Below are positions 1 through 64,000 of a stretch of 64,000 nt of DNA, piece by piece (the first letter of the stretch is position 1; every line of letters starts with the position of its first letter). Under the pieces are notes generated by a model. It made no database searches. It was given only the letters and a program-made list of their open reading frames with translations, and was not told the origin of the DNA. Location of the stretch: positions 7,843,599 to 7,907,598 of the forward strand of contig CAJINV010000001.1 in NCBI GenBank assembly GCA_905178155.1, written 5' to 3'. Source of the DNA: Amoebophrya sp. A120. Lineage: Eukaryota; Protista; Dinoflagellata. The position numbers and the translations under genes were made by a program.

Positions 1-529
1 TCTCCACCAGCTCGGTAGAAATGCCCTGAAGAGGCATTTCCGGCTGGGATGCGCTGCGGATGCGTTTTCAATGTGCTTCCGGCTGGGCTTCCTTGCAGCT
101 GGAAACGCACTGCGGCACGACAGCAGAGGCAGTGTCTTTCTCAGTTGATACCGAAAACGCCTGCGCGCCGTCGCGGCAGGTGAACTCTGTGAAAAATGTT
201 CCTTCTAGCGCAAGTTTGCGACGTCACACCCAGCGGGCGAAGCTATTCGAATCTCGTATCTTTCTATACAAAAATTTCTAGCTCTACATTAGCATTTCGA
301 ACGCGTCGTCAGCGCCTAATCGATCCTTGTCTTGCTCTGTTCTTTCGCTCTCGTCTCACGGCCGAGCGCAAGACGAGCCTTGCCTACTTTGCACAGAAAA
401 TCGTAAATTCAGCTTTTTCTTTGTTCTTAAGTTGAGTGTCTAACTATTGTCGGAGTAAAAGTTTTGTTCTTAAGTTGAGTGTTTTGTTCTATCTTCAGCC
501 TTTTCAACGAAATTCAGACGAAGAACTGT

Positions 530-1715
530 TCAGCCCTCGGTCAGATCATCGTTGAAGTAGAGGTGCAGGGTGACGACGTGATCGTCCGGGTCCATGCCGA
601 GATCGAGAAACTCGAGGTCCTGATCCGGAATGCCGTTTTCCACGAGCGTTTTCTTCAGCTCGAGAGGCCGCCCCAGCATTTTCCACGTGTACGACTTCAC
701 GTGAAAATTGTGCACTTCGAGATACCTGTAAAGTGGGTGTGTCGCGAGAACTCGATTTGTAAAATCAGTTTTCTTTGCAGAACATGTGTCTAACGGCAAA
801 CCCAACCAAAAGAATCAACAAATTGACGAGATAGGTACCTCTCTTGTATCTCTTCCAGTGTTTCCTCGCTCGGTACGCACATGAGGACTTTTTGCCTCGA
901 CAACAGGTTCATGACGTAGAACTTGAAGGTCTTCTGCGTCAAAAGCCCAATGCAGTATTTCTCGTCCCTCCACCACGGGGTTTGTATTCCTGTGTAGATA
1001 TGTTTTTGCTTTTGAAAACCCAGCGCGCTTGGCACCGTCACAGGTAGCATCGTGCAAACGTAGCTTAGTAACCTGTATGACAAACACGCACCGTACTAAA
1101 AAATGAATCATGCAACGAACTGCAACAAAATGAAAATACTTGTGTCAAACCCGGGCTCCGGGCTTTCTGGTGGGACGTGCAGAAACCTTCCTTGTGGGCA
1201 GTAGACCTCTCGCTGGTTGGAGACTGTGATGCAAGGTAACAGTTTAAGTTGTGAAATCGAATCTTCGACATAATGTTTTTCCACAACACGCCCGCAGCGC
1301 AACCACAAGAAAGAACTTACATTATGCACGACAAAACGCAAGAAAAGAAAAGCTCTTACATGGGCTTATGTATGTCCTTGGGTCTTTCGTCTCGGCGTCG
1401 AACCAGTGTGTGATATCCGTCCCGGCAGCAGCTTTTATTGGCTCTCTAAGCGGATCTGTAGAAATTAGTATTAGATTTGAGAATCAATAATATCATGCGG
1501 CGAAAAGCGAGTCGCAATGCACCGCGTCAGGTAACTTTATGCACACCCGAAAGAAAAAAACGCTGTCTCCGTCTACCTTCTCGGTATTCGCTGAGCAGCG
1601 TTGAGAGGTCGTACACTTTCCCAAAAATGCTGTGCCAGCCATTGCGCGTCACCTCCTCCTGCGTGTAGAACCGTTTCTTCTTGTACGGCTTTGGCAAATC
1701 CACACTGGACGCCAT
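530..1715 (-). CDS. CYB5D1: Cytochrome b5 domain-containing protein 1 (flagellar); 5 exons approx. 1715-1577, 1455-1360, 1223-1140, 989-839, 725-530
   Basis: The spliced translation gives RFYTQEEV..FGKVYDLS..AGTDITHWFD..YCPQGRFLHVPP..PWW..SYTWK..LHLYFNDDLTE, matching CYB5D1 motifs. All four introns are GT-AG and phase-compatible. Confidence 0.9.
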
Positions 1716-2259
1716 GGTTTTCTCTTTCTACTTCAACAAAACCTCAATTTCTATTGCGTTTTTTCGTAACCTAGGAAGTCCTTCAGAATCTGATCTTCAT
1801 CTTGAATATAAGGGAGAAAAAATAGACTCGGCGAAGATCATAGCGCTAGCGATTAGCAGTGCAATCCCGAGGACGAACGAGCGCGATACGATTTCTGTCT
1901 GCTCTCGATCACGAGCGGTGTCCTCCATCTTCTCTCTGAAAGCGATGGTATAATCTCTCATTCACTGCTTCTAACACAGACAAACTACGACAACGTGCAT
2001 CGGAACCAATACGATACGATTCGCGCGTCCGCCATGGTGTTTGTCCCTTCAAATGAACAACCTTTCCGCACGTGAGCGGCTCGCTGCGTGCGACGGTCCG
2101 TGTTGATATGCGTTCGCTGCAAAGAGTATGTTCATGATGCGTAGTGGAGTTACTTATGTGAAGAATCAATTGCGATGCTCAATGTTGAGTAGCTTATGCT
2201 GGCAAGACGTTCTTTCCGTTTAGGGCTCAACATCCACACGAAGAGACCACTCCAGCACC

Positions 2260-4654
2260 CTATGGCTCTTCCCACTGGATCCCGGCAAAGTCGCCCCACT
2301 TCAGCCGCAACACCTCATTGACACGATCCTCCAGTGTCGCTGAGCTCTCTTCCGGCGGACTTGCGGCGGTGACCAGATGGTTCGGACGGACGAAAATTTT
2401 CCGCTGCTCCGTGCTTGTCGTGGCCCCGTCGTTGCTCCGTTTCGGAAGAAGCAACAGCAAATCCACGCCCTGTTCACTGGCGACAGACCCCTCGTCGTCG
2501 GATGCGCTGAGAATGACTTCGTCCGTGCGATAAATCACCGCAAACTGGCAGCCATTCGCCGACCCCGCTTTCGTATCGTTCGCGTACGACTTCAGCTGCA
2601 GCACCCAAGTTGGGCAGATCGGGTTCTTCAGATAATCGCCTAATTCCTTCACTTCTTTGGACAAAAATCCGACCAGAGACCGTTTTTGCACGCCGACCAG
2701 CTCTTTGGCGCTGTTGCTGCCGTCGGCGATCGCTTGCAGCTGGTCCTTGCTCATGATTCCCGCGGAAGAAGTGCTGTCTCTGGTCTTGTTTCCATCGAAG
2801 CAAAAAGGCGAGGGAAACCCGGTCAACAGCAGGTTGATCAGGCTTGTCGCCGGGTACCCGCTGCGAAGCGTGAGGCTGTGACTGCTACCGAGCGTCTCCT
2901 GCACTTCGGTAACACCGGCGGTCAGGATCGCGGACAAAACGAGGGTCTCCGTGCCGAAATCGTCGTCGAGAGGGAGAGCGGTTTTGTCCTCTTTTTCAAA
3001 TTTCTTGTAGTACATCGAGTTGACGCAAAACTTCGGCTCCTTGTCTGCTTGCTGCAAGCACAGCCGAGTTGCAGCATGCAGAAGCCGTTCTTCTGCTTCT
3101 TCCTGCTCGCTGCCTGTAGAAGGTTTGTTTTCCAGAAAGGTTTATGTCTTTTTGTTTCATTTTCATGTCGTAAGTACGAGGTCATTGAGACTCGTCAAGA
3201 ACAGTATCTATTGGGGAAATAAAACTTATTAATTTACACTGCTGAAGTTGTTAAGTAACCGCGAAAGTCTTACCACTCAACGCTCCCAGCTCGGTCGGAT
3301 CCCGTTTTTCGGTGTGCAGCAGCCAACAGATGACGAAAGCCTGCAAACAGGCCGCCACTGCGTCCGCACAGGGCGCGACGTGGAACCCATTTTCGATGTT
3401 CAAAGGCACGTCTAGACTCGGGGGGACGTTGTAAATGCTGTAGACCGCAGACGGAACCTTCTCCAAACCGGTGCTGCTTGCAATGTCCTCCGTTGGGGAA
3501 GTTTTGTTCTTCCTCGTCAACCCTGTTGTTGTCCCGCTGGAAATAGTGGACGAGATTGCTGCAGTGTCGGTGCCCGATCTTTCCTTGGGAGAAAACGACA
3601 GCTTCGCGGCGGCTGAATCCGCTAGTCCTGACTTCGTTTTCTTCTCGTCTTTATCCTTTTCACTGATACTGGTCCAACCGCCGGACACGACCGTTTCCTC
3701 CACGTCGTCAACAAGCAAATCGGAAAGTTTCGTGGTCTGTTTCTGGAAGACAGGCGAAGCTTCGAACTCATCATCGAAATCCTCATCATATTCGATGTCT
3801 TCCTCAATCTCGTCGCTGTCGTCCGGGCTCGGCTTCTTCTCGGTCTTTTCATCGGTTGGCTCCTCCGCCCCTGGTGGCCGGAGTATGCTGGGCGCGCCGC
3901 CAAGTGCCTTCTTTCCTGTTGTTGCGGACACATCAACAGCCTCAAGCGATGGCGAATCGAGTACCTCCTTCGACTCGGGCTTATTATCTTCGGGTAGAGC
4001 AGTGCTGTCTGATTGATTTTTTTCCTTTTTACTTTCATCCGCATCTGTCTTTTTCCCACTGTCGCCGCTTGAAACTTCATTGGTCTTGCTTGTTGAAAAA
4101 GTTGCTGGTGCCACTGTGGTTATTTCGGGAGACGGAGAACGACCTTCCTCGGAGAGGGTGGTGGACTCGGAGAAGTTAAACTTTTGCACTGCAGTTTCCT
4201 CAACGTTGGAAGGCTCCTCCTGTGTGTCTTCTGCCGCATCGATTTCAGGTTTGTTCGGCTCAAATGGTTCGACCGCGTCTTCTGTTTTTCCCTCACTCTT
4301 GGACTTGGTCCCGCTGTAGTTCTTCGTCTTGTCATTGTTTGGCTGTGCGTCGTCCTTTGCATCAACTTCTTCCTCCGAAGACGAGTGGACTTTGTCGCAC
4401 AGGCGTTGCAACAGACCGCAAACCTGATCCTTGTTCTTCGAAATCAGGAACTTGTCGTTTTTCCGCCGGAGAAACCGCTCCAGCGCCGAAACGCTCCCTC
4501 CGCTCTGGGCCCGGAGCAGTGCTGTTTTCGGGATCTCGATGCAGTAGTGATGAAGTGCATCGGTCGTCTTGGTTCGGTACTCAACGACCAGCGCCGGTGG
4601 TTGGTAGCGCAGAGCGAAACGCAAGGGCTCGATGTCCGCATCGGATTGGGGCAT
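2260..4654 (-). CDS. N-terminal CEP19-like domain + acidic linker + C-terminal MINDY-3/4 (FAM188/DUF4205)-like deubiquitinase domain; exons 4654-3274, 3113-2260
   Basis: PLRFALRYQPPALVVEY resembles the CEP19 N-terminus. APC..AACLQAFV, LINLLLTG..FDG, VGFLS and GDYLKNPICPTWV match MINDY-3/4 motifs. A phase-1 GT-AG intron joins the two ORFs in frame. Confidence 0.75.
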
Positions 4655-5144
4655 TGTGATTTTTCGATTTTAGCGGTATTGGGGACAAAAGACACACAGG
4701 GGACAAAAGACAAACATCACATAAGTACTCAGCTATACGGCAAATCGACAGGGGAAAACGAATCTCTCTGAGAGGCGGGGGCTGTGAGTTCCTTGGGTTT
4801 ATTTTCCTCCGTCATCCCGGAGAAAAAAAGCACAGCGGGTTTTCGCAACCAACAAGCAGCTTTATTTTTCTCCGTCTCTCTTCACGACATGTCTCTCGTC
4901 CCGAAGTTGTCTTCCCCCAGAAGCAGAACACTTGACTACTTGGAGATTGAACCAATACTATGTAACGCGCAGAAAATGGCACTGGTGATGACTATGCTCA
5001 TCAAGCAGGACGAGTGTTTTTTCGTTTCATGGCGCTTCACCGGTTCGCTTCTGAGCGCACTCCACGACAAGACGGCCCTTCTATTTTTCGCCTCGCCGCT
5101 GTGTCTTAGTAACACCATTTGTGAAAACAAACACGACAGATACT

Positions 5145-7904
5145 CTACCATTCGTCTTCGCTGGAATCGTCACGCGCCCTTCTACCCAATTCCAACCAAT
5201 CCACGGCAGGCGCCGGACCCATCAATCGCCTCCATTCCGCACTCCTCTCAAATAATAGGTCCGATTCCCTTCTCTGTCGAGGAGGGTATCTCTTTTGGTA
5301 ATCGTCGCTGTCCAGAGACGCGTCTGACGTTGTACAACCAGGATCGCTCTCGTCAGCATTGTTTTTGTTCTTCCCAAGCCGCCCCCTGAAGTACTCTCCA
5401 AGAGAACGAAAGTTAAACACAGGCTTCTTCCTGCAAACGCGGTTTTCAAACGTAGTTGCGATTCCTTCTTCATGCACGCGGCGCGGAAAGTGTTTACTGG
5501 TTAACGACAAGTTACTGTCGGAGTCTGCTTCGTAGTACTCGTAGTACTTCTCAGGATCACTTTCGTTCTGATCCTCGAGAGGAGTCTTTGTCTCGGGACG
5601 CACCTTCGTCGGATTAACCGCAACAAGCTGAATTGTAATGGGGTCGTCCATCGTGGCGCCGCACAGCTCTCGATTTTTTGCCCTATCCCGCAACATCAAA
5701 GTACACACGTCCAGCCACGGCATGGATCCAAGACGGCGCAACTCCAGTTGTACCAACTCTGGGTCGTGGCAGTCGAGCACAAATCCAACGCGTTTGAAAG
5801 AGATTCTCCCCGTGGTGCGCCCGGTCACATTGGGACGGACCAACTCGTAGTTAACATCCGGGAAAACCGCGGGTAACCAGGAAAAAATGTCTCCAAACGA
5901 CTTCATGACGCTGCGAAACGCGTCTGTCTCCGATACTTCGAAAACAAACCGACGCAACCGCCTCAGATCCGCGATAAACTCCCTCGCTTCCTCGTTCGTG
6001 TCGAAGAAAGCTTGAACACGCGATGACTGGTGCTCCACACGACCTTTGCGCGCAGCAGTATGCGCACAGCGGTACTGCTTCGGATAGTCGATGCAGACCT
6101 CAGCCCTGTGACAAGCAGGAGCATCGCCCGTTTTTTGCGTCGCTTCGACAAGAGACACCTGCACTTTCCGGCCGCGCATGTCTTCAGCAGAAGGACTTTC
6201 ACCGGGCCAAAAGACCGGGTAGTCAAAAAATCTCAAGCGGACCAAAGCACCCGTCTTTTGCTTCAATTCTTCTTCTCGAGTTCCATCCCCAGTGTCTTTG
6301 CCATCTTCCCAGGCTGCAATTCTTCCACGGTCCATGAGACCCACATAGGGCATTAGGTCACCAGTGAATGGGCAGGCCATAAACCCGCACGAGTACTCAT
6401 TCCAATCTTCAGAGTGCGGCCTGTCCTTGGTGGCAAAAATTCGATGCTTCTTGCCGAAAACGAAGCCAAGAGTGCACCTCGCGCTCATAGCCTGTTGAAG
6501 TTCCGCAAAGCATTCCTTACCCTCCTCAACGCGGGTATAGGAAAGAAGTTGCCCACGGTCGAAAGTGCCGCGCGGAAGAATTTCAGGGAAGGAAGTTTCC
6601 AATTTCGGACCGGCATGATCTCGGGCGAAGAGCGCCATGCTCCGGACTGCTTCACGAAAGATGGCGGCTCGGAGAACCTCTTGCGCGCGCAGCTCTCCAA
6701 GTTCCCAGCCGGCCTCGCCAGTTACGTGAAATCGCTTGTAGCCAAGCGGATCGTGGTCTTTAGAGCGAAGGCGGTAGGCATCAAAAACTTTCTTGTCTTG
6801 CGAGGGACTCTTCAAAAAGCCCGACTCGCCACTGGTGATGCAATCGTTGGCCATATTCCGGATTTCGAACTTTACGGCTCGCTCCGCCACCGTGGGAATA
6901 TTCGTCAGCCTCTGGAAGGCTTTGTCCATCTCGAGGGAATAGGCAGCGGCCTCCGCATGTGAAAGCTCCGACACCCTGAACGGTGCAGTGGTGACGGTGT
7001 CCATGTGAGTCGCAAGCACAGCACGCTGAGCAAACCGGTTTTCCCAAACTTGCTTCCTCTCATCGAAGAGCTGTCGCCGCAGCTGCAACCACTCTAATTG
7101 GTACAGCAAATCCGCAGGAGGCTGCGCAACACCACTACCCTCACTCACACTCGCCACGCTTTTCGCCTTTTCCTTGTCCTCGTCATCTGATGTGCAACCT
7201 GACCCGTTCTTGCTGGATACTTCGTCACTTTCCGTTGAGCCTTCCGCTTCATCATCCTCCGCAGCACCGTCGCTTTCCTGTTTTCCGCCAACATCTGAAC
7301 CGCCCTTCACCTTACACTTGTTCGTCGAGACAGCTACGTTTTCGTCGTCGTTCATCTGCACTTCGTGGTCACATGCAGCATCTTCTCCGTCGAGGTTTTC
7401 GTGTTCCGCAGTGGCAAGAGCGTCGTTCAGTCTAACTGTGCCAAAGTCGATGTCCTCGCGCAAGCCATCACTATCCAGCACCTTGCATTCGGATAGGATA
7501 CAGATTTCTTCGCCCTTCTCCAATCGACGCACCTGCTCGGTCGATACAACATTGTTATCTTGCGAAGTGCGCACTGTCTGGTGAGCTCTGAAGAACTCCT
7601 GGGAAAAACACTTTCCTGGGCACAGTTCCGCAAATTGGCTCTTTCGCACAATCAGCGCTGGCTCGTCCATGGTGAACCTTTTCAGCGGGTTTAACGTGAC
7701 CCTGTGCTGGTCGATTTCGTCGGGTGACAGCTCCTCGGGCATCATTGGCCCCTCGTGGTGCCGGGAAAACAGCCGATACATCGTTCGTGGAAGCTCCCTG
7801 CTAGTACCAGTATCAACAAAGGTCAAGGCAAGGAAGTATATATAATATGGGAGTAGTTGGAATCTGACTACGTATTCTCTTTGATTTACGTCTGATACTT
7901 TCAC
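5145..7904 (-). CDS. Hypothetical protein (~900 aa); the true start is probably in an upstream exon near 8090-8300
   Basis: 919-codon stop-free ORF on the strand of the gene block. A GTAAGC donor near 8088 suggests an upstream exon. No family recognised. Confidence 0.65.
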   Translation of the reverse strand: MKVSDVNQREYVVRFQLLPYYIYFLALTFVDTGTSRELPRTMYRLFSRHHEGPMMPEELSPDEIDQHRVTLNPLKRFTMDEPALIVRKSQFAELCPGKCFSQEFFRAHQTVRTSQDNNVVSTEQVRRLEKGEEICILSECKVLDSDGLREDIDFGTVRLNDALATAEHENLDGEDAACDHEVQMNDDENVAVSTNKCKVKGGSDVGGKQESDGAAEDDEAEGSTESDEVSSKNGSGCTSDDEDKEKAKSVASVSEGSGVAQPPADLLYQLEWLQLRRQLFDERKQVWENRFAQRAVLATHMDTVTTAPFRVSELSHAEAAAYSLEMDKAFQRLTNIPTVAERAVKFEIRNMANDCITSGESGFLKSPSQDKKVFDAYRLRSKDHDPLGYKRFHVTGEAGWELGELRAQEVLRAAIFREAVRSMALFARDHAGPKLETSFPEILPRGTFDRGQLLSYTRVEEGKECFAELQQAMSARCTLGFVFGKKHRIFATKDRPHSEDWNEYSCGFMACPFTGDLMPYVGLMDRGRIAAWEDGKDTGDGTREEELKQKTGALVRLRFFDYPVFWPGESPSAEDMRGRKVQVSLVEATQKTGDAPACHRAEVCIDYPKQYRCAHTAARKGRVEHQSSRVQAFFDTNEEAREFIADLRRLRRFVFEVSETDAFRSVMKSFGDIFSWLPAVFPDVNYELVRPNVTGRTTGRISFKRVGFVLDCHDPELVQLELRRLGSMPWLDVCTLMLRDRAKNRELCGATMDDPITIQLVAVNPTKVRPETKTPLEDQNESDPEKYYEYYEADSDSNLSLTSKHFPRRVHEEGIATTFENRVCRKKPVFNFRSLGEYFRGRLGKNKNNADESDPGCTTSDASLDSDDYQKRYPPRQRRESDLLFERSAEWRRLMGPAPAVDWLELGRRARDDSSEDEW

Positions 7905-8457
7905 TTTTCAGAGTGAAGGAAAAAACCTCGATGTCGGGATTTGCGGATACGTGAGTGAGCAACTATCAAGTACGTTGTGTGAGCACGAGGATGAAAGTAG
8001 TGATAGTAAATGTCAAGTTCTCCTCGTTGTACTTACAGTAACCATTGTAACAAAGTTCCAAGTAGTATCAATCAACCGCTGCGCTTACCTCTTCTAAAAG
8101 AAAACTTATAGACAGACGCGGAACGATCCAATGTAATACCAGACATCTCCTTCGCGTTCCGGCACAACGCATTCATGAACCGTCGAATATGATCTTCGTC
8201 ATGATCTTTTCTGCAACGCAAGCTAGAACATCGCTTCTTGATCGACCAATGGGGTCGGACCCTGCGCTCTGTCTCTGTGTCTGTCTGCAACAAGACCGGC
8301 AAAAACTGAGCGTGGAACTCAACTGTATGAACACCGTCGCATTGCCGACAGTCGTGCCTGCATCCGCCTGTGGCGGCTGCCAGCGGCAGCGTGGAAGGTT
8401 AGATATGGTTATGGATCTTCCTGCGTGAATGACAATTTTCCGCACTGAAGCGAGGGC

Positions 8458-11139
8458 TTAAGACGACCACTTCGCAGTCCAAGACGCGATGGAACTTTGC
8501 CAGCTCTTGCTACTGCTACTCTCCTTCTTTTCCCGCTTGCCACCACTTTTTGCCGAACTTCCACTACCTCTTCGATAGTTCAGCACAGCATCAGCATGCT
8601 GTTGCGATGAACCAACATCGCCTGCGTTAGTTGAGTGTTTCTTGTGTCTCACCCCCATCGGCGATATCTGTTCCGCGTCGTCTTCTGCGATCGTCTGTAA
8701 CTTTGTTGCATCGTCGACCCCGCCGCGCTGCAGGGCGCGCTCGATCGCCGCGGCATAGCTCGAATCCAGCTGGCTTTTCCTTGCGTTCTCTTCCTGTTCG
8801 GCCTCGTTTCCTCCTGTTCCGTTGCGGAACGCCGCGAGTGCATTCTGGCGCTCGTTGTCGGAAAAGTTGTCTTGATTCGACATCAAACCTAGCCCGCCGA
8901 AGCCGGAGGAACTGGAGGAGGAAGGTCCGCTATTGCTTCCAAAGAAATTGGCGTTGAAAAGTGCTGACCCAGACTCTTCCCTTGGGGCAAACGGATTGTC
9001 CAAAACCGGATCTCCCACGTCACCGAGCAATTGGACCGACGCGTAGCTGTCGTAAGACGAGGACGAGGCTGCTGCTGTTGCAGGAACGGCAGGAGCTGCT
9101 CCGTAAGGATCGAGGGAAAAGCCCATCGAGAAACTAGTGCTCGAGCTGTTGTACAAATCGCTGGAGAAAGATGTTGCCGTCGTGCCACTGCTGCTGTAAA
9201 AGTTCTTCAGGTACGCGTCTGCGGAGGAAACGAAGTCCGGCGTCTCCGATGTCCCCGCGGGCTGTGAAAGAGAGGAAAACGGATCTGCATTTAACACTCC
9301 GTCAGCTCCTGTTTGCGGATTCTGGTGCTCGTCCGGATACAGTTCGCGCTCGTATTTCGTGCTGGTCGTGGACGACATCCAAATATTTCGCACCGGATCC
9401 TTCGAGGGACTGTACTCCGGGCTAATCGACTCGTGGTCGCCGATGGCGCTGTGCAGCGGCTTGCTGGCCGACCGCGGGGCGCCGGAGGAGTCCGCTAGTT
9501 CGCTCGGCACCGCGTCCGAAACCGGCGGCAACGCGGACAGCACGCGCGCATGGGTTTTGCTCGGCGGTCGTGCGGGAGCCGTGCCAGTGCTCGGGGGCTG
9601 CGGGGTTCTGGGTTCTGCGTCTGCGCTGGTGCCCAAAATCCACTGTGGCAGCCAGGCACTCTGGTCGCCGAGTGCGGTGCGCAGCGTGCCCTGTATCTGC
9701 TCGGCGTACGGCGCGAAAGCAGAAGCAGACGAGGCTCTTGGTCTGCTGGTTCCCGCGGTGCTCGACGAACTGCTGGAAGTAGACGCCTGCATTCGGAGAT
9801 CTACTTCCGCCGCGTTGCCACTCACACCACCTCTTGGCGTGGCTGTTGAGGCCCAGGCCGAGGAAGAAGCAGATCCTGATTCCGCGGAGCTTTTCTTCTG
9901 TCCGCCAGAATAAACACCATTTGGCTCTTCCTCGCTCGTGGGTCCTCGGCTGGAGGATGCGGTTGTGCTCCCGTCCGCCGCTGCGACTTTCCCAAAAATA
10001 CGCTCCGCCAGTGCGCGCCCGGCAAACTCAGCACCCGGTGCGGAAGGGGCTGGTAGGAGTTGTGAACTTACTTATTATTTCCCAAGATTTGCACCGATAT
10101 CAGCATTATTCAAAATCGAAACGAAACGAGCCATGCTCTTCTCAAATCCATCATCAAACTGACATACTTACCCGAGCTCGCTGCAGCGACGAATTTCAGC
10201 TCTTTTTTCATCTCGACCGCGTCTTCTGCCGGTGGGGGCGCGCCTTGCTCGCCACACAGCATGCACTTTTGGGTTTTCTGCGAGCAGGGTGGGCAGTACG
10301 CAAAGTCGATGTAATTTGTTTGCAACAGCGTGTTGCACTCCTTGCAACTGACGGTCTTCGCGATTCCCTTCTGTCGCTTGGAACTGTCGTCGTGCCGCGG
10401 GCAAAAATGGGCCCGCTTAGCGTTTTGCTTTCCATACGCCCTGATAAGTTTCGTGACGAAGGCCAAATCAAAGGGGGTTCAACGTAGGGAAAGCAGCATG
10501 CGCAAGAACTCACTGCACACGCGAGGACACCATGCATCCAAAAAATTACGCAGTCCCTATACTATTTCTCGTAGAGCGTGAGCGTGTGGAAACAACAATG
10601 AAGCAAAAGCTTTCTCTTTACGAGGTACAAGATCTTTTCCTTCTCCGCAGCCTCTTTTTTGGCTGCTTCGTCGTCTGACGGCTGATTGCTGACGCCCATG
10701 GCATTTTTCATCACCTTCATGGCATCCAACCCGATTTCGAATGAGAGCTTTTCCAGCTCGAAACTGACCGTCCCCAGCCAGTTGACTTGGATACGGAGGT
10801 CCCCGAGTTTGCCTGGTGACGAGACAGTGTTATTTGTTTGGACAGCACTGATTACTTGTTCTAGGTGTAGTAGGAAGGGCACTTCTTTAGTACGATACGT
10901 GCAAGAACAAACTCCTCGCATGACAAACCTGCAGACCACACAGGTCAAGATCAAGATGTAGAAGTTGTTGTACCATCTTTGAAATAGAGCGGCGATTGAC
11001 ATTCCTGAAGGTCCTCGTTGATCTGGTCCACCTTTAGCGTCAGATTTTTGAATTCCCCGGGCGCAGCCTTCTCCAATCCAGTCACGTATTCCCCTATCCA
11101 CTCCTTCAGGACGTACTTTAGCACGTCCGACGCCATCAT
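8458..11139 (-). CDS. Chorein_N (VPS13 N-terminal)-like domain + CRIPT-like Cys-rich zinc finger + long Ser-rich tail; exons 11139-10974, 10812-10629, 10440-10172, 10049-8458
   Basis: VLKYVLKEWIGEYVTGL..FKNLTLK..PLYFKDGKLGDLRIQVNW is Chorein_N-like. CKEC..YCPPC..KCMLCG is CRIPT-like. Three GT-AG introns keep the frame. Confidence 0.75.
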
Positions 11140-12843
11140 TGCACGTTTACTTCGCTATCAGAAGAGCTCCGCAAAAGTCAGAATCACAGAATTTAGTCGT
11201 GGGTCCTCGTCGTATGGGCAACCAAGAGTAAAAGTTGTTCTTGTTCTCAAACCATTTTTCAACTTACAAAACAGAAGTCCTCTATGGAAGTACAGTTTTT
11301 AGATGAACAAACTAGTGTAAATAGCCATCATCCCCAACCGGCTCCTTTCAGTTTGCCGCAAAACAGCTGCGCAGCTTTGCTCTCCAAGTTTGAATTCCTT
11401 TCTGCGCCGTAGGTTCCTTATTCCCCCAAAGAAACGGAACAGAAACCGTAAATACCGTGAGAAAATTTCTTTGCTCGAACACGAACTGAAGCGAGGCTAG
11501 GCAAAGCTCTCGGGTAGTTCACCCCTGAGCTCCATCCGGGCGTGGATGAAGTAGACCACGTCACACACTACGTAGCGTTTGGAACTTATTTTGATACAAC
11601 ATGGCCAAGTGAATTTCTTCCGGATTATTTTTACATCATGATCCTGTATAGCTTGAGGCTCATATTTTTGTTTCTAGAGTGATGTTCATTTTCAGCATTT
11701 TATCGGGTCCATTGTCCGTCGATAGGTATAAATCTTCGCTTGCAAACCCGGCGCACAGCTGCTTTGGCTGCCCGAGATAGTGTCGACGAGAAAGCGCACT
11801 TGAGCTTCTTGGTAAGGTACCTGTTGATTGCGTTTATTGACGCTACTGCCATTCCTGGAGGCAGAGACTTGACTTCAGCACTAAACGAAAAAGAAGCTGC
11901 GAACGCAGCAAGTGTTGTTCTGAGCTCCCTCGTCGGCTGTAGAAGAACTGGTCAAATCACATTTTATACCTCCTCCTCTGGGCCGTTTGCGTGGTCAACT
12001 TGCGTTTATGCGAGGAATTTTCGGTACAACTCCCACTTACCGCCTCAGCTCGATGGTGCTGCTTGTTCTCGTAGACACAACACACACAAACACTGTGTCG
12101 ACTAGTATCACTTGTTGTTAGACTAGAATTGAAAACGGAAGAATGCTTGTTGAATGGTCAAACTTGTTGAAATGACGGATGAATCAGATACAACGAGCAA
12201 AAATGTTTCCAGGGTTGAGCGTTGTATCCATCTACTCTACCAACAGCGGACCTTGAGTGTCCGTGATAAATAAACCAGAGTCTACTGACTTGGTGGTGCT
12301 GTACTCTCTACGAAATCGATGATCGAAAGTACTGTTACATCTGAATAAAGCGTATCTGTATTTAGAGGTAGGCTGTGAAGCTGAAACTGTAAGTAACTGA
12401 ATCCTGCGCGATAAGTAATTAATTTTTTCGCGGTAGCACTACTTGGGGAGTGATAAAGGCGAGGGCAAAGGCGGTTAGTCGTGAGAAGGGTGCGGTGTCA
12501 AAAGGGTTAAGGTTTGCTTCGTTTTGACTCATTGCGCGTAAATCGAGAGCAGAACCCGGGTGAGTATAGTCTGAAAGCAATTTTCTCATCCCAACTTGGT
12601 CGCTTGGCTGCTGTGTAGAAGGAGCAACGTAGGCTGTGAAAGTTTTTCGCCTAGAAAGTAGGTTTTTGGGTGAGAAAGTTCTAAAAATGACGGCTCACAT
12701 CATGAAAAAAAAGTTTTTATTTTGTCGTAGTCGCCAATTTTGTTGTGGTTTAAACAGCTGCAGTTGAAGTTTTTCCTGTCGTTCCGAATTTTGTTCCTTG
12801 TCTCCATTCACAACTATCACCAGTTCGTGTGCGCTTGCGCTTT

Positions 12844-15800
12844 CTACATCTCCTGCGACATGAAGAATTTCATAGCGGCGCAGGCGATCAGAACGCAGAT
12901 TATGATGTGCCACAACTTGTAACCAGCCTTGGCGGACTTCAGCTTTTTCTGCAATTCGATGGTCTCCTGTTCCAGCTGAACGACGTATCCCACTAATTCA
13001 TCGTAGTTCTTCTGCAGATCGCCACCTGCATAATATCAATCGAAGATTTTTTTTTTTTAAATACATAGGCACAAACATAAAACTGCAATGCATCTAATGA
13101 CAACTTCAGATCGGAAAGGGTGTTGATCCAGGCTCGTCATCATCATTTCATCACGGTTCCAATTCGTGTTCTGTAGGTTGCGGTCTGACCCCTTCTCCGG
13201 CTTCTCGCGTTGCGAATCCACCGGTCTCCGGACTGCTGTTCCCTCCTCCTCGCGACAATGCTACGGTTGCTCACATTGGTCAGTACGCAGCTAGTCACAC
13301 CACCGGGTTGCCTCCACCCCAGCTGAGCGTGGGAGTCGACAACCGTGGTAATGTAACGCGAAGGCTGCAGCACACTCCCATTTTCGGTGGTGATTCTGTA
13401 CCTGTTCCTCCTAGTGGCCCACTGCCCCGCCCCTCACGCCTAAAATGCTAAGCCTAAAGGTCGGGAAATCTCAATTCACGCTTGTGAGTTTAGAAGAGGC
13501 AACCTTTGGGACGTCGAAGTGCCACGACATGCATGGCTGGGCGCGGCGGAATGTTGGCTGTGCATAGGCTCTTTTTGGAAGTATTGCTGCAGGAGGAAGG
13601 CAGAGAAGGGGGCAGTTGCCGACCAAGTCGCGCCCTTGCTCTTCTACGTCTTTATTACGATATAAATACGCAAGCACGGCAACTATGCAGAAACTACCCC
13701 CAGGCAAGCCCTCTGATAAATATGCTTGGCCGCGCTTTTTGAGTAGCTGCAAGCCTTTTCCCTTCCCCCTGCAGCATGCTTCTTTGTGGCTTTTTCATTC
13801 TATATCAAAAAGTCTTTTTGGTAGTGTCGGCGTGGGTTTGGAAACAGTGTGGCTGCGTGATTCCTGAGACCTTAGAGGGGTAAGGCAAAAACCCTCTTGC
13901 ACAGTCGAGCATAGGTGTAAACTTCAACACCGCAGCAACTCAAGGAAGGGAACAGAAGCTGGGTGAAGAAATTCACACCCGAACCATAGGTCTCCTATTT
14001 TGGGTCCATTTGAAAAGCAATAACTAGCTACGTAAAGAGGCCTTCTTTAACGTTAGGAATCACGCCCTAGCGACATCATCATCTTTGCCCTTCTTTGTAT
14101 TTAATCCCAAGCTCAAACTCAAGACCGAGGAGTTCAAGAAGTATGGACCCAAGCTCAAACTTCCGAACACCTCGGTCAGGCCACTGGGGTACTGGATGTC
14201 CGCGTCCGCCGCACAGGCGGACATCGGTGATTGTCCGCAGCTGGAGCAGCTGTTCCGCACCATTTGCCGGGCCGATGGCGTTCCCAACTGTTACGCTCCC
14301 AGCTGCTGCGTGAATTTGTGCAGCAAGAATAGCAAAACTGAAAGGGGGAAGCCTGTGCCTTTTGCGTGACAGATTCGGCACAGAGAGACTCTCATCCTGT
14401 TTGTCCCTTCGGGCATTTGTCATGCGAAGCAATTTGGTCGCGTCGATTCTGATTGGAATTCTGCATGACAAATCGCGTAACGGTTGAGAACGTAACATTT
14501 GAGAACGCCATATGCTGCGCTTGGGGGTGAACGAGGAGACGGGCCGCTTCAGGGCGGAGGAGGTTCCGCGGAACGAACACCCACTGCAGGGGCTGTTCAC
14601 CGGGGGGACCTCCTTTGCCGAGTTTAGCGGCGCCGTGAATGCGAACGTGGACGAGGCCGCGGACGCCCCCGTGGAAGGCGCAGCGGAGGACCTCGACGTC
14701 GCGGATTTGTAAGGCTGGCAAAACGAAAACCACAGGGAAGGAAATAAATAAAACGAAGAAAATAATATAAAGGGGCCGGGATAGGTTGGGCGAACCATCT
14801 TCCCGGCGCAGGTGTAGATAAAACATATGCCCCACGGGGCCACCCAAGTGAAGGAGCCACCGCGCCCCGAGGTATAGAAGGGCCGGCGCGGCGCTACGTT
14901 CACTAATGAGCGCGGGCCGCCCGGCGTGTGCAGAACATCTCGCAGAGAGATAAAAAAAGGCCGAGGCCGGATCCCGAGAAAACCAGGCACCGACCTCCTC
15001 TAGCGGGAACCGCGCCGGGCGCGGAGTCCCTCTAATGGAGGCGGCGGCGATTTTGTTTTCGGCGCGCCCGCGAGCACGCGGAGCCGCGCGCCCATATCGG
15101 TACCGAATAAAAAAGCTGACCTTTCCAAGCCATAGCCAGCCCGACCAAGGGGGGGCCAAAACCGCGGGCGCGGGCGCTGCAGCCCGAACGCCCCCCGCCT
15201 TCGTGTTCGCTCCTCGCCGGACCTGCCTCGGTCGTTTTTTTATTTTCCAAAGGCGCGCCGCGCCTTGGCCCGTGGCGCCAAGCACAACCCCCGGGGAAGG
15301 GGGAGGCGCCCATCGAGAGAGCAACGAGCGAACAGCGAGCGATCCACGCACCGAGAGCCGCCCGAGCGACTTTCTTCAACGACCCAACTGGCTCCCTTAC
15401 GCCACTTCCCAAAGACCGCAGAACCACCTGCAGGGCCCGAAAGATAAACAAACAAAACAAAGGGCAGAACCCCCGGGAAAAGATTTCACACCCAAGCAAG
15501 AAAAGAAAGCCCAAGGCACTGAAAACCCGCACGGGGGCGCGCAGATGGGTGACCCGGGCGAGGCCGCCCCAGTTCCCGCATGGTTTCGGGACCTCGCGCG
15601 CCGGCCGGGGGGCTGCTCCCGGTGTGGCCTCCTATCCCACTAATTCATCATAGTTCTTCTGCAGATCGCCACCTGCATAAGAGTGGGGTAACAATGAAAT
15701 CCTTATCCGCCCCCCCGGCGGATAAGCCGGGGGGGGGCCCCCCCCCGGCTTATCCGCCGGCGGGTCGTACCGGTATAGCCGCGACAAAGTGGCCGGGCGC

Positions 15801-18800
15801 TGCCATCGCCTGAAGGACCCGGAAATGCCGACAGCATCCGGCATGTTGTGGCAAGATTTTGAAACACCACAAAGGTCGACGGCAAGCATGACGCCGCCGG
15901 CCTTTGAGGTGTTTCTTTGAAAGTTGTAGCAGGCGCAGCATTTGAAGGGTCCGCACTCACTGCCGGGATTGCTTTGGACTTAAATAAAAAAAACCGCCAG
16001 CAGATACATACTTGCCACGCAAAAGGTGCGAAAGCTTGGGCTATTCGCCACGCAAGAAGTGGCCCAGCAAATAGCAGCGGGCACACAAGGCCAGGGCCAG
16101 AACTTGCCCCACAGAAGTAAACCCCCAGCGTGAGGGCCACCGAGCTTCTTCGCATACACCCTTCGGGTTATGCGCTTACTTGCCAGGCCATGCCGCCCTG
16201 CTCTGTCTTGGGCATCCATGCCTGCAGACAGCGGCTTAGGGTCCGAAGCGAGAACGAAACGCAACGGGCTGAGGGTTTCATCTTGCGCGCGCCCGCCTTC
16301 TAGGGGTGTGCGCCTGTGCAAACCCAAGCCCGCCGCCCGCCATGGGCCCCCCGCCCTGCTTTTTCAATGGGCCCAGCCTGCCACGCACCGAAACAGGCCG
16401 CGACAACGCCCACAGCTGCGCGCCGAGGGCTCGCCTCTTATAAATGTCGGGCGCCATCGGTGGTAAAATCCCCCCCCATGGTGTGCTCGACTTATATTCT
16501 ACCGAGATAGGAGGGGGCTCTAGGTTGGGCAGCCATTTCCTGGGCCGCGGGCCGGGCCGTGCTGGTGACATGTTAGCTTGCCGCAGCGCGGTTCAATAGC
16601 TTCCGCCACGGCCTGCCATAGATATTTCAGCAATTGAGCCGCGCGGGCGACAGCCTCGCGCGCTCTACTTTTGTTCGCCGGCTTTTTTTTTTTTCATACC
16701 GCCGCCGGCCAATGTGCTCTAGGTTTCCGGCGCGGCGCAAATGCTCGCCCGAAGTCAGTGACGCGCAACAGGCCTCGGGGCCCACTGAGGTTTTCTCGGT
16801 TGCCATTACAGGTTTTCCCGCTTCCCATCTCGGGCCCCGGTGGGGTTTTCCCGCCGCACAGGCCCCGGGGCCGGCCCAGTGCGGCGGGCTGTGACCCTGG
16901 GCAAGCCGCAGCCCGCTACCAGCTATTACCCCCGTGCTGGCTCACTCGCGACGCCCCGGCCGCCTCACCACGCGGCACGCATGGCGCCAGGGCTCCGGGG
17001 CAGCAGCTCCGGGGACTTGCATGGGGCTGCGGGCTGAGTGATGATTTCTTGCGTGGCCTGTTTTCAGCGCGAATTGGTAGCCGTCGGGGCTTGTGAGTAG
17101 CCTGCAAAGCCAGCGGGGTGCTTGCACCTGCGAACAACCCCAAGACAGCCTGCACGCGTGAAGCCTGGTGGCGCCCTTGTTTGCGAGGCACGCTGCCGGA
17201 CTCGGTCTGTGAGAGAGTGTGTCTCTTCTGTCTGTAATGTGATGAGGCCCGGGCTTCTATTGACAAACCCCCTAAACAGGCCCCGACGTGCGAAGCTATC
17301 TAGTTTCTGTGTGAGAATTTTCAACGCCATGTCTTTCCGCCTTGTGTTGTTTTGCTTGGTTGCATCCATGGCAAACATTGACGCACTAATTCATCATAGT
17401 TCTTCTGCAGATCGCCACCTGCATAATGTAATTAGAAGCGAAAACCGTCCATACCCAACAATTTTCACGAGCACCAACAAAAACCCCGACCACCTCCTCC
17501 CCCAACCGGGCCACCTCCTCCCACGCCCAACGCCTTCTCCGTCCAAACCATGACCACCTCCTCCGGTCACCGGGCCTCCTCCTCTGGAACCCGGAGCTTC
17601 TCCTCCTCCGGAGGTTGGAAGGACCTCCTCCTCCGGAGGCCCGCCCTCCTCCCCCGGACCTCAGACCACCTCCTCCGGGGGTTGGACCTCCTCCTCCTCC
17701 GGAGGCCCGTCCTCCTCCCCCGGACGTCAGACCACCTCCTCCGGGGGTTGGACCTCCTCCTCCTCCGGAGGCCGGGCCTCCTCCTCCGCACCTCAGACCA
17801 CCTCCTCCGGGGGTTGGGCCTCCTCCTCCTCCGGAGGCCGGACCTCCTCCTCCTCCGGGGGTTGGACCTCCTCCTCCGCCGGAGGCCGGACCTCCTCCTC
17901 CGGACCTCAGACCACCTCCTTCGGGGGTTGGGGCTCCTCCTCCTCCGTACGTGGCGGCCGCTTTCTTATTCGGAAACGAAAAGACTGGCGCCGGGATGTT
18001 CTTACTCACTCGGGACCGAGGGGAGACCAAGCGGCCGGGTCGCCTTTATTAGGGCGGCACTGCACTGCGGCAGCAGTCTGCGCAACTGTGGCGAAAACGG
18101 TGCGGCGGGGTGCGCCGAAAGCGGCGCGCTGGAGTCGCTGCCAAAGTCGGCGGCTCGGCCGCTTGCGCCTCCAAGGCTTGCCGGACGTCTACGGATCGCG
18201 GACGCCGTAGCCATTGGCGACCTTCCGCTTTTAAAATTGCAAAAAGATGGCAGCCGGGGCACCTCCATTCCCCCTTGTAACGTTGGAAAAAGAGGGGAGC
18301 CGGCCCACCTTCATTCCCCCTTTTAACATTGGAGAAAGAGGGCAGCCGGGGCACCTCCATTCCCCCTTTTAACATTGGAAAAAGATGGCAGCCGGATCGA
18401 TCACCTCCATTCCCCCTCTGAACATTGGAAAAAGATGGCAGCCGGCTCACCTCCATTCCCCCTTTTAACATTGGAAAAAGGTGGTAGACGGGTCACCTCC
18501 CTCCTATCCCACTAATTCATCATAGTTCTTCTGCAGATCGCCACCTGCATGATATCAATCGAAGATTCCGCATTATTTCTTACGGTGCTGATAGGTAAGT
18601 AAAAACAGGACAAAAAGAAAAACCAAAGTCATTGAGTGCACACTGAACCTAATCTGCAAGTGCGAATCTGCAAGAACTGAAGGTTTTCGACGTATGTGCT
18701 GATTCTACTATACCCTTCTTTACGCCCCCTGCAGCTGGCTGCTTCTCCACAACAGTGAGTCGTGCTTCCTTAATCTCGCCCCTCTGCAGCTTTTCCCAGT

Positions 18801-19249
18801 CCGATTTCCCCAAATTTGTCGTTCTGTCCGACCCAACCGCTGTCGCCTGTGATGTCATACATGAGTTTGCGTCTTAGTAAAATTTGACGTAAATTTAACT
18901 TTTGTCACTTACGAAGCCACGACCACATATACAAGATCTTCGCTGACGATCTGCGCACTCCAAAATGAATCTCCATTACCTGCACGAGAAACCGGTGTGT
19001 GGAGAAATCTGGTGGCGCGCTGCTGGCCTGCAAGCAGATCTGCACAGCAGCGGTGTCGCCCGGCATCAACAGCGCTGAACTCGGGCGCACGAGGTACGCC
19101 TTCGGTGCGGTGGTCTTCACTTTCCAGGCTACTGGGTTGGAATTGACATTTTTCAATTCCAGCGTCTGCTCCTCGCCTGCAGTGCTGCCCCCGACAAACT
19201 CCAGCTGCGACTTGGGCGCGAGCGCCAGCAAATCGCTAAAGTCGGCCAT
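12844..19249 (-). CDS. VAP: VAMP-associated protein (MSP domain, coiled coil, C-terminal TM anchor); exons 19249-18980, 18846-18714, 13025-12844; interrupted by a 5.5-kb insertion
   Basis: The MSP motif VAWKVKTTAPKAYLVRPS..HRFLVQ is present. The last exon encodes GDLQKNYDELVGYVVQLEQETIELQKKLK..LWHIIICVLIACAAMKFFM*. Donor 18713 (GT) is phase-compatible with the TGCAG acceptor at 13026. Confidence 0.88.
15715..15760. repeat. Perfect 46-bp palindrome with a G9C9 centre
   Basis: ccggcggataagcc-G9-C9-ggcttatccgccgg is its own reverse complement. Confidence 0.95.
17550..17950. repeat. CCT-rich minisatellite with a higher-order period of ~66 bp
   Basis: gggggttgg recurs at about 17677, 17743, 17809, 17857 and 17923 among cctcctccgg subunits. 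Confidence 0.9.
18228..18500. repeat. Tandem repeat, ~46-bp unit, ~6 copies, at the end of insert segment C
   Basis: The unit ttggaaaaagatggcagccggNNcacctccattcccccttttaaca starts at about 18237, 18283, 18329, 18375, 18425 and 18471. Confidence 0.92.
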
Positions 19250-20473
19250 ACTCTTTTGCTACAAAAAGGAGGAACAAGAAAACGGGACTACAGACGGCTT
19301 AACCTATGGACTTTTTCAACGAAGTGGAAGCAGTAAGTAACTCCCTGTCGAAGTTGTAAGGAACCTTCTCGCGCTGGAATGAAACTACTTGTACTTTATT
19401 TGTAGTCGCTGATATCTTATTTCTTTACTCTTACACAGTAGACCTCCGCCTGGGATCTTCCAAGAAGAAAGCTCTATCTGTGAGCAGAATGGAGGGCAGC
19501 AAAAGTACGAAAATTCTCCTGTATTTGCCCAAAATGGTATATGAAGTACAATGGGGTGCTGTGACAATATGATATCCTGCTGCCGCACTGGGCACTGAAC
19601 TGGAGCAGTTGTGAATGAGAATGAAAATGGCACAGAAAATCCAACACGTCTCTGGTCAGAAAACTAGCTCTGCAAAATGTTTGGGTCAGTCTCGAAGAAA
19701 ATTGTGCACTCCTTGCACAGTGGTAAATCATGTGCTTCTTCTTCAAACGCCTCAGCTTCACGGGATCGCATAACTCGTCAGAATCTCATCAAATTACCGA
19801 ATTTTATCAAAACCTCAATGGCTAAAGTGACAAATCAAGAACATACTACATCGACTGTAGCAAATGCGCCGCAACTCTCAGTAGGGAAATATCTCTGACA
19901 ATAGATCAGTCTTCGGGCGCACCCACAATCCTTCTTGTGTTCTTCAGATCTGTGTTTCATAACTGTCACAGTCAGCGTGCCGGCACTGTAATTTTCTGTT
20001 CTTCTAAACTTGGTAGTGGTACATCATTGCATGCGATTAATTACTGCTTTGCCAGTAGAGCACTCCTAGCACCTATTCGAAACCCAGTTGCCATGCTACC
20101 GGCAAGCGCAAGCTTGGCTACCGCCGCACCTTTCCGGCGCGCACAACTGTTTCACACATCGCTGCCGAATGTTCCCGTCTCCGGCCTCCGATTTCCAACT
20201 CCGCCTTTGCCCCATTTTTCCGTAGTAGCGACGTGTCCTGGTTATCACAAAACACCACCAAAGGTGTGAGTCGCCCGTCGTGCATCCACAACCTTCCGCG
20301 TTATTGTACCAAACACTTTCGCGAGCGTTGCGGCCTTGCGCCTCGATCATCCTCGGGTACTACTTACCAAAGCCTTTCCCAGGCTCATCTTTCGCGGGGA
20401 CGGCGCTCCTGGTTGTTCACACCGGGCAAAATCGGAAGATGCAGATTTTTGCATCTCGCCTGCACTCTCTCCG

Positions 20474-21216
20474 CTATCTGACCAGAGGAGGACCTCGTGG
20501 ATTCCGCAGCGTCTCTTCCAACAGCCATTTTACGCCATCCGCCAGTCCGTCGTTTTTCAGCGCAGAGCAAGGCTGGAGACGAACTGCAGCCGTGCGTTCA
20601 GTTTCTGTATTGTAGAAGTTGTCAGTTTGTGTTTGTGCTGGCCACACAAAAACAAAAATGAGTACTTAGTACCAAATGGAAATTTTGATTTGAGGAGCTC
20701 CACCACCAGTGAGAAAATGTAAACAAGCTGATGGCACCAGTCAGCAATACCGAGCCGTTTCGTTTCGAGCTTCTGTCCAAGTTCCTGCAGACTCATGGCC
20801 CCTTGCAAATCTTGTTTGTTCGCCAAAATCAAGATCGGGATGTCGGATGATATCAATGGGTGCTTCAACACGGTGTCCAGCACCTCCTTGGCCTCCTCCA
20901 GCCGTTTTGTGTCCCCCGAATCGACGACGAACACGATCGCGTCGCACTCGGAAAAGTAGTTCTGCCACACGACCCGAAAGTTCTTGTGGCCGCCCAGATC
21001 CCAAAAAATCGCGTCCACGCCGGAAATGCAGATCTTCGCGACATTGAATCCGATCGTCGGAGGGAGCTTGCTCAAGTCCATGTGCTTTAACCCGAAACCC
21101 GCTTTCAGCTGCTCCATCACCGTGGTCTTCCCCGCGTAGTCCAAACCCAAAAACAGGCACCGCTTCTCCGGTCGGCTGACAACATACTCGTAAGCGCCGG
21201 CGAGAAGGGAAAACAT
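20474..21216 (-). CDS. ARFRP1: ARF-related small GTPase, ARFRP1/Arl3p type; exons 21216-20751, 20604-20474
   Basis: MFSLLAGAYEY N-terminus, GLDYAGKTT, PTIGFN, WDLGGH and ANKQD are present. Exon 2 supplies the G5 motif CSAL..GLADGVKWL. The intron is GT-AG. Confidence 0.85.
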
Positions 21217-21772
21217 CGGCTTTTCAAACGCTGTGGAAGCTCGATTTTTGTATTTTTGTGTGTCTCCTACGAGCGTTTCATTTTTGCATTATCCCCTACC
21301 ACAGTAGCAGCCTGAGCCACAGTGCATGATGTGTTCGAGAGTGCTATGCCCTTCCAGAAAATCTTCAAAGGTCTGAGATCTTCTCAACGGAAAATCTAAT
21401 TTGGTTCTTCAGTGTGGCTCTTCCAACTCCAAGAACGGACCGTGTCACATGGCCACGAGGATGAAACAAACCGAAGAACAACACCATGGTGAAGGAAAAA
21501 AAGCCCAGTATCTCACGGGCACAATAACGCATCTTTATTTCCGAACGAAATAGTAGTCGAAACCAACAAGCTGGGTGGTGACCTTTGCGTTCACCATGTG
21601 ATTCAAATTCAGGTCTTGCGCAATCCATTCACGCAGAAATATGCAACTTTTGTTCAACTTTACGTAGAACCATGCTCGCCAAATTATTCTGAGACAGAGT
21701 GTCCACTTGCACTTGTCTTTTTCGAAAAACTTTAACAATTATGTTGAGATACTATATGCACTTTTAGTAGTT

Positions 21773-24700
21773 CTAGCACTCGAAACCGGACTCGTGGAAC
21801 TTCTCGGATTTGTTCGCCTCCCGGTACTCCCGCATTGCAGCGTGCATGTGGAGCTTTGTTTGCGGCGAATCCGGCCCGACCTTGCTTGATCCGTACGAAT
21901 TACTGTAGGGCTCGAGCTGAAACGATTGCCCGAAGTGCTCAAACGGGCTACCGAGGTGGTCCTCTTCCGGCTCTAGCATGACTGGCGCCCGTTTGCGAGC
22001 CGCAGTTTGTTCGATCGTGGATGAGATAGTAGATTTATGTTCTCCAGGAAGCACTGCTTCTTCTGTTCCTGTTTTCGGCGACACGGCCGATTTGATGCCC
22101 TGCGTGAACGGCTGCAGAAGTGGCTTGGCCGAACTTTTTTTGGCGTGGTCTGGGGACGAAGTAATGTCACCATTGGTGCTATCACTGCCGCTTTTCCCTG
22201 CTGGTTGCAACTTTCGACTTCCAAGTGCAGTAGAGGACGACAGTTCTGACCCCGCGGCCATCCCGGCACTGGTGGTGCTTGTTGCGTCTGTAGACCTAAG
22301 CTTGTCGGGCTGTCGGGCAGCTTGCTCCGTCACAATGCAACTCTGCAAGACGTCTGCGGGAAGTGTGGCCGCCTCTCCAAGCGACTGGTGCAGTCGCGGA
22401 ACACTTTGCAGCTCCGCCGCGACCGCCTTTAAGTCTCGCAGGTGCTGCTCGCATTCGGCGCCCGCCAGGTGCAATCTGGCGAAATCTGCCGCGGCCGTTT
22501 CCAAGCGCGTCACCAGGCTCGTCACCGATGTTTGCAACGCTGCTTCCTGCAGTTTGCCGCACGCCTCCAGGTGGTGTGCGCGCCGGTTGAGCAGGTCTAC
22601 CACGTCGGGCCAAGTGCACCACCTCCAGTGCTGGACTTTTCGCAATCTGTGCCGCTTCACTTCCGCAGTCTGCAGCGAGGCAAAGCTCGAGACGTGCGGA
22701 CACAGGTGTTTCTGTTCGACGTTTACCATGTAAAGATGGTAGACCGTGAGCAACCCGGGAAAGCCGCGACTCTGCTCCACCTCGTAAGTCTTCCCTTGCA
22801 ATTGCACATCGGTCACTTCGATTTTCTTGTTGCTTTTGGAAATATCATCTTCCCGTCCCCCGTCCGCAGCAGCTTCTACCGATGCATCGGATTGCTGCGC
22901 TTTCAGAAATTTCTTCTCACTTATTCCCTCACCGCCACGATGATCGGCTTCAAGGAGCGTAGGACCTGCCGGAGGGCCTAAGGAAGTAAATGTCGTATCT
23001 ACTTCTTCGTCTTCTTCATCCACAATACCGTCCGCTTTCCTCACAGCAGCCAGTAAGTACGCGCCAGCGTGATCCGCCCCGCGCGCCGACTCGACAGTCT
23101 CCTCCGAGAGCAGCTTCTGCAACCGCTTCTCGAGCGCGAGTTCAACGTTCTCCCGTAGGTGCTCCGCCACGTCAACCGCGCCGCGCTTGCTCAGCTTCTC
23201 GGTAAGAAAATGGTTCTTAGGCACTTTCGATCCAAAAGTTGTAGCTGTTGGGCTTACTGTTCCCGGGGAAGTACATCTCGTTTCAACATAATTTTCAAAA
23301 AAGCTACTGTCAAACGTGTTGAAGAGAAAGAGGTCCCGGTTTTTCTCGTGCACAACTTTGGCTCGCAACACGTGCACGACCCGTACGATCAAAGCGACCC
23401 CGTTTCGTTTCGACCAGAGTTCCAGCGAGCACTCCCCAGCATTCACTTCCCGGTACAGGTCCTCCACGGATTTCGTCGCGTTTTGCTTTTTATTCCCATT
23501 CATCTCTCCACCGCGCGGCGGGTCCCACTCCGAGGCAATGGCGGCGCGCAGACCGCTGTCGCCGTGCTCTGTTTTGATAGAAGCAGAAGTTATTTTTGAT
23601 GATCTAGTCTATTCTTTCCGCCGTCGTTTTCCCTTTCCGAACCCTGCCGTGCTCACGCCACATCGAAGAACCATTGTAAGCAATGAAGCGCTAAAGTGTT
23701 TATCATTTCGATCAAACACTTAAAGTAAGAATTTCGATCAAACACTCAAAGCAAGTACTCATCAGCCACGCCTTCATGGTGTCCACCGAGTCGAACTTCT
23801 CCGGACGTTCCCGACACGTGCTGCCCTCGAACAGGTGCAGCTTAAGCAGCTCCCACGACGTCCATTGCCAGGCGTGCACGTACTTGAGCTTTTGCTTTCC
23901 GTCATACTCAAGCGTGTTAAAGTCGTCCGCGGGAAGATTGTCGCACACCACATCCACGGTATACAGGTAGTACAGGGTAAGTAGACCTGATAAGGTAGGG
24001 ATACGTACTTCCGCTATCCCCGTGAGGATAAGTACTCAGATTCGACAGATTTTTGTCTCCAAAAGAAAAGGAAACAAAACTGCGACCGCGTACGTTAGCG
24101 TCCCGAAAAAAACTGTCTTCTACGTAGGAAACGAAGTAGTTCTCGGACACACTTTAATTTTTCTCAAATCGTACCTGGAAAGCTCTTGCTTTCCTCCTGT
24201 TCCGTACACTGGTCCTGGAATACGACGTCGACAACCTTGAGCGGGCTTTTGGCGGCCGGATCGTACGGGTGTTGCGCGGCCGCTTCCTGCATGCGCGTCG
24301 ACTTGTGCACGACCCGCGCCATCTCCTCCTGCGTGACCGCCCGTTCGCCGGCCTGAAACAAATGCTGCTCCAGCGGAAGTTCATCCGCCCCGAGCTTTTC
24401 CGATAACAGACCGTGCCGGAACCGGTACTCCCCCTTGCTGGTCTGCTGCCACGTATTCATCAGGAACCTCCCTCTTTCTCGACTCTCACGGGAGCAGACC
24501 TTCGCCCGAAGCACGTGGACACAGCGGACCGGGATCGTTTGTGGGTGAGATGAAACTGGTACCGCCGCGCCGGAATGATCTACAGACACCTGTCGGCAGG
24601 TTTCGCACTTGCATGTTTGCAAGGATGAGGACAACTACATACTCACTTCTTTCAACCTTCAATCATCGATCTCTCAGCGCCAACACGTCCAAAGCTCGTG

Positions 24701-24982
24701 CGGCTGGCCGCAAATACTTTCTTGTTGAAAATGTCGTACCTGCTTGTGGTTCCCGGCCTCTGAGGCAACATGCGAGGTTTCCCACAGTTCGATCGTGGTT
24801 TCGCCGAGGCGAATCTCTTCAGCGAGCTTGCACACCGGCTTCGTTCCGGGCGCCTGACCCCACGAGTCCAGATCCGCAAGATTGTGCTTTCTCAGCCACG
24901 CGCCCAAGTCGCCATTCTCTTTTTCCGCGTAGCCACCGACACGCGTGACGAGTTGCACCTGCGAAGCCCCCGCGCCCGGCAT
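21773..24982 (-). CDS. Protein with two tandem Nudix-fold-like domains of unknown function (4 exons)
   Basis: The motif series TK(P/S)V..L..E...GE..(I/L)ELW, VR(C/V)VHVLRAKV, L(S/T)EKL and S..FPGLLT(L/V)Y(Y/H)LY occurs twice. GT-AG introns lie at about 24738-24587, 24172-23987 and 23760-23570. Confidence 0.65.
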
Positions 24983-25342
24983 CTTGCTTCACTTGCTCGT
25001 TGAATGGATGCTAAGTTTCTTTCTATCTCCCGTAGCTGTAGTTTGTCGATATATCATTTGAGTTCTTGCCAGCACCACCGTGTTTCCATCCTACTAACAT
25101 TCTTTGTACAACTCGGACTCCCTAAATACCGCTCTGACACATCTTTCTCTCTGGATAGTGCACCGGCACATGCAAGAAGCAATCTCCTCGTAGAGACCCG
25201 AGAGCAAGAACAGATCCGAATGGACGACACCGTATGTATGATATCAGGAACCACCATGCGCAGGCGAAAAACTGATCTCAAAGTAGCACGTGGTGCAATT
25301 GCAGCCTTGTTTCTTCCACCCGTACTAGAAAACTACTTTTAC

Positions 25343-28021
25343 TTACTCAGCGCTTGTCCCACTTCCAACGTTTGGATTCCTGCTGAGAGGAATCTCGTAG
25401 TGCAGGGCCCGCGCGTTCTCATGCAGGGCGCCTTGCGTTTGCAAGGCCGCGCGATTGTAAAAGTTCAAGTAGTCAGACGGTCTAGCACGGCCCCCCTGCA
25501 GTGCAGTTTGGTGCGGTCCCCGTACAAGAACGGCGGCGCTCAGCGCGGACGGGTCTGCTGGCATTTCCCGGTAGCTGTCTGGCCTGCCGGTATCCGCGGC
25601 GTGGCGATCCTCTCCGAGAAAGCCGAGCAGCCCGGCCACATGCTCCATTACGCTGCCCACACCGAGCGTGGTCGCGACCACCAGGAAGATGGTGCACGGA
25701 ACGAGCTGCGCGCGCGCGGCGGTTTCCGGTATGCGCAGAGAAAGCGCGAAGGATATGGCCCCGCGCAGACCGGCCACGACCAGAAGGACCTGGCCCTTCC
25801 ACGAGATTGCTGACGACCGCCTGCTGCTGCTCCCGTTTGCGAAAGACGGGTCGGGCACGGCAAAGTCTTGGCTTATGAGATCTCGTCCTCGCGCTCCTCC
25901 ACCCTCGAGATCCGAGTCCCCCCGGGCTCCGCCCGTCAAGCTGCTCCGCAGGTCGACGCCAAGGCCTCCACTGTGATTCCTTACGATTGAGGACGATGCA
26001 GAACTACTTGTACTGTTAGCGGTGGCCCCAGCGCTCCTCGAAGACGTACTAAAACTGGAAGATTCGGAGCTACCGCCTGCACTTCTGTCGCCGGAGCTGG
26101 CGGTCGTAGCTGCACCGGTAGAAGTTGAGGTACCGTCTCCCGTCGACGAAGACGCGCTAGAGCTGCCCCGTGGCAGCAGCTCTCCCTCCATAGAAGTGCT
26201 CGATGTTGTTGACGCAGTAGCTGCTCCACCAGTTGATGAAGCAGAAAAGGTTCGCGCGGACGAGAAGCCGTAGGGGTGCACGAAATTTTTGTGCGCAAAC
26301 TCCGGCGCCTCCGCGGCTGCAGCCGGGCTGGGCAGTTGCAGCAGCTCCCGCTCGTCGGCCAGGGTAAGCACGCTCGGCCGGGCGAGCGCCAGGACTCGCA
26401 GCGCGGCGCGGCGGCAGGAACTCGCCTGCGCGCAGCAATTCAGCACCGCGCTCAGAATGGTTACCTGCACCGCGCGGGCGAAGAAAATCAGAAAGAAACA
26501 CCAGAACAGCAGACTGATGTGCGGGAGAAAGTCTAGCGTGTACATCACGGTGACCAGTCCCAGATAGAAGAACACCAAGCACTCGGACACCAACGCGACG
26601 ATGCTGAGCCCGATCTCCGCGGCCCGCTGCGTTTCCTCGGACAAGCCCTCGCCGAAGACCACCCCGGAGATGAACAAGGCGACGATCCCGGACAGGTCCA
26701 GGATCTGCGCCACCGCGTAGGCCAAATAGCAGCCCAGCAGCATGAGCCCGAGCTCGTAGGGCGGGTGCTTGGAGACCTCGTGCTTCTCGAAAAACAGCTT
26801 CAGTGTGTAGCTCGCCGCAACCCCGATGGCCAGCGAGCACAGAGACACAAACACGAACTCGACGAGGAGAGAGCCGTAGTAGTAACTCTCTTCTTCACCC
26901 ACGGGAAGCTGCACCTGAGGTCCATTGTTCTCCGCCGCTGCTAGGCCTCGCCAGAAATTATGACCGTTAATATTACCAGTCGTTTGTTCGAGTTCTCCTT
27001 CACTTCTAACGCCAACTGTTGACGTTGCGCCAGCAGGATCTGAACTACTACTTCTACCCAGTAGTCGTTTGACAACGTTTCCGCCCACTGGTTCTTGTGT
27101 AGTGGTAGATGAACCACCTGTAGCCCGTAGAATCCGTTCGTACCGGGCGGTGACACTGTCAAATAGCACAATCGCCACGGCGTCGTTTAGAATTGCCTCG
27201 CCAAAGATGACGGACCGGAGCCGCGGCGGAAACTTGTGCTGGAACCGGTTCAGCAACGCGATGGTGGCGACCGGGTCGGTGGCGCTGATGAGGGCGCCGA
27301 ACATGTCGCCCACGATGTGCGGGTGGCGCACCACGGTCCGGAGGTAGAGGTACAGACCCTTGCTGATGACAAACGCCGAAATGCAGGTTCCCACCACAGC
27401 AAACAGCAAAACCTCCTTCAGGTTCTGCCGAAACAGGCTGCGGTCCAGGGAAAACCCGGCTTCGAAGATGATGGGCGGGAGCAACAAGTAGAAAAACAGG
27501 TCCGGGTGAAACTGCAAATCGGCGGTGTTTGTCCAGTGGAAAATTTTCGGCTTGCGGGGTCAGAGGCAGGAATAAGAATACCACATGCGAGCAAAATTTG
27601 CGAGTGACCTGCAAAACAGTGAAAAAATGCACTGCTGAACAAGAAGAAAAAAATCGCATGAAAAACATCTGCAAATCTGGCAGCTCTTTCATCCCCGACC
27701 CTGCAAAAATCGACAATGTTTGCCATGCGTACTGGTCCAGCCATGGCGATATCGTGTGGGCACCAACGGAAATAGCAGGCCCACCAGAAAGCCGACCATC
27801 ATGCACACTCCACTGAGTCCGGGAACCCATTTGGACAAACGGTTTTGGTTGATGCGCAGACCGACGACCAAAATCACGATCAGTAACACGCTAACCGCCA
27901 CGGAGCCCCAAGCCAGCGCATCCGAAAACGGGTCGATGCGCACCTGCTGCAGGCTGGTACTGGAATGCTGAGCGTCAGGCGCCTGGTTTACAAGCGTTCC
28001 CGTGCTGTCACCCGCGGACAT
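25343..28021 (-). CDS. Na+/H+ exchanger (CPA1/NHE-NHX family)
   Basis: FFYLLLPPIIFEAGFSL, FGALISATDPVA, FGEAILNDAVAIV, LSGIVALF and AGLRGAISFAL are present. A 5' exon at 28021-~27770 has TM helices; the exact first intron is unresolved. Confidence 0.9.
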
Positions 28022-28923
28022 CTTGTGGATGACGATTCCGATTCCCCTCTAGAATAATTATTTGGCTTCTGAATCAGTACACATATTACCTGATCGCGCC
28101 GTGGTCTCCGTCTTCTCTGCAAGTTTTGTGGTCGTCAAATTGTCGAAATAACACTTGTTGCAATGCTCGTATCTACAACAACCACAGGGGAAATGAAAAG
28201 TGAACAAGAGCGATAACGAAACAGCACGGTAGTTTTGTTTTTTCTTTTGTAAATTATGCGAAAACCATGAAAGCTAGACGCTGACACTGATTCATCCGCA
28301 TCTATGGGATCCGAGATCGTGAAACTGCAACCGAGCTCGTGATCAAAAAGACTCGCACACAAAAGCAAAAACTCAAAAAAGAACGCCATCGAGAGATGAT
28401 GGCCGCCAAGCGAAGTCCACAACTGGGAATCACAAATCAAGTTCGAAAAGATACGGGCAGAACCCCTTTGTTCTTCTGCCTTCCGAACAATTTCAATTTC
28501 ATCACAGACACAGACAGACTTGTTGGAACACCCGGAAATAAAACGAACCTCGCATAGTATAAATACGTCCTCTGGCCGTACGTGATTCGAAACCAAGAGG
28601 CAGCTTGCTTTCTATTACGTCGCCGCATCGATCTTCTGACAGCTTGCTGCAGGTCCGGGACCGAAAAAGATGGAAAATTCGAGTTCGATGTGAATGTGAC
28701 ACATGGAGAGGACCTAGGAAAATTCACTACGCTGCTGTAGGGCCAGCAATAGAATGACTGCTTGTGGGATTGATGATTGGCATTCTACTCCCCGTAGAAT
28801 AGCTCTACTGGTTGTAGCCACCGTCGACGCACAAGCCCAAAAATTGAAATTAGAAGTAACGTTCGAAGTGCTACAACTGGGAAATGAATGCAAGCGCCTT
28901 CATTTTTGTAAAGCCCTTTGTAA

Positions 28924-29382
28924 CTAGTATCGCTGTCGCTTGGAACTGTAAGTGTAGCTGTAGTCGTCATAATCATCGTCGTCGTCGTCCTCGTCATCGT
29001 CGCTGTACAGGTCCCCGCTGAACACCTCCATGTTCGTCACCCGCCAGGAGTCCAACACCATGAACGAGTCCCGACGGGGGGCGTTGACCTTCGCGCTCTG
29101 GATATCATAAGCGTCCATCTCATAACTGTCCACGCGATGCCCGTCGGCGAAAAACCCGGTCTCCCCGAGGTCGACCGTCGCGCTCAAGGTCACCTGGTCG
29201 TCGTCGTCGTATCGCCGCCGCTTTCGGGAAGCGGCCTCGCAGTTCATCGAAAAATATATTCCTGGGCCAAGCATCCCACCGGAACCGGGACTCATGTGCT
29301 GCTGGTTTATAATGCTCCGAGCGCTCTGCCTATCAGTGGCGTGGTACATAGTTACCTTGCCATTCCAGCGGGAGCCAAGCAT
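28924..29382 (-). CDS. Small PARP-like (Gig2-type) ADP-ribosyltransferase-fold protein
   Basis: MYHAT..A.SI, GMLGPGIYFS and V.L.A.VDLG match the H-Y ART/Gig2 pattern. The gene is intronless with an acidic tail. Confidence 0.75.
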   Translation of the reverse strand: MLGSRWNGKVTMYHATDRQSARSIINQQHMSPGSGGMLGPGIYFSMNCEAASRKRRRYDDDDQVTLSATVDLGETGFFADGHRVDSYEMDAYDIQSAKVNAPRRDSFMVLDSWRVTNMEVFSGDLYSDDDEDDDDDDYDDYSYTYSSKRQRY

Positions 29383-29922
29383 TCTGCGCAGGTAGGTGAG
29401 AGAGTAGTAGGAAAAGGTATATCTAGACTAGGGAGCCTTACTATAGTAAAGTGGCATACGACTTTTTCTGATTTGCGACATCTCTATTGCATCATCATCA
29501 TCATCTGTCTGGCATGATTAGAAAGGTTACTGGAACGGTGTTTATGGCGCTTTCCGTTGTCGGTCACAGCATATCTACAAGTAAATAAGGGCACTAGTAC
29601 GTTGATTGCTATAGTCGTTAAAAAAATGCCCCACTTCCCTCGCAATTTGGCAGGATCTGGCAAAATCTGCGGTCTCATCATGCACACATAATTACGCTTG
29701 GTGATCTCGTTTTTTTGGAACAAAGGTTCCACACGATTACTGCGGACCATCTTTACCATCAACAATCCATCCTCTGTTCGCACAAAAGAAGCAACTGACA
29801 TTTGATCGTGTTTCTCCGACCGTCGAACACCCATTTCTTTGCCACGTTTTAGCGCCCCATCTTTCATTTTTTCGTTCTTGCGTAGCGCGCCACGCAACAG
29901 AACAACGGCATCACACTCATTT

Positions 29923-31128
29923 TCATTTGTCTTTTCTCCACATACTCCGCGAGCCCCCGCGGGCGCTCCCAGCTCTATCATCATTATCTCCCATAGCAGC
30001 CGCACTGCCACTGCCTTTACTCTGTCCGTGGAAGTTACCGAAGCCTGAAGCAAAGGCGCCCGAGTTCTTGTTTTTGTCGCTTTTCTTGTTTCCCTTTTTG
30101 CCTTTTCCCTTAGCAGCTTCCTCCGGTAGCTCGTAGATTGTAACTTCCCACTTCTTTCCCGGGAGCTTTTGCTGCACTTCCCGCGCGAACTCTTCCAGCA
30201 TCTGCTCGTACTTGTTCCAGTCGCCACCCGCCAGTCCGCAGCCGATGTTCTTCGGAAATGCAATGGTCACGATTTCTTGCGGCTCCTGGATCACCTCCAC
30301 GTCTGCCTTTGACGAGGTCTCGGTGGAAAACATTTCATCTTCCCCGCTGGAATCTGTCGAAGGACGAGGCGGCGCTGCGGAGGATGCAGACTTTTCGGCC
30401 GCTACTTCTTCTTTAGATTTCAAAACGACGCTCCCGCTTCTCGATCGCGCTGCCTCGACGTCATTCTCCTGTTGCCCGTCTTCAGCGACTGTCTTCGGTC
30501 CAGGCTTCAAAACGACCGCACCGGTCGACGCCTCACTAGACATTTTGCGCATTTTCTCGTCTCTTGATAACATCTGTACTGGCTTTGACGCAGCGACCAC
30601 TTTCGCCTCTTGCCGCCTCGGTGGTTCAGCTCCGGAACTTCCTGATCGTTGCTTTTCGCATTCGGGCAGCTGGCGCAGGAAATCTAGAAGACTTTTGCGA
30701 AAGTAGCCCTCCCTGACTTCTTTCGTTTCATCCCGACATTTTCCCTTTCCGGGCTGCCCCACATTGTCCTGACCAAATAAATTCACTATTATCGGGTTAT
30801 TACTCTTGCCGGACTTGCCTTCTTGGCCTGGCTCCATGAGCCAGCATTCGCCGGGCGTGCGTTTGCCATATTCGCTCCAGTAAACGTTGCCGTATTCCCA
30901 CTTTTCGTAGATGCCCGCCGCCACTCCTTTGGCTCGTCCATCCATTAGCCGACAGTTGGCTTGGTGCGCGATGTAGTGCGCCTTGCTCTGCAGGAGGTCT
31001 CCGACTGTTTCCCTTAGCTGTTTTGTCGTCATGATGATCCTTTTGCTCTTTTGAAATTTGTGTGGACGCCTCGCGAATTCTGCCTCGTCTGCCGAACCGC
31101 GCTTATTGCTGCTGCTTCCTCCAGTCAT
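29923..31128 (-). CDS. Macrodomain protein (Poa1p/TARG1/DarG-like class) split by a low-complexity insertion
   Basis: GDLL..IAHQANC..AKGVAA.I, IVNLFGQ and IAFPKNIGCGLAGGDW are present. Intronless. Confidence 0.85.
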   Translation of the reverse strand: MTGGSSSNKRGSADEAEFARRPHKFQKSKRIIMTTKQLRETVGDLLQSKAHYIAHQANCRLMDGRAKGVAAGIYEKWEYGNVYWSEYGKRTPGECWLMEPGQEGKSGKSNNPIIVNLFGQDNVGQPGKGKCRDETKEVREGYFRKSLLDFLRQLPECEKQRSGSSGAEPPRRQEAKVVAASKPVQMLSRDEKMRKMSSEASTGAVVLKPGPKTVAEDGQQENDVEAARSRSGSVVLKSKEEVAAEKSASSAAPPRPSTDSSGEDEMFSTETSSKADVEVIQEPQEIVTIAFPKNIGCGLAGGDWNKYEQMLEEFAREVQQKLPGKKWEVTIYELPEEAAKGKGKKGNKKSDKNKNSGAFASGFGNFHGQSKGSGSAAAMGDNDDRAGSARGGSRSMWRKDK

Positions 31129-31721
31129 CGCAGATGGGGCACATGATAAGTTTTTCGTCGCAACAATTCTTGTTTGATTGCGGGCTAGAGCACCGAAGAT
31201 GGTATTTCGACAAATTGCTATGTAAATAAATTATCGCTGTCCTTTACGAAGAGCCAGACCAGTCCTATAAAATCTGTATGTGACATAATGAAAGAAAAGC
31301 GGCTCGTGAAAAAGACCATCTCGATTTACGGCGATTTTCAATTTCTTCACTTCATTTACGAGACTGCACTACAAAAGATCTTCTGCATATCGTCTTCACA
31401 ATTTGGTGGTGTTTGAGTATTTGCTTTCCCAGTGTCGTGCAGTTGCCGTATACATCACGGTGGAACACAACTCCACAGAGTAAAAGCGCGCCTGTCCACC
31501 ATACAGTGTTTTTCTTTTATTTTCTGTATTTTACCATAAAATGAAAGTGGTCGCCATGAGGTATACTCAGTGTAGTTTGATTTTGTCGCTCATCAGTAAA
31601 GTTCATTCGCTCGCTAAGCCGATGAAAGAACGCGATTGAAACGAAACAGAATCGCTTCTTCTCCGTCGGCGTCTCTAAAGCGAACTTTTTCGGTAACAAT
31701 CAAACCGTGGCCAGTGGCTTC

Positions 31722-34259
31722 TCATCTTCCGTACGACAATCCTGGTCGTTCGCGCAGAAGCTGTGCCGCCCGGATCAGCAGCTGGGGCCGCGCCATGGGG
31801 ATCACGGTTTCCAAAGCTTCGTCAGCCCAGGCGATGATAGCGATGTCGTTGTCCACACAGAGGATGCACGTGCCAGTCAAGCCGTGCAGTCGCGATGAAA
31901 CATCAGAGTTGGCATTTTCATCTTGTTCACGACACTCGGGGACCATGAAACTGCTCCGCATGATATCCGCACCCGAACTCGTCCAAACTTCCACTTCATC
32001 GAAGCTAAAGTGCACGCCCTTCCATCCGAACCTGTCGAACTTCGACAGAAATTTGCTTCCTCCGACGCGCAACAGCCTGTTCCCAAAGCACGACAACGCG
32101 TCTGGCTGGCTTACCAGCAGCGCACACGCCTCCTGACAGAATTGCACATTGAGCTTGGGGTAGTTCTTCTTCCGCTGCCCCTGCAAAGTGTAGCACCACG
32201 CGCCTTGGAGAGAGTCGAAAACCGCAAAGTCTCCTTCTCCCAAATCTGGTGCGCGCTCAGTGTACCACCAGGCGGGCACGCCGAAACCGACAATTTTCAA
32301 CTTGCAATCATGATTCATCTGCGCCGCAGATTTCAGCCGCAGTAGCATGTCCCGTGCCGCAGCGGACACACAACTTACACAACTTGTGGAACTCTTTTCC
32401 CCAACCTGCGCCCGGACATAGACAGTGTTCTGAATTTTCCGCTGAAGAAATTTGTGCTCTGGTAACACAACAACCGTTTCAGGCCCCGTCGATGAATCAG
32501 CATTAATTACGTTTACGCAAGTACGTGCGCCGCAACTGGAAGCATCAAGCGCTTCCCCTCGCTTCGCCAAAACCGTGAGAAAAAAGCCCCCCGTTTGCCT
32601 ACTTGGCCACAGACGAATTGGCGCCGAACTACCCTTACCCACCCGCTCGTATACAACTTTTTCTGATGTTGCTCTTGCACGATTTCTTTCCAGAACATTT
32701 CTAACCACCTCCTCGTTCTCCATCGTGTTCATGGCGCAGGTGGAGTAGACGATCCGCCCCCCGTTCCGTACATGCCGGCACCCATTCCGAAAAATTTCTT
32801 CTTGTAACTTGGTGTGTCGCGCCGCCTGCTGTGGGGACCATTTTTGCCGCTTGTTTTGGTTCTTCCGGACCGTCCCCTCCGAGCTGCAGGGCACGTCGCA
32901 GAGAACGAGGTCAAACTGGTCTGCCCCGAAGTTTGTCGTCGCCGCGTCGGCGCACGTGACCACCAAATGTTTGCACAGCTCCGGGTGGAGCTGCTTCGCG
33001 CGCTGCAACAGCTGCTCGCAACGATACGGGCAGACGTCGTTCGCCACCACGACAAAGTCCGTTGCGCACTTGGACGCCTCCTCGAGCAGTTGGCACGTTT
33101 TGCTGCCCGGGGCCGCGCACAGGTCGAGGATGCGCAGCTTCGCGTTGCTGTTCCTTTCCAGAAAGCCGTCCAACAGGTACTGTACCGGTGCCATGGACGC
33201 AATTTCTTGCTGACAGACTTCCCCGCAAATTTTTCGCAGATACAGCTCCGCGGGCGACAGGCTTGGCTGGACTTGAAATCGGAGGGACGATTTTTGGAAA
33301 AAGGAAAAAAGCTCGGGGTTGTCCAAGACAGGGGGGGTGTGAGCGGCTCCGGTGATGTTGCTGTTCTTGGTTTTTACTTTGCTATCAATGTCTTGCTTAG
33401 TGTCGAGGTGCATAGATGTTGCAAGAGCTTGTTTCGACGGTTCTTGTTTCCTTGAATTGCCTATGACAAAGTTGCATCCTGGTCCCGTCGTGTTCTCCCG
33501 TAGAGTCAAGGGTAAAGGCAAATCCAATGTCTGCTCACAGCTGGCTTTTCGCCATTGTGCGCGTAGCTCGAGGTCGGGGTGGCTTGCGTAATAGGCATCG
33601 AGGTTTGAGCAAGGTTCTCCGATTTCTACTCCTACATCATGTTCGTGAACAAGATGCTCTCCGTCTTTGTCGCTATTGCAACTGCTTCGTCCTCCGGTCC
33701 CGTCTTGCGCGGACTGCATCATTCGCCTCCGAAGCGGCGTCCGGGCGGCATTCGCATTTGTGGTGTCATCTGGATGCTTCAAGCCCGACCCTCGTCCATC
33801 GCCTATGCTCTTGTTGTGTTGGTCCACCAACAAATCGAAACACAGTAGACCCTCGTACTCGCGATAGTCACTGCCTTCATTATTCCCAAGAAACGCCGCT
33901 GCTGCGTCCATCACCGGCACACTGACCACATCTCCCGGTGACACAAAAAAATCGTTGGGCTGCGGCGCTCCGTTCACACAAACCAGCCTCTGTTCGCAGG
34001 CCTTGTGTGCTGCATGTGCCGCATTTGGAAATCCAAACGGGACGGCGTTTTCTGACACGCCGCACTCCAAGCGAAAATTGTAGGCCACAAAACGCACTAG
34101 CCGCTCCGCCCGGTGGGCAACCACGCACAGTCGGGTCTGGTTTCGATCACCATTACTGCCAGATGGAGGGCAAGCCGTCGCCGCGAGCACAGCCGGATCT
34201 TTGTGCTGTCGTTCTGCTACCTTCCAAAGCTTCGAAGCAGGCGAAACGAAATGAAACAT
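31722..34259 (-). CDS. RNA cytosine-5 methyltransferase (RsmB/NOP2/NSUN family, NSUN2/Trm4-like) with an N-terminal S4-like domain
   Basis: QQEIASMAP, LDLCAAPGSKT, VVAND, DLVLCDVPCS and IVYSTC..ENE are present. The N-terminal RLVRFVA..A.KAC....VCVNG..VSPGDVV resembles S4. Confidence 0.9.
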   Translation of the reverse strand: MFHFVSPASKLWKVAERQHKDPAVLAATACPPSGSNGDRNQTRLCVVAHRAERLVRFVAYNFRLECGVSENAVPFGFPNAAHAAHKACEQRLVCVNGAPQPNDFFVSPGDVVSVPVMDAAAAFLGNNEGSDYREYEGLLCFDLLVDQHNKSIGDGRGSGLKHPDDTTNANAARTPLRRRMMQSAQDGTGGRSSCNSDKDGEHLVHEHDVGVEIGEPCSNLDAYYASHPDLELRAQWRKASCEQTLDLPLPLTLRENTTGPGCNFVIGNSRKQEPSKQALATSMHLDTKQDIDSKVKTKNSNITGAAHTPPVLDNPELFSFFQKSSLRFQVQPSLSPAELYLRKICGEVCQQEIASMAPVQYLLDGFLERNSNAKLRILDLCAAPGSKTCQLLEEASKCATDFVVVANDVCPYRCEQLLQRAKQLHPELCKHLVVTCADAATTNFGADQFDLVLCDVPCSSEGTVRKNQNKRQKWSPQQAARHTKLQEEIFRNGCRHVRNGGRIVYSTCAMNTMENEEVVRNVLERNRARATSEKVVYERVGKGSSAPIRLWPSRQTGGFFLTVLAKRGEALDASSCGARTCVNVINADSSTGPETVVVLPEHKFLQRKIQNTVYVRAQVGEKSSTSCVSCVSAAARDMLLRLKSAAQMNHDCKLKIVGFGVPAWWYTERAPDLGEGDFAVFDSLQGAWCYTLQGQRKKNYPKLNVQFCQEACALLVSQPDALSCFGNRLLRVGGSKFLSKFDRFGWKGVHFSFDEVEVWTSSGADIMRSSFMVPECREQDENANSDVSSRLHGLTGTCILCVDNDIAIIAWADEALETVIPMARPQLLIRAAQLLRERPGLSYGR

Positions 34260-35081
34260 GTTTTTTATGGGGAGGATTACTTAATAGATTTAAAATCTGA
34301 ACCAAACGTCTCTCGCTCGTCTGTTGACGGACTCATGTTCTGATTTTTTTTCCCATACGGTAAGTTAGAATGCCTGGGCCCGATCGCCATTTTTATGGTC
34401 TCACATCTATCCTCTTGCCTATCTGCCGCCAGCTTGGGTGTGTCGCCTGTCTTTGTGAAAACCAAACAAACGAAAATTCCGGCCAGTATGAACCACGTTC
34501 AGAAAACTCGTGGGATCTTCAATTTGAAGATTTACCAAAAAGAACTGGATGCTGTTGACAGGGAACGTTTATTCCAACAACACTTCCAACCTCTGCCTCA
34601 TGCTTCTACTTGTTCTGCACGATTATGTTATCATCCGTGATCATTAGATGTGAAAGAGAGATTCTGAAGATTTCAGTTTGCGCTTTGAGATTTTCTGATT
34701 ACATTTACAATTTTAACAACAGCAAGCCAACATCAAACACGCACGTCTGTGAGACGAACGACCCACTCTTCTCACCCGCCTTGCTCCCTTTCCTGCTCCA
34801 TGACAAAACGGTGGAGGTTATCCTGACCAAAAACGTCCCCACACCGGAGTCAAGATCTGCTAGACAAATCAACAAGCTCTGGCACTTTCACATGACAAGT
34901 TCTTTGCCCTCATAGTGTAATCCTGTTTGGGTAATTCAGCAGCATCACAGATCTAGCACATCATGCTGAGTCCAGCATCACAAACTCCAAAACACGACTA
35001 CAAAAAGACTCTCATGGGGCTCTGCATGAGAAACATTTTAAGCATGCAGATTTGCATGACAAAGCTGGGGTGGGGACGTTT

Positions 35082-38000
35082 TTACTCAGCATAGAAGTCC
35101 TCTTTTTCGAACCGGTTCACCTGCCAGTCCAGCCCCCGCCATGGCTGCAGGTGCAGCAGTTTCGCGTCGAGCGACTCCCCGTCGCCGTCCTTCTGCGCGG
35201 GACACGTCTTGTTGTAGTTCCCCACGCCCACGGTAATGCACTCCCCGTCGGATCCGCCGCAGGTGCAGAATTCCTGGTGCAGGTAGGGCACGGTGGCGAG
35301 GGACACCTGCTCGTCGTCCAGAAACGTGCCCATGGCGAACGTGCGGAAGGGGTTGTTGCCCCACCGGTACAGGTAAAAGCCCCCCGTGGCGTCCATGTAG
35401 CGGAAGAACTTCTGGTACTCACCTTCCGGGTCGCGAAACCACGGCAGGTACAGGATCTCGATGTCGCTCATGAAGGTCTGCTGGTACCACTTCCAGTTCT
35501 TTTCCACCAACGACGCGAGGATCTTCGTCCGCCGCGGGTTGAGGTTGTGCATTTTGCAATACAGCAAGTAGTAGTACAGAAAGTTCACCGCGACGCTCGC
35601 CGCCTCCCGCCCCAGGTGCGGGAAGGCCGCCACCTTGTTGGTCCGCTTCAGCATCGCGAACGGGTCTTCGCGCCAGGGACCGGGGAAGTAACTATCGGTA
35701 TCCAGCGTCATGCCGTAGTCGAACCGCTGCAGCACCGGCTCCAGGAACACCGGGCCGGACCGCCACCGGCACATGTGCCGGTAGCCGAGCGCGAACGGCA
35801 TCTGGTGAATGGGGATCTGGTCCCGCCAAATCTCGGGTACGGCATCCAGAGACGCGAAGTTCCGCCCAAGGCTGGCGAACCTGGAGAAGGGATGGGGGGA
35901 AAGGAGATTTCATCGAGAAAATGTGTGTGTATGGGTGCGCCCGACCGATTGCAACAGAAAAGAAGTAAGTATGTCCACCAGAGATCATTGTTATTCACCT
36001 CGAAAACAAAGGTTCTTTTTGTCAAATAGTACACAGCATCTTCTACATCAAGTCAAGATTAAGATTTTACCAAACACGATTCTCGCTGCAGAGAACGATT
36101 CTACGCCGGGACGCTTCGGACATCCCCTCGTGGAAAATCACGACCGGGTAGTCGTAGTGCTTATTTAGGTTCTCCCAGATGCTCGGCAAGGCCCGCTCGA
36201 TGTCGAGCAAGTCGCGCGGCGAGTCCGGCATGACGAAGTGCAACACCGCACTCAATTTTTCCGTTTCATTAATCCTGGCCCGATTCGGCTCCTCCATGTC
36301 GCACATGGTGCCGCGATACGGCGGAAAGCACTCGCACTCCCCGTCGAAGCAGCGCCCCCGCTGGTCCTTCTCAATGAACCACTTCAGCAAGGGCTGCTCG
36401 TGCAGCACGCGCGCCGCGAAGCTTTGCAGCAGCGTCATCTGTCGGACCTCCACGTCGCGCAGGAGCGCGGCGTCCTCAAAGTCGTTCAGAATTGCTTGGT
36501 GCGCCGCAGTTCCGGTAACCGTGTCGATAAATTGCTCCGGCTGCCGCTTCACCTGGTAGTGCTGCTCATCCGGCGCGGTGGGCAAACCGACCGTTACCGT
36601 GTCGGGCAGTTGCTGCTGACTCTTCGCGCTGCTACTCTGCTCAACATGATCTCCGCCTGGAAAATAAACACTACCCGTCGTATTCCGGTTTTTACACATG
36701 TCCGGGAGATTATGCGCGTGCACGGGGATCTTTTCCACTTGGAACTGGCGGTACAAGTTGCACACTGCGTCCTCCCGCTCCTCCTGCTTTTCCGCCTGAC
36801 ACGCGGTTACTGGGCTCAGGTCTACCTTCATGGAGAATTCCAGCTGGGCAGCCACGCGCGCATTCGGTGAGCAGTACCAGCCCTTGGCCCATTTCTGGTA
36901 CAGCAGACTCGGACGCAAGCCCACCAGGCACCGGTCCGCCGGGTGCGCCTCCTCCTCCACGAGCGAGGGTGGGTTAATTTCGAACACCTCGAGCTTCCTC
37001 TGCGTGACGGGGATGACGGTTGCCTTCGCGAGACCACCCGCCGCGCCACCTGATGTCGTCGTGGCCCCCGCGTAGTTGTCTATTGGGTTCTTTTGCCCCT
37101 TCCGGTCGGCCGCGTGCTTTCGGTTTTCTCTACTTTTTTCCTCTCGCTTCACGGAATCCCGCTCCGCGGAGGCAATCCACGGGTCGTGCCCGAACGCCTT
37201 CTTCCACACGTACACGGCGAATACGTGCTCCACGTGGTCCAGCACGTAGCCGTGTTTGCGCATCACTTGCGTTTCCGCGTACTGCAGCGAGCACTGGAGC
37301 TTCCACACCGAGGCCGGCACGTCTTGGTAGAAGGGTAGCCGATGGCCGTGGTCGACCAGCTCCCAGTACTGGCGCATGTTGGGCGCCATCTCCAGGTATC
37401 AACTGCAAATATGTCTGGGTCTGGAAGAGTCGCGGTTTTTCATGCACATTTTGCATGACCCGTGAGGTCTGTGATGCAGGTCCTAGCAGCACAGATTTTT
37501 GGAGGGCTTCTTAATGCTTATCACGCATGATAAATGCCCTATCCGCGTGCCAAGCACTGAACTCCTCTTGCTTCTCATGCAACACTGATATTTTTAGAAT
37601 CCGCCGACAGCATTACAAGTTCCACCCTTCCAGACCCAGACATATTTGCACTACATACCAGTGGCGGGGGCACCGTGGGGTTGATCGCGACAAACACAAT
37701 CTTCGGCTTCACCGGCCCGGATTCCAGCAGTTTCTTCAGCAGCAGGCAGTTGCCCACCAGCGGGTGCACGAACAGCAGGTCGGGCGAGTAGTGGTTCACG
37801 CTCTTGTACAGGCTGATCATGCTGCTCCACTGCGCCAGCCGGCTCATCGTGTTCGTCGTGTGGATGTTGTTCTTCACCAACCGCGCCCCGGGCCCGAGCG
37901 GCCGGCCGCGGTAGCTCACCGACACGTTGTAGGGGTCGGCGGTAGACGCCTGAAAATGGTAGTGCGCCCACCCGGCTTCCGATGGCAGGCAGTCGGCGGC

Positions 38001-40305
38001 GTCAAAGTCCAAAAGCGTCCCGCGGCACGCGCCCGGCGGGTAGTGCGGGCTGTCCAGACTGTAGCTGATGACGAAGTACTATGAGAGTGCACAACTCGTC
38101 CCCCTTGCCCTCATGTGAAGGGAATAAGCAGCAACACAGGGAGAGGGCGGAAGAAAACGAAATCTGGCTCCCGCTCGATAAATCTGCACGCGGATTGTAG
38201 AACTGTCTCAGATTGGTACGCGGACAATGCTTAAAGACAGACACACAATGTGGATTTGGTCGTACTTATTTTGCACTACAAATGAGGGAGAGGGGGGGTT
38301 GTGCACTCTCATAAGTACGACAGCGACACTTCGCGGTCCACCATACGCAAGAGCTGCAGCGGACTCCGCTCGGCCCGTGGCGCGCCGACCGCGTCCGTGC
38401 TCACGGCGGTCTTTTGGCTGCGAGTCTGCTTCGCAAGCTTCTGGAACTCAGACAAGTACGTAATTTGAGACTTCGTCATGTGGTCCGCCGCCTCCGGCGG
38501 CAGCAGCGCCTGCTCTAGTTTTCGCCAGTGCTGCTCGAACTTCTGCGCGCTGCGACTTAGCGCAGTTGTGCTCTTGTCACTTCGCGGGTCCTGCTCGCCG
38601 CCCGCTGCGGATACCACAATATCCTCCTGAAGATGTGTATCCACGTAGTCTTCGATGTCGTACTCCTGAAACGCCCCAAACCCGCGCCCCCCGGTGCTCC
38701 GCATGAACAGGCAGATGCGCTCGAATTGGTTGCCGCTCGCCAGGAACTCACGCTTCGGGTTGTCCAGCGCCGTGAAGAATTCCCAGCTGAAGATCGCGTT
38801 CAGCTGGTTCTGCGACGTGTCTTTGTTTGCTAACGAGATGAAATTCGTGTCGTCGTTTGACACGTACAACCCGGTCGTGCTGCCCCCGAGGTCCATACTG
38901 AGCACGTTCCGGATCTTCGCCGGATCCAGACTCGCAACCAGCCCCGCGGATGTTGTTGATGAAACCAACGGCAAATACCCTATCGGCGCCACGCGGAACA
39001 CGCTCGCGAACGAGGGAAAGAACAGCTTGAAGGCCGGGTGCTCGTGCCGGGGGATCAGTTCCTTCGGCAAGTGGTTGGGGACGCTGTAGTGCTCCGCGAT
39101 GTCCCCGAGAATGGGCTCGAGGAAGTGCAGCACGTTCACGACGAGCTCGCGGTGGACGGACAGCACCTGCTTCAGCTGATCCTGGTATCCCTTGTTCCCA
39201 ACGGCGCGGGCCACGGACTGGGCTAGGGGGTCCAGGCTCGCGGTGAGGTCGTGCAGCCGCCGACTGGCCGTCTCCACCCCGTGCTCCATCTCCAGCAGAT
39301 AACGGATCTGCTGCTCGAACAGCGTGGCGTGAAACGATATCCTCGTGTCCACGTACAACGGGGAAAGCCGGACGGGGCAGAGCATCTATGCACTGCGAAC
39401 ATCGATCTGGGTCTGGAAGGTTGCGATTTCTGATGCGCCGTCCCGCAGATCATGCAAAAAGAAAAATTTGTCTTGCGCGAATACTAGCACATTATGCCCA
39501 TTTCTGGCAATGCTGCAACGGTGTTTCTCATGCGGCATATCTATGCAACATTGCGAAGCCCTTATATGATCAAAACCCGTGATGCTAGGCACTGCATTCC
39601 AGCCCCCGTGGGGCTGGCATCCAACATCTGCATGGCACACTCCTGCACTCAACATCCAGATCCAGACATATTTGCAGTGGATAGCACCTGCATCAACCCC
39701 ATGTAGGCCGACTCGAACAACCGCAACGCCGCGGTGATTAACTGGGAGGCCTGCGTGGTGGAGACCAGCTCCACGACTTCGAAATGCCGCAAGCCCACGT
39801 AGGTTCGGTGGAACTCGTTGGTGTACGCCAACGCAGCTTCATGCTGCTTCTGCAGCTGCACGGCGGCGGGCTCGAAACACAACAGATCCTCGCTCTGCCG
39901 CCGCTCGGCAACCAGCTTTTGCTCCTTCTTCAAACTTGCTGTATCCGCTTCGGTTGCCAAACGCTTTGCGTAGTTATGGTTTGTCCCGATCTGCTGTTGC
40001 GCAGCGACAACGGGAAGAAATGATCTGGTGTGCAGTACTTCTAAAGGTAAATCGTAATAGTGATCTTCCAGGTTGTAGAAGTCAATCAGCGAAGCGATCA
40101 TTTCCCGACACAGAGGCCACTGCAGTACGGTGGCGAACGCCGCTGCGACCAGCAGAGCCCCGAGCGCCGTCCAGTGATTGGCGCGGAAGACACTGTAGCT
40201 GTCTTTTCTTCTTCTTCGTGTTGTCTTTCTGTGCTCGGAAGCCGCCACCCTGCCTGATATTCGAAATCTTTCCATCGCGAAAGACTGAGTCTTTGCATTC
40301 AGCAT
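35082..40305 (-). CDS. Large type-II membrane protein: methyltransferase-like middle domain, EGF-like module and C-terminal GT15 (KRE2/MNT1) alpha-1,2-mannosyltransferase; exons approx. 40305-39688, 39385-38319, 38079-37659, 37392-36071, 35880-35082
   Basis: GT15 motifs DYPVVIFHE, GYRHMCRW.SG, LDTDS and GGFYLYRWG are present, plus the EGF module CFDGECECFPPYRGTMC and an N-terminal TM. Removing three TIR elements and one GT-AG intron gives one continuous frame. Confidence 0.8.
37396..37658. mobile_element. Introner-like MITE (family 1), 263 bp, ~32-bp TIR, 3-bp TSD (cag)
   Basis: Left end GTATCAACTGCAAATATGTCTGGGTCTGGAAG versus right-end reverse complement GTATGTAGTGCAAATATGTCTGGGTCTGGAAG. 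cag lies at 37393-95 and 37659-61. Confidence 0.9.
38080..38313. mobile_element. Introner-like MITE (family 2), 234 bp, 16-bp perfect TIR, 5-bp TSD (agtac)
   Basis: TATGAGAGTGCACAAC is inverted at both ends. agtac lies at 38075-79 and 38314-18. Removal restores VSLSYFVISY. Confidence 0.9.
39386..39684. mobile_element. Introner-like MITE (family 1), 299 bp, imperfect TIR, degenerate 3-bp TSD (cat/cac)
   Basis: Left end CTATGCACTGCGAACATCGATCTGGGTCTGG versus right-end reverse complement CTATCCACTGCAAATATGTCTGGATCTGG. The TIR core is the same as in the 37396 element. Confidence 0.85.
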
Positions 40306-40868
40306 TCTCTCCCCTGCACCGACCTTCTACTGACGTATGTGATCGCTGGTTGATGTGTTAGCATTCCTTGAACAATTATTTTTCTTCGCTGAAGTTTATC
40401 ACGGATGCGGATCGTACTCGTAACGGATCCAGAACAAAGGAACATGAAGCAAAAGAAACAGGACACGAACGAGCACGAAAAAAAAACAGGACCCTATGAT
40501 GCAGAAGAGAACGACAGAAGTTTTCTTTCTTTCTATGCTTGCATGCCTCAGGGTTGCGTCAACCCTGTGTCAGTTCCAGATCTTCTGACTCTCTTTCTCT
40601 ATCGATCTCATGGCATGATTGGATCGACTTTGATTTTCTTGGGAAAGATCGTCTACAAGAACGAGAACAAAGCGCGACAACACAGCTGTTAAAGCATCGA
40701 GCTTCTTTTCCAAACCATCTATCATTCTTTTTTTATTTCATATAATTCAAAAAACGAATACGAAGTTCCCACGAATAGAGTCAGCCGCTGCAACTCTACT
40801 AGTTTTCAAAATTTTCTATTTGATACCGTTCCAGCTGGGAGGGTCCAACGAAGGCATGGCCCCTGGAT

Positions 40869-43033
40869 TCATTTTCTTTCTCCTGCAGTCCTCTTTGTCG
40901 CTCTTATCTTTTTCGCCTTGATGTTTTTCTTTTTTCTGATTTCCATTCCGTTCAGGTAGACATCTATGACTTTCATCTTTACGCGCCGTTCTTCCTTGGT
41001 AGCAAGGCCCGGGTCCATTTTTTCGGCGCGTAAGCCTTGCAGGTGTGCTCTTACTTACGCCGATAGATTTTCTCGAAAATCTACTTTGGCAACCGAGTGT
41101 AGCCCTGTCTTCATGTAGCGAACCAGTGTTGAGTCAATCAAAAACGAGGCCGCTGAAACAACTGCGAGGGTGCGATATGAAACGTCATCCTTGTTTGACT
41201 TAATTAGGTACGTGTCGGAAAACCACCGCAGGTGTTGTCGCAAATCGCTATCGCTGAGAAGCCGAGCCCGGTCCTGTGCAAATTGTGCCTCGCAGCTGAG
41301 TTGGCAGCTTACCCTGTAAAACCTCGGCACAGTATAGTACGCCCACTGGTCCTCGGGGGCCGAGGGCTCCACCTCGCTGCGCCACACGTTCTGCTGCCGT
41401 CGCTCGGAGAGCGGCTTCTGGACCAAAACGTCGACAAGGTCGTGCTGATTGCTCTTCGGCATGGGGTCGTACCACCGCAGTCCGACGCGGTCGCTGACCG
41501 GCGCCAGGTAGGGATCTACGAAGGAGTGATCGGGATCGGAGCTGTGCTCGTACCGCACGAAGGGATCATAGTCGTGTAGGTCTTGATGCGCATCGAGCGG
41601 CGTCAAGTCGTCGCGCACCGCATCATACTGTGCAGAATTGAGGCTGAAAACTCCCAGTGCCTCATAGTCACTGAGCGCCCTGTCAAAATGGTTTTGGTAC
41701 CCGGGGAGGTGAAGCCATTCATGGACGCGATCCCACCACGAGCGCCTCTTTTCTGCATTGTGCATCATATCCTTCAGCTTGAAGGCCCGATACTCCGGAC
41801 TCTTCTTCATATTCCATCGAAGCCAGTCAATGGATGTCCATGGTACGTAATAGCGCTCACCGTTATACCGTACGCGGTTCTCGACAAAGGCCAGATACCG
41901 CGAGAGTTTCTCCAACTCGGGCGTCGTCCAGGCACCAGTAAGGTTGTGATCCATCTGGTTGTTCTGCTCCACTTCAAGTAACGGCGATGGTAGGACATCT
42001 GATGATGTAGGGAGGGCACCGCTAGCGCTAGTGTTCCCGAAATGATCCTCCGTCGTAACATTCAGCAAGACACACTGACACGCGAGGAGGTCGTCGATAC
42101 TTGGATACACCCGCAGGACGTCGTCCTCTAAAATGTCAAAGTGGTGCAGAGGCTGGGTCATGTCAAACTTCCCGGACCGGTGGTTGTAGAACATCCGTCG
42201 CAACGTCTCCCGCAAAGACGGTGACGCGGTCGCACCAGCGGAGTCCGCCGATGCGCCGGAGGACTTGTCGTAGAACATCCGTCCCAACCACTTCCACCAC
42301 GACTGTGATGCACCAGCCGAACCCGAGGAAGCTGGGTCATCCGATGCGCCGGAAGAGTTCGGGGTGGAAGTAGAGGTCAAAGACGGGCCTCCCGAAGTGC
42401 TGAAGCTGCCACTGCCGCGGCGCGCCGTAATTGGGTCCGCTACTTCCTCTTCCAACTCGGCGGCTCTTCTTCAGGACGATTCTGCGCAAGTTCTTCGCGT
42501 CGTGCTTCTTCCTCGAAGGAGGTGGACATAACCGGCGGCTGGACTTCTTCCTCGGCACTGTCCGTTTCCACGCCCAGCGGCCTCACTTCTACCGCCGTGG
42601 CAAATGAGTCCGACCTAGCAAAAGACGATGGCTTAGAAGAACTACCCATGCCGCCAAGTTGAAGGTCGTTCCGATCACTGGCTGCGAGACGGGGCCCCCT
42701 TGCGTCTTCCGCTAGAAGTTCAGTCGTGCCGTCTTGTCCTAAACGTGGTCGTTCCTGTGTGACCACTTCGTCTGTCTCGTCTCCCCCCGTGGCTGCAAAA
42801 TGATCCTCGGCCCCGTCCTCATGGGTCGATGATGGAGTTTTTGGCTTTTCTTCGTCTGTTGACCGGGGTAGGCCAGATGCACGGCTGGCGACGGGAGGGC
42901 CCTCCGGCCTTTCAAGGCTGGCCGCATCCCTCAGATGTTGGTCGGTTAGGCGGGCGTCCGCTCCTGCAAACAGAAACAGGCTCAGCTGTGCCAAAAGCGG
43001 CCACAAAGAAGACAAAAACATCTTCATAATCAT
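40869..43033 (-). pseudogene. Secreted protein gene with a frame break near 42460 and an apparent premature TAA at 41055-57
   Basis: The signal-peptide ORF 43033-42440 overlaps the out-of-frame ORF 42455-41055. Protein-like sequence (VRAHLQGLRAEKMDPG...) continues for 61 codons past the TAA. Confidence 0.5.
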
Positions 43034-44641
43034 ATCGGAACCGACAGAAAGTTACTTAATGACAAAACGCGCACTCGTTCTTGATTGGCCCAAGGAAGGG
43101 CAACTAAAGCCTTCAGTCATTTGATCTGGAAGCAAATCGCTTTCCCCCTGATCGCAAAAACGAGAAGATCCGTCACGAACGAGCTCCGTTGATAAAGAAT
43201 CTAGAGGTCTTCGACCGAAAGCAACACTCAAGGAACACCACGACCCTTGGGTAAAAGCATCTCCACACACTTCCGGATATCTGGAGCGACTTCAGCTTGT
43301 TGCACCAGTTTCTTGTTTTCACCACTAACTGGGCACCGGGACCGGTGTGCCAATCATATGTTGTAGCAAGAAAATGTAGCGAGCGCGTTTCTTGAGGCAG
43401 ATTCGAGGCAGCCCTCCACGTTCATTCGATCCCGCTTCCACGAACATAGCTCACGACAGCGTATAGCGTTTAGATACAAATGGGAACATGTTCGCGAAGC
43501 GGAGTCGAAGGCTGCCCCGCTTTGCCCAAAAAGTGACTTCGATACGGACTTGATCAAAAGGAAGATCTTCGCAAAAGCTGGAGCAGTGCGACTCATGGGG
43601 AATGCTAGTGAACTAGAGAGAGAGTACTTCTTAGACTGCGTTAGCCGAAGCCCTGAGGCTCTACTAAACTGCTTGGTAAGAAAGAGATACTGTGGTGCGT
43701 GGTCGCGCGTAATCGAAAAAACTAAAAACGGTGTAATAGCGTAAGTGGCGAACTCAGCAGAACTCGCATAATGAAATGGATACTTATGTAAAGATGTAGT
43801 ACTGACTTCGTGGTGGTAAAAACAAATACTTGACAGCGACGCAGACATGGTCTTGCGCGTTACGCTGGATGAAAAATGCTATGGTATGGGGTATTTTCAA
43901 AACTGCCAACCTGCTCTTCGAAAGAGTTCTTTCCCGTCTTGAAGGTTCAGCAAAAGAGAAAGTCGTCGCTATTCGGGGTATGTACTGTGCGTAGAGTTCT
44001 TTTCAAAGCCGCTGCTGCTTGTAGTTTACTGTTGTCACGCCTTTCGCGCGTGAAGTAAGCTTGCAAAAACGCATATCTATTCGGGACGTCTTGTTCGATT
44101 GTGCTATCGTTATGAATGCGTTCTTTTACTTCTATCTTATTAACCGAGCCCCAACGAAAATGCTGTATTTGCTTCTGCTTTCACCTCAAAGCTGTTCCAT
44201 ATTAATAGCGGAGTTCGATATAAAGGCTTTCACTTTCCAGCTAGGAGAGTAGAATTTTCCGCGAACGACGGGCAGTGGTTGGGATGACTATACCCTCCTG
44301 TTTCATGTCGTTTGAGCGACTTGATAAGATGAGTATGGAATAAAGACAGCCCCTATCGTACTCTGTAACTAAGATTTCCAACATGCATAGCAATATCCAA
44401 TGCCGGAAAACCGCAGTTACAAGCGACCAAAAATTTTTTCAAAATGTTCTTCTGGAACAGATACTTTACTGAACCCTGGCTGTACATCCTCCCCTCCTCG
44501 TGGCGCAATCAGGCGCCACCGATAATTAGAATTATCTGCATTTCTGAACGAACGGACCTTCCAGAATGAACCCTACTGTGCGTGAAAAAGCTCCTGTCCC
44601 GAACATGATCCTCTAGAACTTGATTAGCGCAAGAACCTCCG

Positions 44642-44998
44642 TCATTGATACGCCGTCATGGTCTTTTTCAGCATCGCTGGGTCGATCGACGAGGAAAACC
44701 CGTTCGAGGCGGTGAACTGGGGCTGTTGCGTCAGCATCTGTGTGCGGGACTTGCGGAGTTGCCGGCTGATGTCGTTGACGACGCGGCGTGCTTGCTGTTG
44801 CCGGTGCTGGTTCGAGGGTGCGGCCGGCGAAGTCCGTGTGCGCGACAAACTCTCCTCCAGAGAGAGCGTACGTGGCTTGGTTTTGCTGCCACTGGACGCT
44901 TGTGATGCGGTGCGGTCTTCGCGTTCGATGCGACTCTGCGGTACTTGGGGCTGCTCCACGGGAGCGGCGTAACTGGCGGGAAACCCGCTGAAAGGCAT
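44642..44998 (-). CDS. Possible exon or short hypothetical protein
   Basis: GC-rich 118-codon ORF on the block strand. No family recognised and no clear exon partners. Confidence 0.3.
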   Translation of the reverse strand: MPFSGFPASYAAPVEQPQVPQSRIEREDRTASQASSGSKTKPRTLSLEESLSRTRTSPAAPSNQHRQQQARRVVNDISRQLRKSRTQMLTQQPQFTASNGFSSSIDPAMLKKTMTAYQ

Positions 44999-46371
44999 GT
45001 GCGCTGTTTTTTGGGTGGTGAAAACATTGTTTTGAGGTCGAATTTGTGAAATTGCTCATCGAGGAGTATGATTTTCCTAAGATACTGTTTTCGGTGCGTT
45101 ATGATCTACTGCAACTTCCCTCGTCCCCTATGGTTTTTTGTTTATGTATGGCTGCATCACGGCCGTGCGTGAGCAGTAAAACGCCGCCCTCTTGTTCCAC
45201 CTCCTGGTGTAGCACAGATAAGCTGGCGTCGACTCTGTCTGTTGACTAGTAGCCTGCTTCGCCCTGAGGCATGTAGTTTCCATCGTCAGTCGCAGCTTGT
45301 AGCGCTAGTTTTTTTGCTCGCCAGTCCCTCTCATTCTTTTTCGCCGACATGCTGCATTCTAGACATCCCGCGTCGACTGCAGTAAAAAAATAACGCGACT
45401 TCAAAAATCAGTGCGGTCAGAAAAAAAATAGATGTTCCTCCTTCCCGAAAGCAAATACAAAAAGTCGAAGATTTAGAAAAATAAAAAAATGCAGCGCCGA
45501 ACTAGCGATGTCAACGGCGTGCTGCATGCTTCGACGTTGGGGCATGTAGTAGTGGCAAAAATAGTTCGTCAAGTCTCGTGAGGGCCCTTGCAGCTGCGGG
45601 TGCGGATAAATGCAAGCGCACTTGACAGTACTTTTTTTTTCAACACAGAGAGCACTGCTCGTAAAGAGATTGATTGTGTCTCTTGGATGCATGATACAAA
45701 TCAAATTTGTAGCTGCAGAAATTTTCTCGAAACGCCAAAATTCTCTGCATACGATTATAAACTCATTAGATATGCCCTAGGGAAAGGGTGCAAGCCTATC
45801 TTCGGCATTAGGAGTTTAGCGGGTCTGAAGAAGAGCGCTTGACGGTCAACCTCGTTAGATCTTATTGAAAACAAAGATATAGTACATGGATTTTGTGACT
45901 CGCTACCACAAAACGAACTTTTCCGGTCCCCACGGCGAACAATATTAACGCTAAAATTCGGTATTTCACGGTACATATTCAGTGCCCATTGCACTGGACG
46001 ACATCGGAACGTAAAAAAAACTGACACCGAAACACTTCTTTCTGCTACTCTCCGCCCCCCGGACAAGCCACAGCAAAATGCTGCAAGCTCTTGCCGCGCA
46101 TCGTCGGATCGCGCTTGTCGATTGTGCCTCCACTTTGGATCGTACCGCGCCAGATACCGCGTGCAGACGGAGGCGGCAGCGACATCGGAGAACGGAATAT
46201 ATGCTCGGTATGCGCAGCAGCAGCACCAGCAGCATTCCTGTTAGTCAAAACCAACGTCTTTCCTCCTTTTTCGTGCACTACAGCAGACAATGCTGCAGGG
46301 TTCTTGTTTTTGACCAATTTCGTCGCGAGTCTGGAAAATGTACTACTGCCGCACCGCTTAGAACAACGGGT

Positions 46372-46995
46372 TCAAAATAGACCAGCACCCGAGTGGTCTG
46401 AAATAGATGCGCAGCCGGAAAAAGCGCTGTAGTCGACTTTTCTACTACTACCCCGAGGTTCTTGCAGGAGCTCGCGTTCCTTGATTCCGTTTCCGACGAC
46501 GGCTTCCGGTAGTAGAAAAACCGGTAGCGGCGACGTGCGGGACCGCTTTTCAGTGCCAAGTGTGCCTTTGTGCTTCAACGCAGTGCCGGTCTTTTTTCGG
46601 CCCAGAGCAGAAGTCGGAAAAAACCGCGGAGATCTTTTTCCTGTCGCGGTGTGCGGACCGGTCGAGCCCTCGTGCTCTTCCCCGTTGTGGGCGGAGAACA
46701 GTTGATTCGTCGTTCCGAGGTTCTGTGGCGTGCAACAGGCCACGTCACGAACCGCAGATCGACCATGTGGCTTGTTTCGGCCGCGTGCGGGGGCTTGTTC
46801 GTTTGCTGCGTTACTGGGTGAGTACAGCTTCAAGGAAAGCATCCCGGGTGGCGCCGCCTGTTCATCTCGGTCTTGGTGTACGTTCTCCACTGGGTGGCTT
46901 TCGACGTCTTCGAGACGCCCCTGGTCCTCCTCCGCATTGCGTTCTTCAACAAACGTCGCTCTCTCCTGCATCTGCGACTGTTCAAAAAGAAACAA
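46372..46995 (-). CDS. Possible exon or hypothetical protein
   Basis: 207-codon ORF on the block strand with an acidic N-terminal part. No family recognised. Confidence 0.3.
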   Translation of the reverse strand: MFLFEQSQMQERATFVEERNAEEDQGRLEDVESHPVENVHQDRDEQAAPPGMLSLKLYSPSNAANEQAPARGRNKPHGRSAVRDVACCTPQNLGTTNQLFSAHNGEEHEGSTGPHTATGKRSPRFFPTSALGRKKTGTALKHKGTLGTEKRSRTSPLPVFLLPEAVVGNGIKERELLQEPRGSSRKVDYSAFSGCASISDHSGAGLF

Positions 46996-47140
46996 TTAGA
47001 ACCAGTTTGTTCCATGCACTCCTCAGAAGATGGCACTTCCTTTTTGGCAAGAACGATCGCCCGGGTTATTAAGGTCGTATCTGTTCATGCTGCTCAACAG
47101 TTTCTATCACGACTTGGAGCAGCTACAACATGCATCCTCA

Positions 47141-50100
47141 TCACATCATGATCTCCCCCGCTTTGGTCGGTTCTAATTGTAGTTCTTCACTGGGATACGA
47201 CATGAGGTTATTCGTAAAAGCGGCGAGTTCCACATGCGCCGCTGCCAAGTCTGCGAAGGCGACCGGACATTCTTGTCCAAATTTTTGCAAGATTTCCTGC
47301 GTTTTCGCCAAGGCAGGCGCCGTACTCGTGCCCGAACTGGCTTTATTGTGGTCCAACTTGCTCCCGCACGACGTTGATGCAGCTTTTTCCTTTTTGCCCA
47401 TCGTCTGCACCACGCGAAGATCTCTAGTACCATCATGCGCGAGGCATGACGCAGACGGTGAGGAGTGAACTTTGGACATAAACCGGCAAGCAGCTGCAGC
47501 ACCACCCTTTTCGTTCGCGCAAGCTGGTTTGGTATCGTGCTCCGAACAAGCTTTTTGCTCTTCTGAAGTCTGTTCCTGCTCTGCATCCTTCGTTTTCTCC
47601 TCGTCGGCCCAACGTACGACTTTCCGCGGAGTTGTGCAAGCGCCGTCGGTGAACTGGTACCCTTTCATCGCGGAACGAGGTTGCATGGGACTCGGATCTT
47701 CTTTGTTTTCCCCGGCTGCTGAAACTGTTCGTTGCTTGCAAGACAGAGGAGTCGGAGCAACAGGAGGGGTGGCGATAATATACTTCATCGCGCGATCGAA
47801 GTCAGTTATTTTCGAGCTTTTCTCTACTCCTGCTGGTGTAAAGAACCCTTTCTTCTTTGGCAGTGCCGCACCAGAAACGGTCGGAGTAGAGGAGGTGCAG
47901 TGGTGATAATTTTTTCCCGCCGCAGCTACAGAAGTAAGTGCTTCGTTCGCATTCCCTTCCACACGATAATCATGCACTAAAACTTTCTGGGCACAAAGAG
48001 GAAGTTTTTTTTTCGCCCCGCCCGTTTTCCCGGTGGTTTCGGTTCCGGCAAAGGGCACGCTCAGGTCGGCGACGGCTGGGTCGTCGTTCTTACAGGGCGC
48101 CGGTTCTACTACCTCTTCGACGTAGCATCGAGCAGTAGGGAGATGTTGAGGGAAGTTGCAGTTGTAATTATTGTTGTGGTTGTAGTCGTACATACAAGTT
48201 GTTGTAGTAGAAGGAAACGAAGTAGCACAAGAGTAATTTTGCCCCGGAATAGTATGGTGTGTGTTATGATCCACGAAATAATCATATTCTCCCGTCGTAG
48301 AAGAAGCAGCGCAAGTTGTACCTGCTGCCATTTGTTGCTGCTGCTGCATGTAGAGCATGTTGTAGTTGGGATCTGCGAACATCGGCGGCGGCATCATCAT
48401 GGCAGGATAGCCCGGCGTCGCTGCGTAGGCCATGGGCATCATCGCGCCGGCGGTGGACGCCGCGTGCATCTGGGCCAGCATCGCCTGCGTCTGCTGCATC
48501 TGGGCCATCATGGCCTGGGTTTGGGCCATCATGGCCGCCGCATCCGCGGTCGACATCGACGGCTCCGGCGTGTTCACGGGCAGGGTGAGGCCCGAAGGAG
48601 CGGCATTCTTGGTGTAGCCCGACGAAGGCTTCTTGTACCCGGCGGCGTTGTCCGCGAGTCCGGTAGCGTACCCCTGCTCCGCCGGAAACGACCTGCAGCA
48701 GGTGTGAAAAATTATCATCATGACCATGATGGTGATGAAAAGATCTTGTCCCCGGGGAGAGTTCTTTGAAAGGCTCTCCTCTGCACCAGGCGTGGTGCTC
48801 TATGATTTCCAAGAACAGTGAAGAACGACAAGAGCAACAAATACAACAAAGGCTTTCGTAGTAGCCAGACCAAAAAAAACGACGACTTCCGTCCACATGA
48901 TACATACTGGAAAGATTCACACAATTATGGCCAAAAAAAGTTGGAGCTTACATGGTCCGCTGCATCGTGAAGGCTCGCTTCGGTTCGGCTTTCTTGCCTT
49001 TGCCCTTCTTCCCCCCGAAGCGGTCAGACTCGAGTGGCCCGACCGTATCCGCGGAGGCCGAAGGAAAACGCGAGCCGGACTGCGGCATGCCCGAGGACGG
49101 CGGTGAAGCGGCAAAATTGAAAGCCACACCGTTCTTGCCATTTTTGTTCCCCGCCTTCCCCTTGCCCTTCGGACTGGCGCCAAACTTGCCGCCCGGCGTC
49201 GTGGGCGTGCTGCCCGCGGGGGATTTTCCGCCCTTGGCAAACCCGGTGTTGGTGTCCACCACATTGATCGTCTGCACCGTTTGTGCCTCGTCCTTCAGCC
49301 GCCGGTTTTCCTCCTTGCGGGCCTCAATCAGCTTGATGCGACGCTGCCGCTTGTGCTCCTCGTGTTCCGCCAGCTGTTCGTCGGTCATCTTCTGTAAACG
49401 TTTGCCCGTCTCCGCCTCGATCTCCTTCATGAACATTTGCAGCGTCTGTGCGTTTCCCACCCGCATCGTTAGCTTGCATGGCCGCGACATTTCGATCTGA
49501 TGTATTCATCAAGAAATTGTTTTCATCGGGTGCAACTCGTGGTACGTTTCTTGCTTCAGCGAACCATATAGCAGATGCAACTACCGCGATATGTTGTTCT
49601 TTTATCGTGGTCCTACCATGATGACTATAGACCATCACTCATCCTGCGATTTGCTGTATCGACAATCATCATGACTTGGCTTTGCATAAATTAAAATTAT
49701 CCTTGCATCTAGTAGCCTGTATGAATATAAATTCCTCAATACGTCGTAGTAGTCCTTGATTTCCCGGGTCGAGTAGAACTGGTGCGTGGGCATGGATTTT
49801 TGCTCCCCGTTGATCTTGCACAGTTCGATCGATTCGATCGGGAAGTCTTCATCCACGTCCGGGGGCATGTCCACGTCGGCCACGGCTGCGCGGTCCCCCG
49901 CGCGTTTGCTCCAGTCGTAGTCGGCCAGGCGGCCCGTCTGGCACAAGGTGCGCATCAGCTCGCAGCTCGAAAAGGACCGGTCCCAGGTGAAGGTGCGCAA
50001 AGACTTGCGGTGCTTCACGAGCGTCATGTACAGTTGGAACTCCTCTGTTTGTCATTTTTTTTCGAGAAGAAGATAAAATTCTTTTATTGCAGAATTGCTT

Positions 50101-52042
50101 TTAGTACGACGTCGACAGTGTTTGGCGAAAATAAACTAATACTCGAAGGTAATGCTAGTAAGTTGCACTTACTTCTACCGGGTCGTGGGTTCTTGCTGTT
50201 TCAAGAACCCTGCGGCACGCAAGTCTGCTTCTTTGGTCATCGTCTGCAGTTCTATTGTAGACTGACTGCAACAGAAATAAATACAATGAAAGCAAGCGGG
50301 GACCACGACGAGTTCACATTCAAGCTTTGCATACATATTATCGCTGTGAAGATTAGCAGTGTAAGTACCCTGTCTTGGCGGGCCCTTGGCCACCACCCCG
50401 CAGGCCTCGATGTTTTTGATGATGAGGTTGATGGCCCGCTCCAGGCGGGTTGCGTCTTGTTCGCTGGTGGTCTGCATCGGGCAGCAGACCACGGGGCCCT
50501 GCGTGAGGGCGAGCTCCCCGATCTCCAGGTCCATCTCCCCGAACATCTCGACCCAGTCTTGCGCGCCCATCCACTTCTTCACCTTCTCCAGCTGCGCGTC
50601 CGTTTCGATGTGCATGGCGGCGATGGTGATGTGGAATTGTTCCTGCCGCATCACCTGGAGGCGGCGCTTCTCGTACCGGCGAAAGTCGATCAAGTAGTAC
50701 AGACACATGTAGTACAGCTCCCGCAGCTCCTCCGGCAGCCGGATGCACAGCATGTGGGTGGGGATCTTGTCGTCAAAGTACAGTTTCGTGTTTTGGTCCG
50801 GATCCGGGATGCTCGACCGCTCCAGCAGTTTCGGCTGGTTCTTCTGGGTCCGGGGCGTGTTCTCGGCGGAGGAAGACAGCGGGAAGTCCTGCGGACTGTT
50901 ACCCGCGTTCCCCGCCGGGGAGATCGGCAACGTGGTTGCGTTTTTGTTGCCGATCATCCGAAGTTTGCCGGCCCCCTTGCTCGATGCCGGACTGTCCCCC
51001 TTGGCAGTAGACCTAGAGGGTGGTCGTGCGATGTTTTGTTTTGTACTCAGAAGTTGCGTAGAATTTGTCCTGCAATATCTTCTTCAACCAAGAGCTTTCG
51101 CAAATTCCTTTATTGAGTTAAAAATTCCAAGATGCTGCTGATAATTTCCCTAAAATAACGAGGATGAAACAAAAATGCATAGAGACTACATCACAAAGCG
51201 TACTTTCCGGGTGAATTCGGCGCGTTGGTCGAGGCCCCGTCGTCCGGCAGGGCTCCCATGGTAAAGGCGCGGCGCTCAACAGACCGATTCGGCGCACCCG
51301 TGTTGAAGGACTGGGCCCTCTTGAACCGCTCCGGCACCGACTCCACCGACCGAGATTTCCCCAAGTTCGGGTCCGGAATCTCATCCTCCATCCCCGGGGG
51401 CGGCCGCGACACCGTGCGTCCCATACCCCCGCTGGAACTGGTGGACGTCGTCTTCGGGAGGTTCTGGCCGGACAGCTTCCGGTAGTCCACAGTGGGGTGC
51501 TGCGACTTCGCCTTCTGGATGCGGGGGTCACCGGAGTACATCCGCTCCAGCTGGAACTCCGGGGGAGCCTGCAAGTATTTACGTATACAACAAGTGAAGT
51601 CCGAACTGGAAATGACTATTATCCAGCAAAAGATCATGGGTCTGTTTCTTCTTTTGCAGACAACTCGACAACTCGCCATTAGCTTAGTAGACTGGTAGAA
51701 ATCTTAATTTATTCACGGGGTGCAAACAATAAAACTAACTCGAGAGGAGGAGCAAACACACAACGGCGCCTCGACCCCCGTGTGCACTGACTGTAACCCC
51801 AAATCAACATAAAGACAAAATTTTTTTTCATCTTCCCGATTCCGCAAGAGATTTTATCTCTTAATAAATACCGTGAGCGCCGTGGTGAGTTGGACCATTG
51901 GACTGATATTGCTCGTCTCCGACCCTGGTTCGTTGTCCGCAACGGTCTGCAGCGCCCGAAACTTGGTTTCGTACGACGCCACTCGATCCCGTTTCGTCGG
52001 CTGCTTGGGCGACCCGACGACCTTTAGCTTCGGCGACGACAT
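47141..52042 (-). CDS. Large protein with an AKAP7/ASCC1-like 2H-phosphoesterase domain and low-complexity tails; 6 exons
   Basis: PTHMLCIRL, FHITIA (first HxT) and FQLYMTL (second motif) are present. Five phase-compatible GT-AG introns join the ORF pieces at about 52042-51872, 51570-51205, 51012-50369, 50045-49743, 49496-48952 and 48692-47141. Confidence 0.7.
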
Positions 52043-54709
52043 CCTCGGTTGCTCCGTGCGACGAGGGGGTTGACAAAGCAGGTCAAAGAAGTTTTATCCG
52101 CGCCGAGACGTCGTGTGTTTCGTACTTAAAATATTAAATATTGTGCCACAATTCTAATGCTTCTGGAGTTTTCAAAATTCAGAATTCGTAAAAGTCGTTG
52201 TAAACCACAGGTAAGCTCAAATGTTGTGTAAAAGTGTATGTGTCTTTTGTGTTGTTAAAACTTTTTGTAGTAGTTACTGAAAAGAATCCTCCAACACAAG
52301 TACTGAGTGAGACACTTGTGCCGTCGGAAATATACCGATCAGTGGTGTGTAAGTAAAAATTTTTGTTCGCCAAGAAGAGAAGCGCACGAGAGGAGGTACA
52401 GCTTCTGGCAGGTTGACGCTGTTCGGTATTAAGCGCGTAAATATATAATCGTACAAAGTTCTGTAAAGGTGGTTCAAGCGAATCAGTATCAGTTACGTCC
52501 AACTGTCTTTTCAGAAACAGTGTACATCAAAGAACCCAGGGTAGAGTAATAAATGCGGCAGTAATTCAGATGCTGAGAGAGTACCGCCGTTCTTTACTAA
52601 GCCCGGTTGTAAACGGTAGTTAGTTGATCGATGTTGTCAGAGAGTAATACAGGCGAAAAATAGCACTTACAGTACAAAAGAATCACAGCGGCGATGATGG
52701 AAGTGAAGCTCGATAGAAGATTCTGCTTTCTACATTAGCTGCAGCTGGAGAAAAGCGAATGACAAGAGGAGTTCTCAACAACTGCAATATTTGCATGGCA
52801 ATGACAAAAAGAACTACTCCATGTAGTGCGAATCTACTGAGCGATCAATCTATGCGACTTTTTTCGTACTGGGAAGGTCTATAATCGGAGGACGCGTAGG
52901 TGCGAAGATGCTTCGACAGCAAGTGCGGTTCGCTTCGTCCTGGCTGTTACAGCGGAGGTGTGTAGTAGAGAAAGATAGTCTTTTACAATTTGGAGTACTA
53001 ACGGTATCAGATAATTAATCGAGTTCGGCGGGAAAGCCTCTTTTCCTCGACTCTTCAAGACACTTGGCCTGTTGACAATGCAAAAGTAAAGTTTTTCGTT
53101 TGTGTGTTTCGGTTATCTTCGCGTGAGCAGTCAGGCTTTATATCAGTAATGTGAAGCCGAGAACGGATAAAAAAGTAAAATTTTGTGGATCGCAGAAAAT
53201 TCAAAATGCTTCTCAAAGTTTGTCGGGATACTCTTGTGTGTTAGATCAGGAGGAGCGCAAGGAGTATTGAGCTGCAGATTTTTTGGATCACAAATGTCCG
53301 TCGCTGCTCGCTTTGGGATCAAGGCTTATCACTTTCGCGTTAAGCACCTGTGTGCAAAAATTTTCGCAGTCAACCGAAAAACATTTGCAATTAGCCGCTC
53401 GTTCGCATGGCTTAACAAAGACCGAAGCTGCCAGCGTATCACGCCTTCGTCAACAACACAGTGCACCACAGCACTACATAATATACCGATAATACAGTGA
53501 AGACCGATACATACCACTGTCGTAGTAGAGTGCTAAGTGTCGGATCCCTCCTTTGTCACGTAGCGCCACGAAAGGCAAAAAAAAACATACGACCGAAGAC
53601 CACTTTTGTATAATGCAACAAACCGACGACCAGTGATTCTCTCTCTGCAGAAAACGTCGGAGGATGAGCACATAGATGAAGGGCCGAAAAGGCTTGGAGC
53701 TCAAGTACCACTATCTGGCGCGTCATCAAGAAGTCCTTCTGCACCGAGAGCGCCGGATGATGTTGATAAAAATACGGGTTTGGAGTGTGTGTAAAAGTCG
53801 TGAAGGCATGCCACCGAAGGCTGCAGGGGCACGCCCTGTGCGAGGCAGAAAGTTGCAAAACGAAATTTACGCTCTAAAGATGCAAGCTCTCTTGTTGTTG
53901 TGTGTTCTTTTGAGGTTCTGAGGAAACCGGTTACCAAGATAGGGAAAAAAATGGGTATGAAAAGCATACTTGCGGGGGTTCGCTGCGTAGGCCGGCGACA
54001 GACCCGCTCCGAGCGCACCGGCCAATGCCTGAGGGCAGTACGCCGCCCGGACGTATCCGCAGCGATGCGATCACGTCCGACCTTCTGGGCTACAGCCCGA
54101 GGCCAGGCGCACAAAAGGGTCCGCTTCGCGAAGCATTTTGTCGCGTTGCAAAGACGCGATGTGCAGTGCGTTGTCCGGAAAAGTACAAAGAGGACACGCG
54201 CGGAACGACGTTCCACCAGCCAGCGTCGCTTTCCGGGCCGTGGTTTCAATATTGTCGTAAGCGGTGAAAGTTGACACCGTTGATCTTCCCGAAGTGACCG
54301 CCCAAAAGCGGACGCAAAATCATCACTCGCCACGTGTAAAAGCCCCGCCGCTCCGCATCGGGCCGACATCCACCACCGGGCGGGCGCCGCATTCCTTCGG
54401 CGGCGCGGCCGGTAATGGCAGCTCGCCCCCCCCTTCCCCTCTCGCCCAGGCCGTTTCCGCGGCCGCCCCGAGCGCCGAGGGCGCTATGACCTCCCGAAAC
54501 GAGCAACAAGGGGCGGAACACCATTAGAAGGGCGCCCTAGGGCGCGGCGAGTAGTGCCACCTCGGCCCTCCTTCCGCTCTCGCACGGACCGCTTCTGCGG
54601 GCACGGGTCGCTCCGCGGGCTTTATCACCTTACAAAGCGAGCTCTAAGGAGGCGGAACCCCCTGCGGAGGGCACTCAATGCTGGATCGCAGCTCCAGACT
54701 TCGGAGGTG

Positions 54710-54747
54710 AGCCATCACCTTAGTCAGGGGTGACTAAGGTGATGGCT
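54710..54747. other. Perfect hairpin (17-bp stem, GGGG loop) followed by a T-run
   Basis: agccatcaccttagtca-gggg-tgactaaggtgatggct, with a T-run at 54758-54766. Confidence 0.9.
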
Positions 54748-54889
54748 AAGCTCCGGATTTTTTTTTCTGTACGAAGAAGGTAGAGACAACAGACCACAAT
54801 AATGGGATTTAAGTTGCCCAGATAAGTCCAATGCTTCTTATAATATACAAGATACTTCATGATGAACGTTATTTATTATATTTTTGTAG

Positions 54890-55565
54890 TTGCCCACACA
54901 GCTTTCATTTTTTTTTCAAAATTTTGAAGATTTTAAAAAAGCCAAGAATTGAGACGACTAAGGCAATTGGATCTTGCAGATACATGAAAAGCAGATATTG
55001 TGCACATTTTGGGTTTATTGTTTGTGTCCTACATCACTTCCAAAGTGACTCGCTCCATTTTTGCAATTTTTGAGATTTTTTGAATTTTTTGGAAATGTCA
55101 AAAATGGTAGTGAAAGAAATGCACTTCGAGAGGATTAATGGCGTTCACATAGTCAAATCTCTGAAATGCACTGACTGTTGCTCTGTTTGGTCATATACAA
55201 AAGCACCTTGCAGAGCTCCACAATTTTTTAATTTTTTTGACTTTTTCTGATTATAGAAAAAATAATACACAAAACGCATATTGTGATACACAATAATGAA
55301 ACTTTGAGCGTTGCAATGCTCTGGCCTTGTTTAGACCACCTCTTTTGCTGCTAAATCACATAACTTTGCGGGTCCAAAATTTTTCGGATTTTTTTGAATT
55401 TTAAAAAATCATGAAAAATACTTATAATATTTCTACTTGGTGAAATGTAGGCAAAGAAGTCACAGAATATCACTGAGAATTGGAGATAAATTCAATATAT
55501 GAGAAATATTGTATTTGGTTTCTGGGTTTCTATTTTTTCTGAAAATTTTGCAATTTCTGGAAATG
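54890..55565. repeat. AT-rich degenerate repeat with T-tract clusters every ~155-160 bp
   Basis: Clusters such as ttttttcaaaattttgaagattttaaaaaa start near 54905, 55058, 55220, 55376 and 55530. Confidence 0.6.
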
Positions 55566-55917
55566 CTGTAAAAACTACTTGAAAAGAGGTTGCTTGACTC
55601 TTTAAGATGAGAAGACTGCACACAAAAACTACGATTTACCCCTACCGTCCTGGCTTGCCCTCGGTCGCCATGCCGGACAGCCCTGTCTTCACAAACGGCA
55701 AGAATGCACCTCATGCCCTTAATAAGAGACAAGCTAGAGCCTCAGTGCTGGGATACAATCGCCAGCCCTAACCCATGGCAAGTGGGCGGAAAAGCATAGG
55801 GAGCGCCCCCTATGCTGGCTGTTTACCGCACCTGATTGCCCGTGTGCCGTACGCGAGCAATTTGCCCGTCGGGGATCGCCAGCAATGCGCCCGATTTCCC
55901 AAGGGTGTGCCGAATGC

Positions 55918-55932
55918 GGGGGGGGGGGGGGG

Positions 55933-55964
<32 letters not shown>
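55918..55964. repeat. G19C28 homopolymer fold-back
   Basis: A G run at 55918-55936 directly abuts a C run at 55937-55964. Confidence 0.9.
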
Positions 55965-56525
55965 AGAAGCAATATGGGAAGAAGGACCGCGCCCCGCGGC
56001 GGAATTTCCGAGGCGGGCCAAGGCCGGCGCGCGCCTCCGATGCAAGTCGCCGGACCGCCGCCCGCCTCCGCAGCATTGGGCGGCAAAACTGCGCGACTAC
56101 CGTTCCGGCTTGCCGTTCCGAGGGAGCAGGCGCGCCGCCAGTCGAAGCTCCGCTTGCACATTACCCCAACAACAACGGCAGGAGGCCCCATTCTTGGTCG
56201 AGGTAGCCTTTGGTGTTCCGACATGATTTCGAATGTGAGCGCGCTCAGCGACCGGGATTCTTTTATTAAAGCTACTTCTTCCCGCAAAAATAGCGACTCG
56301 AGTCGCGAGCGCGCATCGCTCCCGGCACTGGAAGACTCGCTTCTGCTCGTCGATGGCTGCCCGCGTGGCAGAGCGGCCCCGGAAACACCTTGAGGCGCGC
56401 GCGGAGTTGCTGCTGTCATAGCTTTACAAAATTGGCGCCTGGCGTTCCTACAGTCCGGGCTTGTAAGCGCGATCACTTCGCGAACTCCGCCCCCCGGCCG
56501 CGGGAGGCCGTCTCGTCGCGCCGCC

Positions 56526-58181
56526 ATGCGCACCGGCGACCTGGCGTCGACGTTGTGGCCGGCGACGCCCGCCGCCTGCGAAAACGGGACCCGGCGTAGC
56601 ACAAAGGCTGGCCCCCGGACAACTTCGTGGCTAGCGAAGGTCCACCGAGCGCCGCTCTCGGACCGCGCACCCGACACCGAGCCGCCTGTCGCCCCGCGAC
56701 TCACAAGTCCGGGGTTTACCTCGTTTGCTGCGTTTGAGGCTCTTGTCAAGGCGGACCTCGTGCGTCTGGGAACGTACTTCTCGCCGCCGAAGGATCCAGG
56801 ACTGGCGGCTGTGGCGCCCTGCGCAGCTCAACTGGTGGAGCACGCCGGTCCGTCACCCGTATTCGAGCTTGCCCGCCGTGTTGCCTACCTGGAACTGCTC
56901 CTCCTGCGTCTCGGGCAAGTGTTCGAGCGGAAGAGACCGGTCGCACGACCAGAAACTCAGAGCAGCACGAAGTCCAGAATTCAATGGGTCAACGCAGCGA
57001 TCGGCGCTACTCCGCGACGTGAGCCACCGAGTCGGTCCGCGCTCACCGTCGCAGCCACCATAAATCCGAAAAGCGCCAGTTATGCGAATGCCGCCGTCCA
57101 AACCCTGGGCATCGCGGACCAACCGGGAGCCGCCTCGCGCACTCCCACCAGCCGAGACGAAAAAACGCCGAAAACGTTCGCGCGCGGTGTGCAAGCGAAT
57201 GTTCTTCCCACGCGGGACGCAAGCGTAAACACCAATCCAGTTGTGTTCGGGGACGAAAGCAAAGCGCCACGGCCTGTTTTGTCCGTACGACCGATTTTTG
57301 CATCGTCTTTCGCAACCACAGGTGTACAAACGGAACCGCCAGTCGCCAAAGTTTCCGTGGCCGTTCAAAGCCGACCCGAAATGTCCACCGCCGAGGCACA
57401 AACTTCCATCGCTCTTGCCGACATCGAGGCGTGTTTTCCGTTCACAATTGACGATAGTGTAAGCAGCAGCCCGCGCAGCAGCGCGGAGAAACAAGACGAC
57501 CCGCCGATGAAAAGTCTCGACGGTGCGACCCCCGCGCCAGGAACCAACGACCCTGGCGGTCGAACTTCGGTCGCAGTGGATGGCGTGCGAGTTCGCGCCG
57601 ACAGTCCATTTTCTTGGTTGCGTTTGTTTCCCTCTAAAGCAGAGAGAAAGAAGCAAAGCACAGCGGGCGCAGAGCAGAAGAACAACACGAAAGCGACCAC
57701 ATCAACATCAGAAGCCAAAACTTCAGTGCCTGTTGTTCCCGCCGCGCCACCCTCGCCGGGCAAGCGAAGACGCGACGCCGCGGTCGAGCAAGAGCAGAAG
57801 ATAGCGAAGTTGAAGCGCGCTCTGCAGCTCGAGAAGGATTTGGCACAGGGCGTGTGCGCGGAGAATAGCAAGTTGGAGGACGAAACCCGGAAGTGGAAGG
57901 CAAAGTACGAGGAGGAAGCAACACTGAGGAAAAAACTCGAGGGGACCGCGGCCGACTTGCAGAAGGAGGTGAAACGCATGCAAAATGCGCACTTTCGCCA
58001 CCACAGCTGGTCGGTACCGGTGAAGAACAGGCTTGCGGGAAGCACGCGCGAGATCGGCGTTGGGACGGTGCGCGGACCAGAATTTCTTCCCGTAACCGTT
58101 GCGGTGCAAACGGTCACGGAAATGTCGCCCCGCGGGCCGCTGATGAATTCCGGAATGTTTGCCTTCGCAAATAGGTCGTGA
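56526..58181 (+). CDS. Intronless 551-aa protein with repeated VQT/AQT-type motifs and a coiled coil; possibly element-borne
   Basis: Long ORF containing NAAVQT, RGVQAN, DASVNT, TTGVQT, SVAVQS, AEAQT, EIGVGT and TVAVQT, plus a heptad-rich KIAKLKRALQLEK...EVKRMQ segment. Confidence 0.6.
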   Translation: MRTGDLASTLWPATPAACENGTRRSTKAGPRTTSWLAKVHRAPLSDRAPDTEPPVAPRLTSPGFTSFAAFEALVKADLVRLGTYFSPPKDPGLAAVAPCAAQLVEHAGPSPVFELARRVAYLELLLLRLGQVFERKRPVARPETQSSTKSRIQWVNAAIGATPRREPPSRSALTVAATINPKSASYANAAVQTLGIADQPGAASRTPTSRDEKTPKTFARGVQANVLPTRDASVNTNPVVFGDESKAPRPVLSVRPIFASSFATTGVQTEPPVAKVSVAVQSRPEMSTAEAQTSIALADIEACFPFTIDDSVSSSPRSSAEKQDDPPMKSLDGATPAPGTNDPGGRTSVAVDGVRVRADSPFSWLRLFPSKAERKKQSTAGAEQKNNTKATTSTSEAKTSVPVVPAAPPSPGKRRRDAAVEQEQKIAKLKRALQLEKDLAQGVCAENSKLEDETRKWKAKYEEEATLRKKLEGTAADLQKEVKRMQNAHFRHHSWSVPVKNRLAGSTREIGVGTVRGPEFLPVTVAVQTVTEMSPRGPLMNSGMFAFANRS

Positions 58182-58764
58182 GGCAAGCTTTTTTAGTTCT
58201 TCGTGCAATCGATATAGTTGCGGGGACTCTAGATGAAAACACAGTAAACACGTTTCTTCATATACATACGAAAGGAAAAAGGATAGCAAGCAAGAGGAAG
58301 TAGCATGTGACAAAGTGAGATCATGTTGAAGTAGCGATATCCATCATCAAGTTTTCAGTCTAGTTTTGCGAGGCCCGGTGGTGGATGGGATAGCAGTTTT
58401 GTTGGTTACTTGTATTCTGTGCTCTGTTCGTGCGTTGCCCGGTGACAAAGCGCACCGGAGGGAACCCGGTGACAAAGTGCGCCGGAGTGTCGTGGTGGGT
58501 GAGGTGAAGATGGATAGACCGAGGCTCCCCTGTAAACTCACAATTCAATGGAAATTCATTCTTGGGAGCATCACAGTGTAGAGTTCACGCGGAGCGATCA
58601 CCTGCACCCGAGAGAGAGAGAGAGAAGGTTCTACTGCGTGTTCTGTCGCGGTGTTGTCATCACCGTGTAGTTGCTACTCATTTTCTCGATCCAGCGGACC
58701 CGAGGAGTATTAGTTGGCTGTAGCGACAGGAGCATATAACTGTGGCGAACAAAGCAAATCAAAA

Positions 58765-61141
58765 ATGATTCCGGTGTTGCAGCTGCAGCCGGCGCCCCTC
58801 CCCGCTTCCACACCACCACCCGTTGCCCAAGCCGCGACCCACCCGCCGGCGGCGCACCCGAACTGTCGCCAGAATTTACGCGAACAGGCACTGCATGCGC
58901 TGGAGCACTCGTTACTGCCTTGGGTGCACGAGCGGGCCCGGCGCATCTGCGCGTTTGCCAACAAGAACTACCAGGAAAAAGGCCGGGGTTGCGTGGTGTT
59001 CATGTTCCAGACGGTGCAGGAGGTGTTCGAGGAGGGCTGGTCTGAGACCTCGCTCCGCTACCTATCCGAGACCCAGGTGCACGCGCTCGCGATGAAAACA
59101 AACCACATTCTCAGTGCGTTGGAACGGTGAGTCTTGTCTCTGATTCATCTTCATGCATTGTTGTGGGTTCCATGTTTGAAACACCTAACAGGAGAGATAC
59201 CAGCTGTCGCTTCAGTTTCGCTCTCATGTAAATTTGTTCTTGCTTTCGAAAAAAATAAACAGGTACAATCCGTCTCGTCACTGCGTGGTCGTTGCGTTGA
59301 TCGCGGAAATCGCTTTCGACCGGTTTTATTTCTTGCGCGCGGACGGGAAGTCGTCGCACAGTCGCAAGGCAGCACAGGTACTTGATTACGTAGCTATGTA
59401 CGTTACTGATTATCTATGATGAAGATGACCGCGTTCATCTTTTTTGCTCGGGGTGCGTTCTGAGCTGTAGCTGTAGACGTAGAGGGGGTGGAAGAAGATG
59501 AACTACGTCGAGAGGATTTTGTCTTGTGCAAAAAATTGCACAATTTCCAAATACTAATACAGGCCGGGCTGGGGTTTCGGTACAAACAGATCGAAAACGA
59601 GAACGAGGCGGCGCAGGACTACACCTTTTCTGACCGGGACTGCTCCGAGAAAAACGAGAGTGAGATCAGTTCGACCGTGGCCGAGACGGAGCAGGGCCGA
59701 CAAGGCTCCTCGTGCAACAAGGACCCACCCACGCCGCCGATCGCGATCCCGCCGAAGCACTTGCTCCCTCCGTGCGTGTCCGCGACCAGTCGGCCGTGGG
59801 GAGTGTCGGTAAACACTTCGATTGGCCGCGGGAAGGGGGAGAATCGTCCGTCTGCGGCAACGACCGGCTTTTTGGCGTCTCGGCAGAGTGCATCCAATAA
59901 CTATGTCGCGGCGGCGCATCTTCACGGACAAAATCACCCCGTGGGTAGTACGAACGTGATTTGCAGTAGTTCCCGCTGCAGAGGTGGACTTCACAACAGC
60001 TCTCGCGGAGGTACAACAGGAGGACAATTACAAAAAGCATCACAGCAGAATAATATTCAAGTTACAACAGCGCACAGCAACGGCCGCCGCAGTGTGTGCA
60101 GTAACAACACCAGCAGCTCCAACGGGTTGCTTTACCCGTCCTCGAGTTCGCCGGCTCGACAACAGGAGAACTTCGACCACAAGCGATTGTCAACCACCAC
60201 TTCCGGCTTGGAAGATGAGACGCTTTCTACTACGTGCGTAGTTACAACGCAGCAAAGCAGGCAAAGCCCCTCGCTTGAACTGCACGAGTACAACAACAAT
60301 GTCGGTACGACGGTCGTGACCACGGCAACAACGGTGGGAGGCGTCACGGATTTCGTCCTGCCCTCGGCGAGCAGTGCTGGCACCATCGACTTTGATATTG
60401 CAGGCCCCGCGGCGGGGACCACAGCTGCAGCAGCGGGTGCTGTTGGGAACAACTTCAATCTCGCAGGAGTCCCGCCGCCGAGCAGTGTAGGACTCTGCGA
60501 CCGAGGAGGACAGCTGCTCCACTCGCAGACGGAGTACGACGCCTATTTTTCGACACACAACCAGTACAACCAGCAAAACAACAAGAAACGATCCTGGGCC
60601 GGCATGCAGAACAACCACTACAACCGGGCCGCGGCGCTGGCCGCGGAGCAACAGAATTCGCGCATGTGCGCCAGCAACTACCTGAACTACTGCAACTACC
60701 TGAATTACACCAAACAAATGCAGCAGGCGCTTCATGGACTGAATCTTGCGCTGGCGTCTTCGTCCTGCGTCCCGACTGGTATACTGAACCTCGTTTCAAT
60801 TTATGCTGTTGTCTGTTTGAGTACGGGCTTAGAGTTGGTACTTACTCGCTGCTTTTTCACATAATCATGAATGATCGAAGCGCAGCTGCGGAGGTCGTGC
60901 CAGAAACGAATGCATACAAGGGCAAAAAATGAAAACAGCTCGTCCACTGCTGGCTCCGGTGGTGCCGCTGGCCTCTGCGGTAGTCCCGCAGCCGGTCCCT
61001 GCCTGGTTGCCCCAAGCGGCCGTGAGCATGAACATGTTGGGTGCGCCGATCGGCCACGGAGGAAATCCCCAAGGGGGCATGCAGCCCTCTCCGTGCTGGG
61101 CGACTGGGGCTAGCACGAGCCATGGCGTTTTGATGCAGTAG
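58765..61141 (+). CDS. Hypothetical protein with a small N-terminal globular domain and a long low-complexity tail; exons approx. 58765-59127, 59262-59377, 59563-60778, 60939-61141
   Basis: Three GT-AG introns join the ORFs in frame (ALER|YNPSRHCVVV; AAQ|AGLGFRY; PT|ARPLL). Confidence 0.7.
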
Positions 61142-61713
61142 GATTCTTAGAAATTCTTTCCTGTTTGTACTGTCATCTACGGGGAGATGTCTTGAGCCTC
61201 CTCCAGTTTACTGATATGAATTTTGGAGTCTTTATTTTATTTGGCTTTAGTGAAGTGAGGACAGAAAGAAAGTGATTTTTTTTTTCAGAATTGTGCATGA
61301 AAACTTCATGGTCGATGTCGAACAGGCCGTCTCAGGAATCTATGCATTCCGTTGTATGAATCTCTTTCTTTATCATTGAAGTCGTACATAGATTTACGTT
61401 TATCGTTATCCTGCTAGTGCTCTTTACAAGAAAGTAGGAAAGTGCCTTCATTCTTCACAAAAAAATTTGTGCGCTGCAAAAGCGGACATGTAAAAAACGT
61501 GCACAATTAGGGTAGTGTAGTTACCACAAGAGTAAATATGAAGAGTGCCACAATTGTGAACTTGAACGAAAATTGAGAATGCTACAGATGATTAGAGAGG
61601 CTTTTTTTGGGACAACAATACGGACTAGTAGAAAATTGAACGTGATTATCCGCCTTGATTATCGGTCCTCGCACCGCAATACGGCTTTCCTGGCAGTTCC
61701 TTCACGACGTGGA

Positions 61714-62881
61714 ATGTCCTTTTGTTCCCTTACGTAAGTACCTTCTTCGCAGTCACAGTCTTGTGAGCACTAGCTTGGCAACATTCCGCACTCGCGTGTT
61801 TTTTTCCCATTAAGTACTCACTTGGAGGTTTCTCCGCGTGCTAGGTTCATTGTTGTCGAGCGTTTTACAACTCCTCGCCGAGCAGAAGGAAACAAAATGT
61901 TTCCGTGCTTGATGGACGTAGCTGCCGTGGATGCGATCCACGACCAGGCCAGAAAAGGTCAACAAGAACAGCGGTTCACAGTCTCTGCATCTCACCTGAT
62001 CGGGTACACCAGCAATAACCTACGCGAGGTGGGCGGCACTTCGTTGCGGCTGGGCCTGGACGTGCCACCTTCGGCGGGCGCGGGGGTAAAAGAAAGACAG
62101 AATCATGACAGAAGGTTCCGACCGGGTATCTATATCGTGGTACTTCAGGCACAGCAGAATAAAATCTCCACCACGTCAACGTCAGCAGAAACACCGACCG
62201 GAGGGGTGGTGGGGCTGGGCGCAATACCACCGCCGGAGGATGTGGGAGAGAACCGCATTGAAGTCATACCCTTTCAAAGGCACAGCACGACGACGGCGAA
62301 AACAACGGGATTAGAGGACGAACGGTGCAGGTTCTGGACGGAGGAGGAGATTGGACATTGGCTCCCGGATCACGCGAAAACGCCCGGGGCTGTATTTGGT
62401 TCTCCGGCAGAAAAAGATGGACAAAAGGCGGGCGTCAGCGTTTATTTTCTGCGGCGGATAGCAGATTTCTCGCACCTAGGCGTTGGGCCGTGGCTGCGGG
62501 ACCAAATCCTGCGACACCAAGATAATGTCAATGAGGCTTTTCTGAAGCAGGCACCCGGGGGTTCTGCAGCCTCCGTGGGAGTAGACCTCACACCGGGCGA
62601 TGAACTACCTTTCTTTCTGGAAAAGATCGCGAGGAGTCGGCACAGCTGCTTGGCAACTGATGTGGTGGACCCGACGCGCGAGATGGAACCAAATCAGAAA
62701 GAGATGGCTGCCTACTGGACAAGACACGGAGGGGTGTGAGCCTTATTCGAGTGCTATGGCCTTGTTCCCCGGACCCTCTTCAACGCGGTCCTTATCCTAT
62801 TAAAACCGTGTTCGCATTTGCCACTTTCGTTGCAGGTGTTTCTGCGACACAGATCAGCTTTCAGACGATGTTTTTTCTTGA
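61714..62881 (+). CDS. Hypothetical protein (short first exon at 61714, main exon 61815-62735, probable last exon ending at 62881)
   Basis: ATG plus a GTAAGT donor and a TAAG acceptor are in frame with the 305-aa ORF. A GTGAG donor and TTGCAG acceptor follow at the 3' end, whose position is uncertain. Confidence 0.55.
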
Positions 62882-62979
62882 CTCTGATCCAGAATTGTGA
62901 GCGAGTGGAAGCTTACGCTTCGTCGGATCAAAAATATCCACCTTGCGACAAGCTTTTCGTCCAGGCATTTTAAATCGAC

Positions 62980-64000
62980 ATGAACGTGCAATTATGGCCA
63001 CCGCAAGTTCTACGGCGCTCCTGCCGCCGCACCCCGCGGATCGCAGGGTCCTGCCAAAGCCGAAACATCCGGATCCTGCCGGCGAAACTTTCCTACGACA
63101 GCATGCAGGAGGCGGGACTGCTTACCGTGCCCAAAAGTGGACGACAACTGCAGAAGAGTAGGGACCAAAGCGCGGCGAAGATACCCCACACGGCGGCTGC
63201 CCGTGAGAAGGCGCGAAAAAGACTGCACTGGCAGATTTGGCACTGCATGGCGAGCACGAAAAACTGGAACCGGTGGCAGCAATTGTTCGGCGAATTTAAG
63301 GAGCGGAGGCTCGCGTATTGCGAAGTGACCTACACGCTGCTGCTGTGGGGGTACGTGCTGTCCCACCGCCACCGGTCGGAATCGGCTTTCCTGGTACTCG
63401 AGGCCATGAAGAACAGTGGGTTTGTGCACGGCGCCCTGATCCGGGCGAACGAGGGCATGCTGAACTCCTTTTTCGAGCTCCAGGAACTCCACCACCGCCC
63501 CGTCTGCGCGAATTCGTGGCAAAATATTTTCCGCCTGTTGCTGCACTGCGCCCAGCGATACCAGAAGCGAAGATGGAAGACAGCGAAGCAAGATTTGCTC
63601 GCACTGCCGCCGAACACCATGCTGGCCTTGGACCCCGCGGACGTGAAAAATGTCTTGTTGCAGGAGGTACAGGACAGTCAGTCGCCGCTGCTGGGTACAA
63701 GTAGTTGCGGCGAAGATGGAAGTGCGCTGTTACCTGCCCCCGCGGTGGGGAGCGGCAGCAGGGCGGATGAATTGCAAGAAACTACAACTCAACCGAACGG
63801 TAGTTTGTCGTACTCCTGCCCAACTACGCGGCACTACGAACAGCATATAACGATCCCGAGCTACGGTGATGTGACCGCCGTGGCCGACCGAGAATTGAAA
63901 AATTACTGCGGAGCGTACGAACGCAGTGACTACTTGCGTGCGCTTGAAGTTGAAGAAGCCATGGATACCGAACTGACGGAGCTGCTGACAGAAGATCACA
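62980..64000 (+). CDS. PPR-like motif protein, likely mitochondrial; truncated by the window end
   Basis: The frame is open from ATG 62980 to the window end and is absent from the ORF track. It has an Arg-rich N-terminus, and EVTYTLLLWGYVLSHRHRSESAFLVLEAMKNSG fits a PPR helix pair. Confidence 0.7.
   Translation, partial: MNVQLWPPQVLRRSCRRTPRIAGSCQSRNIRILPAKLSYDSMQEAGLLTVPKSGRQLQKSRDQSAAKIPHTAAAREKARKRLHWQIWHCMASTKNWNRWQQLFGEFKERRLAYCEVTYTLLLWGYVLSHRHRSESAFLVLEAMKNSGFVHGALIRANEGMLNSFFELQELHHRPVCANSWQNIFRLLLHCAQRYQKRRWKTAKQDLLALPPNTMLALDPADVKNVLLQEVQDSQSPLLGTSSCGEDGSALLPAPAVGSGSRADELQETTTQPNGSLSYSCPTTRHYEQHITIPSYGDVTAVADRELKNYCGAYERSDYLRALEVEEAMDTELTELLTEDH

Follow-up and report, generated by a model that had tools for sequence, protein, structure and literature searches.

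Three mutually unrelated inserts with long target-site duplications are stacked at one splice junction of the Amoebophrya sp. A120 VAP gene and are skipped as a single intron in RNA-like contigs

The VAP gene of Amoebophrya sp. A120, an essential-type membrane gene on the minus strand of the window (the whole 64-kb stretch of DNA analysed here), carries at its intron 2/exon 3 junction a block of three inserts devoid of recognisable genes, A, B and C, separated by four copies of the junction itself. In RNA-like contigs from two samples the whole block is skipped as a single intron of 5,688 nt (GT-AG) spliced to the farthest acceptor; this is the main biological point and is new in this analysis.

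Exon 1 (coding part 18980..19249) encodes the MSP domain (Pfam PF00635, E=8.7e-18) and is 100% identical to the A120 protein P0001. Exon 2 (18714..18846) and exon 3 (12844..13025), the latter coding for a coiled coil, the transmembrane tail and the stop, are defined by splice joints in contigs of runs X3 and X6, and their translation equals P0001; all these features, as well as intron 2 (13026..18713, GT..AG), lie on the minus strand. The joint that skips the block (13023-18712, GT..AG) is present in 2/2 RNA-like runs with coverage, X3 and X6, which are RNA-like by guess only and both come from one study; it yields the full 194-aa VAP, identical to P0001. In these contigs three intact AG sites nearer than the one in use are passed over, across 5.7 kb. 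Use of these proximal acceptor copies, named c4, c3 and c2 in order of distance, is computed to lead to early stops, with products of 147, 166 and 147 aa, respectively. The distal acceptor may prevail through terminal-exon definition or through decay of the other products. VAP relatives found in metagenomes (14 loci, 32-47% identity) are uninformative on the empty allele.

The four junction copies, all on the minus strand, differ in length. Copy c1 (12986..13048, 63 bp, made of 23 nt of intron and 40 nt of exon) holds the acceptor in use, c2 (15633..15678) has 46 bp, or 48 including an ambiguous TT, c3 (17384..17424) has 41 bp, or 43-44 including an ambiguous TT/ATT, and c4 (18505..18567, 63 bp) marks the original acceptor position, where splicing would give a stop after 147 aa. 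Copies c2 and c3 match exactly over 43 bp, c3 and c4 over 41 bp, and c2 and c4 over 51 bp (15628-15678), CCTCC included (GGAGG on the minus strand); c1 and c4 are identical at 61/63 bp, with differences at 13003/18522 and 13032/18551. Such matches are far from expectation, the longest exact repeat being shorter than 20 bp in 60/60 order-3 Markov simulations of the window, versus at least 41 bp observed. The sequence-only reading had proposed that copies of the VAP junction separate three unrelated segments, inserted in the order A, C, B, and both points are borne out. Indeed, A, B and C have only short chance matches in common, and deletion in silico of B with one copy, then of C, then of A, restores a clean intron of 169 nt, the length of intron 2 before the insertions. 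In the window no second site with long duplications was revealed: leaving aside the tandem zone, a scan for exact direct repeats of at least 17 bp at spacings of 80-15,000 bp returned no others.

The duplications are indeed long, as first described; the single lengths then given (63 bp for A, 49 for C, 43 for B) are better expressed as ranges, namely 61-63 bp for A, 46-54 bp for C and 41-43 bp for B. Insertions B and C depart from the target at the same base and differ in their re-entry points; their duplications may be of 41 and 46 bp, with one nick in common. The first nick of A is displaced by 15-17 bp relative to the one used by B and C, in disagreement with the previous suggestion of one junction for A and C; the GGAGG of C, which equals the first five bases of A and also aligns with the 46-bp repeat unit of C itself, may be target DNA belonging to the duplication of C, plus microhomology. 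Microhomology of 2-5 nt is present at several junctions. The possibility that c3 is an older 60-bp copy was rejected, as 4 mismatches are crowded into 14 nt while the following 41 nt have none. Each duplication carries the whole acceptor plus 35-45 nt of exon. At other sites, relatives of A and B are bordered by sequence that does not resemble VAP, thus the repeats are real target-site duplications (41-63 bp) and not VAP-derived sequence carried as an internal part of the elements.

Insert A (13049..15632, minus strand, 2,584 bp) terminates, on the minus strand, in a 3' poly(A) of 10 nt. Its 3' module (about 13049-14052) has many relatives, and its 5' part is at about twice the single-copy depth: summed contig depth, a rough measure and not a copy number, is 292-724 in three bins over 13005-13907 and 89 over 14811-15412, versus 41 on the flank. 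An X1 contig of depth 89 stops exactly at the 5' end of A (15632). At the opposite end, two X6 contigs pass through the T-tract to 13047 and then enter unrelated sequence; the flanks of these two A-family poly(A) ends are unlike the VAP site. Contigs of X1, X3 and X6 diverge from A at 13138-13142 or at 13412, indicating that other families share only its 3' tail, and a loose end is also found at 14052. A thus shows the poly(A) at the family terminus, the 3' copy excess with a 3' tail common to other families (by the same rough depth measure) and, at the VAP locus only, the target-site duplication (61/63 bp) of a non-autonomous non-LTR retroposon; autonomous non-LTR retrotransposons are present in the A120 genome (PMC7789003). 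A plus-strand reading frame in A is interrupted by a MITE-like element (14275..14511) with terminal inverted repeats, AT at both ends and very many relatives. The protein atlas search gave no usable homologue for this frame, and the part after the MITE had no match at E<=0.01 among 115 candidates; three matches among cluster representatives, two to plant leucine-rich-repeat proteins and one to a repetitive unnamed protein, were discarded as repeat noise. The tail of A has no exact match in metagenome and viral contigs, and its 3'-end fold is not significant.

Insert B (15679..17383, minus strand, 1,705 bp) belongs to a multi-copy family and both its ends are common to other copies: the end at 15679 runs into unrelated flanks in three contigs (agreement 0.61), and the other end is common to two. 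It contains a long G/C hairpin (15708..15767), located about 30 nt from the minus-strand 3' end, which as DNA has z=-5.8, with 0/200 shuffles equally stable. No poly(A), terminal inverted repeats or terminal direct repeats were found in B; the longest end-to-end inverted match is of 6 bp, the 5'-end fold has z=0.68, and its end has no exact match in viral contigs. Both B and C end in TT on the minus strand, and not in the poly(A) or simple repeat of retroposons. That both ends of B recur in other copies is compatible with a DNA-type element and equally with a full-length RNA.

Insert C (17425..18504, minus strand, 1,080 bp) contains 21/24-bp tandem repeats (17557-17947) and, over 18228-18500, a 46-bp unit that is present 5.8 times and also occurs elsewhere in the genome. 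Its core appears to be single-copy, since in X1 (17932-18243, depth 46) no relative at 85% identity or above, and thus no donor, was seen. In the last 14 nt of C, 10/14 positions agree with the host intron sequence lying immediately upstream of the junction (nominal p 0.0003-0.002, for a window picked after the fact), and its 3'-end fold is not significant.

In the read-through frames of the three inserts (24 in all, A being taken without its MITE) Pfam detected no mobility domain and gave only two sub-threshold matches, in agreement with the proposal that the cargo is non-autonomous; an ORF combining reverse transcriptase and restriction-like endonuclease was likewise not found in these frames. 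Rfam gave four weak matches, three of them on the hairpin of B, all far below the gathering scores and none over the target, and tRNA matches are absent from inserts and target. The RNA guidance previously envisaged thus finds no counterpart in a guide, Rfam or tRNA match. A hairpin in the target itself is not significant (z=-1.37). A, B and C share no terminal motif, and at their termini there are neither the short direct repeats of Replitrons nor the inverted repeats with 2-6-bp duplications of TIR transposons and introners, a pattern seen only in the MITE inside A. An att-core recombinase would carry its repeat to other loci, and the ends of B and of the A family enter unrelated sequence; a CRISPR-like array would have a constant repeat length, and here the repeats are of 63, 46-48, 41-44 and 63 bp. 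With neither guide RNA, nuclease nor integrase found locally, and with inconstant repeat lengths, a programmable cargo array is not supported. Elsewhere in the window, a 595-aa ORF at 56394 gave only matches under 0.9 in the protein atlas.

A misassembly, or the merging of alleles, appears extremely improbable. It is true that the assembly evidence consists of short-read contigs, none of which, nor any read, spans the whole block, and that the assembly may itself derive from X1. However, in this DNA-like run the left single-copy flank reaches 13033 and the right one begins at 18521, both with 0 differences, indicating that each flank holds its own c1 or c4 variants, and the depths of the two contigs are similar (40.9 and 43.3, respectively). 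Moreover, the core of C is at full depth (46.2 over 17932-18243), the B|c3 junction is crossed, with 0 differences, by a contig of a different sample, X3, that extends over 17024-17413 (with only 30 letters on the c3 side, one below the bridging rule), and the A120 genome was assembled from both Illumina and Nanopore reads (PMC7789003).

Random insertion hardly explains the reuse of the site, as had been supposed: for a genome that we take to be of 115 Mb, the expected number of triple-hit sites is 9e-5 with 1,000 long-duplication insertions and 0.09 with 10,000. Three hits at one site are therefore unlikely by chance. The account that we favour, with slightly better than even confidence, is that A, C and B were integrated serially by a trans-acting transposon enzyme, whose nicks on the two strands likely fall 41-63 bp from each other, at a loosely preferred hot spot. 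A would most likely derive from target-primed reverse transcription by a non-LTR retrotransposon, as suggested by its poly(A) end, its 3'-enriched relatives and the 3' tail that it has in common with other families; for B and C the same or a related route is likely, with an HUH/Helitron-type route possible for B. The VAP junction would likely be a hot spot for nicks at which sequence matters only loosely. Since each duplication copies the acceptor plus 35-45 nt of exon, an intact acceptor with its exon is always left at the far end, and the inserts are likely tolerated and able to pile up. Against this account, no autonomous partner emerged from the sequences searched, poly(A) is missing from both B and C, no donor for C was seen in X1, and the lack of a terminal motif common to the three inserts weakens the idea of one machinery; moreover, B joined at the exact base used by C despite the changed upstream context, which a loose preference explains poorly.

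Different machineries acting on one fragile site, with A as a retroposon and B, perhaps also C, as non-autonomous HUH/Helitron2-like elements, are possible, although we consider this unlikely. The strong subterminal hairpin of B, its lack of poly(A) and its two ends common among copies would agree with it, as would the duplications of Chlamydomonas CRe-1/2/3, sometimes of 44, 50, 93, 242 and 443 bp (PMC3627910); however, B has no asymmetric terminal inverted repeat of at least 8 bp nor terminal direct repeat, no RepHel or Fanzor partner was seen, and the four bases that precede the 5' duplication, CATT in B, TATC in C and GCGG in A, are not a TTTT-type tetramer. The reading originally put forward, a sequence-specific and possibly RNA-guided integrase that regenerates its site and loads heterogeneous cargo into a repeat-cargo array, is distinctly doubtful, also when framed as a trans-acting integrase (RLE-type RT or Fanzor/HUH) that recognises the splice junction, or the junction of an earlier insertion, with a 41-63-bp stagger and unrelated cargo, single-copy sequence like that of C included; the arrays thus built would remain silent, a functional 3' splice site being restored at each insertion. 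The three hits within about 20 bp, so rarely expected by chance, the uniqueness of the site in the window, the junction base common to B and C and the 10/14 match of C with the intron, in its post hoc window, speak for it; but strict sequence specificity is not supported, since three other B ends and two other A-family poly(A) ends, known on one side only, adjoin flanks unlike VAP (6/30 and 8/30 matches counted by eye against the consensus, the chance level), the repeat copies vary in length at both ends, and the inserts have no common termini, RNA family or tRNA match, or enzyme. Finally, a repair-driven templated insertion, with template switching at a break or stalled fork and B and C possibly arising in one event, could account for the departure of B and C from the same base with different re-entry points, for the microhomology and for the core of C not being a dispersed family; it is nevertheless quite improbable, given that B was copied end to end with termini common to other copies, that A ends in poly(A) at its family terminus and that no donor for C was seen in X1.

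The locus shows how an insertion overlapping an exon can be made harmless in a simple manner, by duplication of the whole acceptor and splicing to the far copy. In this organism, for which U1 snRNA was not found (PMC7789003), it offers a clean natural test of acceptor choice. It further suggests that A120 has a mobile system producing long duplications, distinct from its described introners, and no description of one appeared in the literature searched (papers outside subscription and supplements other than figures). If a target rule exists, the system would amount to an integrase directed at the splice junction of a protein-coding gene; if there is none, the locus is a striking hot spot built through known mechanisms.

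Long duplications and reuse of a single site are each already known, the former from R9, Dualen and Chlamydomonas Helitron2 and the latter from NF1. The earlier statement that typical target-site duplications are under 20 bp omits R9 of Adineta vaga, with 126 bp, and Dualen-4b_cRei, with more than 50 bp and a median of 900 bp (PMC9977147), as well as Helitron2 elements with 44, 50, 93 bp and more (PMC3627910). As in R9 and Dualen, a long duplication flanks a non-LTR-like insert, A, with poly(A) and 3'-enriched relatives (PMC9977147); unlike them, the VAP inserts are non-autonomous, mutually unrelated and three at one site, the target is the junction of a single-copy protein gene, and no RT was identified. 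Repeated use of one site also recalls the target-specific RLE clades CRE, R2, R4 and NeSL/Utopia, among which CRE and R4 make duplications (PMC3636483, PMC4640811) and some target-specific Utopia families show weakened specificity (PMC4640811). However, those clades target multicopy RNA genes or repeats, whereas the VAP target has no Rfam match and flanks at single-copy depth, and their conserved target contrasts with the three B and two A-family flanks differing from VAP, a small sample seen on one side.

Non-autonomous elements with variable duplications, sometimes of 44-93 bp, and the subterminal hairpin of B resemble Helitron2 and Replitron-1 (PMC3627910, PMC10288648); in Chlamydomonas, CRe-1/2/3 duplications are of 7-19 bp and sometimes of 44, 50, 93, 242 or 443 bp (PMC3627910). 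Conversely, neither asymmetric inverted repeats nor terminal direct repeats are present in the VAP inserts, and the target is not TTTT. The introners of Amoebophrya have inverted repeats and 3-5-nt direct repeats (PMC7789003, PMC12130899), with duplications of 2-6 bp in 40 of the 58 rows seen for the A120 families (PMC12130899). Organism and neutralisation through splicing are shared with them, but the VAP block makes no new intron: it lengthens a pre-existing one, of GT-AG type, from 169 to 5,688 nt. In human NF1, three L1/Alu sites are each hit twice, with reuse of the same nucleotide in an ordinary gene (PMC3219598), and the merle SINE is inserted at an intron/exon boundary, an acceptor insertion with a 15-bp duplication (PMC7349775); those cases concern separate alleles, or a single short-duplication insert that disturbs splicing, whereas at VAP a nested stack is compatible with a normal mRNA.

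The VAP gene lies on the minus strand (exons 1 to 3 at 18980..19249, 18714..18846 and 12844..13025), and its intron 2 contains three inserts, A (13049..15632), B (15679..17383) and C (17425..18504), mutually unrelated in sequence. The intron 2/exon 3 junction is present four times around and between them, as copies c1 to c4 starting at 12986, 15633, 17384 and 18505. c1 and c4 agree in 61 of their 63 bp; exact identity extends over 43 bp between c2 and c3, 41 bp between c3 and c4, and 51 bp between c2 and c4, the last of these stretches taking in the first five bases of A. None of 60 simulated windows had an exact repeat of 20 bp or more, and the window, with the tandem zone left out, contains no further exact direct repeat of at least 17 bp at 80-15,000 bp spacing; the arrangement is more than chance. 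When B, then C, then A are taken out, one junction copy being removed each time, a 169-nt intron is regained; thus the insertion order A, C, B, proposed in a sequence-only reading, is borne out.

That reading also assigned duplications of 43 bp to B and 49 bp to C, which is possible if the two A's at 15679-15680 are microhomology; since these bases are present in other B copies too, the duplications may instead be 41 bp (B) and 46 bp (C), lengths that would give both inserts the same join base and require no later change in c4. The junction of A lies 15-17 bp away from that of B and C. A common 5' junction for A and C is not established, since the opening GGAGG of C equals A's first five bases and is also in register with C's own repeat unit, so that it may be duplicated target. 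The two differences of c4 (18505-18567) from c1 both fall in the arms of a predicted target hairpin and are better paired in c4, the fold being not significant (z=-1.37).

The nested structure is real. In X1, a DNA-like run of public contigs, the single-copy flanks extend with zero differences to 13033 and 18521, at summed contig depths of 40.9 and 43.3, each covering the two sites at which its copy (c1 or c4) differs from the other; the C core is at a depth of 46.2, and a contig of another sample crosses the boundary between B and c3, reaching 30 letters into c3. These data argue against a misassembly of the block, which is unlikely and indeed very improbable, although no contig of the runs compared spans the whole block and X1 may be the source of the assembly; the published A120 genome is described as built from Illumina and Nanopore reads (PMC7789003).

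Evidence on other loci comes from two comparisons with public contigs, covering four of the 12 listed runs. The minus-strand end of A consists of 10 A's, and its summed depth is 292-724 over the 3' 900 nt versus 89 over the 5' part; two contigs of the RNA-like run X6 traverse the T-tract and continue into other flanks, further contigs have no more than the final 90 or 360 nt in common with A, and an X1 contig of depth 89 ends exactly at 15632, the 5' end of A. This pattern suggests a family of poly(A) retroposons with a common 3' tail. Within A lies a 237-bp MITE-like element (14275-14511), which has imperfectly matched inverted ends of ~42 bp and an AT at each terminus. Its summed depth is ~390x that of the flank, and it probably belongs to an introner family of A120. 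The element is kept unspliced in a contig of the RNA-like run X3 and splits A's one plausible frame (plus strand, 14028-14712), which rejoins in frame without the element and for which homologue searches gave no credible homologue.

B is multi-copy as well: its end at 15679, with a strong hairpin ~30 nt away, runs into unrelated flanks in three contigs, and the other end is common to two; poly(A), terminal inverted repeats and terminal direct repeats are absent from it. C contains two tandem arrays, and its 46-bp unit is abundant in public contigs; its core has no relative of at least 85% among those compared. Mobility domains are not encoded in any frame of A, B or C. On the plus strand of C, eleven bases (18205-18215) resemble, possibly by chance, the start of the dinoflagellate spliced leader.

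At other loci in public contigs, A and B do not carry the VAP repeat, which excludes an att-core model for these two inserts. Their other flanks, a small sample from one side of the junction counted by eye, match the VAP site at 6/30 positions for B (consensus of three contigs) and 8/30 for A (consensus of two), arguing against the strict specificity first proposed; a strictly specific or RNA-guided loader is quite unlikely. Under random insertion, with the genome size taken as 115 Mb, the expected number of triple-hit sites is 9e-5 if there were 1,000 long-duplication insertions and 0.09 if there were 10,000; B is joined at C's junction base, and of the last 14 nt of C, 10 agree with the host intron upstream of the junction, in a window picked afterwards. 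Selection accounts for the survival of inserts at the junction, not for their aim. We lean, if slightly, towards successive integrations: the inserts would have entered one after another by machinery acting in trans, the target being cut with a 41-63-bp stagger, A by target-primed reverse transcription, and the VAP junction would be a hot spot for nicking, with loose sequence preference; inserts would be tolerated because, after each event, the acceptor and exon at the far end would still be complete. Mixed machineries, with a HUH/Helitron2-like route for B, are unlikely, and repair-driven template switching is improbable.

Contigs of X3 and X6, which are RNA by guess and represent two samples of one study, have 13023-18712 and two small GT-AG introns spliced out, and their joined product is the full 194-aa VAP, with the MSP domain encoded by exon 1. 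The large intron measures 5,688 nt, GT to AG, with its 3' end at c1, the farthest acceptor, as read from contigs, which drop rare forms, so that some minor splicing to the proximal acceptors may also occur. Use of c4, c3 or c2 is computed to give 147, 166 and 147 aa, respectively; the first G of A (15632) and of C (18504) completes an in-frame TAG directly after the duplicated exon piece, so that use of c2 or c4 would stop translation at once. Exon 1 is 100% identical to a 194-aa Amoebophrya sp. A120 protein. The record of that protein was probably produced from this very assembly, and the identity is therefore not independent support. The VAP transcript contig (2,050 nt; 11586-19605) extends ~1.2 kb beyond the stop, with an extra GT-AG intron near 11820-11969.

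Elsewhere in the window, 53700-58300 is a patchwork of GC-rich and AT-rich DNA with no long flanking repeat, which may be further mobile DNA; within it lie a hairpin of 25 bp (54702-54755), a run of G18C28 (55918-55964) that resembles the hairpin apex in B, and an ORF of 595 aa (56394-58181) that weakly matches a coiled coil. Related inverted repeats of ~30-36 bp enclose introner-typical segments of 200-280 bp at 37395-37659 and 39406-39686, and another inverted-repeat pair lies at 34819-35093.

In the literature searched, no description was found of long-duplication elements in Amoebophrya, of nested inserts that regenerate a splice acceptor, or of one protein-gene acceptor hit three times in a nested fashion with the mRNA left intact; the parts considered of PMC8557442, PMC2887409 and PMC12857005 hold nothing decisive. 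For A120, autonomous non-LTR elements are reported, as are introners whose repeats measure 3-5 nt (PMC7789003), and duplications of 2-6 bp are listed in the A120 rows considered of supplementary file 8 (40/58; PMC12130899). Duplications of 126 bp are described for R9 and of over 50 bp for Dualen-4b (PMC9977147), of 7-19 bp, occasionally 44-443 bp, for Chlamydomonas Helitron2 (PMC3627910), and of variable length for Replitron-1 (PMC10288648); target duplications are made by CRE and R4 elements (PMC3636483), specificity is weak in some families of Utopia (PMC4640811), three sites in NF1 were each used twice (PMC3219598), and a 15-bp duplication accompanies the merle SINE, which lies at an acceptor (PMC7349775). 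Precedent exists for each ingredient.
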